Positions 1 to 64,000 of a stretch of DNA of 64,000 nucleotides are shown piece after piece. This DNA comes from Rhizobacter sp. (GTDB taxonomy: Bacteria; Pseudomonadota; Gammaproteobacteria; Burkholderiales; Burkholderiaceae_C): contig JANXZA010000072.1 in NCBI GenBank assembly GCA_025355745.1, positions 12,850 through 76,849 of the forward strand, read 5' to 3'. The translations under genes were made by a program, and so were the position numbers. A model generated the notes under the pieces. The model made no database searches, was not told where the DNA came from, and was given only the letters and a program-made list of their open reading frames with translations. The first letter of the stretch is position 1, and each line of letters starts with the position of its first letter.

Positions 1-822
1 GAGGTGAGAAGGAGGGCGCGCGGAACCACGCACTTCACTCAGGATGCGCCGCGCGCGCAGGATCACCGGCGTGTCGATCATCTTGCCGTCGAGTGCCACG
101 GCCGCGCCCTGGCTGGCTGCGGCCGCCGCGACCACGCGCTCGGCCCAATCGACTTCGGCAGCGCTCGGGCTGAAGCTGGCGTTCACCACGCCGACCTGCT
201 TCGGGTGGATGCAGAGCTTGGCGCCGAAGCCCAGGCGGCGCGCGCGCTGCGCTTCGGACTCGACTTCGGCAAGGTCGTCGATCGACGTGCTCGGGCTGTC
301 GATCGGTGCGGCCAGGTTCGCGAGCTTCGAGCCGAGCACGAACTGCGAGCGGAAGAACAGCAGCTCGTCGAAGTTCGCGCGCAGGTTCAGGTCGAGCTGG
401 AAGTCGATCGCGCCGAAGGCCAGGCGCTGCACGTTCGGTGCCGCCGCGATGGCGCGCAACGCGTCGAAGCCGGCGGCCGATTCGATCAGCGGGATCAGCG
501 GCAGGTCGTGGCCGATCGCCGCGAGGTCGGCCACGCGCTCGGACTTGGCGAGCATCACCGCAGCCACGCCGGCGCTGCGGCACAGCGCCACGTCGTCCGC
601 GAACCACGGCGTGTCGGCGGCGTTGATGCGCACTGCCACCGGCCGGGCCGCGCTGAGCCACGCGCCAACCAACGCACGGGCCGCGTCCTTCTGGTCCGGC
701 GGCACCGCGTCTTCGAGATCGACGATCACCGCATCGGCGCCGCTGGCCAGCGCCTTGTCGAAGCGCTCGGGCCGGTTGCCGGGCACGAAGAGGTAAGACC
801 GAGGGAGCGCGCTCGGGCTCAT
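1..822 (-). CDS. CitE/HpcH family CoA ester lyase (citramalyl-CoA lyase-like), C-terminus runs off the window
   Basis: Not in the ORF track. Manual translation from ATG at 822 gives MSPSALPRSYLFVPGNRPERFDKA, and near position 1 GAAVALDGKMIDTPVILRARRIL; both are typical of CitE-family lyases. No stop before base 1. Confidence 0.88.
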   Translation of the reverse strand, partial: MSPSALPRSYLFVPGNRPERFDKALASGADAVIVDLEDAVPPDQKDAARALVGAWLSAARPVAVRINAADTPWFADDVALCRSAGVAAVMLAKSERVADLAAIGHDLPLIPLIESAAGFDALRAIAAAPNVQRLAFGAIDFQLDLNLRANFDELLFFRSQFVLGSKLANLAAPIDSPSTSIDDLAEVESEAQRARRLGFGAKLCIHPKQVGVVNASFSPSAAEVDWAERVVAAAAASQGAAVALDGKMIDTPVILRARRILSEVRGSARPPSHL

Positions 823-826
823 CGCA

Positions 827-2233
827 TCAACCCAGGAAGCGGGTGACGACCTTCGCGTCGGCCAGCGCCCAGGTGCGCGCGATCACGGCCTGCATCTCGG
901 CGCGCGTGGCGCCGTCGCGATAGAGCGCGAGCTGGATTGCCTTGGCTTCGAGTTCGGCGCGGCTCAACGTGTTGCCCGGGTCGCCCTTCGGTTCCAGCAC
1001 CTTGCCCTCGAGCTGGCGGCCATCGGCGGTCTCGACGACGACCTTGCCGATCCAGCGCGCCGGGTAGGCGCTGTCGACTTCGGCGTCGAGCCGCATCACG
1101 GTCTTGTCGTGCACAGCGCGAACGGCGGCGTCGCGGAAGTTGGCATCGAACTCGGCCAGCCCGGCGCGGCCGAAGACCGCGATCAGGCCGAGCACCGTGC
1201 CCATCGAGAACTTCGCCTGGTGCACCGTCTGCGGGTCGGTGACCGGGCCGAGCACATCGATCGCGGCCTGGTGCACTAACGCGGTGATTGAGCGGATGTC
1301 GCTCGCTGCCAGTTGATGCGCGGTCATCACTTGCGCCAGCGCATCGGCGGCCGGGTGCGTGTGGCGGCAGGCGGCGTGGAACTTGAACGAGGTTTCGATG
1401 AGCGCCCAGCGCGTTCCCAGGCCGTTGCTGAGCTTGCGCGGATCGGCATCGCTCGACATGCCGGCCGCCAGCCCTTGCGCGCCATCGAGGATGCGCTGCG
1501 CGCCGGTAAAGCCGTCCTTCGCGAGGTAGGCGGCGGTCAGGCCGGCGCCGGCCGCGTGCGCGGTGTGCAACTGCTTCGAGTCGGCCGCGTCGCGCAGGAA
1601 CTCCCACAGGCCGGCCGACTGGGTGCCAGCCGAGCCGAAGGCATGGCGCATCTGCGCGGCTTCGAGCCCGAGCAGGCGCCCGACGGCGGCCGCGGCGGCG
1701 AAGGTGCCGGCCGTGCCGGTGGTGTGAAAGATGCGGTAGTGGGATCGACCAAGGAACTCGCCGACGCGGATGCCGACCTCGTAGCCCGCCACGCTCGCCG
1801 CGATCAGCTCGCGCCCGGACGCACCGAGCGCCTGCGCGACCGCGAGCGCGGCCGGGAACACCACCGTGGCCGGGTGGAACACCGAGCCGTTGTGCACGTC
1901 GTCCTGCTCAGCCACATGCGAGGCGGCGGCGTTTGCGGTGGCTGCGACCAGCGGGCTGCTGTTGCGGCGGTGGATCAGCACTTCGCTCTGACCGGCGCGC
2001 TGACTTTCATCCTGCTCGCTCGGCCCCATTGCCTCCATGAAGCGCGTGATGGCCTCGACCGGCCTGGCGCCCTTGCCGGCCAGCGCCGAGCCGAACCAGT
2101 CGAGGAACAGGTCTTCGGTGCGGCGCACGACCGCGTCGGGCAAGTCCGCGAACTGCAGGCCGGCAGCGAAGTCGACGAGGCGACCGGTCGGGTCTTGCAG
2201 GGCTTCTGAATCGGCTGGATCAGGGTTGCTCAT
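827..2233 (-). CDS. MmgE/PrpD family protein
   Basis: Motifs ASHVAEQDDVHNGSVFHPA, FHTTGTAG, KFHAACRHTHPA and PKGDPGN. Start moved to ATG 2233, which follows a GAAGGAG RBS. Confidence 0.9.
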   Translation of the reverse strand: MSNPDPADSEALQDPTGRLVDFAAGLQFADLPDAVVRRTEDLFLDWFGSALAGKGARPVEAITRFMEAMGPSEQDESQRAGQSEVLIHRRNSSPLVAATANAAASHVAEQDDVHNGSVFHPATVVFPAALAVAQALGASGRELIAASVAGYEVGIRVGEFLGRSHYRIFHTTGTAGTFAAAAAVGRLLGLEAAQMRHAFGSAGTQSAGLWEFLRDAADSKQLHTAHAAGAGLTAAYLAKDGFTGAQRILDGAQGLAAGMSSDADPRKLSNGLGTRWALIETSFKFHAACRHTHPAADALAQVMTAHQLAASDIRSITALVHQAAIDVLGPVTDPQTVHQAKFSMGTVLGLIAVFGRAGLAEFDANFRDAAVRAVHDKTVMRLDAEVDSAYPARWIGKVVVETADGRQLEGKVLEPKGDPGNTLSRAELEAKAIQLALYRDGATRAEMQAVIARTWALADAKVVTRFLG

Positions 2234-2246
2234 CGCGTGGTCTCCT

Positions 2247-3437
2247 TCAAACGGCCGCATCGGCGTGCAGGCGCGCAATCTCGTCGGCGCCGTACCCCAG
2301 CTCGGCGAGGATCGCATCGGCATGCTGGCCGAGCGCCGGCACCGCGTCCATGCGGGCCTCGAAACTGTCGGGCATGCCGGGTGGGCGCAGCGCCGGCACC
2401 GGGCCGGCGGGCGTGTCGATCTGCACCCAGCGGTCGCGCGCCTTCAGTTGCGGGTGCGCCCAGACGTCGCTCATGGTGTTGACGCTGGCGTTCGCGATCT
2501 GCGCGCCATCGAGGCGCGCCACCAGCGCATCGAGGGTCAGGCTGGCGAAGGCGGCGGTGATGAGGGCTTTCAGCTGCGGCTTTGCGGCGACGCGTTTGGC
2601 GTTCGCGTTGAAGCGCTCGTCGCTCGCCAGGGCCGGCTGCAGCAGCACTTCGGCACAGAAGCGTTGCCACTCGCGTTCGTTCTGCAGGCCCAGCATCACG
2701 CTGCGGCCGTCGCCGGCCGTGAACGGGCCGTACGGGTAGATCGTGGCGTGGGCGGCGCCGGCGCGCGGTGGCGGCGCAGCGCCGTCGAACGCGTAGTAGA
2801 GCGGGTAGCTCATCCACTCGACCATGCTCTCGAGCATCGACACATCAATGCGGCAGCCCAGGCCGGTCTTGCCGCGTTGCATCAGCGCGGCCAGTATGTT
2901 CGAGTAGGCGTACATGCCGGCCGCGATATCGGCAATCGAGCAGCCTGCCTTGGCTGGCTCATCGGCTGAGCCGGTGATCGACAGGAAGCCGGCCTCGCTC
3001 TGGATCAGCAGGTCGTAGGCCTTCTTGTCGCGGTACGGGCCGGGCGCAGCCGGGTCGTCGCCATAGCCCGAGATGTCGCAGACGATGAGCTTCGGGTGCG
3101 CGGCGGCCAGCGCCTCGTACGACAAGCCCAGGCGCGCCGCCGCGCCGGGCGCGAGGTTCTGCACCAGCACATCGGCGTTCGCCAGCAGGCGCGCCAGCAC
3201 CTCGGGCGCGGCGGCGTGTTTCAGGTCGAGCGTCAGGCTCTCCTTCGAGCGATTGGTCCAGACGAAGTGCGACGCCAGGCCATGCACCCGCGTGTCGTAG
3301 GCGCGCGCGAAATCGCCGACACCGGGCCGCTCGACCTTGATGACGCGCGCGCCCAGGTCGGCCAGCTGACGGGTGCAGAACGGCGCGGCAATCGCATGTT
3401 CGAGCGTGACGACGGTGATGCCTTCAAGAGGGCGCAT
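2247..3437 (-). CDS. CaiB/BaiF class III CoA-transferase (itaconate CoA-transferase-like)
   Basis: RPLEGITVVTLEHAIAAPFCTRQLADLGARVIKVERPGVGDFAR, NRSKESLTLDLK, AYDLLIQ. Confidence 0.93.
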   Translation of the reverse strand: MRPLEGITVVTLEHAIAAPFCTRQLADLGARVIKVERPGVGDFARAYDTRVHGLASHFVWTNRSKESLTLDLKHAAAPEVLARLLANADVLVQNLAPGAAARLGLSYEALAAAHPKLIVCDISGYGDDPAAPGPYRDKKAYDLLIQSEAGFLSITGSADEPAKAGCSIADIAAGMYAYSNILAALMQRGKTGLGCRIDVSMLESMVEWMSYPLYYAFDGAAPPPRAGAAHATIYPYGPFTAGDGRSVMLGLQNEREWQRFCAEVLLQPALASDERFNANAKRVAAKPQLKALITAAFASLTLDALVARLDGAQIANASVNTMSDVWAHPQLKARDRWVQIDTPAGPVPALRPPGMPDSFEARMDAVPALGQHADAILAELGYGADEIARLHADAAV

Positions 3438-3503
3438 GTCTCGCTTTCAGGGGACTGAGTTTTTCGGGGCGCTCTTTGTCGCAAATCTTTCTTTTTCCCG
3501 AAG

Positions 3504-4676
3504 TTAGAACGACCTCGGCAAGCCCAGCACATGCTCGGCCACGTACGACAAGATCAGGTTGGTCGAGATCGGCGCCACCTGGTACAGCCGGGTCTCGCGG
3601 AACTTGCGCTCGACGTCGTATTCGTCGGCGAAACCAAAGCCGCCGTGGAACTGGATGCAGGCGTTCGCGGCCTCCCAGCTCGCCTTCGCGGCCAGGTACT
3701 TCGCCATGTTGGCTTGCGCGCCGCAAGGCTCGCGCGCATCGAACAAGCGGCACGCCTCCCAACGCATCAGGTCGGCGGCCTCGACCTCGATGTGGCTCTC
3801 GGCGATCGGGAACTGCACGCCCTGGTTCTGGCCGATCGGGCGGCCGAAGACGACGCGCTCGTTCGCGTACTTCGTCACCCGGTCGATGAACCAGCGGCCG
3901 TCGCCGATGCACTCGGCGGCGATCAGGGTGCGCTCGGCGTTCAGGCCGTCGAGGATGTACTTGAAACCCTGGCCTTCCTGGCCGATCAGGTTCCCGGCCG
4001 GAATCTCCAGGTTCTCGAAGAACAGCTCGTTGGTCTCGTGATTCACCATGTTCGGGATCGGCCGCACCGTCATGCCGGTGCGCTCGGCCAGGCGCAGATC
4101 GACCATGAAGATCGACATGCCTTCGCTCTTCTTCTTCACCTCGGCAAGCGCCGTGGTGCGGGCCAGCAGGATCATCCAGTCGGAGTGCTGGACGCGCGAG
4201 ATCCAGACCTTCTGGCCGTTCACCACATAGCGGTCGCCGCTGGCGCTGCGCACGGCGGTGGTCTTGATCTTGGTCGTGTCGGTGCCGGTGCTCGGCTCGG
4301 TCACGCCCATCGACTGGAGCCGCCATTCGCCGCTGGCGATGCGCGGCAGGTAGTGCTGCTTCTGCGCATCCGAGCCGTGGCGCAGCAAGGTGCCCATGTT
4401 GTACATCTGGCCGTGGCAGGCACCGGCGTTGCCGCCGCAGCGGTTGATCTCTTCCATCACGACGCTGGCCTCGGCCAGGCCCAGGCCCGAACCGCCGTAC
4501 TCGGTGGGGATCATCGCGGCCAGCCAGCCGGCCTTCGTCAACGCATCGACGAAGGCCACGGGGTAGCCGCGGGCGGCGTCGATCTTGCGGTGATACGCAT
4601 CGGGGAAATCGGCGCACAGGGCGCGCACGGCGTCGCGGATGTCTTGGTACGGGTCGGTGGGGGTGGTGGTCTTCAT
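3504..4676 (-). CDS. Acyl-CoA dehydrogenase (methylsuccinyl-CoA dehydrogenase-like by context)
   Basis: VTEPSTGTD, NGQKVWIS, LNAERTLIAAE, FGRPIGQNQGVQF, QFHGGFGFADEYDVER. Confidence 0.93.
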   Translation of the reverse strand: MKTTTPTDPYQDIRDAVRALCADFPDAYHRKIDAARGYPVAFVDALTKAGWLAAMIPTEYGGSGLGLAEASVVMEEINRCGGNAGACHGQMYNMGTLLRHGSDAQKQHYLPRIASGEWRLQSMGVTEPSTGTDTTKIKTTAVRSASGDRYVVNGQKVWISRVQHSDWMILLARTTALAEVKKKSEGMSIFMVDLRLAERTGMTVRPIPNMVNHETNELFFENLEIPAGNLIGQEGQGFKYILDGLNAERTLIAAECIGDGRWFIDRVTKYANERVVFGRPIGQNQGVQFPIAESHIEVEAADLMRWEACRLFDAREPCGAQANMAKYLAAKASWEAANACIQFHGGFGFADEYDVERKFRETRLYQVAPISTNLILSYVAEHVLGLPRSF

Positions 4677-4700
4677 GACGCGAATTCTGTGGGATCGGGG

Positions 4701-5588
4701 TCAGGCCAGCTCGGCGCGTGCCTGCATCGCCAGCGCGCCTTCAGGGTTGCAGGCCCACAAGGCGACGCCACCGCCGGCCTCGGTCGCCTCAAGCCGGCCG
4801 CACAGCGTGAACGGGTGGGTGTCGAACAAGGGGCTCGCGGCCTTGAACTCGAAGGCGCGGATGCGCGCCGCCGGCAGCTCGCGGCGCACCAGGTCGATCA
4901 GCAAGGTGGCGATCAGCGGGCCGTGCACGATCAGGCCGGGATAGCCTTCCACCTCGGTTGCATACGGGCGGTCGTAGTGGATGCGGTGGCCGTTGAAGGT
5001 GAGTGCCGAATAGCGAAACAGCAGGACCGGGTCGGGTGTGATGCGGCGGCTGAAGCCGGCATCGGTCGGGGCCTGCAACGGCGCAGGAACCACTGCGTCC
5101 GCGACTTTCGAGCCCACGGGGTGGTCGCGGTAGACGATGTCGTGCTCCTCGGTCAGCGCCAGGCCGGCGGCGCTGGTGATCTCGTGGCGCACCGTGACGA
5201 AGACGAGCGCGCCGCTGCGGCCGGTCTTCGCATCGACCTTGGTGATGGTCGACGTGCGCAGCATCTCGTCGCCGACGTTCAGGGCGTGGTGGAACGTCAG
5301 CCTGCCGCCTGCCCACATGCGGCGCGGCAGCGCCACCGGCGGCAGGAAGCCGCCGCGCTGGGCGTGGCCGTCGGCGCCGATCTCGCTCTGGCGCGCGACG
5401 GGCAGGAAGAACAGCCAGTGCGCCAGCGGCTCCATCGGCGTGCCGGGAAGGGGCTCGGCATCGGCCCGGTCCAGCGTGGCCGCAAGACCGGCCAGCGGCG
5501 CGGCGGTGACGGTATCGACGCGCCGCTCGCTGCGGCCGACCCACTCGCGCAAGTGGTCGAACGAGGTGGCAGTGGGCAAGGTGATCAT
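4701..5588 (-). CDS. Double-hotdog MaoC/HTD2-type hydratase (itaconyl-CoA / mesaconyl-C4-CoA hydratase-like)
   Basis: DGHAQRGGFLPPVALPRRMWAGG, LFRYSALTFNGHRIHYD, GYPGLIVHGPL. Confidence 0.88.
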   Translation of the reverse strand: MITLPTATSFDHLREWVGRSERRVDTVTAAPLAGLAATLDRADAEPLPGTPMEPLAHWLFFLPVARQSEIGADGHAQRGGFLPPVALPRRMWAGGRLTFHHALNVGDEMLRTSTITKVDAKTGRSGALVFVTVRHEITSAAGLALTEEHDIVYRDHPVGSKVADAVVPAPLQAPTDAGFSRRITPDPVLLFRYSALTFNGHRIHYDRPYATEVEGYPGLIVHGPLIATLLIDLVRRELPAARIRAFEFKAASPLFDTHPFTLCGRLEATEAGGGVALWACNPEGALAMQARAELA

Positions 5589-5616
5589 GACGCGAGCTTG
5601 CCCGGTCGAACCCGAG

Positions 5617-5660
5617 CCGGCAATTCGCGATTCATGAACCCGCTCTTCGGTGCGTGCGAA
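5617..5660. promoter_or_regulatory. Putative LysR double box (two TTCG-N7-[C/T]GAA sites) overlapping a candidate leftward -35 (TTGCCG)
   Basis: TTCGCGATTCATGAA (5624-5638) and TTCGGTGCGTGCGAA (5646-5660) both fit T-N11-A and lie between the divergent hydratase and LysR genes. 30/43 nt match 19874-19916. Confidence 0.55.
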
Positions 5661-5687
5661 CGGGCGCTGCGGCGGGTTGGAAATTCG

Positions 5688-5798
5688 AACTCACGCACCG
5701 CCGAGGCATGGAGTACGCAGAGTTGCGCAGAGTGAATTCAAAAAAAGTTTCTTGCTCTGCGGTCCTCTGCGTACTCCGCGCCTCTGCGGTGGTGAGTT
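5688..5798. repeat. ~110-bp long palindromic element, family A (AACTCAC...GTGAGTT), copy 1
   Basis: Arms CACCGCCGAGGC..GCAGAG and CTCTGC..GCCTCTGCGGTG flank an AT-rich loop; the same termini occur at 6822 and 21058. Confidence 0.85.
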
Positions 5799-5869
5799 GG
5801 CTCTCGGCACAGGGATCACCTACGCCACGCATAGACTCACGGCCTTGCAGCGAGGAGCCCCCGGACCCC

Positions 5870-6781
5870 ATGGCGATGCACTTCGATCTGGTCGACCTGC
5901 GCCTGCTGGTGCGGGTCGCCGAGGCCAATAGCCTGACGCGTGGCGCCGAGCTGGTGCACATGGCCGTGCCGACTGCCAGCACGCGCGTCAAGAACATCGA
6001 AGACAGCATCGGCACCAAGCTGTTCTACCGCACCAGCCAGGGCGTGACGCTGACGCCGCCGGGCCAGGCCTTCGTGCACCACGCGCGCCTGGTGCTGGCG
6101 CAGCTCGAACACCTGAGCGGCGATTTGCAGGAGTACGCGAAGGGCATCAAGGGCCACCTGCGGGTCTTCGCCAACACCACCGCGCTGGGCGAGTTTCTGC
6201 CGCCGGTGTTGCGCACCTATCTGCTGACCCACCCGGACGTGAACATCGACCTGCGCGAGCGCCTCAGCCACGACATCGTGCGCGCCGTGTCCGAGGGCCA
6301 GACCGACATCGGCATCGTCGCCGGCACGGTCCGCACCGAGAACCTCGAAGTAATCCCGTACCGCCGCGACCGGCTCGTGCTGGTGGTGCCGAGCGGGCAC
6401 GCGATGGCCGGGCTGGCGTCGGTCGACTTTGCCGACACGCTGGCGCTGGACCACATCGGCCTGCACGAGGCGAGCGCGATCCACGCCTTCCTGCGCCAGA
6501 TCTGCCACGGCCTGCACCGCAGCCTGCGGCTGCGCATCCAGGTCGGCAACTTCGAAGCCGCCTGCCGCATGATCGAAGCGACCGTGGGCGTGGGCGTGCT
6601 GCCCGAATCCGCAGCGCGCCGCCATGCGCAGACGATGGCGATCCGGATCGTGCCGTTGCGCGATGAGTGGTCGGACCGCGCGATGCACATCTGCGTGCGC
6701 AGCCTGCAGGCGCTGCCGGCGTTTGCCCGCGATCTGGTCGCGCTGCTGGTGGAAGACGCGAAGGCCGCGCCTGCCGATTGA
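5870..6781 (+). CDS. LysR family transcriptional regulator
   Basis: MHFDLVDLRLLVRVAEANSLTRGAELVHMAVPTASTRVKNIEDSIGTKLFYR (HTH) plus substrate-binding domain. GAGGAG RBS precedes ATG 5870 (alternative 5876). Confidence 0.95.
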   Translation: MAMHFDLVDLRLLVRVAEANSLTRGAELVHMAVPTASTRVKNIEDSIGTKLFYRTSQGVTLTPPGQAFVHHARLVLAQLEHLSGDLQEYAKGIKGHLRVFANTTALGEFLPPVLRTYLLTHPDVNIDLRERLSHDIVRAVSEGQTDIGIVAGTVRTENLEVIPYRRDRLVLVVPSGHAMAGLASVDFADTLALDHIGLHEASAIHAFLRQICHGLHRSLRLRIQVGNFEAACRMIEATVGVGVLPESAARRHAQTMAIRIVPLRDEWSDRAMHICVRSLQALPAFARDLVALLVEDAKAAPAD

Positions 6782-6821
6782 TCGCGCGGCGTGCCGTCGC
6801 CGTGCCTTCAAAAACAAGAGC

Positions 6822-6924
6822 CAACTCACACACCGCAGAGGCGCAGAGAACGCAGAGGCCCGCAGAGTGAATTCATCAAGAATGACTTCTCTGCGTTCTC
6901 TGCGTTCTCTGCGTTGGTGAGTTG
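6822..6924. repeat. Family A palindromic element, copy 2, followed by a GAGTT microsatellite
   Basis: CAACTCACACACCGCAGAGGCGCAGAG...CTCTGCGTTCTCTGCGTTGGTGAGTTG, located between convergent genes. Confidence 0.85.
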
Positions 6925-6950
6925 AATTGAGTTGAGTTGAGTTCGAACTC

Positions 6951-8780
6951 TCAAGCAACCTTGCGCGGCGCAGTGGAAAACTCCATCTTGTACGCCAGCC
7001 ACCAGATCACGAACACGCCGAGCGTCCACCAGATGATCTGCCAGGCCCAGAGCGACGGAATGCCGAGCTTCCACGCGGCAATGCCCGCGCCGGGCGCACC
7101 GAAGAGGTCGTTGCCGAGCACGGCGCCAGGGCCGATCGCGAAGAACATCCAGCCCAGCATCAGGGCCCAGACCGCTGGCCGCATTGCCTGCTTGGACGCC
7201 GGCAGCCCGGCGCGTTCGCGCAGGTAGCGGTGGAAGCCGTCGCGGTGGCGCCGGCCCGCACCGCCGCGCGTGGCCAGCGAGACCACGGCGCAGGTCAGCA
7301 GGTTGCAGAAGATGCCCCAGCCGGCGGAGTGGATCGTCCAAGGCCAGCGGCCCCAGGGCAGCTCGAAGCCGAAGAAGTGCGCGACCGCCGCACCGACCGG
7401 CTCGGTCAACAGCACCGCGACCAGGCCGACGCACAGGCCCAGCGTGGCCGCTGGACGCGACACCCACGGCAGCCAGCACACGCCCGCCAGCACTGGCCAC
7501 AACTGCAGCGCGAAGGCCAGCGCCAGGCCGCCGAGGCGCACCTGCGCCACCGGCGTGAAGGTGGCCATCAGCAGCGCGGCGATGAAGATCAGCGCCATCG
7601 TGGCGCGGGCGATGCGGCGCTGCGCACGGTCGTCGGCGGCTGGGCGAAAAAAGCGCTTCCAGACATCGAGCGTGACCATCGTCGCCGTGGTCGAGACACA
7701 GCCCGCAGCCGCCATCTGCACCGCCGCGATGACGCCGATCGCCAGCAGGGCCGACAGCCAGGGTTGGCGCGGCGCCAGCGCCAGGAGGGCGGCGGTGGTG
7801 GCGTCCACCGGGGGCGCGTCGGGCCGCAGCAGCCCCCCCAGGCCATAGGCGGTGGCGAAGAACAACAACACCAGCCCGACGATGGCGCCCGTCGCCCACA
7901 CCTGCTGCGCCGCGAAGCCCCGCGTGTCGCGGCAACTGAAGCCGAGCATGCTGAACGAGGGCGAGGCCTGCAGGCCCATCAGTGCGAACGAATAGGTCAG
8001 GATCATCGCTGCGGTCCAGAGGCCGCCGGCCGGCGCCTGCTTGCCCAGGCCGGCGGTGAACTGGATCACGCCGGGGATCTCGAACAGGCTTGGCGCCGCA
8101 GCCGGGCCAGGCGCGGCGAGCCGGGCCAGTGCGGCATTGAAGGCGCCGAAGCCACCGATTTGCGCGTAGGCCAGGCAACCCAGGCCGACCATGCCGGCCA
8201 GCAACAGCAGGCATTGCAGCGCCGCCATGGAAGCAACGCCGCGCAGGCCGCCGAGGAAGGCGCAGACGAAGATGGCGAAGCCCAGCACCCACATCGCAGG
8301 AATGGCACCGACCGCGCCGTGCGTCAGGGTCTGGAGCAACTGGCCGCCGGCGGCGAGTTGCAGGCCGACGAACGGAATCGCGAAGACCAGCGCGATCAGC
8401 ACCGTCAACAGGCGGATCAGTTCACCCTGGTAGTAGTCGGCGAACATCGCGCCGGGCGTCGTGTAGCCGAAGCGCTGGCCGAGCAGCCATTGGCGCTTCA
8501 GGAACAGGATGCCGGCGAGCGGAATGACGATGGCCGCCAGCGCGACTTCACCGTAGGCGAAGCCGCCGAGTTGCAGCAGCGACGGGTGGCCGAGCACGAT
8601 CCAGCCGCTCAGCGACAGCGCCGTGGCCGACAGCACGAAAACCCAGGCCGGCGTTTGCCGGCCGGCCAGGAAAAAGTCGGCTGCGGTGCTTGATCTGCGG
8701 CCCGCCGCTACCGCCCAGTAGAGGCAGAAGGCGAGCAGCAAGGCGCCGAACGCGAGCAGCCAAACGACGTCTTGCGACAA
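6951..8780 (-). CDS. Sodium:solute symporter (SSS) family transporter
   Basis: About 13 hydrophobic segments; AADFFLAGRQTPAWV, ATALSLSGW, GYTTPGAMFADYY. TTG start after a GGAGA RBS. Confidence 0.88.
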   Translation of the reverse strand: MSQDVVWLLAFGALLLAFCLYWAVAAGRRSSTAADFFLAGRQTPAWVFVLSATALSLSGWIVLGHPSLLQLGGFAYGEVALAAIVIPLAGILFLKRQWLLGQRFGYTTPGAMFADYYQGELIRLLTVLIALVFAIPFVGLQLAAGGQLLQTLTHGAVGAIPAMWVLGFAIFVCAFLGGLRGVASMAALQCLLLLAGMVGLGCLAYAQIGGFGAFNAALARLAAPGPAAAPSLFEIPGVIQFTAGLGKQAPAGGLWTAAMILTYSFALMGLQASPSFSMLGFSCRDTRGFAAQQVWATGAIVGLVLLFFATAYGLGGLLRPDAPPVDATTAALLALAPRQPWLSALLAIGVIAAVQMAAAGCVSTTATMVTLDVWKRFFRPAADDRAQRRIARATMALIFIAALLMATFTPVAQVRLGGLALAFALQLWPVLAGVCWLPWVSRPAATLGLCVGLVAVLLTEPVGAAVAHFFGFELPWGRWPWTIHSAGWGIFCNLLTCAVVSLATRGGAGRRHRDGFHRYLRERAGLPASKQAMRPAVWALMLGWMFFAIGPGAVLGNDLFGAPGAGIAAWKLGIPSLWAWQIIWWTLGVFVIWWLAYKMEFSTAPRKVA

Positions 8781-8838
8781 GGATGTCTCCAGGTTGCGGT
8801 TCGGCAGGCCGGCGGGCGCGGTGGCGGGACGCGGCGAC

Positions 8839-9267
8839 CTAACGCTTGCGCACGCGGTCCAGCAGGTCGATCGAACCGCGCACGCCGTGGTGGGCCACCA
8901 GGTAGAACGCGAAGCAGGCGAACAGCAGGCTGAAGCCCGCCAGGCCGATCGCGATGTTCACGCTCTCGAAGTGCGGCAGGACCAGCCAGCTGAGCACAAA
9001 GCCGAGCACCGAGACGATGAAGGCGATAAAGCCCAGCGCGACCTCGCCTTTCGAGAAGCGGGTGCGAAACAGGTGGTTGATGACGACGTGGGCACCGAAC
9101 GCTGCGGCCAGCAGCGCGAAGCCGAACAGGCCGGCGAGCAGATCGGACGCGCTGAAGCCCGTCAGCGTGAAGCACAGGCCGAACGAGCCGAAGAATGCCC
9201 AGTTCGTCGTCACCGCGAGGCGGCGCTCGCCGAGCGGATCAGCCGTTCGAGGATCGTCCTGGTTCAT
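8839..9267 (-). CDS. Small 4-TM hypothetical membrane protein
   Basis: Four hydrophobic helices in 142 aa; starts 14 bp after the flotillin stop; coding-like codon usage. Confidence 0.75.
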   Translation of the reverse strand: MNQDDPRTADPLGERRLAVTTNWAFFGSFGLCFTLTGFSASDLLAGLFGFALLAAAFGAHVVINHLFRTRFSKGEVALGFIAFIVSVLGFVLSWLVLPHFESVNIAIGLAGFSLLFACFAFYLVAHHGVRGSIDLLDRVRKR

Positions 9268-9281
9268 CGCGTGCGCTCTCG

Positions 9282-10979
9282 TCAATGACGTTCAGCGTCG
9301 TTCGAATCGGGATACTCGCCGACCGGAAAGATCGTCAACCCGCCGGTCGAGGTCATCGCGCTCGGCGACATGCCGATCTCGCGCAGCAACCCGTCCACGA
9401 ACGGCACCTGGGCCCGATAGCGCAGCGCCGAATTGACGGCCTGATCGGCGAGGCTGCCGACTCGCTTGCCGCTGCCACCACCACCATCGCCCGCCCCGGC
9501 GCCCTCCCCCTGACCCTGCGCCACCGCCCCGCTCAAGCCCGGCAGCCCGTCGACCTGAAGAATCTTGATCGAGTCGATCTTCTCCATCGGCTTCACGCTC
9601 TCGCGGATGATGCTCGGCAGGCTGCGGATCAGGTCTTCCTGCAGCGCGCTGCGCCGGCTGGCTTCGGAGCGCATGTTCTCGGCCTCGTTCAGCTTGCGCC
9701 GGCCTTCGGCGTCGATTTCGTAGCGCACCTTCGCGGCTTCGGCCGCAGCCACCTGCGCCTGCGCCCGGTCGCCCGCCGCCCGCAACTCGGCCGCCGCGCC
9801 GGTGGTGAGCTTGATCGCGTCGCGCTCGGCGTGCTGCGAGGCTTCCACCAGGTCGATCAGCTTGCGGCGCTCGGCGATGGCCGTGTCGCGCACCGTGTTG
9901 ACGCGCTCGGTGGCCTCGACCGCATCGGCCCGCGCGACCTCGGCTGCCGTCTGCGCCTCCGACTGGGCACGCGACTTCTGCGCCACCGCGATGACGCGCT
10001 CCTGTTCCTCCAGTTCGAGGGCGCGGCGGCGCCTGATCTCCAGGGTCTGCAAGTCCTGCTCGCGCAGCAGTTGCTCCGATTCGACCGCCCGCTCCTGCTT
10101 GATGCGCGACTTCTCGATCTCTTCCTTGACGCGGATCTGCGCGGCCTCGATGTCGTGGTCGCGGTCGGTCTTCTCGCGTGCGATCTCGGCGCGCTGCTGG
10201 GCCCGGCGCATCGCGATCTCGCGCTCCTGGGCCATGCGCGCGTACTCGCCTTCCTGATCGATCGCCAGGCCGAGCTTCTCGGACTCGAGGTTCTTCGCGC
10301 GGATCGCGATCTGCGTGTCCTTCTCGATGTCGTTGCGCTTCTTCTTGCGCGTCTCGATCTCCTCGGTCAGGCGGGTCAGGCCTTCGGCGTCAAAGGCGTT
10401 CGACGGGTTGAACTGCTTCATGTCGGCCTGGTCGACGCTGGTCAGCGACACCGCTTCCAGCTCCAGGCCGTTCTCGGTCATGGTGTGGGCGACCAGCTCG
10501 CGCACGCCGCGCACATAGGCGCTGCGGCCTTCGTGGATCTGCTCCATCGTCATGTTGGCTGCGGTGGCGCCCATCGCATCGACGAAGCGGCCCTGCACCA
10601 GCTCGCGCAGCTTCTCGGGGTCGAGCGTGCGGGTGCCCAGGGTGCGCGCGGCAGCGGCCACGCTTTGCGGGTTCGGGATGACGCGCACGAAGAACTCGAC
10701 GATCACCTCGATGCGCATCCGGTTCTTCGTGATCAGCGACTTGTCGCCGGCGCGTCGCACCTCGATGCGCAAGGTGTTCATGCTGACCTCGGCCACGTCG
10801 TGCACGATCGGCAGCACGAACGCGCCGCCGCCCATCACCACCTTTTCGCCGCCCCAGCCGGTGCGCACGAACGACAGGTCCTTCGACGAATGCCGGTACA
10901 GCCAGTGCAGCAGGTACACGACCACCGCCACGACGATCGCCAGCAAGACAATGATTGCAATGATGTCCGCGCCATTCAT
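9282..10979 (-). CDS. Flotillin / SPFH (band 7) family protein
   Basis: N-terminal TM anchor, then FVRTGWGGEKVVMGGGAFVLP, MNTLRIEVRR, FNPSNAFDAEGLTRL and a long EA/ER-rich coiled coil. GAGGAG RBS before ATG 10979. Confidence 0.93.
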   Translation of the reverse strand: MNGADIIAIIVLLAIVVAVVVYLLHWLYRHSSKDLSFVRTGWGGEKVVMGGGAFVLPIVHDVAEVSMNTLRIEVRRAGDKSLITKNRMRIEVIVEFFVRVIPNPQSVAAAARTLGTRTLDPEKLRELVQGRFVDAMGATAANMTMEQIHEGRSAYVRGVRELVAHTMTENGLELEAVSLTSVDQADMKQFNPSNAFDAEGLTRLTEEIETRKKKRNDIEKDTQIAIRAKNLESEKLGLAIDQEGEYARMAQEREIAMRRAQQRAEIAREKTDRDHDIEAAQIRVKEEIEKSRIKQERAVESEQLLREQDLQTLEIRRRRALELEEQERVIAVAQKSRAQSEAQTAAEVARADAVEATERVNTVRDTAIAERRKLIDLVEASQHAERDAIKLTTGAAAELRAAGDRAQAQVAAAEAAKVRYEIDAEGRRKLNEAENMRSEASRRSALQEDLIRSLPSIIRESVKPMEKIDSIKILQVDGLPGLSGAVAQGQGEGAGAGDGGGGSGKRVGSLADQAVNSALRYRAQVPFVDGLLREIGMSPSAMTSTGGLTIFPVGEYPDSNDAERH

Positions 10980-11034
10980 GCTCTGCTCCTCGTTCAAGAA
11001 TTCAATGCCGGATTGATGCCGGCTCACTGCCGGT

Positions 11035-11739
11035 TCAATGGCTCGCCGTGCCCGCTTCCCGCATCCCCACCGCCAGGAACGTCAGGCCGAATGCGACCAG
11101 GTTGACGAGGTCGGCGAGGTTGTAGGTGGTGTGCAGATAGCGCAGCTCGGTCGGCCCGGTGAAGGCGGCGATGAAGAAGCACAGCGGGTAGATCGCCCAG
11201 CCGATCGTCATGATCAGGCGCAGCCAGAAGTAGCCCTGCTGCACGGCTTCGCTGCCATGCCGCGCGCTGCGCTCGCTGAGCTTGCCGAAGAAGACTTCGC
11301 CCAGGATGTAGAGCCACATGGCCAGCGAGATCAGGAAGCCCAGCGTCGGGTGCATCAACTGCGTCTCGCCCATGAAGCGCGCCAGCACCAGCAGCACCGC
11401 AGCCACCAGCAGGCGCCAGAACACGCCCACCGGCACCGGCGCGAACGCGCGCACGAAGAAATAGACGGCCACCACCTGCAGCGGCAGCGTCAGGAACCAG
11501 CCGACGTAGCGGTGAATCATCGTCAGCTGGCCGGTCGCCAGCCACACATCGGTGGCCAGCATGTAATGCGCGGCCGAGATCAGCGTGGCGATGCCGGCGA
11601 GCGCGATCGGCAGCTTCCAGCGCCGCTGCACCCAGGCCGTGCCGGCGAGCAGCAGCACGGTGGCCGCGAACGTGGCGATCATGAGCAGCACGAAGGTGCC
11701 GCTGGCGATGTCTTGCGCTCCGAGTAACTTGACGATCAT
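11035..11739 (-). CDS. Proteorhodopsin-family opsin lacking the retinal-binding lysine (flotillin-associated rhodopsin-like)
   Basis: 7 TM. AAHY, HRYVGWFLTLPLQ, GWAIYP and YNLADLVNLVAFGL align with the proteorhodopsin motifs FWHY, FRYIDWLLTVPLL, GWAIYP and YNLADFVNKILFGL; K is replaced by L and D by G. Confidence 0.9.
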   Translation of the reverse strand: MIVKLLGAQDIASGTFVLLMIATFAATVLLLAGTAWVQRRWKLPIALAGIATLISAAHYMLATDVWLATGQLTMIHRYVGWFLTLPLQVVAVYFFVRAFAPVPVGVFWRLLVAAVLLVLARFMGETQLMHPTLGFLISLAMWLYILGEVFFGKLSERSARHGSEAVQQGYFWLRLIMTIGWAIYPLCFFIAAFTGPTELRYLHTTYNLADLVNLVAFGLTFLAVGMREAGTASH

Positions 11740-11755
11740 GTCCCGGCCTCTTGAT

Positions 11756-13177
11756 CTAGATTTGCGTTCGGATGTGCGGCGACCTGGCGTAGAGCGCCAC
11801 CATCGGCAGGATCAGCAGCCCGAACACGAACTGCTGCCACTCGAACTTCAGGCCGATGCCGACCAGGAACGAGGTCAGCACCTGCAGCACCAGCACGCCG
11901 ATGACGGTGAAGCCGTAGCCGCCGTAGCCGCCGAGCAGCGAGGTGCCGCCCATCACCACCGCCGCCAGTGTCATGAACAAGTACGGGTTGCCCACGCCGA
12001 TGAAGCCGCCCCCGCTCCAGCCGAGCAGCAAGGCGCCGGTGAGGGCCGCCACGGCGCCGCTCACCATGTAGGCGCCGACCCAATAGCGGCGCTCGGAGAT
12101 CATCAGCCGCGCCGCCGACAGGCGATTCCCGCCGAGCGCATAGAGGTGGCGCCCATAGACGCTGTTCTTCAGCCCGTAGACCAGCAGCGCGGCCAGGCCG
12201 ATCCAGATCAGGATCACCGGCGGCAGCGGCAGGCCGAAGGTGCGGCCGTTCATCGCGGCGAGGTTGCGCAGCCAGTCGGGTACGCTGCCGAAGACATTGC
12301 CGCTGTAGGCGCTGCCGATGCTGGTGAGAATCTGCGTCAGGCCGGAGATCGCGAAGCCGATGCCGAGTGTCAGGATCAGGGCTTGGCCTTGCAGCCGAAA
12401 GCTCAGCAGACCGTTGATGAAACCCACCAGCGCGCCGAGCGCGATGATCAGCAGCACTGCGATCCAGCCCGGCACGCCCAGGCCGATCAGGTACAGCAGG
12501 CCGACGTTCGACGAGCCGATCACGAACGGAATCGACAGGTCCAGCCCGCCAAGCAGCGCGACCAGCGTCTGGCCCACGCAGGCCAGGCCGAGGAACGACG
12601 CGAAGACCAGCATCGACTTGATGTTCGTCGTCGAGGCGAAGCCCTCGACCGTGAACGAGCCGATCGCGAACAGTGCGGCCAGCACCGTCAGGCCGATGAA
12701 GGCGCTGCGGTTGCCCTCGAACACCTTGCTGACCTTGACGGCAAAGACCAGCAGCGCGGCGACCACCAACAACGCGATGACGTTGCCCAGCGTGAAGAAG
12801 GCCGTGGCCGTGACCGAGGCGATCAGGAACACCGCGAGCAGGATCAGCAAGGCGATCAACAGGGCGCGATTGCGCAGCAGGAATTGCTTGAAGGCGGCGC
12901 GCGCACCGGGCCGCTCGCTGGCATCCGGCGCACCCGCTGATTCGGCCGCTGCCGTTGGCTCACGGGACGACCCACCGGACGGCTCACCCATCGCCCCCGG
13001 CAGTGCGAACGAATTCCAGGCCCAGACCACCAGCGCGAAGGTGGCGGCGGTGTAGAAGATGACGTTCTGCGCAGGCTGGGATTGCCACAGGCCCAGGATC
13101 AAGCCGAGCCCGGCGACGAGCCCGGCCGTCGCCAGGCCGACCCATTTGCGCAGCGCGAAGGAAGCGGTATCACGCAT
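11756..13177 (-). CDS. Sugar-type (RbsC-like) ABC permease with N-terminal extra membrane region
   Basis: GQTLVALLGGLDLS, YGRHLYALGGNRLSAARLMI, LAAVVMGGTSLLGGYG; about 150 extra N-terminal residues. Confidence 0.88.
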   Translation of the reverse strand: MRDTASFALRKWVGLATAGLVAGLGLILGLWQSQPAQNVIFYTAATFALVVWAWNSFALPGAMGEPSGGSSREPTAAAESAGAPDASERPGARAAFKQFLLRNRALLIALLILLAVFLIASVTATAFFTLGNVIALLVVAALLVFAVKVSKVFEGNRSAFIGLTVLAALFAIGSFTVEGFASTTNIKSMLVFASFLGLACVGQTLVALLGGLDLSIPFVIGSSNVGLLYLIGLGVPGWIAVLLIIALGALVGFINGLLSFRLQGQALILTLGIGFAISGLTQILTSIGSAYSGNVFGSVPDWLRNLAAMNGRTFGLPLPPVILIWIGLAALLVYGLKNSVYGRHLYALGGNRLSAARLMISERRYWVGAYMVSGAVAALTGALLLGWSGGGFIGVGNPYLFMTLAAVVMGGTSLLGGYGGYGFTVIGVLVLQVLTSFLVGIGLKFEWQQFVFGLLILPMVALYARSPHIRTQI

Positions 13178-14549
13178 GGCTCAGCAGCCAGACACCGAGC
13201 ACGATGACGGCGGCAAACCCGCCGTAGAGCACCGGCGTCATCGTGCGGGCACGCGTCTGCGAGACGGTGACGCGCAGGAACAGCAGCAGCGCGAGCAGTA
13301 GCAGCGCGGCCAGCGCGGTGGTGCGTTGCAGCGCGGTCAATGAGAACGAGGCGCCCGCCGAGGGCGCATCGAAGATGAACGAATCGACCGGACGCGCGGT
13401 GGCGCGCGGCGCTTGCGTCTGCGTCTGTGTCTGCGCCTGCTTCTGCGTCTGCGGCGCATCGAGCGCGACCCTTTCGGCCGGCGGGTACTTCGCATAGTCG
13501 TGCTTGGCATGCAGCATGACCCCTGCGAACAGCAGCGACAGCACGACGAAGACGAGGAACGGCGACAGCCGTCGCGCATGCCGCTGCACATGCGGCAGCG
13601 CCACCGTCAACAGCAGCGACAGCACCAGGATGACGCCGTAGGCCAGGTCGGTGACGAAGCCCTGCACCATGCCGAAGTTGAAGGTCGCGAGCACATAGCC
13701 GATCAGGAACAGGTTCAAGGCGCCGAGCAGCGAGCCGATCACCCCGCCGCGCCCACCGGCCAGGCTGGTGCCACCGAGCACCAGCGCGGTCACGGCGATC
13801 AGCGTGTAGGTCGTGCCCTGCGTCGGGTCGCCCGAGCCGATCAGCGCGGTGTAGCAAAGCGCGGCCAGGCCGATGAAGGCGCCCGAGATGCAGTGCGCGC
13901 CGATGCGCACGATGCTGATGCGAACGCCGCTGGTGTAGGCGGCGCGCTCGTCCGACCCCATCAGGCGCAGGTGGCCGTAGAACGCGCTGCGCGTGAAGAG
14001 CAGCCACGCGGCGGTGCACACGACCAGAATCAGCAGCACCGGCGACAGCAGGGTGTCGCCCAGGCCCCAGGGCAGCATCCATTCCGGTGCCGAGCCGCCC
14101 GGCCGGGGGAGGATCACGAGGTTGATGCCGGACAGCGCGAGGTAGCCGCTCAGCGCCACGATGATGGGCTGCACGCGCACGAAGATGATCACCAGCGCCA
14201 TCAGCAACTGATACGCCACTCCCACCGCGATGACGTAGGCGAACACCGCCAGCGGCGAGGTAACGAGGTCCAGGCCGCTGAACTGCACCAGCGTCACGTT
14301 GATGAAGCCGAGCAAGGGGCCGACCGAAAGATCGACAGTGCCGCGCCCGGCCATCGCCGTGGCCATCAAGCCGTAGGTGGCCAGCACCAGCGGCGCGGTC
14401 ACGAGCACCGCGCTGCCGATGCCGGCGCTGGAGATCAGGCTCGGGCCGCGCAGCACGGCGACGATCAGCAACGCGAACAGCATCAGGATCGGCACCAGCA
14501 GGTAAGTGCTGGTCGCCGTGGAGGGCAGGTGGACGCGCGCGTCGGCCAT
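13170..14549 (-). CDS. Sugar-type (RbsC-like) ABC permease with C-terminal extra membrane region
   Basis: GTVDLSVG, LRLMGSDERAAYTSGV, VTALVLGGTSLAGGRGG; about 130-aa C-terminal extension with a QTQTQ linker; overlaps the next gene by 8 bp. Confidence 0.88.
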   Translation of the reverse strand: MADARVHLPSTATSTYLLVPILMLFALLIVAVLRGPSLISSAGIGSAVLVTAPLVLATYGLMATAMAGRGTVDLSVGPLLGFINVTLVQFSGLDLVTSPLAVFAYVIAVGVAYQLLMALVIIFVRVQPIIVALSGYLALSGINLVILPRPGGSAPEWMLPWGLGDTLLSPVLLILVVCTAAWLLFTRSAFYGHLRLMGSDERAAYTSGVRISIVRIGAHCISGAFIGLAALCYTALIGSGDPTQGTTYTLIAVTALVLGGTSLAGGRGGVIGSLLGALNLFLIGYVLATFNFGMVQGFVTDLAYGVILVLSLLLTVALPHVQRHARRLSPFLVFVVLSLLFAGVMLHAKHDYAKYPPAERVALDAPQTQKQAQTQTQTQAPRATARPVDSFIFDAPSAGASFSLTALQRTTALAALLLLALLLFLRVTVSQTRARTMTPVLYGGFAAVIVLGVWLLSHA

Positions 14550-14621
14550 GGGGTGGCGATGCTGGGTTCAGGTCGGCGGGGTGGCGGGCAAGTGGCGCGT
14601 GGGTGTCAGCTCACCTGCGGC

Positions 14622-15686
14622 CTAGCGCCGCGCGCGGCTGCCGCGTCCCGCGTCGACGTCGAGCACGCGCACCGAACCCCGGTCGGTGCCGGCGGGAGTC
14701 GGGCTCCTGTACGAAGGCGATTCGGCACTGGCGGTGGCCCGGCCTTGCGTTGCGCGCTCGGCGCCGCGACCGGGCTCATCACGGCCCGTGTCGCGGCCGC
14801 TGTCACGTCCCGCGCGCTCCGTCGATCGCCCGGCTTCGCGATCCGACTGCACGATCTTCTTCAACACCGGCATCAAGTATTCCTTGAACAGCTCCGGGTT
14901 CTCGGACATCGGGAAATGACCGATGTTTTCCATGATGATGCACTCCGAGTTCTTGACCTTGTCGGCCGTCTGCTGCGTCATCTCGGGCGTGCAGGCGAAG
15001 TCGTAGACGCCGGTCATGAAGTAGATCGGAACGCGCCCGGAGATCTTCCGGCACAGCTCGCGGTAGTCGTGGTCGACGCTGTAGAAATGCAGGTCGCCCT
15101 TGAACACGCCGGGGCCGCCCTGCGCATAGAACCACCAGGTTTCCCAGCGGTAGTCGTTCGGGCTTTGCGGCGCCATCAGGCCGAAGGTGGCCGTGGCGCA
15201 GACCTCGCCGCCATGGATGTGCGGGTGCATCAACGGGTCGATCCACCAGCCCGGCGAATGGTCGCAGGCCTCGATCGCGATCAGCGCCGAGACTTCGTCT
15301 TCATAGTGCAGCGCCAGCGGCAGGCAGACGTTGCCGCCCATCGAGCTGCCCATGATGACGGGCTTTTTCAGCTCCAGCGCGCGGCAGAACGCCATCACGA
15401 ACTCGGCATAGAACTTGGAGGTGAGCTTGTATTCCTCTTCTTCCTTGTAGAAGTCGCCCGGCGGGTTCGATTTGCCGTGGCGTGGCAGGTCGAACGCGAT
15501 GACGTGAAAATTCTTCGCGATCTCCGCATCGCAGAGTTGATGCCGCCACTCGCGCCCGTCGGTGCCTGCGGTGTGCAGGCACACGAGCGGAATGCCCTGG
15601 CCGTTTTCCTCGTAGTAGGTGCGGTAGGTTTCGCCTTCGCACTGCACATAGACGTAGCGCCCAACGATCGGGTCGAACTTGGCCAT
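14622..15686 (-). CDS. Alpha/beta hydrolase with low-complexity C-terminal tail
   Basis: LVCLHTAG, AFDLPRHGKS, GSSMGG nucleophile elbow, GHFPMSENP. AAAGGA RBS before ATG 15686. Confidence 0.9.
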   Translation of the reverse strand: MAKFDPIVGRYVYVQCEGETYRTYYEENGQGIPLVCLHTAGTDGREWRHQLCDAEIAKNFHVIAFDLPRHGKSNPPGDFYKEEEEYKLTSKFYAEFVMAFCRALELKKPVIMGSSMGGNVCLPLALHYEDEVSALIAIEACDHSPGWWIDPLMHPHIHGGEVCATATFGLMAPQSPNDYRWETWWFYAQGGPGVFKGDLHFYSVDHDYRELCRKISGRVPIYFMTGVYDFACTPEMTQQTADKVKNSECIIMENIGHFPMSENPELFKEYLMPVLKKIVQSDREAGRSTERAGRDSGRDTGRDEPGRGAERATQGRATASAESPSYRSPTPAGTDRGSVRVLDVDAGRGSRARR

Positions 15687-15749
15687 TTTCGGATTCCTTT
15701 TGAGGGGTGACGGGCGGCGGGTGGCAGGCAGCAAGGCTGGGCCGGCGCG

Positions 15750-16154
15750 TCAGACTTCGCGCATCACCGCGAGCATCCAGGACAGCGCGCGCAGGTTCTG
15801 CCAGAACGGCTTGGTGTCGCCTTCGATCTTCAGCCTGCCGTGCAGCGGGTGGGCCATGGCCCAGATGTCGTTGTACATGGGCGGCGGCATCGGCTGCACG
15901 AAGCGGCTCCACGATCCCGCCGGGGCCCGCAATGCAAACTGCCAGCCCATCATGTTCGCGCTCACGCCTTCCGAGACCTGCTGGATGCGGCCCTCGCGCA
16001 CCACGACCAGGTAGTCCCGGTCGTCGATGCCGACGACGAAATTGACGCTGAAGAAGCGGCCGATGACGCGCAGCACGCGGTCGTCGTTGACCTTGTTGGC
16101 CCAGGATTCGAACCAGTCAAGGTCCAGCGGAGCCGATGCGGTGTACCGAGTCAT
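15750..16154 (-). CDS. Hypothetical protein, possibly SCP2/sterol-carrier-like fold
   Basis: 134 aa; the pattern FVVGID..YLVVVREGRI..WQFALRA..W..GRLKIEGD..F resembles SCP2-like domains (by eye). Confidence 0.6.
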   Translation of the reverse strand: MTRYTASAPLDLDWFESWANKVNDDRVLRVIGRFFSVNFVVGIDDRDYLVVVREGRIQQVSEGVSANMMGWQFALRAPAGSWSRFVQPMPPPMYNDIWAMAHPLHGRLKIEGDTKPFWQNLRALSWMLAVMREV

Positions 16155-16194
16155 GGTCTGGGTTCCTCAGTGGGGGTCGGTCGATTCCCTATTC

Positions 16195-16234
16195 CTCCCC
16201 CTCTCCCGCTCGCGGGAGAGGGTTGGGGCGAGGG
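16195..16234. repeat. REP-like hairpin, family B (CCCTCTCCC...GGGAGAGGG)
   Basis: CCCTCTCCCGCTCGCGGGAGAGGGTTGGGGCGAGGG; a related copy in the opposite orientation lies at 23824-23885. Confidence 0.7.
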
Positions 16235-16270
16235 CGGTTGGTGGCGCAAACATACTGCTGATCGTTTCCG

Positions 16271-18487
16271 TCACGCGGTCGGCAACGGCTGCGAGGCCGG
16301 CCCGTAGAGGCCGGTCAGGCTCGCGGTCTTGATCGTCATCGGCAACACCGCAGTGACGAAATCAACGTAGTTCGCCGTCTCCGCAAGCTGCAGCGTCTCG
16401 CACTTCAATGCGTACAACGTGAAGACGTAACGGTGCGCCGCGTCGGGCGGCCACGGCCCGCCGTAGCCTTTGCCGAAACCGGGAACGGCGAAGGTCACGA
16501 AGTCGCTGTTCAGCTCCTTCATGCCGGGCGGCAGCAGGCTCTTCGCACCGGCCCCTTCGACAAGCTTGCGCGTGCCGGCCGGAATGTCGTGCGCCAGCCA
16601 GTGGGCGAAGGCGCGCGGGAAGTTGAAGTGCGCCGGAAGGTCGGGGTCGGTGATGGCGAGCGCAAAGCTTTTCGTCCCCTTCGGCGGGTGCTCCCACAGG
16701 ATCGGCGGGGAGACGCGGTTGTGTTCGGCGTAGCGCGCGGGAATGCGCGCACCTTCGTCGAACGCGGGTGACCACAGCTCGAACAGGCCGTCGGCGAGGG
16801 GCTCGTCAGCCGGTGCTTTTGGCGGCGTCGAGTCCGCCGTGGCCGGGCCGCTGGCTGCCGGCGGCGAAGCGCCGTGCGGCCGGGCAGCGTGCGCGCCGCG
16901 CGCCTGGCCGAACATCGCCTGCAGCACCGCTGCGGGGTGAACCGCAGCGCCCGTCAGTTCCTCGAAGATGCCGCCGCCGCGGAACACCAGCACACGCTCG
17001 CACAGACCGACCAGTTCCTCAATCTCGCTGGACAAGTAGACGACCGATTTGCCGGTCGCCGCGAAGTCCGTCAGGTACTGGTACAGATCGCTCTTGGCGC
17101 TGACGTCGACGCCGCGTGCCGGATCGTTGAGCACCAGAATCGTCGGGTTCAGCGCGAACGCGCGGCCGATCAGCACCTTCTGCTGGTTGCCGCCTGAAAG
17201 CGACGTTATGCGGTCGCTGCGGTCGCCCATGCGAACCGCGAGTTTGCGCGCCTCCCAGTCGAACACGCTGCCCAGTGCGGCCCAGTCGAGGATCTTCAGC
17301 TTGCCGGCCCGGCTGCTGCTGCGGTAGCGCGGCAGCAGCAGGTTCTCGAAGATGCCCAGGTTCGGGAAAATGCCTTCGCGCTTGCGGTCGCCAGACACAT
17401 ACGACACGCCGCAGTCGGCCGCGTCGGCCAGGCTGCGCACCGGCACGAAGCCCAGGCCCGGGTGCAACACCGTCGGCGCGCCATGAGCGGCACGGTCCAC
17501 TCCCGCCAGGATGCGCACGAACTCGCTCTGGCCCTGGCCGTCGAGACCGGCGATGCCGAGAATCTCGCCGCGATGCAGGTGGAACGACACGTCCGGCCCG
17601 CCCGGCCAGACCTTCAGGCCGGCGGCCTGCATCAGCAGCTCGGGTGCGTGTACTGCGGCGTCGGTGGCGGCGCGCGCCGCATGGGCGGCCCCGCCTGCCG
17701 CGGTCGGAACCTGGACCTGGGCGCTGGCCCTGCCCGTCATGAGCTGCAACAGGTTCTTTTCGGTGATCTGCTGGCGCTCCAGCACGCCGACATCGCGCCC
17801 GTCGCGCAGCACCGTGGCGCGATCGGAGATCTCGATCAACTCAGCAATGCGGTGCGTGACGATGATGATGGCCGAGCCTTCATCCCGAAGCTGGCGCAGC
17901 TTGGCGAACAGGCGCTGTGTCGAGTCGAGATCGAGCGCCGCCGACGATTCGTCGAGGATCAGCGCGCGCGGCTTGCACAGCAGCGCGCGGCCGATCGTGA
18001 TCCATTGCTTCAGGCCGAGCGGCAGGGTGCCGACGAGCGTGCCGGGGTCGATCGGCAGGCCGGTCAGCTCAAGCATCAGGGCCTGGGCGGCCGCCACCTT
18101 GGCGCGCTGCGGCATGGCACGCGAGAACAGGGCATCGGCACCGAGGAAGAGGTTGTCGACGACCGAGCTTTCGTCGGCCACCATCACCTCCTGGAAGACA
18201 GTGGCGATGCCGACCTGACGCGCCTCGTGCGGCGAGGTCGGCGTGTGGCCGAAGACCAGCACCTGGCCGCTGTCGGGTGGCAGCACGCCCGACAGCACTT
18301 TGGCCAGGGTGCTCTTGCCGCAGCCGTTACCGCCGACGATGGCGTGGATCTCGCCGCGCGAGGCGCTGAAACTGCAGCCGTCCAGCGCCTTCGTCACCCC
18401 GAAGGTCTTGCGCACGCCGACCACGAAAATGTCGCGCGGCGCGGCCGTTCGTGGGGCTTCGCGTTCAAGCGCCGGAGTGTCGAGCAT
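16271..18487 (-). CDS. Sugar ABC ATP-binding protein (tandem NBD) fused to a C-terminal YbhB/YbcL (PEBP) domain
   Basis: Walker A GGNGCGKST, LILDESSAALD and LSGGNQQK, then an Ala/Pro linker and FELWSPAF..GARIP..SPPILW..PKGTKSFALAITDPD..FAHW..YGGPWPP..HRYVFTLYAL. Start uncertain (18487 chosen). Confidence 0.88.
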   Translation of the reverse strand: MLDTPALEREAPRTAAPRDIFVVGVRKTFGVTKALDGCSFSASRGEIHAIVGGNGCGKSTLAKVLSGVLPPDSGQVLVFGHTPTSPHEARQVGIATVFQEVMVADESSVVDNLFLGADALFSRAMPQRAKVAAAQALMLELTGLPIDPGTLVGTLPLGLKQWITIGRALLCKPRALILDESSAALDLDSTQRLFAKLRQLRDEGSAIIIVTHRIAELIEISDRATVLRDGRDVGVLERQQITEKNLLQLMTGRASAQVQVPTAAGGAAHAARAATDAAVHAPELLMQAAGLKVWPGGPDVSFHLHRGEILGIAGLDGQGQSEFVRILAGVDRAAHGAPTVLHPGLGFVPVRSLADAADCGVSYVSGDRKREGIFPNLGIFENLLLPRYRSSSRAGKLKILDWAALGSVFDWEARKLAVRMGDRSDRITSLSGGNQQKVLIGRAFALNPTILVLNDPARGVDVSAKSDLYQYLTDFAATGKSVVYLSSEIEELVGLCERVLVFRGGGIFEELTGAAVHPAAVLQAMFGQARGAHAARPHGASPPAASGPATADSTPPKAPADEPLADGLFELWSPAFDEGARIPARYAEHNRVSPPILWEHPPKGTKSFALAITDPDLPAHFNFPRAFAHWLAHDIPAGTRKLVEGAGAKSLLPPGMKELNSDFVTFAVPGFGKGYGGPWPPDAAHRYVFTLYALKCETLQLAETANYVDFVTAVLPMTIKTASLTGLYGPASQPLPTA

Positions 18488-18616
18488 GGTCAAGGCCGAC
18501 GAATCAAGCGTGGAGCGTTCGCGTGTGCGGGCGGGCGGATCAGGGCTGGCAGCGGCGACGGGTTGTGAGGCCGGTCGTGGGCGCAAAGCGCAGCAACTCA
18601 CCGCACAAATTCACCG

Positions 18617-19807
18617 TCACGGCTTGAACTTCTCCGGGTCGGCCGGGCGCAGGAAAAAGGCGTCGAGCTTGGCGGTGCTGGCCCAACGGTTGATGCCGAT
18701 GCTGAGCCACTTGTCGGAGTCTTCGCTGCAGTCGGCGGGCACGGATTTCTCGATGTCTGCGTAGGTCAGCTTGACCGGCTCGACCAGCACCGACTGGACC
18801 TTCGGGCCCTGGCCCTGCAACGTGCGCATCATGATGTTCCAGGCCAGCTCCATGTCGTCGGCGGGCGGCCAGGCCTGGATCGCGGCGCTGATGTACTTCG
18901 GGTTCTTGCGCCAGTAGCACAGTGCGCCGAGTTCACCACCGACCGTGATCGGGACCATCTTGCGCCCCGATTGCTTGAGCGCGCGCAAGCCGCCGAGTTC
19001 GGACGCTGACTGGATCACGACGCCGTTCAATTCGCCCGGGTTGGTGGCGAGCCACTTCTGCACCTCGGCCTGCGCAACCTGATCGGTCCACATGCCGGCG
19101 ACGCTGCCGACGACCTTGATGCCGGGGTATTTCGCCAGGGCCGCTTTCACGCCCCGGTCTTGCGAGTCGGACGCCGACGTGCCGGGGATGCCCTCGACCA
19201 CCAGCACATTGCCCTTCTTGCCGATTTCTTCGGCCATCCAGGTGCCGAGCTGGAAGCCGCCGAGCTGGAAGTTGGCCGACGAGTTGACGGCATATGGCGA
19301 GGTCAAATAGCCGGTCGCCGAGAAGGTCGGGATGCCCTTGTCGTACGCGACCTTGACGGTCTGGTTCAGCGCCGTCGGGTTCGAGCAGCAGACGATGATC
19401 GCGTCCACGCCCTGGTCGATGAGCTGGCGCATCTGCTGGATCTGCGTCGCGTCCTTCAGGTTCGACTGCGTGATGATCACTTCCTTGATCAGGCCGAGCT
19501 TTTTCCACTTCGGAATCAGCTCGTTCTGCAACCGGTCCATCACCGCCGCGCGCCAGGTGTTGCCGGCGTAGGAACTGGCATAGCCGATGGTCCACGGCGG
19601 GCCTTTCTTGGGCTTCCAGTCGCGGTACGCGCTGGGGCCGAGCGGCTGGGCCGGGTCCATCATGTCGCCTGAGTACAGGCGGGTGCGAACGTCGGCCGGA
19701 AGCTCGTCGACGCCGGTGGCGAACGCTGCGCCCGACGCGCCAGCCACCAGCCCGGCCAGCGCCAAGGCCCTGACACCGCGACGTTGTTGCATGCGAAGTT
19801 GGTTCAT
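18617..19807 (-). CDS. Sugar-type ABC periplasmic substrate-binding protein
   Basis: RRG..ALALAGLVAGASGAAFA signal; IGYASSYAGNTWR, QIQQMRQLIDQGVDAIIV, VEGIPGTS..DR. GGGAG RBS. Confidence 0.9.
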   Translation of the reverse strand: MNQLRMQQRRGVRALALAGLVAGASGAAFATGVDELPADVRTRLYSGDMMDPAQPLGPSAYRDWKPKKGPPWTIGYASSYAGNTWRAAVMDRLQNELIPKWKKLGLIKEVIITQSNLKDATQIQQMRQLIDQGVDAIIVCCSNPTALNQTVKVAYDKGIPTFSATGYLTSPYAVNSSANFQLGGFQLGTWMAEEIGKKGNVLVVEGIPGTSASDSQDRGVKAALAKYPGIKVVGSVAGMWTDQVAQAEVQKWLATNPGELNGVVIQSASELGGLRALKQSGRKMVPITVGGELGALCYWRKNPKYISAAIQAWPPADDMELAWNIMMRTLQGQGPKVQSVLVEPVKLTYADIEKSVPADCSEDSDKWLSIGINRWASTAKLDAFFLRPADPEKFKP

Positions 19808-19873
19808 GTCATCTCCCGGGCTTTTGTGAAGGCGTCTTTGCGCCTGCATTCATGTTCGGGCAACCCTGCCGAT

Positions 19874-19916
19874 CCGGCAATTTCCAATTTTCGAACCCCG
19901 CCTTCGGCAATTGCGA
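19874..19916. promoter_or_regulatory. Second copy of the putative LysR double-box motif
   Basis: CCGGCAATT-N10-GAACCC-N4-TTCGG-N4-TGCGA, with the same spacing and orientation as 5617-5659. Confidence 0.5.
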
Positions 19917-19985
19917 TGCCCTTCGGTTGCGCCGGCGGCACGAGCGCGGCGCAGGCAGAATCGGTGACCACCCACGGAGATTCGC

Positions 19986-21029
19986 ATGGCCCCTCGCCGC
20001 AACCAACCCTTTCGCTTCTCAGCGCTGCGCCGCCGGCTCGGCCTGGCCGCCGGCCTGCTCGCTGCGGCGCCGTTTGCGCTGGCCCAGACCGGCGCGCCGG
20101 TCGTCATCAAGTTCAGCCATGTGGTGGCGCCCGACACGCCGAAGGGCAAGGCCTCGGAGCGCTTCAAGCAGCTGGCCGAGGAACGCAGCAAGGGCCGCGT
20201 GAAGGTCGAGGTCTACCCGAACAGCCAGCTCTACAAGGACAAGGAGGAACTCGAAGCGCTGCAGCTCGGCTCGGTGCAGATGCTGGCGCCGTCGCTGGCC
20301 AAGTTCGGCCCGCTCGGCGTGAAGGAGTTCGAGGTCTTCGACCTGCCGTTCATCTTCAAGGACACACCGTCGTTTCGCGCCGTCACCGATGGGCCGGTGG
20401 GCAAGGCGATGCTGGCCAAGCTCGACGCCAAGGGCATCACTGGCCTGGCCTACTGGGACAACGGCTTCGACGTGATGAGCGCGAACCGGCCGCTGCACCA
20501 GGTGGCCGACTTCAAGGGCCTGAAGATGCGCATCCAGAGCTCGAAGGTGCTCGACGCGAACATGCGCTCACTCGGCGCGATCCCGCAGGTGATGGCGTTC
20601 TCGGAGCTGTACCAGGCGCTGCAGTCGGGCGTGGTCGACGGGATGGAGAACACCGCCTCGAACGTCTACACGCAGAAGGTCTACGAGGTGCAAAAGCACG
20701 TCACGGTGTCGAACCACGGCCACATCGCGTATGCGGTGGTGGTGAACAAGAAGTTCTGGGACGGCCTGGCGCCCGACCTGCGCGCCATCCTCGAAGGCGC
20801 GATGAAGGACGCGACGACCTACGCGAACGCGATCGCCGAGACCGAGAACGCGCAGGCGCTGGACAAGATCAAGGCGAGCGGCAAGAGCACGGTCTACACG
20901 CTGACGCCGGCCGAGACCGCCGAGTGGAAGAAGGCGATGTTCAGCGTCCACAAGGACATGGAAGTGCGCGTCGGCCGCGACACGATCCAGGCGGTTTACA
21001 AGGCGGCGGGGTTCGTGGCGCCGAAGTAG
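19986..21029 (+). CDS. dctP: TRAP transporter substrate-binding protein DctP (C4-dicarboxylate type)
   Basis: VIKFSHVVAPDTPKGKA, VEVYPNSQLYKDKEELEALQLG, DFKGLKMRIQSS, ALQSGVVDGMEN. Confidence 0.93.
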   Translation: MAPRRNQPFRFSALRRRLGLAAGLLAAAPFALAQTGAPVVIKFSHVVAPDTPKGKASERFKQLAEERSKGRVKVEVYPNSQLYKDKEELEALQLGSVQMLAPSLAKFGPLGVKEFEVFDLPFIFKDTPSFRAVTDGPVGKAMLAKLDAKGITGLAYWDNGFDVMSANRPLHQVADFKGLKMRIQSSKVLDANMRSLGAIPQVMAFSELYQALQSGVVDGMENTASNVYTQKVYEVQKHVTVSNHGHIAYAVVVNKKFWDGLAPDLRAILEGAMKDATTYANAIAETENAQALDKIKASGKSTVYTLTPAETAEWKKAMFSVHKDMEVRVGRDTIQAVYKAAGFVAPK

Positions 21030-21057
21030 CGCGGACGGGCACTGGGGAAACCAAGAT

Positions 21058-21174
21058 CCAACTCACTCACCGCAGAGGCGCAGAGGACGCGGAGTTAACG
21101 CAGAGTAAGAAGGAATGCAATTGGATTTCTCTGCGCAACTCTGCGCTCTCTGCGCCTCTGCGGTGGTGAGTTGG
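21058..21174. repeat. Family A palindromic element, copy 3
   Basis: CCAACTCACTCACCGCAGAGGCGCAGAG...CTCTGCGCCTCTGCGGTGGTGAGTTGG, located between convergent genes. Confidence 0.88.
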
Positions 21175-21239
21175 CGTTCAGGTGCCCCGCTCAGATCGAT
21201 CGAAAAACGCTCGGGCCGAGACCCGCGCCGCCGCCGCCG

Positions 21240-21923
21240 CTAAAGTGCTGCACGGCCCTGCACGATCTCGATGCGGCGGCGCAGGCGCTGCGCCTCGTCG
21301 CTGGCACCCGCCAGTTCGGCGCGCTTCAACTGCACGCCCAGCCACGCCAGCAGCGGGCGGCGCCAGCCTTGCATCGAGGCAGTGTCGATGGCGACGGCGA
21401 TGACTTGCGGATCGGCGCGGCCCGCTTCGAACAGCACGCCGGCGGCGACCAGCCGCGACAGCGGATCGGCGATGGAGCCCAGCGCGGCCACGTTCGCTGC
21501 GTCGCCAGAAGCGCCCGCCGCCACGCCGCGTTGCGCCTCGGGCAGCAGGCCGATGTCCTGGGCTTGAACCCGCGCGGCCAGGTAGTCGGCGTAGGCGCGT
21601 TCGGGTGCGGGCACATCGGCGCGCAACGCCTCGAAGCCGGCGCAGGGCTGGAACACCAGGCTCCCCACCTGCGCGGCACAGTGCGCGAGTTCGATGCGGG
21701 CCAGCAGGTCGGTGCGGCCGGTACGGGCGATCTCGCTGCGGGCGCGCTGCAGTTCTTGCGCTTCGATGCGTGCATCGCCGCTCAGATAAGCCGTTAGGGC
21801 ACGCTCGCTCGCGGTCCTCGCGTTCATCTGCCAGTCGGGTGGCGGCGGGTGGCTGGCGCAGCCGGCGATGGATGCGAGCCCGGCGGCCGCCACTGCGGCG
21901 AGAAAACACGTTGCGGGCTTCAT
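21240..21923 (-). CDS. Putative lipoprotein associated with MCE protein
   Basis: MKPATCFLAAVAAAGLASIAGC lipobox; ATGA overlap with the upstream MlaD-family gene. Confidence 0.75.
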   Translation of the reverse strand: MKPATCFLAAVAAAGLASIAGCASHPPPPDWQMNARTASERALTAYLSGDARIEAQELQRARSEIARTGRTDLLARIELAHCAAQVGSLVFQPCAGFEALRADVPAPERAYADYLAARVQAQDIGLLPEAQRGVAAGASGDAANVAALGSIADPLSRLVAAGVLFEAGRADPQVIAVAIDTASMQGWRRPLLAWLGVQLKRAELAGASDEAQRLRRRIEIVQGRAAL

Positions 21924-22903
21924 CACGGCAATTTCAGGGTCGTGTCGCGCGCGAACGGCCACTTGCGGTTCACCTCGTTGATGAGCTGATCGACATTGCG
22001 CAAGCTGGTCTCCACTTCGGCGCGCAGACTGCCCAGGTCGGCGGTGGCAACCCGCGCGTTCGCACCGACGGCGCGCGCCTCTTCGAGCACCGCATCGACC
22101 TTGACGAGGCTGGCGCGCGCCTCGTTCAACATTGCGCTCAGTTGCACGACCGTGGTGCGGGCCTCGCGCAGCACGCCCTGGTCGCCGAAAACCTGCGCAT
22201 CGGCCTTGACGGCCAGGCCATCGACGCGCGCCAGCAAGGCGTTGACGCGGTCGAGCGCGACGCTGAGCTTCTGCGCTTCGGTGTCGCCGCCGAACAGTGC
22301 GCCCATCGCCCCGCCCGGGCCCTTGAGCTTGTCGGTGAAGGCCTGCAGATTGGCCAGGCTGGTGTTGATCGGCGCCTCTGGCGCGCTCAGCGCGCCCAGG
22401 TTCTGCACCAGTTGGCGAGCATCGGCCAGCAGCTTCGGGACTTCGGCGCTGGCGTCGCCGCGCAGCGCCGTGCGCACCGCGCCGTCAGGCAACGGCGGGT
22501 CGGCCAGGATGCCGCTGTAAGCGCGGATGTTGGTGCCGCCCACAAGCCCGCGCACGAGCGTGAAGACGCTGGAGGTGCGCAGCCAGCGCGCGTCTTTCAG
22601 CGGCACATCGACGAGGATGCGGACGTTGCCGTCGGCGCCGAGTTCGGTGCTGCGCACCCGCCCGATCGGGAAGCCGGCGAAGGTCACGTCCATGCCGACG
22701 ACCACGCCTTCCGAGTCGTCGGTCAGCAGCACCAGTTGCTGCGTGGCCTCGAACGCGCCGCGTGCATAACTCAGGTACAGCACGGCACCGACCACCAGCG
22801 CCAGCAGGCCGATCAGCAGCAGCGCGGCCTTGAACTGCAGATGGTCGGGAACGGCCGTGGTGGCTGGTGCGGCCGGCAAGGGGGGCGGGGGTTCGTCCTG
22901 CAT
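21923..22903 (-). CDS. MlaD/MCE family protein
   Basis: N-terminal TM; DDSEGVVVGMDVTFAGFPIGRV MCE domain, then a helical region. Confidence 0.88.
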   Translation of the reverse strand: MQDEPPPPLPAAPATTAVPDHLQFKAALLLIGLLALVVGAVLYLSYARGAFEATQQLVLLTDDSEGVVVGMDVTFAGFPIGRVRSTELGADGNVRILVDVPLKDARWLRTSSVFTLVRGLVGGTNIRAYSGILADPPLPDGAVRTALRGDASAEVPKLLADARQLVQNLGALSAPEAPINTSLANLQAFTDKLKGPGGAMGALFGGDTEAQKLSVALDRVNALLARVDGLAVKADAQVFGDQGVLREARTTVVQLSAMLNEARASLVKVDAVLEEARAVGANARVATADLGSLRAEVETSLRNVDQLINEVNRKWPFARDTTLKLP

Positions 22904-22910
22904 TACGGCA

Positions 22911-23753
22911 TCAATGGTAGTTGCCCAGCAGCGAGGCCACTTCGATCAGCAGGATCACGCTGAATAGGCGCACCAGGCTGCTCAGCTCGGCGCTGGCGGC
23001 GCTGCCTGCGCCTGCGCTCTTACCCGCAGTCGCACCCGCGCCATCGCCGCGCAGCGCCGCCGCGACCGGGATCAGCGCCACGGCCAGGCTGAAGAACAGC
23101 GTCTTCAGCGCGAAGATCAAGGCCACGCCAGGGTTGAAGATCTGCCCGAGCGTGCGCGTGAAGCCGGCGAAGGCCGAAGTCCGAAAACCGTACACCGACA
23201 GATAGGCCAGCCCCATCGCGATGAAGCAGCTCACCGCCGCCAGCATCACGACGGCGAAGCTGCCCGCCACCACGCGCGGCAGCAGCTCGCGGCGGATCGG
23301 GTCGATGCCAGCGCGCTGCATCGCCTCGAACTCGCCGCGCGCGCGCAACTGCGCCAGCTCGGTGGCGCTGGGCAGGGTGCAGCGCATCGCCACGAACAGC
23401 GCGGTGCCGAGCGGAATCAGCTCCAGCACCAGCACCCGCACCACCAGCTGCAATGCGTACTGCGACAGGCCGTAGCTGAGGGCCGTGACGACGACGATGC
23501 GGATCAGCACCAGGCTGATCAACGCGGCCAGCGCCGCGAACCACGGCAGCACCGGCACCGTGCCGAGGTAGAGGTGGCGCGCCAGCGCGGCGCGGTTGTC
23601 GCGCTCGTAGCTCGACGGCGACAAGGCCAGCACGCCGAGCAGCGCGCCGGTGTGCAACACCTGCCACCAGCTCACCGACCAGCGCGCGCCGGCCCGGCCC
23701 GCGCCCCGGCTGGCATCGCCAAGCACCGCCTGCCAGGTCCGGGTGGGGATCAT
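22911..23753 (-). CDS. MlaE-family permease
   Basis: LVLELIPLGTALFVA..ELAQLRARGEFEAMQRAGIDP..LLPRVVAG. Start set at ATG 23753; the track ORF extension to 24710 is treated as spurious. Confidence 0.82.
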   Translation of the reverse strand: MIPTRTWQAVLGDASRGAGRAGARWSVSWWQVLHTGALLGVLALSPSSYERDNRAALARHLYLGTVPVLPWFAALAALISLVLIRIVVVTALSYGLSQYALQLVVRVLVLELIPLGTALFVAMRCTLPSATELAQLRARGEFEAMQRAGIDPIRRELLPRVVAGSFAVVMLAAVSCFIAMGLAYLSVYGFRTSAFAGFTRTLGQIFNPGVALIFALKTLFFSLAVALIPVAAALRGDGAGATAGKSAGAGSAASAELSSLVRLFSVILLIEVASLLGNYH

Positions 23754-23823
23754 GGCGGAATGATAGGGGTGGGGGCTGCGCAAGGCCGCTCCACTGTCTT
23801 CGGGAACAATGCGTGCGGCCTCG

Positions 23824-23885
23824 CCCTCACCCCAGCCCTGTCTCCCAGGGCCACGAAGGGGCCACTTTGTGACCCTGGGAGAGGG
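23824..23885. repeat. REP-like hairpin, family B, with enlarged loop
   Basis: CCCTCACCCCAGCCCTGTCTCCCAGGG...CCCTGGGAGAGGG. Confidence 0.65.
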
Positions 23886-23927
23886 AGAAGAGCAAGTCCC
23901 CCCATACCTACCCACGCACCCACCGCC

Positions 23928-24638
23928 TTGCCTGCCTTCCTGCACCGCCGTACCGTCTGGCTGCCGACCTTGTGGGGCTGGGCTGCGATCCTCAGCGCCA
24001 TCGTGATGTCGATCGTGGCGCTGGCCTTCGCGGCCGACGCCTGGCTGGCGCCGAACCGGCCTGCCGAAGGCACCGGCGGCGCGGGTGCCAGCGTGCTGAT
24101 CGTCGAAGGCTGGCTCGAGGGCCCCGACCTGGACCAGGCGGTCATGGCATTCCGGCGCGGCCGCTACGAACGCATCGTCACCACCGGCGGCCCGATCGAC
24201 GCGTGGTTCGGCGTGCCGGCCTCGCGCAACTTTGCCGAGCGAGGTGCGGCCTACCTGAAGACGCACGGTCTGGCCGATGTGCAGATCGACGCCGTCGCCG
24301 CGCCGGCTTCGGCGCAGGACCGGACCTTCCTGAGTGCCGTCATGGTGCGCGAATGGGCGCAGCGTTCCGGCGTGGCGCTGAGTGCGGTCGACCTGTTCTC
24401 GGCCGGCGTCCACGCGCGTCGCTCGCGCCTGCTGTTCCGGATGGCGTTCGGCCCGGGCGTGACGGTCGGCGTGCTGGCGTCGCGGCCGCCGGACTTCGAC
24501 GCCCGCCACTGGTGGCGCAGCAGCGCTGGCACCAAGGCCGTGATGGGCGAGACCTTGAGCCTGGCCTGGACGACGTGCTGCTTCTGGCCGCCTGCGCCCG
24601 GCTCGCACGAGGAGCGCTGGGCCGTGCCGGCGCGTTGA
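23928..24638 (+). CDS. YdcF/ElyC-like (DUF218) protein
   Basis: N-terminal TM, LIVEGW, IVTTGGP, DRTFLSA, GVHARRSRLLF. Start uncertain (TTG 23928). Confidence 0.72.
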   Translation: MPAFLHRRTVWLPTLWGWAAILSAIVMSIVALAFAADAWLAPNRPAEGTGGAGASVLIVEGWLEGPDLDQAVMAFRRGRYERIVTTGGPIDAWFGVPASRNFAERGAAYLKTHGLADVQIDAVAAPASAQDRTFLSAVMVREWAQRSGVALSAVDLFSAGVHARRSRLLFRMAFGPGVTVGVLASRPPDFDARHWWRSSAGTKAVMGETLSLAWTTCCFWPPAPGSHEERWAVPAR

Positions 24639-24725
24639 CTCGGCCGCAGGCGCCGGACCGGGCACCGAACCGGCTGGCCGGCTCGGTATGCTGCGCCTGC
24701 CGTCACCCACCCCAATGGAGCTTTC

Positions 24726-25919
24726 ATGGCAGACGCAAGCGCCCCCGCGAAATCAGGCAAGGTCGTGATCCGCCACATCGGCTTGCTGCTGTCGGGCGAC
24801 ATCGACCGGCCGGTCCTCGATGCCGACACGATCGTCGCGCACGACGGCCTGATCACGGCCGTCGGCTTCGAGGCCGACTGCGACATCAGCGCGCCCACCA
24901 CCTTGATCGATGCGCGCGGCACCTGCGTCGCGCCCGGTCTGATCGACAGCCATGTGCACCCGGTGTTCGGTGACTGGACGCCGCGCCAGAGCCAGCTCGG
25001 CTGGATCGAATCGACCCTGCACGGCGGCGTGACGACGATGATCTCGGCCGGCGAAGTGCACCTGCCGGGCCGGCCGAAAGACATCGTCGGCCTGAAGGCG
25101 CTGGCGATCACCGCACAGCGCGCCTTCGACAACTTCCGCCCGGCCGGCGTGAAGGTGCTGGCCGGTGCGCCGATCGTCGAACACGGCATGGTCGAGAGCG
25201 ACTTCAAGGAGCTGGCCGCAGCCGGCGTGAGCCTGCTGGGCGAGATCGGCCTGGGCTCGGTGAAGGCCGGCGCCGAAGCCGCGCAGATGGTCAAGTGGGC
25301 GCGCAAGTACGGCATCCAGAGCACCATCCACACCGGCGGCCCGTCGATCCCCGGCTCGGGCCTGATCGACAAGGACGTGGTGCTCGAGGCCGACGCCGAC
25401 ATCATCGGCCACATCAACGGCGGCCACACCTCGTTGCCCGAGCAGCACGTGTGCGAGCTGTGCGAGAAGAGCGCCCGCGCGATCGAGATCGTCCACAACG
25501 GCAACGAGCGCGTGGCGATCGCGGCGGCGAAGATGGCAATGCAGCTGAAGTGCCCGCACCGCGTGATCCTGGGCACCGACTCACCCGCCGGCTCGGGCGT
25601 GCAGCCGCTCGGCATCCTGCGCCTGGTGGCGATGTTGGCGAGCCTGGCGAACCTGCCGGCCGAGCTGGTGTTCTGCTTTGCCACCGGCAACACGGCGCGC
25701 ATCCGCAAGCTGAACTGCGGGCTGATCGAAGTCGGCCGCGACGCCGACTTCGTCTTCATGGACCGGGCCCAGCACAGCGCCGGCCGCACCCTGCTGGAAA
25801 GCGTGGAGCTTGGCGACATTCCGGGTGTCGGCATGGTGATGATCGACGGCATCGTGCGCTGCGGGCGCAGCCGCAACACTCCGCCGGCAACCGAGCTGCC
25901 GGTGGTGGTCGGGGGGTGA
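24726..25919 (+). CDS. Enamidase-like amidohydrolase
   Basis: IGLLLSGDIDRPVLDADTI, PGLIDSHVHP, IHTGG, GHINGG, GTDSPAGSG (binuclear metal ligands); resembles the nicotinate-pathway enamidase family. Confidence 0.8.
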   Translation: MADASAPAKSGKVVIRHIGLLLSGDIDRPVLDADTIVAHDGLITAVGFEADCDISAPTTLIDARGTCVAPGLIDSHVHPVFGDWTPRQSQLGWIESTLHGGVTTMISAGEVHLPGRPKDIVGLKALAITAQRAFDNFRPAGVKVLAGAPIVEHGMVESDFKELAAAGVSLLGEIGLGSVKAGAEAAQMVKWARKYGIQSTIHTGGPSIPGSGLIDKDVVLEADADIIGHINGGHTSLPEQHVCELCEKSARAIEIVHNGNERVAIAAAKMAMQLKCPHRVILGTDSPAGSGVQPLGILRLVAMLASLANLPAELVFCFATGNTARIRKLNCGLIEVGRDADFVFMDRAQHSAGRTLLESVELGDIPGVGMVMIDGIVRCGRSRNTPPATELPVVVGG

Positions 25920-25967
25920 TCCAATGCGGCCTTGCGGGCCACGCGCCCGTACCCACCGAGAGAACCC

Positions 25968-26477
25968 ATGACCACTGCCCTGTACACCGCCTCGATCCCC
26001 GTCTTCACGCAACTGCTGGGCGGCCTGAGCGCCGTGCTGACGAAGGCCGAGGCGCATGCGCAAGCCCGCAGCATCGAGCCGAACGCGCTGCTCCAGGCGC
26101 GCCTGTACCCGGACATGTTCCCGCTGCTGCGCCAGGCCCGCGTGGCCTGCGATTTTGCGAAGAGCGTGGCGGCCCGGTTGGCCGGTGTGGAGGTGCCGAA
26201 CTTCGAAGACGACGAGCAGACGTTTGCCGACCTGCAGGCGCGCATCGCCAAGACGCTGGCCTTCATCGCCAGCCTGACCCCGGCGCAGTTCGAAGGCAGC
26301 GAGACGCGCGAGATCGTGACCCAGGCCGGCACGCCGAAAGAGAAGCGCTTCAGCGGCCAGTCGTACCTGCTGAGCTACGGCCTGCCGCACTTCTTCTTCC
26401 ACGTGAGCACGGCCTACGGCATCCTGCGCCACAACGGCGTCGAGGTCGGGAAGAAGGACTACATCGGGGTGTATTGA
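25968..26477 (+). CDS. DUF1993 (DinB-like) family protein
   Basis: LQARLYPDMFPLLRQ, LPHFFFHVSTAYGILRHNGVEVGKKDYIG. Confidence 0.9.
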   Translation: MTTALYTASIPVFTQLLGGLSAVLTKAEAHAQARSIEPNALLQARLYPDMFPLLRQARVACDFAKSVAARLAGVEVPNFEDDEQTFADLQARIAKTLAFIASLTPAQFEGSETREIVTQAGTPKEKRFSGQSYLLSYGLPHFFFHVSTAYGILRHNGVEVGKKDYIGVY

Positions 26478-26503
26478 GCGTCCTCTAGACCGTAGCAAAC
26501 GCC

Positions 26504-26578
26504 CCGCTCACCCTGAGCCCTTCGACAAGGCTCAGGACAGGCTTGTCGAAGGGCTTCGACAGGCTCAGCCCGAACGGA
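26504..26578. repeat. REP-like nested palindrome, family C (CTGAGC..GTCGAAG / CTTCGAC..GCTCAG)
   Basis: CCGCTCACCCTGAGCCCTTCGACAAGGCTCAGGACAGGCTTGTCGAAGGGCTTCGACAGGCTCAGCCCGAACGG, located between convergent genes. Confidence 0.75.
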
Positions 26579-26597
26579 CATCGACTCATTCAGTGGG

Positions 26598-28691
26598 TCA
26601 TTCACCGGGAGTATCGAAACGGCTGCCCGTTTCCAGGTGATAGCGCTCGACCTTGCGATACAGCGTGCTGCGCGAAACCCCGAGCAAACGCGCCGCCTGC
26701 GCCAGATTGCCGTGCATGCTTTTCACCGCCCGCATGATGGCCTGGCGCTCGGTCTCTTCAAGACTTGAAGCCGGCGGGTTGAGCGCCGGGCTCGGGGTGC
26801 CGGGGTCGATGCCAGGATGCACTGCAGCGGCCCTGATTTCATCCGGCAGTTCGGTGCAGTCCACTTCGTCTTCATTCGAAGTGAGCAGCAGGCTTTCGAC
26901 GGTGTTGCGCAGCTCGCGCACATTACCGGGCCAGGCATAGGCCCGCAGCAGGGCCATCACCGCCGGGCCGAAGGTGCGGCCGGCGGTGACGTGACGCTCG
27001 GCCAGGCTGCGGTTGAAATGCTCGGTGAGAAGTTCGATGTCGGACACACGTTCGCGCAGCGCCGGCACGCGGATGGCGGTCACGCTGATGCGGTGGTAAA
27101 GGTCGCGGCGGAACCGCCCGGCCTCGACTTCCTTCAGCAGGTCGCGGTTCGTCATCGCCAGCAGCCGCACATCGACGCGGCGCGGCTTGGCTTCGCCGAG
27201 CCGGCAGACCACACCTTCCTCCAGGCAGCGCAGCAGGATCGGTTGCAGCTCAAGCGGCAGTTCGCCGATCTCGTCAAGGCACAGCGTGCCGCCATGGGCC
27301 AGCTCGAAGCGCCCGGCGCGGCCTTCGGCGGTGGCGCCGGTGTAGGCACCGCGCACATGACCGAAGAGTTCGCTGCCGATCAGCTCGCGCGACGTGGCGC
27401 CGCAATTGAAGGTGATGAACGGGCCGCTGCGCCGGGCCTCACCATGGATCGCGCGGGCAAAAAGTTCCTTGCCGACACCGGTCTCGCCCTGAATCAACAC
27501 CCCGACCCGCCGGCGGCTGAGCAGCTGCGCGCGATCGATGGCAACCCGCAACGCCTTGCTGTGGCCGAGCAGGTTGGCGAAGTCGCTGCGCGACGGGTCG
27601 ATCTCCGACTCGCCCCCGCCACTGCCGGCGCCGGCGCCGCTGCCTGAGCCGGTGCCACTGCCCGTGCCAGCGCTGGCACGGGCAGTGGCGGCATCGACCA
27701 GGGACTGCACCGGCATCACGTTGCCCGGCCGCTTCGGCACCACCAGCAAGGCGCCGATCGCCCTGCCAGCAACCCTGACCGGGTGCAGCCATTCCGGGCG
27801 CAGCGCCTCAGGCAGATGGCGTGCCCACTCTTGCGGGTCACGCTGCGGGTCGAGGCCGGGCGGGCAGGTGCCCAGACGCCATTCCAGACTTGGCAGGCTG
27901 CCGCTGACGTGGATAAGCCGGGCATTGGAGTCGAGCACCAGCATCCCCGCCGTGGTGCTGGAAGCGTTGAACTTGATGCTGGCTTCGAGCAACTGCACAT
28001 GCTCGCGACTGGCCCTTTCGGCCAGCATCGCTTCCATCTGGCGCGCGGCCGTCAGGGCCAGCACCAGGTTGCCGCGCTGGTAGGTAGAAGGTGGCCCGGA
28101 AATGTCGATCACGCCCAGCACCCGTTCCGTGCCGGGCAGGAACACCGGCGAGGCGGCGCAGGTCCAGCGCTTGATGCCCTCGCCGAAGTGTTCGGCGGCG
28201 TGCACCTGCACTGGCTGGCGGGTTGCCAGCGCGGTACCGATGCCGTTCGTGCCGACCACGCTCTCGTGCCATTGGCCGCCCTCGACGAGGTGCACATCCT
28301 GGGCCGCTTCAAGCGTGTGCATGTCGCCGGCCACTTCGAGCACGACGCCGTTCGGGTCGGTCAACAGCAGGATCGAGCCCGAGCGTGCGAGCAAATGTGC
28401 CGTCGTCAGGAACAGCCCTTGCGCGGCCCAGAGCAGGTCCTGGTTGTTGCGGCGCAGGGCCGCCAGGGCGTCGCCGCCGGTCACCAGCGGGGCCAGCCGG
28501 GTGCGCGGCTCGACACCGGCGCGCAGGCTGCGTTGCCATGACGACAGCACGAGCTTGGACACCGCTGTGGCGGCCAGCGGCGCCCCAGTGACGAAGTTTT
28601 CCCAGGCCATCATGACCTGGCGTTCGACCGTCGACTCCATCACGAGAACGGAGGCACTGACGGGGTTCCGGGCGGCTTGCGGCGCTCCCAT
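26598..28691 (-). CDS. Sigma-54-dependent activator, GAF-AAA+-Fis HTH (AcoR/PrmR/MimR-like)
   Basis: [12 protein letters not shown], Walker [15 protein letters not shown] loop, [19 protein letters not shown]-terminal [20 protein letters not shown]. Start uncertain (28691 or 28724). Confidence 0.93.
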
Positions 28692-28827
28692 GGTGTGGTT
28701 CGGATGGATGGATGTCTCCCTCAATGCCGCACGCCGCGCTCAGTGCGCGCCGCCGCCATCGCCATCGTCAAATGAGCTGGCCATCTAACGAGGCCAGTGC
28801 ACACTGCTGTCTAGTTTTGTCCTCGGA

Positions 28828-30243
28828 TTATGTCTTTGAAACAGAGTCAACTGGCGCATCTTGCAACGGGTAATGCAACGGCGCAATCGCCACCCAGGCC
28901 AGCAAGGCGCTGCACAGCATGGCGGTCAGGCCGACCGCGATACGCCCCACCCCTGCACCGGCCGGCGCGAGCGCCTGCATCACAAGCCAGCCGTTCAGCC
29001 CGACGATCAGCACAGCCGCCGCGCAGGCCAGTCGACGCAGCCAGCGCGGACTGATGAATTCGCCCATGATGCGGCGCGAGCTGGTGAAGCGGATCAGCGG
29101 CACGATGGCGAACGGCAACTGCAGGCTCAGCACCACCTGGCTCATCACCAGCAACTGCAGCACGCCGGTCTCGCCCGAGTACAAGAGCACGCCGACGGCT
29201 GGAACGATGGCCAGTGCGCGGGTCAGCAGGCGGCGCTTGATCGGGCTCATGCGCAACTGCACAAAGCCTTCCATCACGACCTGCCCGGCCAGCGTTCCGG
29301 TGATGGTGGAACTCTGCCCCGCCGCAAGCAACGCAACTGCGAACGCGGTCGATGCGAGCGCGGTGCCGAGCGCCGGCGTGAGCAATTCGTGCGCCTGACG
29401 CAGCTCGGTCACCACCACGCCGTGGGCGAAGAAGGTCGAGGCCGACAGCGCCAGGATGGCGGCGTTGATGATGAAGGCGATGTTCAGCGCCAGTGCCGTG
29501 TCGAGCAGGTTGTAGCGGATCGCCTCGCGCTTGCCCGCGGCGGTTGGCTCGATGCGCCGCGTCTGCACCAGCGATGAATGCAGGTACAGGTTGTGCGGCA
29601 TCACCGTCGCCCCCAGGATGCCCACGGCCACCAGCAGGCTGGCCGCGTCCAGCCTCGGCACGAAGCCGCCGGCCACGTCGCCCCACACCGGCCGCGCCAG
29701 CACCAGCTCGATCGCCATGCAGGCGCCGATGGTCAGCACCAGCACCGCGACGATCGCTTCGAGCTTTCTTACGCCGTAGTGCTGCAGCGCCAGGATGAGC
29801 ATCACGTCCAGGCCGGTGACCAGCGCGCCCCAGGCCAGCGGCAGACCGAACAGCAGGTTCAGCGCGATCGCGCTGCCGAGCAGCTCGGCCAGGTCGCAGG
29901 CGATGATCGCCACTTCGCACAGCAGCCACAGCGCCATCGCCACCGGCCAGGCGTAGTGGGCGCGGCAGGCTTGCGCCAGGTCGACGCGCCCGGCAATGCC
30001 GAGCCGCGCGGCCAGGCTTTGCAGCACCATCGCGATCAGGTTCGACGCCAGCAGCACCCACATCAGCTGGTAGCCGAAGCGCGCCCCGCCTTCGAGGTCG
30101 GTGGCCCAGTTGCCGGGATCCATGTAGCCGACGCTGATCATCGCCGCCGGCCCGGCGAAGCCGAGCACGCGCCAGCGCCCGGGCGCGTCCATGCGCCCGG
30201 GCACATGCAGGCGCATGTCGACCGTGTGCTCCAGGTTCGTCAC
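28828..30243 (-). CDS. mntH: Nramp family divalent metal transporter
   Basis: SVGYMDPGNWATD and GATVMPHNLYLHS Nramp signatures. Confidence 0.93.
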   Translation of the reverse strand: MTNLEHTVDMRLHVPGRMDAPGRWRVLGFAGPAAMISVGYMDPGNWATDLEGGARFGYQLMWVLLASNLIAMVLQSLAARLGIAGRVDLAQACRAHYAWPVAMALWLLCEVAIIACDLAELLGSAIALNLLFGLPLAWGALVTGLDVMLILALQHYGVRKLEAIVAVLVLTIGACMAIELVLARPVWGDVAGGFVPRLDAASLLVAVGILGATVMPHNLYLHSSLVQTRRIEPTAAGKREAIRYNLLDTALALNIAFIINAAILALSASTFFAHGVVVTELRQAHELLTPALGTALASTAFAVALLAAGQSSTITGTLAGQVVMEGFVQLRMSPIKRRLLTRALAIVPAVGVLLYSGETGVLQLLVMSQVVLSLQLPFAIVPLIRFTSSRRIMGEFISPRWLRRLACAAAVLIVGLNGWLVMQALAPAGAGVGRIAVGLTAMLCSALLAWVAIAPLHYPLQDAPVDSVSKT

Positions 30244-30265
30244 CGGCGCGGCCCCGCAGGCTGCG

Positions 30266-30406
30266 TCAACGCAGCACCTGCAACATCACCTCGTTGACCA
30301 GGATCGCGACGCCGCCGGCGCTGATGAGCAGGCCCACCAGGCGCCGCAAGCGCCTGCCTTGCGGCGTTCCTTGCGGCGTTTCCTGCGGCCGCTCCGGCTG
30401 CTTCAC
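30266..30406 (-). CDS. Putative 46-aa single-TM small protein (not in ORF track)
   Basis: GTG start overlaps the groEL TGA (GTGA). Translation MKQPERPQETPQGTPQGRRLRRLVGLLISAGGVAILVNEVMLQVLR; GC3-rich codons; ends 22 bp before mntH. Confidence 0.55.
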   Translation of the reverse strand: MKQPERPQETPQGTPQGRRLRRLVGLLISAGGVAILVNEVMLQVLR

Positions 30407-32040
30407 TTGCGCCCCAGCAGTTCGGCCCCGCCGCCCAATGCCGGGCCGGCGGTCGGGTCGATGTGGTCGGGCTTCTTCGCAATCAGCGTCTGCGTGGTCA
30501 GGATCAGCCCGGCCACCGACGCTGCATTGCGCACCGCGCTGTAGCTCACCTTCACCGGGTCGATGATGCCGGCGGCAACGAGGTCGACGAAGCGCCCGCT
30601 GCGCGCATCCAGCCCGACACCGACCTTCGCATCGAGCGTCTTGCGCAGCGCCACCAGCGGGTCCAGCCCGCAGTTCGCGGCGATGTGGTGCAGCGGCTGG
30701 TGCAGTGCCCGCTGCAGCAGCTTCACGCCTTGCTGCACGTGGCCTTCGGTGCGCGAAGACAGGTCGTCGAGCTCGCTCGCCACCCGCAACAGCGCCAGCC
30801 CGCCGCCCGGCACCACGCCCTCGGCGATGGCCGCGCGCGCCGCGTTGATCGCGTCTTCGATCAGGTGCAGCCGGCGCTTCTGCTCGACCGGCGTGGCGCC
30901 GCCGGCGAGCAGCACCGCCGTGCCGCCGGAGAGCTTGGACAGGCGCTCCTTGATCTTGTCGCGCTCGATGTTCTCGGGCGCGAGCTCATGCTGACGCTGC
31001 ACCTGAACGCGGCGCGCATTGATCAGGTCCGGGTCGCCGTTGCCGGCGGTGATCACGGTCTGGTTCGACGAAATACGCACCTGCCGCGCACTGCCCAGAT
31101 CGCGCAGCTGCACGCCCGCGATGCTGCCGCCCAGGTCGCGCGCAATCACCCGCCCGCCGGTCAGGATCGCCAGGTCTTCGAGCGCCGCCTTGCGCCAGTG
31201 GCCGTACTCGGGCGGGTGGATCGCTGCCACCACCGGGCCGCCCTTGTCGCGCCAGGTCAGCAGGCCGATCACGCAGACCGGCGCCACCTCTTCGGCGATC
31301 ACCAGCAAGGGCCGCTTCGAGTCGGCCACCAGCGTGATGATCGCGCCCAGTTCGTCCTGCGTCATCAGGCGCTGGTCGGTCATCAGGATGTAGGGGTTGT
31401 CGAGCACCACCTGCATCTTTTCGACGTCGGTGATCATGTGATGCGACAGGTAGCCGCGGTCGAACGCCATGCCGTCGACGATGTCGAGCAGGGTCTCGAC
31501 CGTGCTGCCGTATTCGACATCGACGATGCCGTCGGCGCCGACCCGTTCCAGCGCCTCGGCCACCAGCAGCCCGGTCGGGTCGTCGTTGGCCGCCACCATC
31601 GCCACCGCGCGCAACTCGACCCCGCCGCTCAAGGGCCGGGCGCTGCGCTTCAGCGCCGCGATCACCTCGGTTACCGCCAGCTCCAGCCCCTCGACCAGCT
31701 CGACCGGGCTGGCGCCCTTGGCCAGGCAGGCCAGGCCGTCCTGCACCAGCGCGTCGGCCAGCACGGTGGCCGTGGTGGTGCCGTCGCCGGCAACCATGTT
31801 GGTCTGCTTCGACACCTCGCGCAGCACTTGCGCGCCCATGTTCTCGAACGGGTCCTCGAGCTCGATCTCGGCCGCGATGCTGGCGCCGTCGCGCGAGATC
31901 ATCGGCGTGCCGATCGGCCGGTCGATGATGGCGTTCAGGCCGCGCGGGCCGAGCGTGCCGCGCACCGCACGGGCCATCTTCGCAACGCCTCGGCCGAGCG
32001 CCTGGCGGGCATCGTCGTCGTGCAGCATGATGTTGGGCAT
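30403..32040 (-). CDS. groEL: Monooxygenase-associated GroEL-like chaperonin (PrmG/MimG/MmoG type)
   Basis: GTLGPRGLN, AGDGTTTATVLA, GMAFDRGYLS, EGVVPGGG; divergent, lacks the GGM tail, no groES adjacent. Confidence 0.92.
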   Translation of the reverse strand: MPNIMLHDDDARQALGRGVAKMARAVRGTLGPRGLNAIIDRPIGTPMISRDGASIAAEIELEDPFENMGAQVLREVSKQTNMVAGDGTTTATVLADALVQDGLACLAKGASPVELVEGLELAVTEVIAALKRSARPLSGGVELRAVAMVAANDDPTGLLVAEALERVGADGIVDVEYGSTVETLLDIVDGMAFDRGYLSHHMITDVEKMQVVLDNPYILMTDQRLMTQDELGAIITLVADSKRPLLVIAEEVAPVCVIGLLTWRDKGGPVVAAIHPPEYGHWRKAALEDLAILTGGRVIARDLGGSIAGVQLRDLGSARQVRISSNQTVITAGNGDPDLINARRVQVQRQHELAPENIERDKIKERLSKLSGGTAVLLAGGATPVEQKRRLHLIEDAINAARAAIAEGVVPGGGLALLRVASELDDLSSRTEGHVQQGVKLLQRALHQPLHHIAANCGLDPLVALRKTLDAKVGVGLDARSGRFVDLVAAGIIDPVKVSYSAVRNAASVAGLILTTQTLIAKKPDHIDPTAGPALGGGAELLGRK

Positions 32041-32067
32041 GGGGAAGGTCTCCTCTGGCGTGGTGGG

Positions 32068-32877
32068 TCAGCGCGCGTGCGCTTCCGGGTGCGTTACCTT
32101 GGCCGCTCGTGCGGACGTTTCTATCGGCCGGCGCACGATGTGGATCGGCTGCACACCAGCCTCGCCGTAGCGCACGGCGAGCAAGCCGCGGCAGAGCACG
32201 CCGTTGAACTCGGCGTTCACGGCCACGCGGCGCAGATCGCGCACATGGCCGGGCAGGGCTTCGGCGCTGATGGCGCGGCCGTCGATGTCGACGAAGGCCT
32301 CGGCGCCGCCGCCCACCAGGTCGCGCCGTTCGAGATAGCGCTCGACCAGGCGCTCGCCCTCGGCATCGAGCGCCAGCGTCGGCAAGGCTTCGGTGTCGAG
32401 TGCGACCACCGCTGCGGCAGTGCGCCCGGCATCGAGCAAATGCTGCAGCAAGGCCGCCTGACGGCGCTGAAACGCCTTCAGCAGGAAGGTGCGACGCAGC
32501 GATTCGAGGTCGCCTTCGGAATCACTGCCGAAGGTCGCCTGAAAGCCGTTGCCGTCGGCCACGCCGCGGTTGATGGCCTCGGCGTACATGTGTTCGCCCA
32601 GCTGTACCTGCACCCGGGTCACCCACGCCAGGCGCTTGACTGCGCGGCGCATGTCATCGGCCATCAGGAACGCGAAGTTGGCGGCGCACCAATAGGTCGG
32701 CAGGCGAAAGCCGATCCGCACCTCGCCGTTGCGCGCGCCGTCGAACAACTCGACTTCGGTGACGAAGCCGAGCTCCGTCACCGACTCATCCAGCTCCGGG
32801 TCGACCACCGTCGCCAGGCAGGCCTGCACCTGCTCGGCACGGTTCGAGGGGTCGAGCCTGACGCGCACCGGGGCCAT
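32068..32877 (-). CDS. DUF59 / MIP18-like metal-sulfur cluster assembly protein
   Basis: VVDPELDESVTELGFV, FRLPTYWCAANFAFLM; such genes usually accompany prm clusters. Confidence 0.85.
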   Translation of the reverse strand: MAPVRVRLDPSNRAEQVQACLATVVDPELDESVTELGFVTEVELFDGARNGEVRIGFRLPTYWCAANFAFLMADDMRRAVKRLAWVTRVQVQLGEHMYAEAINRGVADGNGFQATFGSDSEGDLESLRRTFLLKAFQRRQAALLQHLLDAGRTAAAVVALDTEALPTLALDAEGERLVERYLERRDLVGGGAEAFVDIDGRAISAEALPGHVRDLRRVAVNAEFNGVLCRGLLAVRYGEAGVQPIHIVRRPIETSARAAKVTHPEAHAR

Positions 32878-32882
32878 GGCGT

Positions 32883-33914
32883 TCAGGCCGGCACCGCGAC
32901 GCGGGCCGCTGCCGGCTCCTTGGCGAGCAGGCGCTTCTGCGCGGCGATGTCGATGTCGTAGAGCCGCGCTGCGTTCAAGCCGAGGATCTTCTTCTTCGCT
33001 TCCAGATCGAGCACCGCGCCGGTCTCGGCCACGATGTCGGCCGGCAGCTCGAAGGCCATGAAGGCCTTGACCAGCCAGTCAGGGGTCCAGATGCCGTAGT
33101 CGCTGCCGTAGAGCAGCTTGTCCGGCCCGAGCCACATCAGCAGTTGCGACAACACATGGGCGAAGTACTTCGGCTGCTTCTGGATGAAGGGCAACGCCAC
33201 CGCCAGGCCGCCGTAGACGTTCGTCTCCTGCGTCGCGATCCAGCAGAAGTCGTCCAGGCGCGGCAGGCCGCAGTGTTCGACGATGAAGTTCAGGCCCTGG
33301 AAGTTCGTCGCGGCGATGTCGATGTCGGCCACGTCGAAGGCGTCGCGGTCGAGCGGCAGGATCGTCGGGCCCTTGTGCACGTGGATGTTCTTCACGCCGA
33401 GCTTTTCGGCCAGCGCCAGGTACTTCTCGGCCCACGGATCACTCAGCTTGTAGCCCCGGCTCGCGCCCTTCCACTCGGCCGTGTAGAGCTTCACGCCTTT
33501 CAGCTTGTGGGTGGCCACCAGCTCCTCGAACTTGGCCAGGCCGGCGGCCTCGTCGCGCGGGTCGAAGGCACCGTTCAGGATGAAGCGGTTCGGGTGCTTG
33601 GCCTTCAGCACCGCGTTCTGCTCGGTGGTGTTGAAGCCGTTGACGTAGAAGTCGGTCAGGTAGGTGGGCTGGAAGATCGCCATGTCGTCCGGGCCATCGA
33701 CGAACAGGTCTTGATACAGCTGCTCGCCGCCGTACTGGTCGAACTTCTCGCGCGTCCAGAGCTTTTCCTTCGGGCTCAGGAACGAGTGGTACGCAAAGAA
33801 GCAGTTGATGAATTGCTCGCCATGCAGATTCTTCTGGTTCGCCTTGGTGGCGTTCCAGTTGTGCACGTGGCCGTCGATGACGAAGATCTCTTCGCCGGAT
33901 GCAGTTTTGAACAT
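32883..33914 (-). CDS. Amidohydrolase_2 family protein associated with propane monooxygenase
   Basis: IDGHVH, HVHKGP, VEHCG, LYGSDY. Confidence 0.88.
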   Translation of the reverse strand: MFKTASGEEIFVIDGHVHNWNATKANQKNLHGEQFINCFFAYHSFLSPKEKLWTREKFDQYGGEQLYQDLFVDGPDDMAIFQPTYLTDFYVNGFNTTEQNAVLKAKHPNRFILNGAFDPRDEAAGLAKFEELVATHKLKGVKLYTAEWKGASRGYKLSDPWAEKYLALAEKLGVKNIHVHKGPTILPLDRDAFDVADIDIAATNFQGLNFIVEHCGLPRLDDFCWIATQETNVYGGLAVALPFIQKQPKYFAHVLSQLLMWLGPDKLLYGSDYGIWTPDWLVKAFMAFELPADIVAETGAVLDLEAKKKILGLNAARLYDIDIAAQKRLLAKEPAAARVAVPA

Positions 33915-33928
33915 GGTGCGTCCCGTCC

Positions 33929-34291
33929 TTATGCGTAAGCGACGTAAGCCATCGCAGCGTTCATGTCACCGAACAGAATCACGGTGTTCTCGTCGATCGT
34001 GACCATGCGGCCGTAGTGGGTCGAGGTGGCGATCTCGAACAACTGGGCCGTCATTTCGCGGCCGAGTTCCTCGCCGATCTCGTCCATCCTGAACTCGATC
34101 TGGCCGTCGCCGTCGATGCGGATCATCGCCGGCATGTAGGTCACGCGGATGCCGGGCTTGGTGGCCATCAGTTCGGCGATGGCGCGCGCTTCGACGCTGT
34201 CGTTCATCGTCACGCCGCATTGGTGCGAGACGGTGCCCTTGAACTCCAGGTCCTTGAAGGCCTTGAAGATGTTGTCGGTGTGGTCAGACAT
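33929..34291 (-). CDS. prmD: Monooxygenase coupling/effector protein (MmoB/DmpM family)
   Basis: SHQCGVTMNDSVEA..PAMIRIDG..FEIATSTHYGRM; GGAGG RBS before ATG 34291. Confidence 0.9.
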   Translation of the reverse strand: MSDHTDNIFKAFKDLEFKGTVSHQCGVTMNDSVEARAIAELMATKPGIRVTYMPAMIRIDGDGQIEFRMDEIGEELGREMTAQLFEIATSTHYGRMVTIDENTVILFGDMNAAMAYVAYA

Positions 34292-34316
34292 GGTGCTTCC
34301 TCCGGGTGATGTGGTG

Positions 34317-35438
34317 TCAGGCGCTGATCGAGGCGGGCAGGTCGAGGCCGAGTTGGCTTGCGATGTTGCGCATGCGATCGACCGACGCGGCATAGGCATC
34401 GGTAAAGTGCGCCACCTTGGTGTGCGGCAGCGACCAGATCGGCTGCAGGTTCTTCGCTGCCGCCACGGCCAGGTCGCCGTAGGTCTTGAGCCAGCGGTTG
34501 AACAGCGCGGTGTTGTGCGCCGCGTGCACCGGGTCGCTGACCAGCATGTGCAGCATCTCGACCGTGTTCGCCAGGTTGCGCTGGTAGTCGCCCTCGGCCG
34601 ACGAAACCACGGTGGGCGTGATGAAGTCGTTTTGCGAGGCTGCCGCCTGCATCACGAAGCCGCTGCGGAACAGCTCGCCGACGAGCGGCTCGAACACGAT
34701 GTTGATGGCGAAGTATTTCTCGAGGAAATCTTCGGCGCCGCCGATGGTCTCGACCAACTGGCGCGTCGGCTGCCAGATCGGGTCTTCCATCCAATGCGTC
34801 TTGCCGACTTCGGCGTCGAAGCCGGGAATGTCCAGACCGATGTCGCCGAGGTACAAGGTCAGGTCTTGCGAGAAGCGGAACTTGTACGACGAGTTCGTCA
34901 GGATGGTCGAGTTGACCATCTGCGTGTAGCCGTAGCGCTGCGCGTGCATCAGCGAGGTGGCCAGGCCGAACTCGGCATGCTTGTAGGCGCCGAGGTGCTT
35001 TTCCAGCACCTTCACCCAGGCCTTGTCGAAGCGGCCGGGTGCGCCCGAGCGGCGGCCGTTCTCGACCGCCTGCGCGATCATTCCGCAGATCGTCGACTGG
35101 CGCTGGTAGTGGGTGCGCTCCCATTCTTCATCGACCGCGCGGTAGGCGTGCCAGTCGCTCGACAAGGCGGCCGTCCACTTCTCTGAATACGTCGGCGTGC
35201 CGTCGGCGAACGCGATGATCCAGTCTTGCAGCAGGTAGCGCTTCGGGTCGGGCTGGACGTCGAGCGTCATGTCCTCGTAGTGCGTCGCCTTGCGGCCCTT
35301 CGGCGTGTAGTAGTTGTACTTGCGGCTGTCCGAACCGGCAAACTTGGCCGCGCCGGCAGCGCCTGAATTCAGCTCGGTGTAGGCGACAGTTGGGGGCAGG
35401 GCGGCGGTGGCTTTGACGGGGGCGGTAGCAGTGGTCAT
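34317..35438 (-). CDS. prmC: Soluble di-iron monooxygenase hydroxylase small (beta) subunit
   Basis: THYEDMTLDVQPDP, WERTHYQRQS, IVFEPLVGELFRSGF; position in prmABCD order. Confidence 0.9.
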   Translation of the reverse strand: MTTATAPVKATAALPPTVAYTELNSGAAGAAKFAGSDSRKYNYYTPKGRKATHYEDMTLDVQPDPKRYLLQDWIIAFADGTPTYSEKWTAALSSDWHAYRAVDEEWERTHYQRQSTICGMIAQAVENGRRSGAPGRFDKAWVKVLEKHLGAYKHAEFGLATSLMHAQRYGYTQMVNSTILTNSSYKFRFSQDLTLYLGDIGLDIPGFDAEVGKTHWMEDPIWQPTRQLVETIGGAEDFLEKYFAINIVFEPLVGELFRSGFVMQAAASQNDFITPTVVSSAEGDYQRNLANTVEMLHMLVSDPVHAAHNTALFNRWLKTYGDLAVAAAKNLQPIWSLPHTKVAHFTDAYAASVDRMRNIASQLGLDLPASISA

Positions 35439-35456
35439 CGGGTTGTCTCCTCAGGG

Positions 35457-36524
35457 TCAATGAACGAGATTTGGCGTGCTCGCGCTCGCCGGCGTGAACT
35501 TGTCTACATACGTGTGGTCAAGGGCGATGCCCAGGCGCCGCAGCACCGGCAGCACCGCGTCAATCATGGGTGGCGGCCCGCAGGTATAGGCGTCGAGTTC
35601 ACCGGGCAGGGCCTGTTCGCGCAGGATGCGCTCGACCGCCTCGTGGACGAAGCCGGTCTCGCCGCTCCAGGCATCGGCTTCGGTCGCCTGCGACAGCACC
35701 GGAATGAATTCAAAATCGACGAGCTTCGCAGCCACAGCTGCAAACTCGGCGAGAAAGAACAGGTCCTTGCGGGTGCGCGCGCCGTAGAAGAACCGGATCG
35801 GCCGCTGCTCGCCGCTTTCAATGTGGTCTTGCAGGATCGCCCAGAGCGGCGACATGCCCGAGCCACCACCGACCAGAACCATCGGCCCGGCACGCCCCTC
35901 GCGGCGAAAGCACATGCCGAACGGGCCTTTCAGGGTGACGGCCGTGCCAGGTGTCAATGTGCTGTCGATCAGCGAGGAAAACGCGCCGTCGGGGTACTTG
36001 CGGATGATGAATTGCAGCGTCTTCGGCGTGCTCTGGGTGCTGGCCATCGAGTACGAGCGGGCCACGATGGAAGCTCCACTCGGCACGCCGATCTCCACGA
36101 ACTGGCCGGCCCAGAATTTCATCGGCCGCTCGAGCTGCACCTCAAGCAGCCGCGTGTCGTGGGTCAGGGAGGTCACGGCGCTGAGCACGCCATCGAACGT
36201 CTTCACCGCGATGGCGCGACGCATCAGGTCTTCGTCGAAGTTCAGCAACTCGATCGTCACGTCGCTGAAGGCATAGCTGCGACACAGCAGGATGTGGCCG
36301 GTCTCGCGCTCGTAGTCGGCCAGCGCGAAGGTCGAGTAGTCCTGGACCTCGATGTCGCCGTCGACCAGCAAACATTTGCAGCTGCTGCACTGGCCTTCGC
36401 GACAGCCGTGCGGCACGGCAATGCCCTGGCGAAAAGCGGCGTCCAGCAGCCATTCGCCTTCCTCGACCTCCATTTCCACACCGACCGGTTCGAACCGCAC
36501 GGTGTGGACCGTCTTCTCAGACAT
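35457..36524 (-). CDS. prmB: Monooxygenase reductase (2Fe-2S / FAD / NAD)
   Basis: CREGQCSSCK..C ferredoxin, RSYSMAS, GGGSGMSP, YTCGPPPM. Confidence 0.93.
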   Translation of the reverse strand: MSEKTVHTVRFEPVGVEMEVEEGEWLLDAAFRQGIAVPHGCREGQCSSCKCLLVDGDIEVQDYSTFALADYERETGHILLCRSYAFSDVTIELLNFDEDLMRRAIAVKTFDGVLSAVTSLTHDTRLLEVQLERPMKFWAGQFVEIGVPSGASIVARSYSMASTQSTPKTLQFIIRKYPDGAFSSLIDSTLTPGTAVTLKGPFGMCFRREGRAGPMVLVGGGSGMSPLWAILQDHIESGEQRPIRFFYGARTRKDLFFLAEFAAVAAKLVDFEFIPVLSQATEADAWSGETGFVHEAVERILREQALPGELDAYTCGPPPMIDAVLPVLRRLGIALDHTYVDKFTPASASTPNLVH

Positions 36525-36586
36525 GACTGTCCCTTGTCTAGTGCTGGATGCTTGTTGTCGTTTCTTGTCGTCGCCGGTGGCCGCCG

Positions 36587-36605
36587 CCGACCCGAAGGGG
36601 GTCGG
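36587..36605. other. GC-rich intercistronic stem-loop between prmA and prmB
   Basis: CCGACCC-GAAGG-GGGTCGG perfect 7-bp stem, extendable; no U-tract, so more likely an mRNA stabiliser than a terminator. Confidence 0.4.
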
Positions 36606-36635
36606 GGGCGGCGTCGGCAGTGACGAACGCGCGGG

Positions 36636-38303
36636 TCAGATCGGGTTGATCTTGAAGCCCTTGCGGTACTCGATCGCAGCCGCTTCGCGACCCTCAGGCG
36701 TCAACGCGCGGAAACCGATCAGCGGGCTACCCAGCGTGAAGCCCTTCACGTGGTCAAGCGTCCACATGTGCTTGTCGTCAAAGCGCAGGTGCGGTTGCGA
36801 GATCAGCGTCTTGCCGTCGGCGCGAACGAAGCCCAGGTCTTTGATGGCGTCGGCCAGGTCCCAGCCGTGGTAGCAATCCTCCCACTCGCGGCGCCCGCTG
36901 AAGCGGCCCATCGCCGGGGTGGCACGGCCCTCGTACTCGGCCGCGAAGGCGACCTTGTGGGTCCAGCGGCAGACTTCGGAACAGTAGGTGAAGGTCTTGC
37001 CATCCACCTCGTCGTAGCAGAAGTCTTCGCGGATCAGACAGGGCACCATGCAGCTCCAGCAACGGTGCGGATAGGCGTAGCCGCACTCCTGGTCGAACAG
37101 GATGTTGGTCTGACCCGGCACGCTCTTGCGCTCGTACCACTTCCAGTAGTCGCCGAACTCGGCGTACCAGCCCGGGTACTTGTGCTCGAACCACTCGAAG
37201 TCCTTGTCTTTCTGGGATTCGATGCGCCAGAAGTTGACCGGCCAGCCGACCGAGAAGAACTGCGCCGTCTTGTGCACATAGTTCTTCTTGACGATCCGGT
37301 CCCAGGCCGCCCCGACGTCGTCGTGGTGGATCTTCACGCCGTACTTTTCGAGCGGCAGCATGTAGGTGCGGTAATAGTCTTCGTAGATCCAGCGGTGCCA
37401 GAGTTCGGCGTACGACTCCTTGTTTTTGTCGCGGTCCGTGGTGCCGTACTCGACGAAGGTGCCGATGGCTGCATCGACGATCGCGTGGTTCTGCCAGAAC
37501 GCGTAGCGCAGGTCGCGCTCGAGCAGAAGGTGGTTGCTCGGGTCGTTGACGAGCGACATCAGCAGCGAGTGGCCATTGCCGATGTGGCGCGATTCGTCTG
37601 ACTGGACCGACAGGAACACGGTGGACAGCGCGTAGTCGCCGTTGCGCGCGGCTTCCGAGGGCATCGCGACGAACAGCGTGTTCGTGAACGCAGTTTCGGC
37701 CACCACCGTCAGGTAGACGTTGGCCGCGGTGATCGCGTCACCGGTCAGGAAACCTTCGGCGAACTGGCGGCCGATGGTGGTTGCGTAGCACTTGCCGAAG
37801 GCGGCTTCGGTGATGTCGAAGCCGGCCGGGTCGATGTAGTTTTCCATGTACCACTTCTTCAGGTTCATCTGAATCGTGGAGTGACGGAATTCATCGACCA
37901 TCTGCATCGTGAAGCCGGTGCGCAACTCTTCACCCGGGGCGAGCCGGGCGACCATCGCCATCGAGCGCGCGGCCGAGATTTCGGGGAAGGGAATGATCGC
38001 CAGGAACAGCTTCATCCACTCGACCCAGCGCGGTTGGGTGTTGCGGAACATGTCGCCGCGCAGCGCGGCGTCGAGTGCGCCGTAGACGCGGTTGTCCTTT
38101 TCTTCCTGCATCGGGAAGTAGGAGCGCAGCACCTGTTTCATCGGGTCGCGCGGGGCCTTGCCGATCTTGTAATCGGTCGGAAAGGTCATCGCCTCTTGCA
38201 CATAACTCGGCTGCCAGCCGAGGTCGGCAATGCGACGCGTCGCCTCGCCGATGTTGATCCCCTTTTGCGAGGTGATCTTGTTGAGTGTCAAACCAACAGA
38301 CAT
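36636..38303 (-). CDS. prmA: Soluble di-iron monooxygenase hydroxylase large (alpha) subunit, propane-2-monooxygenase group
   Basis: PEISAARS and two ExxH motifs (DEFRH, DESRH); NYIDPAGFD; GGAGAG RBS. Confidence 0.93.
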   Translation of the reverse strand: MSVGLTLNKITSQKGINIGEATRRIADLGWQPSYVQEAMTFPTDYKIGKAPRDPMKQVLRSYFPMQEEKDNRVYGALDAALRGDMFRNTQPRWVEWMKLFLAIIPFPEISAARSMAMVARLAPGEELRTGFTMQMVDEFRHSTIQMNLKKWYMENYIDPAGFDITEAAFGKCYATTIGRQFAEGFLTGDAITAANVYLTVVAETAFTNTLFVAMPSEAARNGDYALSTVFLSVQSDESRHIGNGHSLLMSLVNDPSNHLLLERDLRYAFWQNHAIVDAAIGTFVEYGTTDRDKNKESYAELWHRWIYEDYYRTYMLPLEKYGVKIHHDDVGAAWDRIVKKNYVHKTAQFFSVGWPVNFWRIESQKDKDFEWFEHKYPGWYAEFGDYWKWYERKSVPGQTNILFDQECGYAYPHRCWSCMVPCLIREDFCYDEVDGKTFTYCSEVCRWTHKVAFAAEYEGRATPAMGRFSGRREWEDCYHGWDLADAIKDLGFVRADGKTLISQPHLRFDDKHMWTLDHVKGFTLGSPLIGFRALTPEGREAAAIEYRKGFKINPI

Positions 38304-38413
38304 GGAAACTCTCCTTTGCTTGGTCAGTTAAATCGTGGCATCCAGCCGCTCGGGCCGTGACGGCGACGCCGCCCCGCCTCTGCGATCACGGGCTTGCGCC
38401 CTGTTGCTTGAGT

Positions 38414-38429
38414 AGCTATTCGCGTGCCA
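38414..38429 (-). promoter_or_regulatory. Sigma-54 (-24/-12) promoter of prmA
   Basis: Minus strand TGGCACGCGAATAGCT: GG/GC correctly spaced, one mismatch to TGGCAC-N5-TTGC, about 110 bp upstream of prmA. Confidence 0.75.
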
Positions 38430-38480
38430 TTGCTCCAAATCCCTAGAGCCGCCAATGCGTGCCCCGCGAACCGGTTCCGG

Positions 38481-38553
38481 TGTCGCAATGGGCGATCCGG
38501 CAGCGTCTTGTTTTAGGACGCTTCGCGGTGTCACCGCGTCCGATCGTGAGACG
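38481..38553. promoter_or_regulatory. Candidate upstream activator boxes (GTC-N9-GAC, 17 bp)
   Basis: CGTCTTGTTTTAGGACG (38504-38520) and CGTCCGATCGTGAGACG (38537-38553), plus a TGTCGCA half site at 38481. Confidence 0.55.
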
Positions 38554-38599
38554 CTTGCAGGCGTGGTCGGGCGGGTGGTGGCAGCCACGGCGCGGGCGC

Positions 38600-38902
38600 T
38601 CACGACAAGATGATTGACGCGCCGGCAGCGGCCGCAGGAGGCGCAGTTGCCGTCGCGGCGTTGGCACTCGCATGGGCCGCGCGTTGGCGGGCTTCACCTT
38701 CGGCAATGAAGCGTGCGGCGAGCACCAGCGCGCCCATCGAGAAGTCTTTGCCATGGGCGGCGGTCATCGCGCTGGCGATGTCGGCGAGCTGCTTGAAGAA
38801 CGCGTCCTTGCTGGCGGATTCGGCGTCGGCGCCAGCGCCAGCGCTCAAATCTTTTAAGTCATTCATATCATTCGGCTCATTCATGTCACGTGCCTGATTC
38901 AT
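38600..38902 (-). CDS. Small hypothetical protein in the monooxygenase accessory operon
   Basis: KDAFFKQLADIASAMTAAHGKDFSMGALVLAARFIAEG; ATGA overlap with the WD40 gene. Start could be one of several Met codons. Confidence 0.7.
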   Translation of the reverse strand: MNQARDMNEPNDMNDLKDLSAGAGADAESASKDAFFKQLADIASAMTAAHGKDFSMGALVLAARFIAEGEARQRAAHASANAATATAPPAAAAGASIILS

Positions 38903-40056
38903 CGCATGGCCCTTTCGGTTGTTTCAGAACCCGTGCGAGCGGGGCTGCGCACGGCAAAGAGCGGGTCCGGCAGTTCGACCCAGCCGAACACGCCGTCCTG
39001 GGTTCCAAAGGCGAGCCGGCTGCCGTCACCCGACCAGGCCAGCGCGTTCACCGCACCACCGCCCGAACCCTTGATGAACAGGCCTTCGTCGCTGCCCGGG
39101 CGGCACAGCATCACCGCGCCGTTGCCGTAGCCGGCCGCGATCAGCGACTGCTTCGGATGGCAACTGACGCAGTTCACCGGCGTCTGGCTCGGGATGCCGC
39201 ACTCGAGCGGCGAGCCGGCCGCGCCGGGCGGGTCGAACCCCCAGCACACCGGCCGGGTGCCGCCGCTGGTGGCAAGGTAGCGACCGTCGTGCGAGAACGA
39301 CAGCGACAGCGGCTGGCCCGGGTAGCCGCCCATTTCGATGTCGCCACCATCGGCGACGCGCCAGCCGTGCAGCGCGTTCTCCTGCATGCCGGTGACGAGG
39401 TAGCGGCCATCGTCGCTCCACGCCAGCGCGCGGTGGTAGCCCGGCCACACGAGCCGGCGAGGCAGCGCCGCGCTGGCCCACAGCGTGACCCCGCCACTGT
39501 GCGCTGCGGCCAGGCAGCTGCTGTCGCGGCTGAAGGCGAGTGCGGTGGCCGGCGCCGGCAGTTCGATGCTGTCGGTGCTGACCGAGCGGTCCTTGTTGTC
39601 GGCGCCCAGCGTCGTCATGCGGTGCAGGTTGCGGCCGCTGGCATACGCGCGCACGCCCATCCTGCTGCATGCCAGCGCATCGATCCAGGCACCGGGCAGA
39701 TCGGCCAGCACGACCGGGTTGCCGATGCGCGGCACATGGACCACGCGGCCATCGTCGCCCCCGGTGATGAAGCCGCCGCTGGCATCGCCGACCACCGTCA
39801 GGCAACTGCCTTGATGGCAATTGACTCGCACCGGCCGAGGCGGCGGCGACTCTGCTGCCACCACCGCCACGCCACCGCCCGGTTTGGGCTCGACGCGCGG
39901 GCCGCCGCGCCACTTCGCATTCGCTACGGCGAGGTGGCCGTCGCCGAGCGCGAAGCCGACCATGCCGCTCTCGACGCCCCAGGCCAGCGCGACCACCGGC
40001 GCGCCGAATTCCCAGCTCGCACCGAGCAGCGACAACAAGGATGCCGGCGCGTTCAT
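38899..40056 (-). CDS. WD40 repeat (beta-propeller) protein
   Basis: Repeated ALAFS/ALAWS..DG.. and GxDDG blades; overlaps cobW. Confidence 0.85.
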
Positions 40057-41135
40057 GCTGTGGTCTCCAAAGTAGCAAGCTGATCAACCACATCAACCTG
40101 AACAACCTGAACATCCTGATCAACTTGACAAAACGCCAGCTCGCTGCGCAGTTCGTCGGCGTCGAGATGGCGGCCGATGAAGACGAGCCGCGACTCCCTG
40201 GCTTCGCCTTCGGCCCAGGCGCGGTCCAGGCCGCTGTCAACGGTCATGTGGACGGCCTGAAACACGAAGCGCCGGTCCTGGCCTTCAAAGGCGACGATGC
40301 CTTTGGCGCGCAGCAGGTCGGCACCGCGTTCGGTGACAAGGCGCTGCAGCCACGGCATGAAGCGGCTGCGTTCGAGCGGGCGCGAGAAGCTGATCGACAC
40401 GCTGCTCAGGCCCTGGCTGTGGCGGCCTGCGTCGGCCGCGCGGTAGACGTGTGATCGCGGCCCGGCCGGCGCGGCGCCGAGGCCAAGGCCAAAGCCGCCA
40501 CCGGGCGAAGCCATGCGCAGCCGGCTGATGTCGAACGCGCCCCGGTCGAGCAAATGCTCAAGCCCGATCTCGCCCTGCGCCGAGCGCCGCAGCTCGGTCG
40601 TCGGGTTCAGCGCGTGGGCTGCGCGCTCGGCCTCGAACAGCATTTCCGCGCTGGCCAGGTCGGCCTTGTTCAGCAACACCAGATCGGCCTGCGCGAGCTG
40701 TACGCCGGCCTCGGGCTGGCTGCGCAACTGCGCCGGCAGGTGCCGCGCGTCGGCCACGCAGATCACACTGTCGAGCCGCGTGTGCTGGCGCAGCAGGTCG
40801 TCGAAATAGAAGGTCTGCACCACCGGCGCTGGGTCGGCCAGGCCGCTGGTCTCGATCACGATGCCGTCGAAGCGGCCGGCGCGGCGCACCAGGTTGCTGG
40901 CGACGCGCAGCAGGTCGCCGCGCAGCTTGCAACAGACGCAGCCGTTGTTCAGTTCGTAGACCTCTTCCTCGGCGCCGATGACGAGCGCGCCGTCGATGCC
41001 GAGTTCACCGTACTCATTGACGATGACCGCATAGCGCTTGCCCGCCGCGCCGCGCAGCAGGCGATTCAGCAAGGTGGTCTTGCCGGCGCCGAGGAAGCCG
41101 GTCAGCACCGTGACCGGGATCGGAACGGAGGCCAT
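40053..41135 (-). CDS. CobW/COG0523 GTP-binding metallochaperone
   Basis: [43 protein letters not shown]-terminal domain. Confidence 0.93.
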
Positions 41136-41168
41136 GGCGGCGGTTTCAGTTGCTCACGGAATCAAGGA

Positions 41169-42212
41169 TCACGGGATCAGCACGGCGCGGCCCTTGATCT
41201 TGCCGTGATGCAGGTCGAGCAGCGCCTGGTTCGCGTCTTTCAGCCGGTACTCGCGCGTTGCCAGGTGCACCAGGCCGCGGTCGGCCAGCGCCATCAGCTC
41301 GACCAGCTCGGGGTAGGTGCCGACGAGGTTGCCGATGATGCTTTTCTCGCTCGTGATCATGTCCATCGACGGCAGCTCGATCTTGCCGCCATAGCCGACG
41401 ATGTAGTAGCTGCCGCCGTTGCGCGTCATCGCCAGGCCCTTGGCGATGGCATCGCCCTCGCCGACGAAATCGATCACCGCCTCAGCACCCTTGCCGCGGG
41501 TGAGTTCGAGCACCTGCGCCACTTCATTGCCGTCGGCCTTGACCAGGTGGTGGGCGCCGCATTCCTTGGCGAGCTGCAAGGCCAGGTCGGAGCGGTCGAC
41601 GATGATGATCTCGGCCGCACACAGCGCGGCCAGCACCTGGATGCCGATGTGGCCGAGGCCACCGGCGCCGATTACCACCGCGTACTCGCCCGGCAGCAGG
41701 TGGCGCGATGCCTTCTTCGCGGCGCGGTAGGCGGTCAGGCCGGCGTCGGTGTAGGGCGCCACGTCCTTCGGTGCCAGCGTCTTCGGCAGCTTGATCAGCG
41801 AGCGCTGGCCGGTGCGCAGGTACTCGGCATAACCGCCGTCGGCGTTGATGCCGGGGAAGCGGCTGTCTTCGGCATGCATGTCGTTGCCGCGCCGGCACGC
41901 AAGGCAGTGGCCGCTGGTGACGAGCGGGTGGCAGATGACGGCGTCGCCGACCTTCAGGCCGGTGACGGCCGAGCCCATCGCCTCGACCCAGCCGGCGTTC
42001 TCGTGGCCCATGATGTAGGGCAGCTTGACCTCGACCTTGTCGCTCCAGATGCCTTCGACCACGTGCAGGTCGGTGCGGCACACGCCGGCCCCGCCGATGC
42101 GAACGATCACATCGGTCGGGCTTTCGATCTTCGGGTCGGCCACGTCTTCGTAGTGGACGAAGGCGGCGCTGCTCAGCGTCTTGTCGTACTGGTGCAGTAC
42201 TGCGGCTTTCAT
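41169..42212 (-). CDS. Zn-dependent NAD(H) alcohol dehydrogenase
   Basis: CRTDLH, GHENAG, GAGGLGH; Asp (VDRS) after the Rossmann strand suggests NAD specificity. Confidence 0.93.
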   Translation of the reverse strand: MKAAVLHQYDKTLSSAAFVHYEDVADPKIESPTDVIVRIGGAGVCRTDLHVVEGIWSDKVEVKLPYIMGHENAGWVEAMGSAVTGLKVGDAVICHPLVTSGHCLACRRGNDMHAEDSRFPGINADGGYAEYLRTGQRSLIKLPKTLAPKDVAPYTDAGLTAYRAAKKASRHLLPGEYAVVIGAGGLGHIGIQVLAALCAAEIIIVDRSDLALQLAKECGAHHLVKADGNEVAQVLELTRGKGAEAVIDFVGEGDAIAKGLAMTRNGGSYYIVGYGGKIELPSMDMITSEKSIIGNLVGTYPELVELMALADRGLVHLATREYRLKDANQALLDLHHGKIKGRAVLIP

Positions 42213-42281
42213 GGCTCTGCTCCCGGCGGTTGCATGACGCCCGAACGGGCCACGTTGCCCGGCGTCTGTGCAACTCATTAC

Positions 42282-42296
42282 GCAACCGGCGTGCCG
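42282..42296 (-). promoter_or_regulatory. Sigma-54 (-24/-12) promoter of the adh-cobW-WD40 operon
   Basis: Minus strand CGGCACGCCGGTTGC matches YGGCAC-N5-TTGC, about 70 bp upstream of adh. Confidence 0.8.
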
Positions 42297-42324
42297 CTCC
42301 CCGCCCGGTTTGCCCGGTGCCGCT

Positions 42325-42337
42325 CAAGCCCTTGATT
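42325..42337 (-). promoter_or_regulatory. IHF binding site
   Basis: AATCAAGGGCTTG matches WATCAANNNNTTR exactly; lies between the sigma-54 promoter and the activator box. Confidence 0.65.
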
Positions 42338-42394
42338 TGAAAGGGCTGGCGGACAACGGTGGGGGTTTTTCCGAGGCTGTGCAGCGACCCTGGG

Positions 42395-42411
42395 TGTCGC
42401 AGGATCGGACG
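42395..42411. promoter_or_regulatory. Candidate upstream activator box
   Basis: TGTCGCAGGATCGGACG; its reverse complement CGTCCGATCCTGCGACA matches 38537-38553 at 14/17 positions. Confidence 0.6.
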
Positions 42412-42520
42412 CTTTTTCGAGGCGGACACCCCGAGTGCGCGACCCGAACCGGCACCGCGTTATCCCTTGCCGATCCGGCCTTGTCGGCTCGGGCGCAAAG
42501 AAGCGCCGCTCGCGGCGTTC

Positions 42521-42800
42521 TCAGTCCGCGCGCCAACACGCCGGGCGAGCGTCCACGGCCGTCACCGTGATCGAACAATTGGCCAGCTCCAGCGCTGTGA
42601 CGCAGGAGCCGGTGAGGTGGCGCACCGGCGTCACGTCGGTGCCGTGCATCACCTTCGGCGCGGCGTAGACCATGCCGTACAGCCCCGGCGTCGGCGTATC
42701 GCCGAAGCCGGTGCCAAGCACGATCACCGGCTGGCCGCGCCGCAGCGCCAGGCCCTGAGGGATCGCGCCTGTGAGCCGGGCGGCGATGCGACCCGATGAG
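42521..42800 (-). pseudogene. Remnant resembling the C-terminus of dihydroxyacetone kinase subunit K (DhaK)
   Basis: PVIVLGTGFGDTPTPGLYGMV..VRHLTGSCVTALELANCSITVT resembles the DhaK C-terminal pattern LVNGxGGTPxxELY..LVGxYxTSLEMxGxSIT; no N-terminal part or clear start. Confidence 0.5.
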
Positions 42801-42874
42801 CACGTTCGGCGCTGAACCCCACGGCAACCCGGGTTCGCGCCGGCGGGAAGCCGACAACCGATTTGATCGGTGCG

Positions 42875-43528
42875 CTACCCGCGCAGCCGCGCGACCATGA
42901 ACGCTGCCGCTTGAGTCAAGTGGGCGCGCACCAGGGTCTCAGCGCGGTCGCCTGCGCCGTCGATGATGGCGCCGAGGATTTCCGCGTGCTGGATCCAGAT
43001 GTCGCGCGGCGTCTCGTCGCGGGTCAGCACTTCGCCCATCACGCGCTGCGTGCAGGTCAGGTACGGAGCCAGCGTCGGCGCCATCAGCGGATTGCCCGAC
43101 AGCAAATTGATGACCGCGTGGAATTGCATGTCCGCAGCGATCATCTTCGGCACCGAGCCGCTGGCCACCGCCTTGCGGCCGGCCTCGATCAGCGCCGGCC
43201 CCAGCGCTGCGGCGCGCTTTGCGTTGCGTTCGGCGGCGAGCCGGCATGCCAGCCCTTCGATCACGGCGCGCAGGTCGTACATGTGGCGCACGTATTCCGG
43301 GTCCAGCGGCGCAACGATCAGCCGGCGGCCGGGCGCGTCGCGCAGCACTCCCTGGTTGAGCAGCACCGTCAGCGCTTGCTGGACCGGTTGGCGCGACACG
43401 CCCAGCGTGTGGGCCAGCGACGTCTGGACGAGGCGGTCGCCCGGCGCGAGCCGGCCCGAGGTGATCCCGTTCAGGATGGCGGCGTGCACCTGCTCGACGA
43501 GGCTGGGCGGGGCGGGCAGCGCCTTCAT
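42875..43528 (-). CDS. GntR (FCD) family transcriptional regulator, paralog 1
   Basis: SLVEQVHAAILNGITSGRLAPGDRL..LGVSRQPVQQAL wHTH plus FCD domain. Confidence 0.93.
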   Translation of the reverse strand: MKALPAPPSLVEQVHAAILNGITSGRLAPGDRLVQTSLAHTLGVSRQPVQQALTVLLNQGVLRDAPGRRLIVAPLDPEYVRHMYDLRAVIEGLACRLAAERNAKRAAALGPALIEAGRKAVASGSVPKMIAADMQFHAVINLLSGNPLMAPTLAPYLTCTQRVMGEVLTRDETPRDIWIQHAEILGAIIDGAGDRAETLVRAHLTQAAAFMVARLRG

Positions 43529-43656
43529 GGTGTCACTTTCGATCGAAACCAAACGGCGCTGACACAGCCAGCGCCCAGGCACGCCGCGATCACGCGGATC
43601 ACAGCATGCAGGAAACCGGCGCGGCGTCACAGTCGGGATAACACTGACTACAGAAC

Positions 43657-43668
43657 TCTGAATTCAGA
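43657..43668. promoter_or_regulatory. Palindromic operator TCTGAATTCAGA
   Basis: Perfect 12-bp palindrome in the gntR/Rieske divergent region; recurs at 54274 and 54317. Confidence 0.65.
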
Positions 43669-43789
43669 CTACATTGGATCGGGAGGTGCAATGTCACAGG
43701 TGCTTGCCGGGCGAACCGCAAGCCGATCCGTTGAAACGGGGTCGCACCAACCCGCCCTGCCATTCGCCCGCCCGACCCGAGACGCGACC

Positions 43790-44374
43790 ATGCCCTCACG
43801 AAACCCCTGCAGTTGCAACGGCGAGATCCCCTTCGACGCGGGCCGACGCAAGGTCATCCAGATCGGCGCCGCCGGCTTTGTCTCGCCCTGGGCACTGGCA
43901 CCGAGCCTCGCCCTTGCCAAGCCGATGGTCGGCGACCGCCTGGTCGAGGACGATGCCGAAGGCACGCCGGCGCCGCTGCGCGCCTCGGACCTGCGTCCTG
44001 GCAAGCCATTACTCGCCTTCCCGTTCGACGCCATCAAGGGCGAGGTGCGCAGCGACTCGCGTCTGAACAAGATCGTGCTGATGCGCTTCGCCGAGGCCGA
44101 CATGAACGCCGAAACCCGCGCCCGCTCGGCCGGTGGCGTGGTGGCGTTTTCGGCCATCTGCACGCACCAGGGCTGCGACGTGAAGACCTGGCTGCCGAAG
44201 GAGCAGGCGCTGGTCTGCTTCTGCCACTCGACCAAGTTCCTGCTGCTCGAAGGCGGCAGCGTGGCCAGCGGCCCGGCGCTGCGCTCCCTGCCCTCTCTGC
44301 CCTTGTCACTCGACGGCGATCAGCTCGTGATCGCCGGGCCTTTCAGTGCGCCTGCGGGTGGCACGACGGCTTGA
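43790..44374 (+). CDS. Rieske 2Fe-2S protein with Tat-like signal
   Basis: GRRKVIQIGAAG signal; CTHQGC...CFCHSTKF Rieske ligands; GPALRSLP. Confidence 0.9.
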   Translation: MPSRNPCSCNGEIPFDAGRRKVIQIGAAGFVSPWALAPSLALAKPMVGDRLVEDDAEGTPAPLRASDLRPGKPLLAFPFDAIKGEVRSDSRLNKIVLMRFAEADMNAETRARSAGGVVAFSAICTHQGCDVKTWLPKEQALVCFCHSTKFLLLEGGSVASGPALRSLPSLPLSLDGDQLVIAGPFSAPAGGTTA

Positions 44375-44412
44375 CCTTTTCGTTTGCCCCACCACCCCAA
44401 GGAGATGAACCC

Positions 44413-46146
44413 ATGAAGTTTCTGTTGAACCGAATTGCAGTCGGTATCGCCGCCGCACTCCCCTGCATCGCAGCCCAGGCCGCACCGGCGACCTACTCGC
44501 CCGTCACCGACGCGCGGCTGAGCAACCCCGAGCCGGCCAACTGGCTGCAGTACCGCGGCAACTACGCGGGCTGGGGCTACAGCGCGCTGGACAAGGTCAC
44601 CAGCAAGAACGTTGACAAGCTGACGCTGGCCTGGGCGTTTGCGACCGGCCAGACCGACGGCCACCAATCGCCGCCGGTGGTCAACAACGGCTACATGTAT
44701 GTCACCACGCCGGGCTCGCAGGTGATCGCCCTCGACGCCAAGACCGGTGCGGAGCTGTGGCGCTACAAAAAGGACGTGTCGGCCGAGATGCTGCAGCTGC
44801 ACCCGACGAATCGCGGCGTGGCGCTGTACGGCGACAAGGTCTACGTGGCCACGGTCGACTGCTTCCTCGTGGCGCTCGACGCGAAGACCGGCAAGGTCGC
44901 CTGGATCAAGCCCGTCGGCGACTGGAAGGCACTGCAATACATGACGCTCGCGCCGCTGGCGGCCAAGGGCAAGATCATGGTCGGTTCTTCCGGCGGCGAG
45001 ACCGGTGTGCGTGGCTTCGTCGCAGCCTACGACGCAGAGACTGGCGCGGAGGCTTGGCGCACTTACACCACGGCCGCACCTGGCGATGTCGGCGGCGACT
45101 CCTGGCCCGGCGACACCCACAAGAATGGCGGCGGCAGCATCTGGATCACCGGCACCTACGACCCGGCTGCCAACCTCGCCTACTGGGGCACCGGCAACCC
45201 GGCGCCGTGGCCGACCGAAGAGCGCAAGGGCGACAACCTGTACACCACCTCGACGATCGCACTCGACGTCGACACCGGCAAGATCAAGGGCCACCACCAG
45301 TACACGCCGAACGATGCCTGGGACTGGGACGAGGTCTCGGCGCCGCTGCTGATCGATACCGAAATCAAGGGCCGCAAGGTCAAGGCGGCCGTGCATGCCG
45401 GGCGCAACGGCTACCTCTGGATGCTGGAGCGCAAGGACGGCCCGATCGGCTTCATCGACGCCGTCTCCTACGTCAACAACAACGTCTTCGCGTCGGTCGA
45501 CAAGGTCACCGGCCGGCCGACCTACAACCTCGACAAGCGCCCCGGCGTCGGCAAAGGCAATGTGACCTTCTGCCCGTCGCTTTGGGGCGGCAAGGACTGG
45601 GTGCCGGAAGCCTGGAACCCAAAGACCGGCCTGTTCTACATCCCCGCCAACAACAACCTGTGCTCGGAATTGCCCGAGCCCGAGGCCCTCAAATACAAGA
45701 AGGGTGACCTCTACATCGGCTACCCGATCGACAAGGTGCTGGGCGGCCTGAAGTATCAGGACGGCAAGGCCCCGGCGACGATCGGCGAGTTGCAGGCCTG
45801 GGACCTGAAGACCGGCAAGCTGGCCTGGGTGCACAAGTTCCCGACCTTCAACTGGGGCCCACTGCTGACCACCGGCGGCAACCTGGTGTTCGCCGGCGGC
45901 ACCAACGACCGCATGTTCCGTGCCTTCGACGCTACCAACGGCAAGGTGCTGTGGGAAACCGCCACGCCGTCGGGTGTGACCGGCGTGCCGAGTTCATTCG
46001 AAATCGACGGCGAGCAGTACGTGGCCGTGCAGTCCGGCTGGGGCGTCGATGCCCAGCGCATGCAGGCCGGCATCGACACCTTGTCGGGCAAGGTCACCGG
46101 CGTGCCGCAGGGCGGCTCGGTGATGGTCTACAAGCTCTCGAAGTGA
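44413..46146 (+). CDS. Periplasmic PQQ-dependent dehydrogenase (methanol/ethanol family fold)
   Basis: Sec signal; WLQYRGNYAGWGYSAL, HQSPPVV, ALDAKTG repeats, GGETGVRG, YWGTGNP, GDNLY, DAWDWD; GGAG RBS. Confidence 0.93.
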   Translation: MKFLLNRIAVGIAAALPCIAAQAAPATYSPVTDARLSNPEPANWLQYRGNYAGWGYSALDKVTSKNVDKLTLAWAFATGQTDGHQSPPVVNNGYMYVTTPGSQVIALDAKTGAELWRYKKDVSAEMLQLHPTNRGVALYGDKVYVATVDCFLVALDAKTGKVAWIKPVGDWKALQYMTLAPLAAKGKIMVGSSGGETGVRGFVAAYDAETGAEAWRTYTTAAPGDVGGDSWPGDTHKNGGGSIWITGTYDPAANLAYWGTGNPAPWPTEERKGDNLYTTSTIALDVDTGKIKGHHQYTPNDAWDWDEVSAPLLIDTEIKGRKVKAAVHAGRNGYLWMLERKDGPIGFIDAVSYVNNNVFASVDKVTGRPTYNLDKRPGVGKGNVTFCPSLWGGKDWVPEAWNPKTGLFYIPANNNLCSELPEPEALKYKKGDLYIGYPIDKVLGGLKYQDGKAPATIGELQAWDLKTGKLAWVHKFPTFNWGPLLTTGGNLVFAGGTNDRMFRAFDATNGKVLWETATPSGVTGVPSSFEIDGEQYVAVQSGWGVDAQRMQAGIDTLSGKVTGVPQGGSVMVYKLSK

Positions 46147-46202
46147 AGTGAAGTGAAGCGGGGCGGCCGGCACACACCGTGCGGCCGCGAGCTGCCGCCC
46201 TG

Positions 46203-47198
46203 CTACACCAGCAGGGCGACCGCCGCCGAGAAGCTCAGGAAGGCGAGTGCGGTGCTGACCAGGACGATGCGGGCAATGCGCCCCGCATCGGCACCGAAAC
46301 GCTCCGCCAGCATCGGCACATTGCTGGCGCTGGGCAGTGCCGCCACCAGGGCCAGCACCGTCGCGGCGAAGCCGTCCAGCGGTGCCCCCAGCGCGATCGC
46401 GAGCCGGCCGGTGCCCAGCACCAGGGCCGGGTGCACGATCAGCTTGTAAAACACGATCAGCGGTACGTCGTTGCGGCGCAGCGCAGTCGTTGCGGATGCG
46501 GTTGCGGATGCGGTCAGTGCGGCCTGCATTGACGAGCGCGCGAGCATCGCGCCGAGCGCGAACAGCGCGACCGGCGACGCGGCATCGGCCAGCATCGCCA
46601 CCGGCCGCATCAGCACGCCCGGCACGCTCATGCTCGTGGCCGATACGACGCAGCCCAAACCGATCGACCAGGGCAGCGGGTTGGCGGCCATTCCCTTCAG
46701 CGCGTTCAGCACCGCCCGACTCGAGCGGTGCGCCTGGCCTGTGGCCGCCCCTGACCCGCGTCGCGACAGCGCGATGCACAGGGACGAGGTGATCACCATG
46801 TCGACGGCCAACGCCACGATGGCGGGGGCCGCAGCCCGATCGCCCAGCAGCCCGACCAGCAGCGGCACGCCCATGAAGCCCGAGTTCGGGAAGGCCGCCA
46901 CCAGCGCGCCGAACGAAGCGTCGTTCCAACCCACCCGGCCGGTGCGTGTCGTGATCACGCACAGGCCCACCATCAGCAGGGCGCACAGCAGGTAGGTGCC
47001 GAAGATGCTCGGGTCGAGCATGCGCGCGATCGGCGTTGCGGCGCCGAAGCGGAACAGCATGCAGGGCAGGGCGAAATACAGCACGAACAGATTCAGCCCC
47101 GGGATCGACTCCAGCGGCAGCCAGCCGCAGCGCGCGACGGCATAGCCGCACAACACCAGCGCGAAGAATGGAAAGGTGATCTCGAGGATGTGCAGCAT
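46203..47198 (-). CDS. AEC (auxin efflux carrier) family transporter
   Basis: FVLYFALPCMLF, FPNSGFMGVPL, ALPSASNV; about 10 TM. Confidence 0.9.
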   Translation of the reverse strand: MLHILEITFPFFALVLCGYAVARCGWLPLESIPGLNLFVLYFALPCMLFRFGAATPIARMLDPSIFGTYLLCALLMVGLCVITTRTGRVGWNDASFGALVAAFPNSGFMGVPLLVGLLGDRAAAPAIVALAVDMVITSSLCIALSRRGSGAATGQAHRSSRAVLNALKGMAANPLPWSIGLGCVVSATSMSVPGVLMRPVAMLADAASPVALFALGAMLARSSMQAALTASATASATTALRRNDVPLIVFYKLIVHPALVLGTGRLAIALGAPLDGFAATVLALVAALPSASNVPMLAERFGADAGRIARIVLVSTALAFLSFSAAVALLV

Positions 47199-47208
47199 TC
47201 GCCTAGAT

Positions 47209-47261
47209 CAAGGTCACCAAGGTCACCGACGTCACCAACGTCAACACCGTCAACACCGTCA
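47209..47261. repeat. Degenerate 9-bp tandem repeat filling the intergenic gap
   Basis: CAAGGTCAC CAAGGTCAC CGACGTCAC CAACGTCAA CACCGTCAA CACCGTCA. Confidence 0.7.
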
Positions 47262-48305
47262 GCGGTCGCCCAGGCTGCTCGAACCCGCAGCCTGAACCCG
47301 CTGCGCCTGGCGCCAGCCGGCCTCGGCAATCGGCTGCGCCTGCTGCCCCGTGCGTTCAGCGTCGGCGCTGGCCGCGCTGCCCTGGCGCGCTCGCGCCAGG
47401 ATGCCCTGCAGGATCGCCGCCATCCGGAACATGTTGAATGCCAGGTAGTAGTCCCAGTGCGGCAGGCTGGCGCGGCCGGTGCGCTTGCAGTAGGCGGCCA
47501 GGTAAGCGTCTTCCGAGGGGATGCCGAGGGCGGCGAGTTCGTGCCCCTTCAGGCCGCGGAACTCCGTCGGCGTGACGCGCCAGGCCATGCCGTGGTAGGC
47601 CAGATCGACGAGCGGGTGGCCGAGCGTGGAGAGTTCCCAGTCGAGCACCGCCAGCACCCGCGCTTCGGTCGGGTGGAAGATCAGGTTGTCGATGCGGAAG
47701 TCGCCGTGCACGAGCGCGGTTTCGTCGCCCTCGGGGCGGTTCGCCGGCAGCCAATCGATCAGCCGCTCCATCGCGTCGATGCGCCCGGTTTCGCTGGCGC
47801 GGTACTGGCGCGTCCAGCGCTCAATCTGGCGCGCCAGGTAGTTCTGCGGCCGGCCGTAATCGGCCAGGCCCAGCGCTTGCACATCGACACCGTGCAGCGC
47901 GGCGATGACGCGGTTCATCTCGGCGTAGACCGCGCCGCGCTCGGGGTTCGTCAGGCCGGGCAGCGCGGGGTCGGCGAAGACGCGGCCCTCGATGAAGTCC
48001 ATCACGTAGAACGGCGAGCCGATGACCGCCGGGTCTTCGCACAGCGCGTGCATGCGCGGCACCGGCACGCCGCTGCCGGCGAGCGCGGCCATCACGCGGT
48101 ACTCGCGCTCGATGGCGTGTGCCGAGGCCAGCAGCACCCCCGGCGGCTTGCGGCGCAGCACCCAGCGGTGTTCGCCGGCGCTGACCCGGTAGGTCGGGTT
48201 CGACTGGCCGCCGATGAGCTGCGCCACCTGCAGCGGGCCATGGAAGTCAGTGACATGGCGGCGCAGGTAGGTCGCCAGGGCCTCTACGGGCAGCAGTTCG
48301 ATCAC
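47259..48305 (-). CDS. APH/phosphotransferase family protein (ACAD10/11 N-terminal-like)
   Basis: GGQSNPTY, LRRKPPG, HAIEREY, HGDFRIDN, VLDWELSTLG; GTG start overlaps the upstream stop. Confidence 0.92.
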   Translation of the reverse strand: MIELLPVEALATYLRRHVTDFHGPLQVAQLIGGQSNPTYRVSAGEHRWVLRRKPPGVLLASAHAIEREYRVMAALAGSGVPVPRMHALCEDPAVIGSPFYVMDFIEGRVFADPALPGLTNPERGAVYAEMNRVIAALHGVDVQALGLADYGRPQNYLARQIERWTRQYRASETGRIDAMERLIDWLPANRPEGDETALVHGDFRIDNLIFHPTEARVLAVLDWELSTLGHPLVDLAYHGMAWRVTPTEFRGLKGHELAALGIPSEDAYLAAYCKRTGRASLPHWDYYLAFNMFRMAAILQGILARARQGSAASADAERTGQQAQPIAEAGWRQAQRVQAAGSSSLGDR

Positions 48306-49489
48306 GGCGGCGCGGCCGCCGGCCGCGCGCCCTTCAGGATGCGCTTGGCCAGGCTCCAGCGGTGCACCTCGGACGGGCCGTCGTAGATGCGGAAGGCGCG
48401 CATGTCGGCAAAGATGCGCGCCACCACCGTCTCGCCGGTCACGCCCTGGCCGCCGAGGATCTGCACACAGCGGTCGGCGACGCGCCAGACCGCCTCGGAG
48501 ACGACGACCTTGGCGCGGCTCGACTCGTGCAGCGCGAGCTGGCCCTGGTCGAGCACCCAGGCGCAGTGCTGCACCGTCAGGCGCGCAATGTGCAGGTCCA
48601 TCTCGTTGTCGGCCAGCATGAAGCCCACGCCTTCGTGCTCGCCGATCGGCCGGCCGAAGGCGAGCCGGCGGCGCGCGTAGTCGAGCGCCACGTCGTGGGC
48701 ACGGCGCGCCGCGCCAAGCCAGCGCATGCAGTGCGTCAGCCGCGCGGGCGACAGCCGCACCTGCGCGTACCGGAAGCCCTGGCCCAGCTCGCCGAGGATG
48801 GCCGAGGCGGGCACCCGCAGGCCTTCGAAGCGCAGCACGCCGTGCCCGCCGGGAAAGCAGGTGTCGAGCGTGTCCATGTTGCGTTCCAGCGTGATGCCGG
48901 GCGTGCCCATGTCGGCCAAGAACATGGTCGCACCGACGTCGGGCACCTTGGCCATGATGATGGCGAGCGCTGCGCCGTCGGCGCCGGTGATGAACCACTT
49001 GTGGCCGTTGATGACGTAGTGGCCGTCGGCAGCGTCGAGCACGGCGGTGGTCGTCATCATCGACGGGTCGCTGCCGGCGCCCGGCGCCGGCTCGGTCATG
49101 CAGAAACAGGAGCGGATGCGCCCTTCGGCCATCGGCCGCAGCCACTGCTCCTTCTGCTGCGCCGTGGCCACGGCCTCGAGCAAATGCATATTGCCTTCGT
49201 CGGGCGCGAAAATGTTCAGCGCCACCGGGCCGAGCATCGAGTAGCCAGCCTCCTCGAACGCCACCGCGCGGCCGATGTGCGACAGGCCGAGGCCACCGTA
49301 CTCGGCCGCCGCGTGCGGCGACAGCAGCCCGGCGCGCCGCGCCTTGTCGACGAGCGCCTCGCGCAGCGCTTCTTCCGGGCCGTGCGCGCCCTGGCGCGGA
49401 TCGGCTTCGAAGGGCATCACCTCGTCGGCGATGAAACGCTTGATGCGGGCCTGCAGTTCGATCAGTTCGGGTGTCAGCGTGAAGTCCAT
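48302..49489 (-). CDS. Acyl-CoA dehydrogenase
   Basis: FCMTEPAPGAGSD, INGHKWFITGA, RLSPARLTHCMRW, FRIYDGPSEVH. Confidence 0.93.
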   Translation of the reverse strand: MDFTLTPELIELQARIKRFIADEVMPFEADPRQGAHGPEEALREALVDKARRAGLLSPHAAAEYGGLGLSHIGRAVAFEEAGYSMLGPVALNIFAPDEGNMHLLEAVATAQQKEQWLRPMAEGRIRSCFCMTEPAPGAGSDPSMMTTTAVLDAADGHYVINGHKWFITGADGAALAIIMAKVPDVGATMFLADMGTPGITLERNMDTLDTCFPGGHGVLRFEGLRVPASAILGELGQGFRYAQVRLSPARLTHCMRWLGAARRAHDVALDYARRRLAFGRPIGEHEGVGFMLADNEMDLHIARLTVQHCAWVLDQGQLALHESSRAKVVVSEAVWRVADRCVQILGGQGVTGETVVARIFADMRAFRIYDGPSEVHRWSLAKRILKGARPAAAPP

Positions 49490-49520
49490 GGTCTCGGTCT
49501 GAATCTCGGTTCGGGGCGGC

Positions 49521-51254
49521 TCAGCTTTGCCGCCATTTGTGCTCGGCTTCGTCCCAAGCGCCCAGTGCCTGCAGGTCGGGCACCCAGGCCAGGCCGGACT
49601 TGGCGTCGGAGGATACGGCCTCGGGCGTGACCAGAACGTCGAGCAGCGCCGGCCGCCCGGCACGAACCACGGCCAGCGCGCGCTGGATCGCACCCGGCAG
49701 GTCCTCGGCGCGCTCGACGCGTTCGGCGTGCAGGCCGAAGGCGCGCGCCATCGCGGCGTGGTCGGCAAACTGCAGCCGCGTTCCCACCACCTTGCCGTGG
49801 GTCTCCTGCTGGTCGCGCACCTCGATCGCCCAACTGCCGTTGTTGGCGACCACGATCAGCACCGGCGCCTTGTGGCGCGCGGCGGTGTCGATCTCCATCG
49901 CGTTGAAGCCGAACGCGCCGTCGCCGGTGGCCACGACCACGGTGCGGTCCGGGCAGGCCAGGCTGGCCGCCACGCCGAACGGCGTGCCGATGCCGATGCA
50001 GCCCAGCGAGCCGGGGTCGAGATAACTCGTGGCGGGCAGGCCGACCCGCGCGAAGCTGAGGAAGTCGCCGCCATCGGCGACCAGGATGGCGTCGCGCGGC
50101 AAGGCCTCGCGCAGCGCGGCCAGCAGCCGGTTGGGGTGCATCAGGCCGTCACGGCCGGGCGCCGCCTGGGCCATCGAAGTGACCAGCTTGTCGGCGCGCG
50201 CCTGGTGCTTGGCGCGGGTGCTGCGTGCCCACTCGATGTCGGTGGCCGGGGCGCGGTCAGCGCCGCGTTCGAGGATGGCTTCGAGCGCTGCGGCCGGGCT
50301 GGCGTAGATCTCGGCCGCGCCGCGCCGGTTGTCGCGCAGCTCGGCAGCGCAGTCGGCGATGCGCACGAAGCGCGCGCCGCCGAACACCGCCGGCGAGCCA
50401 TAGGCAAGCTGGAAGTCGAGCCGGCGGCCGACCGTGACCACCACGTCGGCCTCGCTCATCACCGAGCCGCGCATCGCCGCCACCACCGATGGGTGGTCTT
50501 CGGGCACCAGGCCTCGGCTCTCGCCGGTGTCGAGGTAGAGCGCGTTCAGACGCCCGAGCAGGCGCTGCAGTGGCGCCCCTGCCGCGCGCGCGCCACGGCC
50601 GGAGATGAACAGCGGTCGGCGCGCCGACCAGAGCAGCTCGACCGCCTCGTCGATGGCCGCCGGATCGGGCAGCAGGCTGCGCTTGGGCCGTGGCGCCATC
50701 AGCTCCGGCAGTTGCACCGCACGCGAGACTTCGGCGCGCAGCGTGTCGACCGGGAAGTCGAGGTACACCGGGCCCGGCTCGCCAGCGTGGCCGAGCGCGC
50801 GCGCCACGGCTTCGTCCAGCTCCTGCAGCGCCAGGTCGGGCTCGCGCACGGTGCGGGCGTAGCGCGTCAGCGGGCGCACGAAGTCGGTGTGGACCATGTC
50901 CTGCAGCGCGCCGCGGTTCTCCTGCGCGCGCGGCGGCGTGCCCGAGAGCACCAGCACCGGCGCCTTGGCCACGTGCGCATTTGCAATGCCGGTCATCGCG
51001 TTGGTGACACCGGGGCCGGCAGTGACCAGCGCCACGCCGAGGCCGCCAGTGAGTTCGGCATGGGCGTGCGCCATGTAGACGGCGGCGCGCTCATCACGCA
51101 CGTCGATGATGCGGATGCCTTCGGCGTCGAGCCGCATCCAGATCGGCATGATGTGGCCACCGCACAGGCCGAACACGCGGTCGACGCCGCGCGCCTTCAG
51201 AAAGCGCGCCACCAGCGCGGCGGTGCAGGTGTCGGAAACGGTGGGGCTGCTCAT
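49521..51254 (-). CDS. ThDP-dependent enzyme, IlvBL/2-hydroxyacyl-CoA lyase-like
   Basis: LCGGHI, RDERAA, AGPG, VADGGDF, GDGAFGF..NN ThDP motif. Confidence 0.85.
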   Translation of the reverse strand: MSSPTVSDTCTAALVARFLKARGVDRVFGLCGGHIMPIWMRLDAEGIRIIDVRDERAAVYMAHAHAELTGGLGVALVTAGPGVTNAMTGIANAHVAKAPVLVLSGTPPRAQENRGALQDMVHTDFVRPLTRYARTVREPDLALQELDEAVARALGHAGEPGPVYLDFPVDTLRAEVSRAVQLPELMAPRPKRSLLPDPAAIDEAVELLWSARRPLFISGRGARAAGAPLQRLLGRLNALYLDTGESRGLVPEDHPSVVAAMRGSVMSEADVVVTVGRRLDFQLAYGSPAVFGGARFVRIADCAAELRDNRRGAAEIYASPAAALEAILERGADRAPATDIEWARSTRAKHQARADKLVTSMAQAAPGRDGLMHPNRLLAALREALPRDAILVADGGDFLSFARVGLPATSYLDPGSLGCIGIGTPFGVAASLACPDRTVVVATGDGAFGFNAMEIDTAARHKAPVLIVVANNGSWAIEVRDQQETHGKVVGTRLQFADHAAMARAFGLHAERVERAEDLPGAIQRALAVVRAGRPALLDVLVTPEAVSSDAKSGLAWVPDLQALGAWDEAEHKWRQS

Positions 51255-51308
51255 GAAGTGGCGCCTTGCAAGAATTCAGAAAGAGCCGGGGTTCAGGGAA
51301 CCCGGGAG

Positions 51309-53195
51309 TCAAAGAAAGCCGGTGGAAATCCACGGCACGGCCGTGACGATGGCCAGCCCTACCAGCAGCGCCAGCACATAGCCGACGATCGGCTTCATGC
51401 CGTCCTTCGGGTCGACGCGGCCGATGGCGCAGGCGGCGTAGTAGCCCACGCCGAAGGGCGGCGCGAACAAGCCCACGCCCATCGCCAACACGACGACCAT
51501 CGCGTAATGCACCTCGTGGACGCCGACCTGGCGGGCGATCGGGAACAGCAGCGGCCCGAACAGCACGATGGCCGGGATGCCTTCGAGCACGCTGCCCAGC
51601 ACGATGAAAGCCACCACGGACACGAACAGGAACATCGGCACGCCACCGGGCAGCGCGCCCATCGCCGCCGCCAGGCTGTTGGAGAAGCCCGACTGCGTCA
51701 GCGACCAGGCCATGGCCGTGGCGGTGCCGATGATGAACAGAATGGCGCCCGACAGCGCGGCGGTTTCCACCAGCATCGGAAACATGCGGTTCCACTTCGT
51801 CTGGCGGTAGATCAGCAGCCCGGCGATCAGCGCGTAGGCGATGCCCAGGGTCGAGACCTCGGTGGCCGTGGCCACGCCGTACACGACGGCGGCGCGGATC
51901 ACGAATGGCAGCGCGACGGCGGGCAGTGCGACCAGCAGGGCCTGGCCGATCTGGCGGCCGGTGGCGCGCTTCACCTGCGACAGGTCTTCGTGGCGATAGC
52001 GCCAGCCGATCACGGCGCACAGCGCCAGCCCCATCACCACGCCGGGCAGCATGCCGCCGGTGAAGAGCGCGGCGATCGAGACGCCGGTCACCGAGCCGAT
52101 GGTGATGAGCACCAGGCTGGGCGGGATGGTCTCGGTCTGCGCGCCGCTGGTGGCCAGCAGTGCCACCAGGTCGCCGGGCTTGGCACCGCGCTGGCGCATT
52201 TCGGGGAACAGCACCGGGGCGACGGCGGCCATGTCGGCCACCTTCGAGCCCGAGATGCCCGACACCAGGTACATCGCGCCGATCAGCACATACGACAGCC
52301 CGCCGCGCACATGGCCGATCAGGCTGGCCAGGAACGTGACCATGGCGCGCGCCATGCCGGTGGCCTCGATCAACAGGCCGAGGAAGACGAACAGCGGCAC
52401 CGCCAGCAGGATGATGTGCGACATGCCCTCGTCCATGCGGCCGACGATCACGCCGACCGGCAGCGTCGTCGTCAGCGCCAGAAAGCCGAACGTGGCCAGG
52501 CCGAAGGACACCGCGATCGGCACGCCGATCAGCACCGTGAAGGCGGTGACGCCGACGAAGAAGATCACCAGATTGAGCTTGCCCAGGCCCGGCAGCAGCG
52601 GCTGCAGCAGCCACAGCAGCAGGCCGACCGCGATGACCGCTCCGACTGCGGCGCCGGCCTGCCGCCAGTCGGCAGTCTTGAACAGGCGCAGCAGCGACAT
52701 CAGCGCCATCAAGCCCAGCCCCACGGGCAACGCAGCGGCACGCCAGGCGGCCGAAATGTCGAGTGCTGGCGTGGTCACCGCCGCTTCTTCGAGCACGTGC
52801 TCATAGGCCGGCCACAGGTTGAGCAGCAGGAAGGCCAGTGCGGCGGCGATGGCCACGGTGTCGAGGAAGGCGCGCAACTTCGGCGAGGCCTTCGCCACCA
52901 GCGCCGTCATGCGCATGTGCTCGCCGTGGCGGAAGGCCACCACGGCCCCCAGGCTGACGAGCCACAGGAACAGCAGCGAGGCGACTTCGTCGGTCCAGAC
53001 CAGCGGCAGGTGGAGAAAGTAGCGCGAGACCACGCCCATGAACAGGATCACGATTTCGGCCACGATCAGCGTGGCTGCGATCGCCTCGATGGCGCCGCCC
53101 AGGCGGCGGTCCAGCGCCAGCACCCAGACGTTCGTGCTGCTGGGGCCGGCGCTCGGCGGCATCTCGCTGCGCAGGGGTTGCGACGGGGCGCGCAT
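51309..53195 (-). CDS. TRAP transporter fused small+large permease (DctQM)
   Basis: WTDEVASLLFLW..HMRM (DctQ) followed by ISGSKVADMAA, IPPS, FAPPFG (DctM). Start approximate. Confidence 0.92.
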   Translation of the reverse strand: MRAPSQPLRSEMPPSAGPSSTNVWVLALDRRLGGAIEAIAATLIVAEIVILFMGVVSRYFLHLPLVWTDEVASLLFLWLVSLGAVVAFRHGEHMRMTALVAKASPKLRAFLDTVAIAAALAFLLLNLWPAYEHVLEEAAVTTPALDISAAWRAAALPVGLGLMALMSLLRLFKTADWRQAGAAVGAVIAVGLLLWLLQPLLPGLGKLNLVIFFVGVTAFTVLIGVPIAVSFGLATFGFLALTTTLPVGVIVGRMDEGMSHIILLAVPLFVFLGLLIEATGMARAMVTFLASLIGHVRGGLSYVLIGAMYLVSGISGSKVADMAAVAPVLFPEMRQRGAKPGDLVALLATSGAQTETIPPSLVLITIGSVTGVSIAALFTGGMLPGVVMGLALCAVIGWRYRHEDLSQVKRATGRQIGQALLVALPAVALPFVIRAAVVYGVATATEVSTLGIAYALIAGLLIYRQTKWNRMFPMLVETAALSGAILFIIGTATAMAWSLTQSGFSNSLAAAMGALPGGVPMFLFVSVVAFIVLGSVLEGIPAIVLFGPLLFPIARQVGVHEVHYAMVVVLAMGVGLFAPPFGVGYYAACAIGRVDPKDGMKPIVGYVLALLVGLAIVTAVPWISTGFL

Positions 53196-53200
53196 GGGCG

Positions 53201-54214
53201 TCAGGCGATTTCGCCGGCGTACTGCTGCAACAGGCCCCAGGGCTCGGCGCCGAACTTTTCCTTCGCCTGGCTGTAGAAGCCGCCGCTGCTGAGAACGCGC
53301 CGGAAGGCAGTGTTGTCGACGGTGTTGAAGACGAGGCCCTTGCCCTCGAGCAGCTTTTGCAGGTCGACGTTGGCGCGGGCGATATCGTCACGCTGCTTGC
53401 GAGCCGCGCCGTTCATGTGCTTGGTGATCACTTGCTGCATATCACCCGGCAGCGATTTCCATGCCTTCCCGCCAGCCAGGAACCAGAAGCCGTCCCAGGA
53501 ATGATTGGTCAGCGAACAGAACTTCTGGACCTCGAAGAACTTGGCCGACTCGATCAGTGCCAGCGGATTTTCTTGCCCGTCGGCCACCTTGGTTTGCAGC
53601 GCTTGATACGCCTCGGCCAGCGGCAGGCTCACCGGCGCGGCGCCCAGCGTCTTGAACATCTGCACCCACAGCGGCACGACCGGCACGCGGATCTTGAAGT
53701 TCTTCAGGTCGTCGGGCGTGTTGATGGGCTTGGTGCTGGTGGTGATCTGGCGGAAGCCGTTGTCCCACACTGTGGCGAAGGGCACGACATTGATCTTCTC
53801 GATGGCCGCGCGAATGTGGTTGCCCACCGCACCGTCCATCGCGGCCCAGACCTTGTCGTAGCCGGAAAACGCGAAGCCCACTCCGGTGATCGACGTGACC
53901 GGGACCAGGGTCGACATCACCGTGCCGGGGAAGGTGGCCAGTTCGAGGGCGCCGGAGCGAATCTGCGACATCATGTCCGCGTCACCGCCCAACTGGTTGT
54001 TGGGGAACAGCTCGATCGCCACGCGGCCGCCGGTCTCGGTCGAGATTGCCGCGATTGCTTCCTTCAAGCGCACGTTCACCGAGTGCGTCACCGGCAGGTC
54101 GTTGCCCAGCTTGAGCTTGAACTCGGGCGCCTTGACCTGCGCCAGCGACAGGCCGGGCAGCGCCGCACCGGCGAATGCGCCGGTGGCGAGGAAATGTCTG
54201 CGGGTGAAGGTCAT
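53201..54214 (-). CDS. TRAP transporter substrate-binding protein (DctP family), Tat-like signal
   Basis: MTFTRRHFL, FPNNQLGGD, WDNGFRQIT, KIRVP, ADGQENP. Confidence 0.92.
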   Translation of the reverse strand: MTFTRRHFLATGAFAGAALPGLSLAQVKAPEFKLKLGNDLPVTHSVNVRLKEAIAAISTETGGRVAIELFPNNQLGGDADMMSQIRSGALELATFPGTVMSTLVPVTSITGVGFAFSGYDKVWAAMDGAVGNHIRAAIEKINVVPFATVWDNGFRQITTSTKPINTPDDLKNFKIRVPVVPLWVQMFKTLGAAPVSLPLAEAYQALQTKVADGQENPLALIESAKFFEVQKFCSLTNHSWDGFWFLAGGKAWKSLPGDMQQVITKHMNGAARKQRDDIARANVDLQKLLEGKGLVFNTVDNTAFRRVLSSGGFYSQAKEKFGAEPWGLLQQYAGEIA

Positions 54215-54273
54215 CTTCGTCTCCTGGAGGGGGTCGTGCGGAAGGGTGTCGATCGGGAATAGCCGTATAGTAT

Positions 54274-54332
54274 TCTGAATTCAGAGTGCTAATATCAGGG
54301 CTATCCCTAGTCGAACTCTGAATTCAGAGTTC
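54274..54332. promoter_or_regulatory. Two palindromic operators in the TRAP / CoA-ligase divergent promoter
   Basis: TCTGAATTCAGA at 54274-54285 and a perfect 20-bp GAACTCTGAATTCAGAGTTC at 54313-54332. Confidence 0.75.
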
Positions 54333-54383
54333 TAACATTAACTCATCTGCGGCGCTCTGCAACGCCCCTGAAGGAGACCTCCC

Positions 54384-55946
54384 ATGAACCATCTGCTGAC
54401 CGTGGCCGACGCTGTGGCAGCGCATGCACGCCTGCAGCCGCAGAAGGTCGGCGCCCGCGATTCGCGGCGCGCGCTGACCTTCGCCCAGTGGCACGAACGC
54501 GCCAGCCGGCTGGCCAACGGCCTGCTCGCGCTGGGTCTGGTGAAGGGCGACCGCGTGGCGCTGCTGGCCTACAACTGCATCGAGTGGATGGAGATGTATG
54601 CCGCCCTGGCGCGCGCCGGTCTGGTGGCGGTGCCGATCAATTTCCGGCTCACCGCGCCGGAGATCGCCTACATCGCCACGCACTGCGAGGCGCGTGCCTT
54701 CATCGTGCAGCAGGAACTGCTCGATCACGTCGATTCGATCCGCCCCGATCTGACCATTGAGCCCCACGCGTACATCAACATCGGCGCCGCGGCTGCCCCC
54801 GGCTGGCAAGGCTACGAGGCACTGATTGAAGGCGCCGGCACGCAAGACCCGCCGCAGGCCGTTCTACCGGCCGACCCGTGCGCGCTGATGTACACCTCGG
54901 GCACGACCGGGCGACCGAAGGGCGCCATCCGCAGCCACGAAGGCAACACGCTGATCGCACTGGCGACGGCGCTGGAGATGGGCTTCACGCGCCATGACAC
55001 GGCGCTGCTGGTGATGCCGATGTGCCATGCCAACTCGCTGTACTTCAGCCACACCTTCGTTCACCTGGGCGCCACCTGCGTGATCGACGACCGCAAGAGC
55101 TTTGACCCCGAGGCGCTGCTGGCCACGCTGGCGCGCGAGAAGGTGACCTTCACCTCGCTGGTGCCGACCCACTACATCATGATGCTGGGCCTGCCCGAAG
55201 CCACCAAGGCGCGGTACGACGTGAGCGCAGTCGAAAAGCTGATGATCTCCTCGGCCCCGGCGCGCAAGGACACGAAACTCGCGATCCTGGAGCACTTCCG
55301 CAATGGCCGGCTTTACGAGTTGTACGGCTCCACCGAAGCCGGCTGGGTGACCTTGCTGCACCCCGAAGAGCAGATCGACAGGCTCGGTTCGGTGGGGCGC
55401 GAATGGGCCGGCTCCGGCGCCATCCGCATGCTTGACCCACAAGGCCACGAAGTGCCGGACGGCGAGGTCGGCGAGCTGCACTCGCGCACGCCCTACGTCT
55501 TCGACGGCTACTGGAAGGACGCGCAGAAGACGGCCGAATGCTTTCGCGACGGCTGGTGCTCGGTGGGCGACATGGCGCGCCGCGGCGAAGGCGGCTACAT
55601 CACGCTGGTGGATCGCAAGAGCAATATGATCATCAGCGGCGGCGAGAACATCTATCCGTCCGAGGTCGAAAGCATCTTTGGCGCGCACCCGCAGATCAAG
55701 GATGTGGCCATCATCGGCCTGCCGCACGAGAAGTGGGGCGAGGCCGTGCAGGCCGTCATCGTGCTCCACCTCGGGCAACAGGCCACGGCCGCACAAATGC
55801 TGGATTGGTGCCGCGGCCGCATGGCGGGCTACAAGCGCCCGCAGTCGGTGGTCTTCATCGCCGACCACGACATGCCGCGCACCGCCACCGGCAAGATCCT
55901 GCATCGCGTGTTGCGCGACCGGCTGAGCATGCAGGCCCTGAGTTGA
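54384..55946 (+). CDS. AMP-dependent acyl-CoA synthetase
   Basis: YTSGTTGRPKG, YGSTEAG, VGDMA, DRKSNMIISGGENIYP, GKIL; AGGAG RBS. Confidence 0.94.
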   Translation: MNHLLTVADAVAAHARLQPQKVGARDSRRALTFAQWHERASRLANGLLALGLVKGDRVALLAYNCIEWMEMYAALARAGLVAVPINFRLTAPEIAYIATHCEARAFIVQQELLDHVDSIRPDLTIEPHAYINIGAAAAPGWQGYEALIEGAGTQDPPQAVLPADPCALMYTSGTTGRPKGAIRSHEGNTLIALATALEMGFTRHDTALLVMPMCHANSLYFSHTFVHLGATCVIDDRKSFDPEALLATLAREKVTFTSLVPTHYIMMLGLPEATKARYDVSAVEKLMISSAPARKDTKLAILEHFRNGRLYELYGSTEAGWVTLLHPEEQIDRLGSVGREWAGSGAIRMLDPQGHEVPDGEVGELHSRTPYVFDGYWKDAQKTAECFRDGWCSVGDMARRGEGGYITLVDRKSNMIISGGENIYPSEVESIFGAHPQIKDVAIIGLPHEKWGEAVQAVIVLHLGQQATAAQMLDWCRGRMAGYKRPQSVVFIADHDMPRTATGKILHRVLRDRLSMQALS

Positions 55947-56037
55947 CGGGCATCCGCCGGCCTCGCGCCTCAGCCTTCCCCGACGGCGCGAGAATGTGCT
56001 CTTGTTTCTTTCAACGATCTGCAACGACCGGCGAAGC

Positions 56038-56730
56038 ATGAAGGCCCTTACGACCCAGCCCAACCTCGTGGAGCAAGTCCGCGATGCGGTGCTCGACGAA
56101 ATCACCTCCGGTCACCTGGCGCCGGGCGAGCGCATCATCCAGGAGCAGATCGCGCAGGCGCTGGGCGTGTCGCGCCAGCCGGTCCAGCAAGCGCTGATGC
56201 TGCTGCGCAACCAGGGTGTGCTGCACGACGCGCCGGGCCGCGGCCTGCTCGTCGCGTCGCTGGACCCGGAGCATGTGGGCCACATGTACGACATGCGCGC
56301 GGTGATTGAAGGCCTGGCCTGCCGCCGCGCGGCGCAAACCGGCGCCGAACGCGCCGCCAAGCTCGGGCCGGCATTGATCGAAGCCGGGCGCAAGGCTGTG
56401 GCCAGCGGCTCGGTCGCGAAGATGATTGCCGCCGACATGAAGTTCCACGAATTTCTCTACGCGCTGTCGGGCAATCCGCTGGTCGGGCCGGCACTTGCGA
56501 CGCACCTGACCTACACGCAGCGGGTGATGGGCGAGGTGCTGCTGCGCGACGAGAAGCCGCGCAACATCTGGGACCAGCATGCCGAGATCCTCGACGCGAT
56601 CTGTCGCCAGGACGCGCAGCGTGCCGAGGCTCTGGTGCGCCAGCACATCACGCAGGCATCGGGCTTCATGGTGTCAAGGTTGCGCGGTGATGCGGCCGGC
56701 GCGCCTGGTGCAGCCGGTGCAGCCGGATAA
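56038..56730 (+). CDS. GntR (FCD) family transcriptional regulator, paralog 2
   Basis: NLVEQVRDAVLDEITSGHLAPGERI..LGVSRQPVQQAL; long identical stretches shared with 42875-43528 (e.g. LGPALIEAGRKAVASGSV, TQRVMGEVL). Confidence 0.93.
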   Translation: MKALTTQPNLVEQVRDAVLDEITSGHLAPGERIIQEQIAQALGVSRQPVQQALMLLRNQGVLHDAPGRGLLVASLDPEHVGHMYDMRAVIEGLACRRAAQTGAERAAKLGPALIEAGRKAVASGSVAKMIAADMKFHEFLYALSGNPLVGPALATHLTYTQRVMGEVLLRDEKPRNIWDQHAEILDAICRQDAQRAEALVRQHITQASGFMVSRLRGDAAGAPGAAGAAG

Positions 56731-56817
56731 CCAACGGCTGCAGCGTCGCTTCAGTGCGAACCTGCCGCAGCTTGAGGCGGCAACGTCGATGCCAGATGCG
56801 AATTCGCACCCCGTCGT

Positions 56818-58005
56818 TCAGCTGTCCACCTTGAAGACCTGCCGAAGATAGGCTAGAAAGGTGTCGTCGTCGCACAGCAGCTTGCCCGGGCTGTCGGACA
56901 ACTTCGCCACCGGCTGGCGGTTTGCGTGCGTCAGCTTCATCACGATGTGCAGCGTGCGCAGCCCCATGTCGTTGGTCAGGTTGGTGCCGATGCCGAAGCC
57001 GCACTGGGTGCGGTCGGCGAAGTGTTGGTACAGCGCAATTGAGCGCTCGAAGTCGAGCCCGTCGGAGAACACCAGCCGCTTCGTGTGGGCGTCGATGCGC
57101 AGCTTCTCGTAGTGCGCCAGCGCCTTCTCGCCCCACAGCACCGGGTCGCCCGAGTCGTGCCGCAGGCCGTCGAAGAGCTTGGCGAAGTAGAGGTCGAAGT
57201 CGGCCAGGAAGGCGTCCATGCCGACCACGTCGGTGAGCGCGGTGCCGAGGTCGCCGCGGTATTCCTGAACCCAGTCTTCCAACGCGGCGCGCTGGAAGTC
57301 GCGCAGCCGAACGCCCAGCGTCTGGTAGGTCTGCAGGTACTCGTGGGCCATCGTGCCGATCGGCACCAGGTCGAGATCGCGGGCGTAGAGCACGTTCGAG
57401 CAGCCTTTGAAGAACTGCGGTACCTCGCGCTTGAAGGTGGCCACCACCTCGCGCTGCCAGTCGCCCGAGAAACGCCGGCGCACGCCGAAGTCGAAGAACT
57501 CGAACGGGTGGCGCAGCGCCGGCGTGGTCGCGAACCGGTTCAGGTGCTCGATCTTCGCGGCCAGCCGCTGCCGGCCCTCGCGCAGCGCGGCGGTCTGGTC
57601 GAAGCGCCGGAAGTAGAGCTCGTTGACGATCGCCAGAACATAGATCTCGAACGCCATCACATGCACCTGCGGGCCACTGGCGATGATCTCGAGTTGGTCG
57701 CCGACCGCGCGCGCGCTGATGAACTCGCGCTGGAAATGGAAGATGCGCAGGAAGTCGATGAAGTCCGACTTCATGAAGCGCCAACTGCCGAGGTAGGCCA
57801 GTTCGTCGGCGCGAAAACTCAATCCGCACAGGTGATCGAATTGCGCGTTGACCTCGTCCACCAGTTGCGCCAGCGGGTAGGTCGGCTCGTTGCGGCAGAC
57901 GAAGGTGTACTCGGCCTGCGTCTGCGGGTGCCGGTGCAGCATCGTCTGCCACATCGTGAACTTGTAGAGGTCGGTGTCGAGCAGGCTGTGGATGACGGGT
58001 TGCAT
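56818..58005 (-). CDS. pncB: Nicotinate phosphoribosyltransferase
   Basis: [47 protein letters not shown]. Confidence 0.96.
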
Positions 58006-58317
58006 CGTTCGTGTCTCGCGCGCGGAGGGCGTGGGCGGGGCACGGTGCAGCAGGGCAGGCCGCGCGCACCGCGTGGCCTGCATTCTCGCGCCGGTTCAAG
58101 CGGGCGGCGTTGCGCGCGAGCGCCAGAGTGCGATCAACTCGAACAGCCCACGCAGCAAGGCGGCGCCGAGTGCGAAGGGGCGCAATGGCAGCCGGCAGTG
58201 ATGGTGGATCAGGTTCATGGCGCCCGAACGTAGCTGGTCACGGTGACATTGGCGTGTCGTTTCGGTGACCGGTATTCAGCGCGGCACATCCGCAACCGCA
58301 GCACGGCGCCACGACCT

Positions 58318-59433
58318 ATGCTTGACGCCCCTGACAGCCACAGCACCGAGCGAGTGAACCTGCCCGAACTGAGCGAGCTGCAGCGCATCGTTGCCGATGG
58401 GGGCGCGCACCTGCAACAGCGCCTGATGTGCGAGGTGAGCGGCAGCGCGGCGCCGGGCGCGCCGCGCCTGCCGGTGCTCGCCATCACGCTCGGCAACCCG
58501 AGCCCGGAGGTGCCCGCCGTCGGCTTCTTCGGCGGCGTGCACGGGCTGGAGCGGATCGGCGCCGAAGTCGTGATCGCGCACCTGGCGAGCCTGGTGATGC
58601 GGCTGCGCTGGGACAGCAGCCTGCACCGCCAGCTCGAGTCGCTGCGCCTGGTCTTCATGCCGATCGTCAACCCCGGCGGGATGGCACGCGCCACCCGCGC
58701 GAACCCGAACGGCGTCGACCTGATGCGCAATGCGCCGGTGCAGGCCAGCGAGCCGGTGCCGTTCGGGGTTGGCGGCCAGCGCCGCAGCGCGCGTCTGCCG
58801 TGGTACCGCGGCGCGGCCGGCGCGCCGATGGAAGCCGAGAACCTGGCCGTGTGCCAGGTGGTGGAGGAAGAACTCCTGACGCGCGAGTTCAGCATGGTGG
58901 TCGACTGCCATTCCGGCTTCGGCACGCGCGACCGGGTCTGGTTTCCGCATGCGCACACGGCGCGGCCGATCGCGCACCTGGCGGAGGTGTATGCGTTCAA
59001 CCAGATCCTCGACCAGACGCATCCGCAGCACCGCTATGTGGTCGAGCCGCAGAGCCGGCAGTACCTGGCCCACGGCGACCTGTGGGACCACTTGTACCTG
59101 CGCTCGCTGACGCCCTGCGCAACCCGGCCGCAACGCACTTTCCTGCCGCTGACGCTGGAGATGGGCTCCTGGCTGTGGGTCAAGAAGAACCCGCGCCAGC
59201 TGTTCGCGCGCGGCGGGCTCTTCAACCCCTTGATCGAACACCGGCGCCAGCGCGTGCTGCGCCGCCATGGAGCGTGGCTCGACTTCGTGATGCGCGCCGC
59301 GCTCAGCCACCGCCGCTGGGCGCCGCAGGGCGCGGCACGGGCCGAGGCGCACGAGCGCGCGCTGGCGCGCTGGTACTGCGGCGGGTCGCTGGCACCGGCA
59401 CAAGCCGAAGGCCGACCATGGAACGGCGCGTGA
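58318..59433 (+). CDS. M14 family zinc carboxypeptidase-like protein
   Basis: GGVHGLE (HxxE), NPGG, NGVDLMRN, DCHSG, TLEMG. Confidence 0.88.
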   Translation: MLDAPDSHSTERVNLPELSELQRIVADGGAHLQQRLMCEVSGSAAPGAPRLPVLAITLGNPSPEVPAVGFFGGVHGLERIGAEVVIAHLASLVMRLRWDSSLHRQLESLRLVFMPIVNPGGMARATRANPNGVDLMRNAPVQASEPVPFGVGGQRRSARLPWYRGAAGAPMEAENLAVCQVVEEELLTREFSMVVDCHSGFGTRDRVWFPHAHTARPIAHLAEVYAFNQILDQTHPQHRYVVEPQSRQYLAHGDLWDHLYLRSLTPCATRPQRTFLPLTLEMGSWLWVKKNPRQLFARGGLFNPLIEHRRQRVLRRHGAWLDFVMRAALSHRRWAPQGAARAEAHERALARWYCGGSLAPAQAEGRPWNGA

Positions 59434-59444
59434 TGCGTGTCGAG

Positions 59445-59503
59445 TCAATTGCACCGAGTGAAACGCGCCGAGTGAAACGCGCCGAGTGAAAGCGGCCAAT
59501 TGA
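59445..59503. repeat. 3 x 14-bp tandem repeat bracketed by TCAATTG/CAATTGA
   Basis: CCGAGTGAAACGCG x2 plus CCGAGTGAAAGCGG at 59454-59495. Confidence 0.75.
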
Positions 59504-60351
59504 CCGGCCCGACCTGGATCCTGCTGCGCGGCCTGACGCGCGAACGGCGCCACTGGGGCAGCTTCGCGCAGACCTTTGCCGACGTGGTTCCGGCGGCCCG
59601 CGTGATCGCGCTCGACCTGCCCGGCAACGGCGCACTGTTCCGCCAGGCGAGCCCCTTGAACGTGGCCGACATGGCCCGGCACTGCCGGCGCGAACTGCAG
59701 CGCCTCGACGTGGCGCCGCCCTACCACCTGCTGGCGATGTCGCTCGGCGCGGTGGTCGCGACCGCGTGGGCCGCCCGCCACCCGCAGGAGCTGGCGGGTG
59801 CCGTGCTCATCAACACCAGCATGCGCCCGTTCAGCCCGCCGCAGCAGCGTTTGCGCCCGCGCAACCTGGGGCCGCTGCTGCGGTTGCTGCTCGCGGCGCC
59901 AGGCTCGCTCGAACGCGAGGAAACCGTGCTGCGCCTGACCAGCAACTTGCCGCAGCGCGATGCCGCTGTGCCCGCGCTGACGACGCTACCCGCGCCGACC
60001 GCGCTACCCGCGCCGACCGCGCTGACCGCCCTGATCACCGAATGGCCTGCGTGGCAGCGCGAGTGCCCGGTCTCGCGTGCCAACGCGCTGCGCCAGCTGT
60101 GGGCGGCCGCGCGCTGGCGGGCGCCGCACGCGCGGCCCGCCGTGGCGCTGCTGCTGCTGACGAGCACCGCCGATGCGCTGGTCGACACGCGCTGCTCGGT
60201 GCAGCTCGCGCGGCACTGGGGCTGCCCACTCGCGAGCCACCCGTGGGCCGGCCACGACCTGCCGCTCGACGACGCGCCATGGGTTGCCGAACAGGTGCGC
60301 GCGTGGCTGGCGAGCCAGCCGCAGCGCGATGCGGCGCTCATCCATACTTGA
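59500..60351 (+). CDS. Alpha/beta hydrolase
   Basis: WILLRGLTRE..HW, DLPGNG, AMSLGA elbow, GHDLPLDD; TTG start. Confidence 0.85.
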   Translation: MTGPTWILLRGLTRERRHWGSFAQTFADVVPAARVIALDLPGNGALFRQASPLNVADMARHCRRELQRLDVAPPYHLLAMSLGAVVATAWAARHPQELAGAVLINTSMRPFSPPQQRLRPRNLGPLLRLLLAAPGSLEREETVLRLTSNLPQRDAAVPALTTLPAPTALPAPTALTALITEWPAWQRECPVSRANALRQLWAAARWRAPHARPAVALLLLTSTADALVDTRCSVQLARHWGCPLASHPWAGHDLPLDDAPWVAEQVRAWLASQPQRDAALIHT

Positions 60352-60377
60352 CCCCTTGCCCGCGTGGACCGATCGAC

Positions 60378-62522
60378 ATGAAACCCATCGCCCTCGGTGC
60401 CTGCCTGTGCGCCAGCCTGCTGACCGCCTGCGTTCAGGCGCCCGTCGCCGAACGCGCGCCCGAGGCCCGGGCGGAAGCCGAAGCCGAAGCCGGCGCCATC
60501 CTGCGCGGCGTCGTGCCCGGCTTCGGTGGCGCGACGGTCTGCATCGACAGCAACCGCAATGCCCGCTGCGACGCCGGCGAGCCGAGCACCGTCAGCGATG
60601 GCAACGGCGGCTTCGAACTGCCCGGCAGCGGCCCGCTCGTCGCCGAAGCCACCGGCGATGCGCGCAGCCGCAGCGCCAGCGGCTCGAGCGCCATCGTGCT
60701 GCGTGCGCCGGCCGCTTTCAGTGGCGGCAGCCGGCCGGTGCTGAGCCCGGTGTCGACCGAGCTGGTGGCCTTGATGGACGCCAACGGCGGCTCGTTCTCG
60801 GCTGCCAGCGCCACCCTGGCCAACCGGCTGCGCGTGCCGATGGCGCAGTTGCTCGCCGACCCCGCGAAAGTGGCCGACCCGCAGATGCGCGGCGCCCTGC
60901 AGGCCGAGAACACGCTGCTGCTGCCGCGCATCGCCGCCGCCGTGGCGCAGGCCGGGCTGCGCGGCGACCGCGTCCAGGCACTGCGCGACCGGCTCGGGCT
61001 CGACAGCATCGACACGCTGGTCGTGATCTATGCCGAGAACCGCAGCTTCGACACGATGTACGGCCTGTTCCCCGGCGCCGACGGCATCCCCGGCCGCAAC
61101 CCGGCCTCGACTGGCAGCGCCTACCCGCAGCGCGATTTCGATGGCAGCGTGCTGGCCACCTTGCCACCGGTCTGGGGCGGTGTCAGCGGCCCGAACCAGC
61201 CGCCGACGTTGACGCAGTTGCAGACCGCCGGGATGCCGAACCGCATGTTCCAGATCGACGACCCGAAGGGCTTCAACGGCAGCGGCGTGACGGTGGGCGC
61301 CGACGTGACCACGCGCGATCTGGTGCACCGCTACTACAGCAACATGGCGCAGATCAACGGCGGGCGCAACGACGGCTTCGCGGCCTGGTCCGACGCCGGC
61401 GCGCTGAGCATGGGCTACTACGACGGCAGCGGCTCACGGCTGTGGGCGCTGGCGCAGCAGTACACGCTGGCCGACCACTTCTTCATGGGCGCGTTCGGTG
61501 GCTCGTTCCTGAACCACCAGTACCTGGTCTGCGCCTGCGCGCCGACCTATCCGAACGCCGATGCGCCCGACTCGCCGGCGAAGGACTCGGTGACGCTGAT
61601 CGAGACCGACGCCCAAGGCCGCTTCAAGCGCTTCGTGCCGGCCGACACGATGCCGGCCTCGGTGCTCGCAGGCCCGCCGCGCCACAAGCGCGACGGCGCG
61701 CTGACCCCGGCCGACGCGAGCGGCATGTTCCACGCCGTGAACACGATGCAGGCGGCCTACCAGCCGAGCTTCGTGGCCCCGGCGGCCGGCGCCGATGCGC
61801 GCTACGCCGACCCGGCCAAAGCCAGCACCTTGCCACCCCAAACCCAGGCCACGATCGGCGACCGGCTGGCCGCGAAGGGCGTGGCCTGGGCCTGGTATGC
61901 CGGCGCCTGGGCGGCGGCCAGCGCCGGCACGCCCGAGGCGCGCGCCATCATCTACGGTGGCAAGCCGCAGTTCCAGCCGCACCACCAGCCCTTCAACTAC
62001 TACGCCGGGTTCGACCCGGCCACGCAGGCCGCAGCACGCCGCCAGCACCTGCGCGATTTCGACCGCGCCTTTCTCGCCGACGCCGGCGCCGGCCGGCTGC
62101 CCGCCGTCACCTTCTACAAGCCGCAGGGGAATCTGAACCAGCACGCCGGCTATGCCAACCTGACTGAGGGCGACGCCCACATCGCCGATGTGATCCTGGC
62201 CCTGCAACGCAGCCCGCAGTGGGCCCGCATGCTGATCGTCGTCACCTATGACGAGAACGGCGGCTTCTACGACCACGCCGCCGTTCCGGCCGGCGACCGC
62301 TGGGGGCCGGGCACGCGCATCCCGGCCCTCATCGTCTCGCCGTTCGCGCGCCGCAGCTTCATCGACAAGACGCCGTATGACACCGGTTCGATCCTGCGCT
62401 TCATCACGCACCGCTGGTCGCTGGCGCCGCTGCCCGGCATCATCGAGCGCGACGCCGCGCTGCTGCGCAACGGCGAGGCGCCGATGGGTGACCTGAGCGC
62501 GGCGTTGACGTTCCCGCGTTGA
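60378..62522 (+). CDS. acpA: Lipoprotein acid phosphatase (AcpA/phosphoesterase family) with extra N-terminal domain
   Basis: LTAC lipobox; IYAENRSFD, DLVHRYY, GGSFLNHQ, NQHAGY, TYDENGGFYDH, WGPGTRIP. Confidence 0.88.
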   Translation: MKPIALGACLCASLLTACVQAPVAERAPEARAEAEAEAGAILRGVVPGFGGATVCIDSNRNARCDAGEPSTVSDGNGGFELPGSGPLVAEATGDARSRSASGSSAIVLRAPAAFSGGSRPVLSPVSTELVALMDANGGSFSAASATLANRLRVPMAQLLADPAKVADPQMRGALQAENTLLLPRIAAAVAQAGLRGDRVQALRDRLGLDSIDTLVVIYAENRSFDTMYGLFPGADGIPGRNPASTGSAYPQRDFDGSVLATLPPVWGGVSGPNQPPTLTQLQTAGMPNRMFQIDDPKGFNGSGVTVGADVTTRDLVHRYYSNMAQINGGRNDGFAAWSDAGALSMGYYDGSGSRLWALAQQYTLADHFFMGAFGGSFLNHQYLVCACAPTYPNADAPDSPAKDSVTLIETDAQGRFKRFVPADTMPASVLAGPPRHKRDGALTPADASGMFHAVNTMQAAYQPSFVAPAAGADARYADPAKASTLPPQTQATIGDRLAAKGVAWAWYAGAWAAASAGTPEARAIIYGGKPQFQPHHQPFNYYAGFDPATQAAARRQHLRDFDRAFLADAGAGRLPAVTFYKPQGNLNQHAGYANLTEGDAHIADVILALQRSPQWARMLIVVTYDENGGFYDHAAVPAGDRWGPGTRIPALIVSPFARRSFIDKTPYDTGSILRFITHRWSLAPLPGIIERDAALLRNGEAPMGDLSAALTFPR

Positions 62523-62601
62523 TGCTGCCCAACGGTCCGCCGCGCGATCCGCAAGCAATCTTAAGACCGCCCGAACTCAATCTCACCCAAGGAGCGACCC
62601 C

Positions 62602-63036
62602 ATGACCCGCGCCATCGTTTTCTTTCTCGTGCTGGTGTTTGTTGGCCTGTTCGCGCTGATCAACTGGACCGTCTTCAGCGCCCTCACGTCGCTGTCGCTC
62701 GGCTTCACCACCGTGCAGGCGCCGCTCGGCCTGATCATGCTGGGGCTGATCGCCTTCCTGTGCGTGCTGTTCACCGTCTGGGTGATCTCGCTGCAGGCAA
62801 ACTCGCTGATGGACGCGCGCCGCCAGACCAAGGAATTGCAGGCCCAGCGCGACCTCGCCGACAAGGCCGAGGCCTCGCGCTTCACTGAGCTGCGCAGCGA
62901 ACTGCTGGCCCGGCTCGACCGGCTGCAGCGCGAGTCGGCCCTGATGCTGGAACAAAGCGGCAACGCGGTCGCCGCGCACATCGGCCAACTCGAAGACCGG
63001 CTCGAACGGGCCCGGCTGCTGGCGCCGGGCCCCTGA
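62602..63036 (+). CDS. Small membrane protein, LapA/DUF1049-like with C-terminal coiled coil
   Basis: Two TM segments, SLSLG..APLGLIMLG; AAGGAG RBS. Confidence 0.7.
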   Translation: MTRAIVFFLVLVFVGLFALINWTVFSALTSLSLGFTTVQAPLGLIMLGLIAFLCVLFTVWVISLQANSLMDARRQTKELQAQRDLADKAEASRFTELRSELLARLDRLQRESALMLEQSGNAVAAHIGQLEDRLERARLLAPGP

Positions 63037-63069
63037 CTTCAGGCTGAATCCAGGCCGAGCTTTATCCGG

Positions 63070-64000
63070 TCAAGGGCAGGCCGGGTACTTGGCCTGGAAC
63101 GCGGCGCGAACGGCGGGCGGGGTGTAGTCCTCGGCGCTCGGCGTGTTCTTCGTGAAGGTGCAGCCGTAGGTCGGCGAGGCGATGGTGGCGGCGGTCGTCA
63201 CGTCGTCACCGGCCGGCCTCGGGCCACCCGCTTCCCACTTGATCATGTCGTCGAACGCGGTCGTGGCCTCGGCGGCGGTGAACGCGCAGTGGCCGACGTC
63301 GCGGATCGCGCGCTGCACCAGCCACTTGTCGGTGCCCTTGGCCTTGGTGCGGGCGGCGTACACCTGCTCCATCTTGAACGGCACGAACAGGTCGCCCAGG
63401 GTGTGGATCGAAACCACCGGGATGCTGATGTCACCGGCGGTCAGCGGGATCCAGCGCAGGCCGTCGCGGCGCAGCCGGTTCGCGTCGGCGGTGGGCGTGA
63501 TCTTGAACGCGCTGTTGTTGAACGCGGTGTCCAGGCCGGTGTTCGCCGCGCTCGATGCATCGACCTTGTAGAACAGCGAGCTGGTGTCGAGGACGTTACC
63601 GGTCAGGATGCCGCTGATCGTGCCGTCGCCACCGAGCGAGGCCCAGATGTTGCCCTGGTTGCCGGCGTTCGACCAGCCTTCGGCGTAGAACGGCCGGGCC
63701 CCGCCGCTCAGGTTCTGCACCACGTTCTTCAGCTTGTCGCCCTGCGCGTTGCTGACGGTCGGGTAGGTCGTCCACAGTGCCGCCTGGATCGCCGGCACGA
63801 GGGTGGCGAAGTCGGTAATCGGGAACTTCGCCATCGGGAACCCGGCGAGCTGCTGGGCCGCGATCTGGTAGCCGGAAAAGTAGTTGAAGAGTTCGTTGTC
63901 GCCGAGCACACCGCACATCGGCACGGCGCCCGCGTACTTCATCTTGTTGACGGCGTAGGTCTGGGCTTCGGCATCGATGGCGGCGGCCGTGATGTGGCCG
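63070..64000 (-). CDS. Alpha/beta-hydrolase-fold protein, N-terminus outside the window
   Basis: GHITAAA..YAGAVPMCG, PVVSIHTLGDLFVP, GHCAFT; the reading frame stays open to the window edge. Confidence 0.7.
   Translation of the reverse strand, partial: GHITAAAIDAEAQTYAVNKMKYAGAVPMCGVLGDNELFNYFSGYQIAAQQLAGFPMAKFPITDFATLVPAIQAALWTTYPTVSNAQGDKLKNVVQNLSGGARPFYAEGWSNAGNQGNIWASLGGDGTISGILTGNVLDTSSLFYKVDASSAANTGLDTAFNNSAFKITPTADANRLRRDGLRWIPLTAGDISIPVVSIHTLGDLFVPFKMEQVYAARTKAKGTDKWLVQRAIRDVGHCAFTAAEATTAFDDMIKWEAGGPRPAGDDVTTAATIASPTYGCTFTKNTPSAEDYTPPAVRAAFQAKYPACP

What the first reader, a model, noticed from the sequence alone, without database searches (positions are those of the whole stretch)
47259..55946. 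Candidate 2-hydroxyacyl-CoA lyase route that could feed acetone to the neighbouring monooxygenase
Seen: TRAP, acyl-CoA synthetase, a ThDP enzyme with GGH and VADGGDF motifs (IlvBL/HACL-like rather than AHAS-like; no AHAS small subunit nearby), acyl-CoA dehydrogenase and an APH-like protein. Known: HACL enzymes cleave 2-hydroxyacyl-CoA into a carbonyl compound plus formyl-CoA, and an actinobacterial enzyme yields acetone from 2-hydroxyisobutyryl-CoA. Inference (speculative): diol or hydroxy acid -> CoA ester -> ketone/aldehyde + formyl-CoA, with acetone consumed via the prm island. This would make 26-57 kb an integrated branched short-chain catabolic region in a proteobacterium.
Basis: inference. 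Interest (0 to 1): 0.55.

Follow-up and report, generated by a model that had tools for sequence, protein, structure and literature searches.

The report
Proteobacterial 2-hydroxyacyl-CoA lyase regulon

Summary
[quoted passage not shown] It scores 594 bits against the AcHACL crystal sequence, against 237 for the next class. All seven published active-site residues and the C-terminal lid are kept.

In 83 related loci the conserved core is lyase + a FadD-type CoA ligase (66/83, usually divergent) + a GntR/FCD regulator (64/83). Recurrent accessories are a TRAP importer, an AEC transporter, a Rieske/PQQ alcohol dehydrogenase pair and an ACAD + kinase pair. An exact palindrome, TCTGAATTCAGA, marks both promoter regions here and occurs in 59 of 86 loci, so this is one regulon.

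The ACAD and APH genes are LvaC/LvaA (ACAD10/11)-type enzymes for 4-hydroxyacyl-CoA.

The prm island has its own sigma-54 activator and its closest relatives are alphaproteobacterial. PrmA was found in 1 of 251 genomes of the order and in none of the 83 loci. The acetone hand-over is therefore possible here but unsupported as a rule.

The scan has found AcHACL-type lyases on other DNA before. Verdict: new member of a known kind, in an undescribed regulon context.

The parts
49521..51254 (-). AcHACL-type 2-hydroxyacyl-CoA lyase (ThDP-dependent), 577 aa
   Evidence: NCBIfam NF058623 equivalog, 809 bits against cut-off 600. PDB 7pt1, 594 bits against 237 for the next class. H34, E55, T78, L117, Q118, I477 and E478 correspond to AcHACL H44, E65, T88, L127, Q128, I492 and E493. 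The lid aligns to the end of the protein.
54384..55946 (+). Acyl-CoA ligase (FadD5/FadD13-like, not HCL-type), divergent from the lyase operon
   Evidence: Pfam AMP-binding. Best PDB matches are FadD5, feruloyl-CoA synthetase and malonyl-CoA synthetase. An ortholog lies next to the lyase in 66/83 loci, and also next to a 54%-identical second lyase clade.
55996..56730 (+). GntR/FCD regulator 1
   Evidence: Pfam GntR + FCD. Present in 64/83 loci. 70% identical to the second GntR at 42875-43630.
54274..54328 (.). Two exact copies of the palindrome TCTGAATTCAGA in the dctP/ligase divergent promoter region (54274-54285 and 54317-54328)
   Evidence: Exact copies at the equivalent place in most related loci.
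53201..54214 (-). TRAP solute-binding protein DctP
   Evidence: Pfam DctP. Best PDB match 4oan, 379 bits. Present in 14/83 loci.
51309..53195 (-). TRAP fused DctQ-DctM permease
   Evidence: Pfam DctQ + DctM. Present in 17/83 loci.
48302..49489 (-). LvaC/ACAD10-11-type acyl-CoA dehydrogenase-fold enzyme (4-phosphoacyl-CoA phosphate eliminase)
   Evidence: HCMR motif at residue 257 and catalytic Asp in YDGPSE, the features PMC12440821 gives as specific to ACAD10/11 and LvaC. ACAD11 structures are among the top PDB hits. Follows the lyase by 5-35 bp in many of the 29/83 loci that have it.
47259..48305 (-). LvaA/ACAD11-kinase-type 4-hydroxyacyl-CoA kinase (APH fold)
   Evidence: PDB 3dxp 429 bits; ACAD11 kinase domain 288 bits; HGDFRIDN catalytic loop aligned. 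Its GTG start overlaps the ACAD stop as GTGA. Present in 19/83 loci.
46203..47198 (-). AEC-family (Mem_trans) transporter, last gene of the operon
   Evidence: Pfam Mem_trans. Present in 17/83 loci, often where TRAP is missing.
42875..43630 (-). GntR/FCD regulator 2, divergent from the Rieske/PQQ pair
   Evidence: NCBIfam GntR-type hit. 70% identical to regulator 1.
43657..43668 (.). Third exact copy of TCTGAATTCAGA, in the GntR2/Rieske intergenic region
   Evidence: Copies also lie upstream of Rieske/PQQ in L031, L037, L053 and L071.
43790..44374 (+). Rieske iron-sulfur protein paired with the PQQ dehydrogenase
   Evidence: Pfam Rieske; NCBIfam QcrA-like. Present in 13/83 loci.
44413..46146 (+). 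Periplasmic PQQ-dependent alcohol dehydrogenase (methanol/ethanol family)
   Evidence: TIGR03075, 548 bits against cut-off 480. Signal-peptide-like N-terminus. Present in 12/83 loci.
26598..42278 (-). Neighbouring, separately regulated Prm/Mim-type di-iron monooxygenase island: sigma-54 activator, Nramp, GroEL-like, DUF59, amidohydrolase, prmDCBA, WD40, CobW, Zn-ADH
   Evidence: PrmA is 89% identical to a Bradyrhizobium protein. Found in 1/251 genomes of the order.

Best explanation
This is a GntR-controlled regulon for short hydroxy-carboxylic acids. Its core is CoA activation followed by thiamine-dependent C1-C2 cleavage.

Proposed steps:
1. A 2-hydroxy acid enters through the TRAP system or the AEC transporter. 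It may instead be made in the periplasm from a 1,2-diol by the co-regulated Rieske/PQQ alcohol dehydrogenase.
2. The FadD-type ligase makes the CoA ester.
3. The AcHACL-type lyase cleaves it into formyl-CoA and a small carbonyl compound.

The pocket residues and lid equal those of AcHACL. The preferred substrates are therefore most likely C4-C5, 2-methyl-branched acids: 2-hydroxyisobutyrate giving acetone, and 2-hydroxy-2-methylbutyrate giving butanone.

The translationally coupled ACAD + kinase pair in the same operon converts 4-hydroxyacyl-CoA through a 4-phospho intermediate to 2-enoyl-CoA. One ligase would then feed two modules, each dealing with a hydroxyacyl-CoA that beta-oxidation cannot take.

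In this genome acetone could be oxidised by the adjacent Prm/Mim-type monooxygenase under its own sigma-54 activator. That would be a local arrangement, not part of the conserved system.

Shown: enzyme family assignments, synteny, the shared operator.
Inferred: substrates, direction of flux, the acetone hand-over.
For: Lyase identity:
- NF058623 equivalog, 809 bits against cut-off 600.
- AcHACL PDB chains 594 bits, OXC/HACS 237 bits or less, AHAS about 126-144 bits.
- The residues named in PMC8760513 are identical in the window, in 119-120 of 120 close homologs and in a second clade.
- The lid sequence is conserved.

Partners: ligase 66/83, GntR 64/83, ACAD 29, APH 19, DctQM 17, AEC 17, DctP 14, Rieske 13, PQQ 12.

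Operator: three exact copies, confined to the two promoter regions. Allowing 2 mismatches there are 4 matches against 0.77 expected. Exact copies occur in 59/86 loci at the equivalent places. The twin GntRs are 70% identical.

LvaC/LvaA assignment: HCMR motif, catalytic Asp, ACAD11 hits.

Acetone route here:
- No acetone carboxylase gamma subunit found in the genome.
- No dedicated hcmAB-type mutase evident; only two MCM-family hits of 724 and 1154 aa.
- A Prm/Mim island lies 11 kb away.
- In Actinomycetospora the same lyase route feeds a Mim-type monooxygenase (PMC7176365).
Against: - No biochemical data exist for any proteobacterial member.
- The ligase is not an HCL ortholog, so 2-hydroxyisobutyrate activation is unproven.
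- 21 of 22 other lyase-bearing genomes sampled have neither a PrmA homolog nor an acetone carboxylase gamma subunit. Either acetone is not the usual product or it is not assimilated.
- Minimal loci such as Piscinibacter sakaiensis carry only regulator, ligase and lyase.
- No formyl-CoA transferase scores over its cut-off.
- The reason the 4-hydroxyacyl-CoA module is co-transcribed with the lyase is unexplained. The 'two bypass modules' idea is inference only.
Confidence: 0.6

Rival explanations
1. The chemistry is the same, but the physiological substrates are unbranched or hydroxylated short 2-hydroxy acids. Examples are lactate, 2-hydroxybutyrate, glycolate and 2-methylglycerate. Their products (acetaldehyde, propanal, acetol) enter central metabolism without an acetone pathway. 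The prm island next door would then be a coincidental, separately acquired accessory module.
For: - PrmA occurs in 1/251 genomes of the order, and acetone carboxylase gamma in 1/22 lyase-bearing genomes.
- Prm genes are in 0/83 loci.
- Within the genus, PrmA and the lyase each turn up in 1 of 15 other genomes, and in different ones.
- PrmA's closest named relatives are alphaproteobacterial.
- The prm island has its own activator.
- Minimal loci carry nothing for a ketone.
Against: The pocket residues L127/I492 and the lid, which fit the two methyl groups of 2-hydroxyisobutyryl, are identical to AcHACL throughout the clade. The papers I read report AcHACL activity only on tertiary C4/C5 substrates. 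This genome shows no other acetone route, yet keeps a Prm/Mim island beside the operon.
Confidence: 0.25
2. The lyase and the Lva-like module act in sequence on one substrate. A 2-hydroxy dicarboxylate such as 2-hydroxy-2-methylglutarate or 2-hydroxyglutarate would be activated and cleaved to formyl-CoA plus a 4-oxo acid (levulinate or succinic semialdehyde). That acid would then be re-activated, reduced by the SDR seen in other loci, phosphorylated, and converted to a 2-enoyl-CoA.
For: - In many of the 29/83 loci that have it, ACAD follows the lyase by 5-35 bp.
- An SDR was found between ACAD and kinase in the two loci I scanned (L018, L036), so the set resembles lvaD-A-C with a ligase (PMC12440821).
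- The importer is of the TRAP 'dicarboxylate' type.
- The modules are reshuffled between genomes but stay in one regulon.
Against: AcHACL excludes C6 acyl groups, and the size-limiting residues are unchanged here. The window has no SDR in the operon. Most lyase loci lack ACAD and kinase. No natural source of such a substrate is known to me.
Confidence: 0.1
3. The enzyme works mainly in the condensing direction (a 2-hydroxyacyl-CoA synthase). It would join formyl-CoA to acetone or an aldehyde, as proposed for anaerobic acetone degraders.
For: The AcHACL reaction is reversible (PMC8760513 abstract). A ThDP enzyme is proposed for acetone formylation in Desulfococcus (PMC7176365 discussion).
Against: - No dedicated 2-hydroxyisobutyryl-CoA mutase is evident to take the product on.
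- A carboxylate importer and an AMP-forming ligase argue for acid catabolism.
- No formyl-CoA-forming enzyme lies in the regulon, and no frc scores over its cut-off.
Confidence: 0.05

Closest known systems
AcHACL, the 2-hydroxyacyl-CoA lyase of Actinomycetospora chiangmaiensis DSM 45062, and its lyase-HCL cluster (PMC7176365; PMC8760513; PDB 7PT1-7PT4)
   Same: - Same enzyme family, by the NCBIfam equivalog model.
- Roughly 55% identity, by eye from the alignment.
- Same catalytic Glu, pocket residues and C-terminal lid.
- A CoA ligase and a GntR regulator lie beside it.
- An alcohol-oxidising step is associated.
- In that organism acetone goes to a Mim-type monooxygenase encoded elsewhere.
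   Different: - The host is a betaproteobacterium.
- The ligase is FadD-type, not HCL.
- MpdB/MpdC are replaced by a periplasmic Rieske/PQQ dehydrogenase pair.
- Added here: TRAP and AEC transporters, an LvaC/LvaA-type module and a conserved palindromic operator.
- The published papers I read describe the family only in actinobacteria.
lva operon of Pseudomonas putida (LvaA kinase, LvaC ACAD, LvaD SDR, LvaE ligase) and mammalian ACAD10/ACAD11 (PMC12440821)
   Same: The ACAD has the HCMR motif and a catalytic Asp. The kinase has the APH-type catalytic loop and matches the ACAD11 kinase domain at 288 bits. A ligase is present, and in other genomes an SDR as well.
   Different: The proteins are separate but translationally coupled, and the order is ACAD then kinase. 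They are embedded in a lyase operon. The window has no SDR and I did not look for an LvaB-like small protein. The substrate is unknown.
Oxalyl-CoA decarboxylase / HACL1-type lyases (OfOXC, RuHACL, HACS)
   Same: ThDP-dependent, three-domain fold, formyl-CoA as product.
   Different: They score only 190-237 bits against this protein. The OXC models fall far below their cut-offs. The window protein has the E493-type Glu and the long lid that, according to PMC8760513, OXC and RuHACL lack.
Prm/Mim propane-acetone monooxygenase clusters (Mycolicibacterium MimABCD; Bradyrhizobium-type prm)
   Same: Four-subunit di-iron monooxygenase with GroEL-like chaperonin, amidohydrolase and ADH genes. The effector matches the MimD model.
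   Different: The MimD score of 105 bits is below the cut-off of 150. The closest relatives are alphaproteobacterial. The island is not part of the GntR regulon. Its substrate here is untested.

Membership tests
AcHACL-type 2-hydroxyacyl-CoA lyase (NCBIfam NF058623) | Whole-protein score above the curated equivalog cut-off | tested here: met
   809.3 bits against cut-off 600, covering model positions 8-574 of 575. 808.9 bits in the genome search.
AcHACL-type 2-hydroxyacyl-CoA lyase (NCBIfam NF058623) | Catalytic Glu E493 on the short helix, preceded by I492 | tested here: met
   I477-E478 align with I492-E493. I and E in 120/120 close homologs.
AcHACL-type 2-hydroxyacyl-CoA lyase (NCBIfam NF058623) | Substrate and cofactor residues H44, E65, T88, L127, Q128 | tested here: met
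   H34, E55, T78, L117 and Q118 are identical.
AcHACL-type 2-hydroxyacyl-CoA lyase (NCBIfam NF058623) | Extended C-terminal lid (AcHACL residues 556-590) with helical breakout | tested here: met
   The alignment runs to residue 576 of 577. SGLAWVPDLQAL aligns with KGLGFVPDYQAL. No 3D model was made.
AcHACL-type 2-hydroxyacyl-CoA lyase (NCBIfam NF058623) | Cleaves 2-hydroxyisobutyryl-CoA to acetone + formyl-CoA | not testable with these tools
   Needs an enzyme assay.
Lyase-HCL gene cluster (Rohwerder et al. 2020) | HCL-type 2-hydroxyisobutyrate-CoA ligase next to the lyase | tested here: not met
   A ligase is adjacent, but its best PDB matches are FadD5, feruloyl-CoA synthetase and malonyl-CoA synthetase. 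No chain named HCL is among the 60 best. I did not align it directly with an HCL sequence.
Lyase-HCL gene cluster (Rohwerder et al. 2020) | GntR-family regulator beside the cluster | tested here: met
   GntR/FCD at 55996-56730. Present in 64/83 loci.
Lyase-HCL gene cluster (Rohwerder et al. 2020) | MpdB/MpdC dehydrogenases for diol to 2-hydroxy acid | tested here: not met
   No aldehyde dehydrogenase or GMC oxidoreductase was found in the scanned genes of the regulon. A PQQ dehydrogenase + Rieske pair is co-regulated instead.
Oxalyl-CoA decarboxylase | Score above the OXC model cut-offs | tested here: not met
   TIGR03254 241 bits against cut-off 739; NF006721 266 against 557.
Acetohydroxyacid synthase large subunit | Score above the AHAS model cut-offs, and a small regulatory subunit adjacent | tested here: not met
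   TIGR00118 233 bits against cut-off 538. No small-subunit gene among the scanned neighbours.
LvaC / ACAD10-11 phosphate-eliminating ACAD | HCMR motif with upstream Arg, and catalytic Asp in place of Glu | tested here: met
   R249/R254, H257-C-M-R260 and YDGPSE. Criteria from PMC12440821.
LvaA / ACAD10-11 4-hydroxyacyl-CoA kinase | APH-type kinase core with catalytic Asp and Asn, homologous to the ACAD11 N-terminal domain | tested here: met
   HGDFRIDN aligns with HGDFKLDN of ACAD11, 288 bits.
LvaA/LvaC module | Activity on 4-hydroxyacyl-CoA through a 4-phospho intermediate | not testable with these tools
   Needs an enzyme assay.
Prm/Mim propane 2-monooxygenase | Four subunits (alpha, reductase, beta, effector) with scores above the NCBIfam cut-offs | tested here: inconclusive
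   All four genes are present. MimD model 105 bits against cut-off 150; no model hit for the alpha subunit. Proteins 88% identical are named propane 2-monooxygenase by JGI.

The most novel reading that the evidence does not exclude
Freshwater and soil Burkholderiales carry an undescribed 'hydroxy-acid / diol' regulon. One GntR operator would coordinate a periplasmic Rieske-linked PQQ dehydrogenase, one broad CoA ligase and two bypass modules for acyl-CoAs that beta-oxidation cannot handle. The first module is alpha-cleavage of 2-hydroxyacyl-CoA by an AcHACL-type lyase. The second is phospho-elimination of 4-hydroxyacyl-CoA by LvaA/LvaC-type enzymes. Alternatively the two act in sequence on one still unknown natural substrate, such as a 2-hydroxy dicarboxylate that yields a 4-oxo acid.
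Probability: 0.25. Interest if true: 0.7.

Novelty: new member of a known kind. Interest (0 to 1): 0.45.

Why it matters
AcHACL is the only characterised short-chain, tertiary-alcohol-cleaving 2-hydroxyacyl-CoA lyase. It is sought after for synthetic one-carbon (formyl-CoA) condensation routes.

Close orthologs with an identical active site turn out to be common in betaproteobacteria: 23 of 251 sampled genomes of the order, and more than 120 sequence clusters at 82% identity or more. That widens the enzyme pool. It also suggests that 2-hydroxyisobutyrate-like acids are ordinary environmental substrates rather than a curiosity of fuel-oxygenate degraders.

The conserved operator and twin regulators give a ready handle for finding the inducer. 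The unexplained co-transcription with an ACAD10/11-type module links two 'awkward hydroxy acid' pathways that are also paired in mammalian peroxisomes (HACL1 and ACAD11).

Tried and rejected
- **AHAS or OXC identity for the ThDP enzyme.** Rejected on model scores and active-site residues.
- **HCL-type ligase.** Rejected; best structural relatives are FadD5, feruloyl-CoA and malonyl-CoA ligases.
- **Conserved prm-lyase linkage.** Rejected: 0/83 loci and 1/251 genomes.
- **Acetone carboxylase as the general acetone sink.** Found in 0 of the own genome and 1 of 22 carriers. The Pfam model rang in none of the 14 control genomes, but it did score in G115.
- **Formyl-CoA transferase.** None over the cut-off; best 246 bits against 504. 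The actinobacterial system also lacks a dedicated enzyme.
- **Ligand of the closest solved TRAP binding protein (4oan).** The AlphaFold model of DctP, built from 13 close orthologs, failed (pLDDT 36), so I ran no fold search. Paper searches did not find the entry. From memory, its density was modelled as (S)-2-acetolactate, a 2-hydroxy-2-methyl acid. This is unverified and not used as evidence.
- **Promoter/terminator scan.** Uninformative: 0 promoters, and terminators at the shuffle level.
- **tRNA genes flanking the region.** None.
- **Named-reference phylogeny (HACL1, ILVBL, OXC, AHAS).** Not built, because no named reference sequences were available as tool objects. Model and PDB scores were used instead.
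- **Literature on proteobacterial members.** Nothing found.

Full report
**1. Observation**

The region holds a six-gene operon on the minus strand:
- dctP (53201-54214)
- fused dctQM (51309-53195)
- a three-domain ThDP enzyme (49521-51254)
- an acyl-CoA dehydrogenase-fold gene (48302-49489)
- an APH-fold kinase (47259-48305)
- an AEC-family transporter (46203-47198)

An AMP-forming CoA ligase (54384-55946) and a GntR/FCD regulator (55996-56730) are transcribed divergently. Intergenic gaps in the operon are 5, 54 and 31 bp, then a 4-bp overlap, then 60 bp. The kinase's GTG start overlaps the ACAD stop as GTGA. None of the neighbouring genes I scanned is an AHAS small subunit.

**2. The ThDP enzyme**

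Against solved structures, the five best matches are all AcHACL, the 2-hydroxyacyl-CoA lyase of Actinomycetospora chiangmaiensis (7pt1 and its mutants). They score 591-594 bits over residues 8-576. The next class, the HACS/OXC proteins, scores 237 bits or less. Oxalobacter OXC scores 193 bits and plant AHAS about 126 bits.

The NCBIfam equivalog model for this lyase (NF058623) gives 809 bits against a cut-off of 600. The OXC and AHAS models all fall far below their cut-offs.

PMC8760513 names the functional residues:
- H44, T88 and Q128 hold the substrate and a central water.
- E65 activates the cofactor.
- E493 is the acid/base catalyst.
- L127, I492 and the lid (residues 556-590) limit the acyl group to C5 or smaller.

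In the printed alignment the PDB chain numbering is native + 11. The window protein has H34, E55, T78, L117, Q118, I477 and E478 at those positions. Its C-terminus aligns through the lid, with SGLAWVPDLQAL against KGLGFVPDYQAL. A MAFFT alignment shows the same seven residues in 119-120 of 120 close homologs. They are also kept in a second clade of the same order that is only 54-55% identical.

I therefore treat the enzyme as a member of the AcHACL family. It most likely has the same preference for short, 2-methyl-branched 2-hydroxyacyl-CoA esters. Activity itself is not shown.

**3. Distribution**

- The large protein database holds more than 120 clusters at 82% identity or more. The named ones come from Burkholderiales, including Piscinibacter sakaiensis and Rhodocyclaceae MAGs, and are mostly labelled 'acetolactate synthase' or 'thiamine pyrophosphate-binding protein'.
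- In species-representative genomes, 552 stretches encode a relative. The best 80 are 75-97% identical. By record title nearly all are betaproteobacteria: Rhizobacter, Rhodoferax, Rubrivivax, Piscinibacter, Polaromonas, Cupriavidus pinatubonensis, Leptothrix discophora, Aromatoleum tolulyticum, Variovorax, Limnohabitans, Massilia and others.
- In an even sample of the window's order, 23 of 251 genomes score above the family cut-off.
- Within the genus, 1 of 15 other genomes has it. The gene is accessory and patchy.
- The papers I read treat the family only as actinobacterial, and a targeted literature search found nothing on proteobacterial members.
- Earlier notes of this scan report AcHACL-type lyases next to hcm mutase operons in other genomes. 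The family outside Actinomycetospora is therefore not new to the scan.

**4. The conserved gene set**

I ran tblastn with the window's proteins against 83 loci. Next to the lyase it finds:

| Partner | Loci (of 83) |
|---|---|
| Ligase | 66 |
| GntR | 64 |
| ACAD | 29 |
| Kinase | 19 |
| DctQM | 17 |
| AEC | 17 |
| DctP | 14 |
| Rieske | 13 |
| PQQ dehydrogenase | 12 |
| Any prm gene | 0 |

Many of the misses are on short contigs. Further points:
- The ligase ortholog (63-69% identical) also sits directly downstream of the 54%-identical second lyase clade. The ligase-lyase pairing is thus older than the window's clade.
- The ligase is not the HCL type of the published cluster. Its best structural relatives are FadD5, feruloyl-CoA synthetase, FadD13 and malonyl-CoA synthetase.
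- Piscinibacter sakaiensis has only regulator, ligase and lyase.

**5. One regulon**

- It occurs exactly three times in 64 kb: twice in the 170-bp dctP/ligase divergent region (54274, 54317) and once between a second GntR gene (42875-43630) and the Rieske gene (43657).
- Allowing two mismatches there are 4 matches against 0.77 expected.
- Exact copies occur in 59 of 86 loci. They lie just upstream of the lyase or TRAP genes, and again upstream of the Rieske/PQQ pair where that pair is present.
- The two GntR proteins are 70% identical.

The periplasmic PQQ alcohol dehydrogenase (44413-46146; TIGR03075 548 bits against cut-off 480; signal-peptide-like N-terminus) and its Rieske partner (43790-44374) therefore belong to the same regulon. 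A periplasmic alcohol oxidation would take the place of the actinobacterial MpdB/MpdC.

**6. ACAD and APH**

The kinase matches 3dxp, a structural-genomics entry deposited as 'putative acyl-CoA dehydrogenase', at 429 bits. It matches the kinase domain of mouse ACAD11 at 288 bits, with the HGDFRIDN catalytic loop aligned. The ACAD's best named matches include ACAD11. It carries the HCMR motif, upstream arginines and a catalytic Asp (YDGPSE). PMC12440821 gives these as specific to ACAD10/11 and LvaC.

The pair is thus a split, translationally coupled version of the 4-hydroxyacyl-CoA kinase and 4-phosphoacyl-CoA eliminase of the levulinate (lva) pathway and of mammalian 4-hydroxy acid catabolism.

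In other genomes extra DNA separates ACAD and kinase. In the two such loci I scanned (L018, L036) it encodes an SDR, analogous in position to LvaD. In L036 PhaE/PhaC-like genes follow the SDR, and the same SDR-PhaE-PhaC run follows the ACAD in the Rhodocyclaceae loci L002/L003.

Why this module is so often co-transcribed with the lyase is unexplained. I can offer two ideas:
- One ligase feeds two bypass modules, one for 2-hydroxy- and one for 4-hydroxyacyl-CoA.
- A sequential pathway, in which lyase cleavage of a 2-hydroxy dicarboxyl-CoA yields a 4-oxo acid. The unchanged size-limiting residues argue against this one.

**7. The prm link**

The island at 26.6-42.3 kb encodes a four-subunit di-iron monooxygenase. 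It also encodes a GroEL-like chaperonin, DUF59, an amidohydrolase, a Zn-ADH, CobW, an Nramp transporter and its own GAF/sigma-54 activator.
- PrmA is 89% identical to a Bradyrhizobium protein, and its named relatives are mostly alphaproteobacterial.
- At E <= 1e-60 it was found only in this genome among 251 genomes of the order.
- Within the genus it was found in 1 of 15 other genomes, a different genome from the one with the lyase.
- It has no exact copy of the GntR operator. One 2-mismatch site lies inside prmC.

For the hand-over in this genome: no acetone carboxylase gamma subunit was found, and no dedicated 2-hydroxyisobutyryl-CoA mutase is evident. In Actinomycetospora the lyase route does feed a Mim-type monooxygenase that is encoded and induced separately.

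Against it as a general rule: 21 of 22 other lyase-bearing genomes have neither PrmA nor an acetone carboxylase gamma subunit.

I put the acetone-to-Prm hand-over in this genome at roughly one in three. '26-57 kb as one integrated unit' is not supported.

**8. Formyl-CoA**

No formyl-CoA transferase exceeds its cut-off. A formate-dehydrogenase-alpha-like gene exists elsewhere in the genome, scoring 505 bits, which is below the cut-off. The actinobacterial system likewise has no dedicated formyl-CoA enzyme. This neither supports nor refutes the reading.

**9. Verdict**

The system is a new member of a known kind. Its undescribed context comprises a non-orthologous ligase, a conserved operator with twin regulators, a Rieske/PQQ dehydrogenase, TRAP and AEC transporters and an Lva-type module. 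The link to the monooxygenase is local and unproven. No claim in this report rests on the unpublished genome G023.

Noticed in passing
window 48302-48305: The kinase's GTG start overlaps the ACAD stop codon (GTGA). This implies translational coupling of two proteins that are fused, in the opposite order, in animal ACAD10/11.
   Followed up: partly
L018:8558-9385; L036:12234-15372; L002:6912-9827: In other genomes an SDR lies between, or next to, the ACAD and kinase genes downstream of the lyase. In some, PhaE/PhaC-type PHA synthase genes follow. This hints at a levulinate / 4-hydroxyvalerate-like module linked to PHA formation.
   Followed up: partly
L087 (G115:C29), L088 (G204:C3), L089 (G092:C17): A second lyase clade in the same order is 54-55% identical to the window's enzyme and scores higher against the NCBIfam model (893-974 bits). 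It keeps all active-site residues. In G115 and G204 the same ligase type lies directly downstream on the same strand.
   Followed up: partly
L090 (G031:C1:1487600-1507400): A 75%-identical lyase is paired with a different ligase, whose best PDB match is an oxalyl-CoA synthetase at 154 bits, and with a GntR regulator. A radical-SAM gene lies nearby. This is a third ligase solution for the same lyase.
   Followed up: partly
window 26598-42278: The Prm/Mim-type monooxygenase island has mostly alphaproteobacterial closest relatives (89% identity to Bradyrhizobium). It was found in only 1 of 251 genomes of the order, which suggests horizontal acquisition.
   Followed up: partly
window 35362-35373: A 2-mismatch copy of the GntR operator (CCTGAATTCAGC) lies inside the prmC coding sequence. 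It is probably chance.
   Followed up: no
window 53201-54214: The TRAP binding protein is close (379 bits) to PDB 4oan. From memory, that entry's ligand density was modelled as a 2-hydroxy-2-methyl acid ((S)-2-acetolactate). I could not verify this with the tools at hand.
   Followed up: partly
L049, L052: Two loci with typical betaproteobacterial lyase-ligase-GntR sets are titled Synechococcus sp. and Candidatus Entotheonella MAGs. These are likely mis-binned contigs.
   Followed up: no
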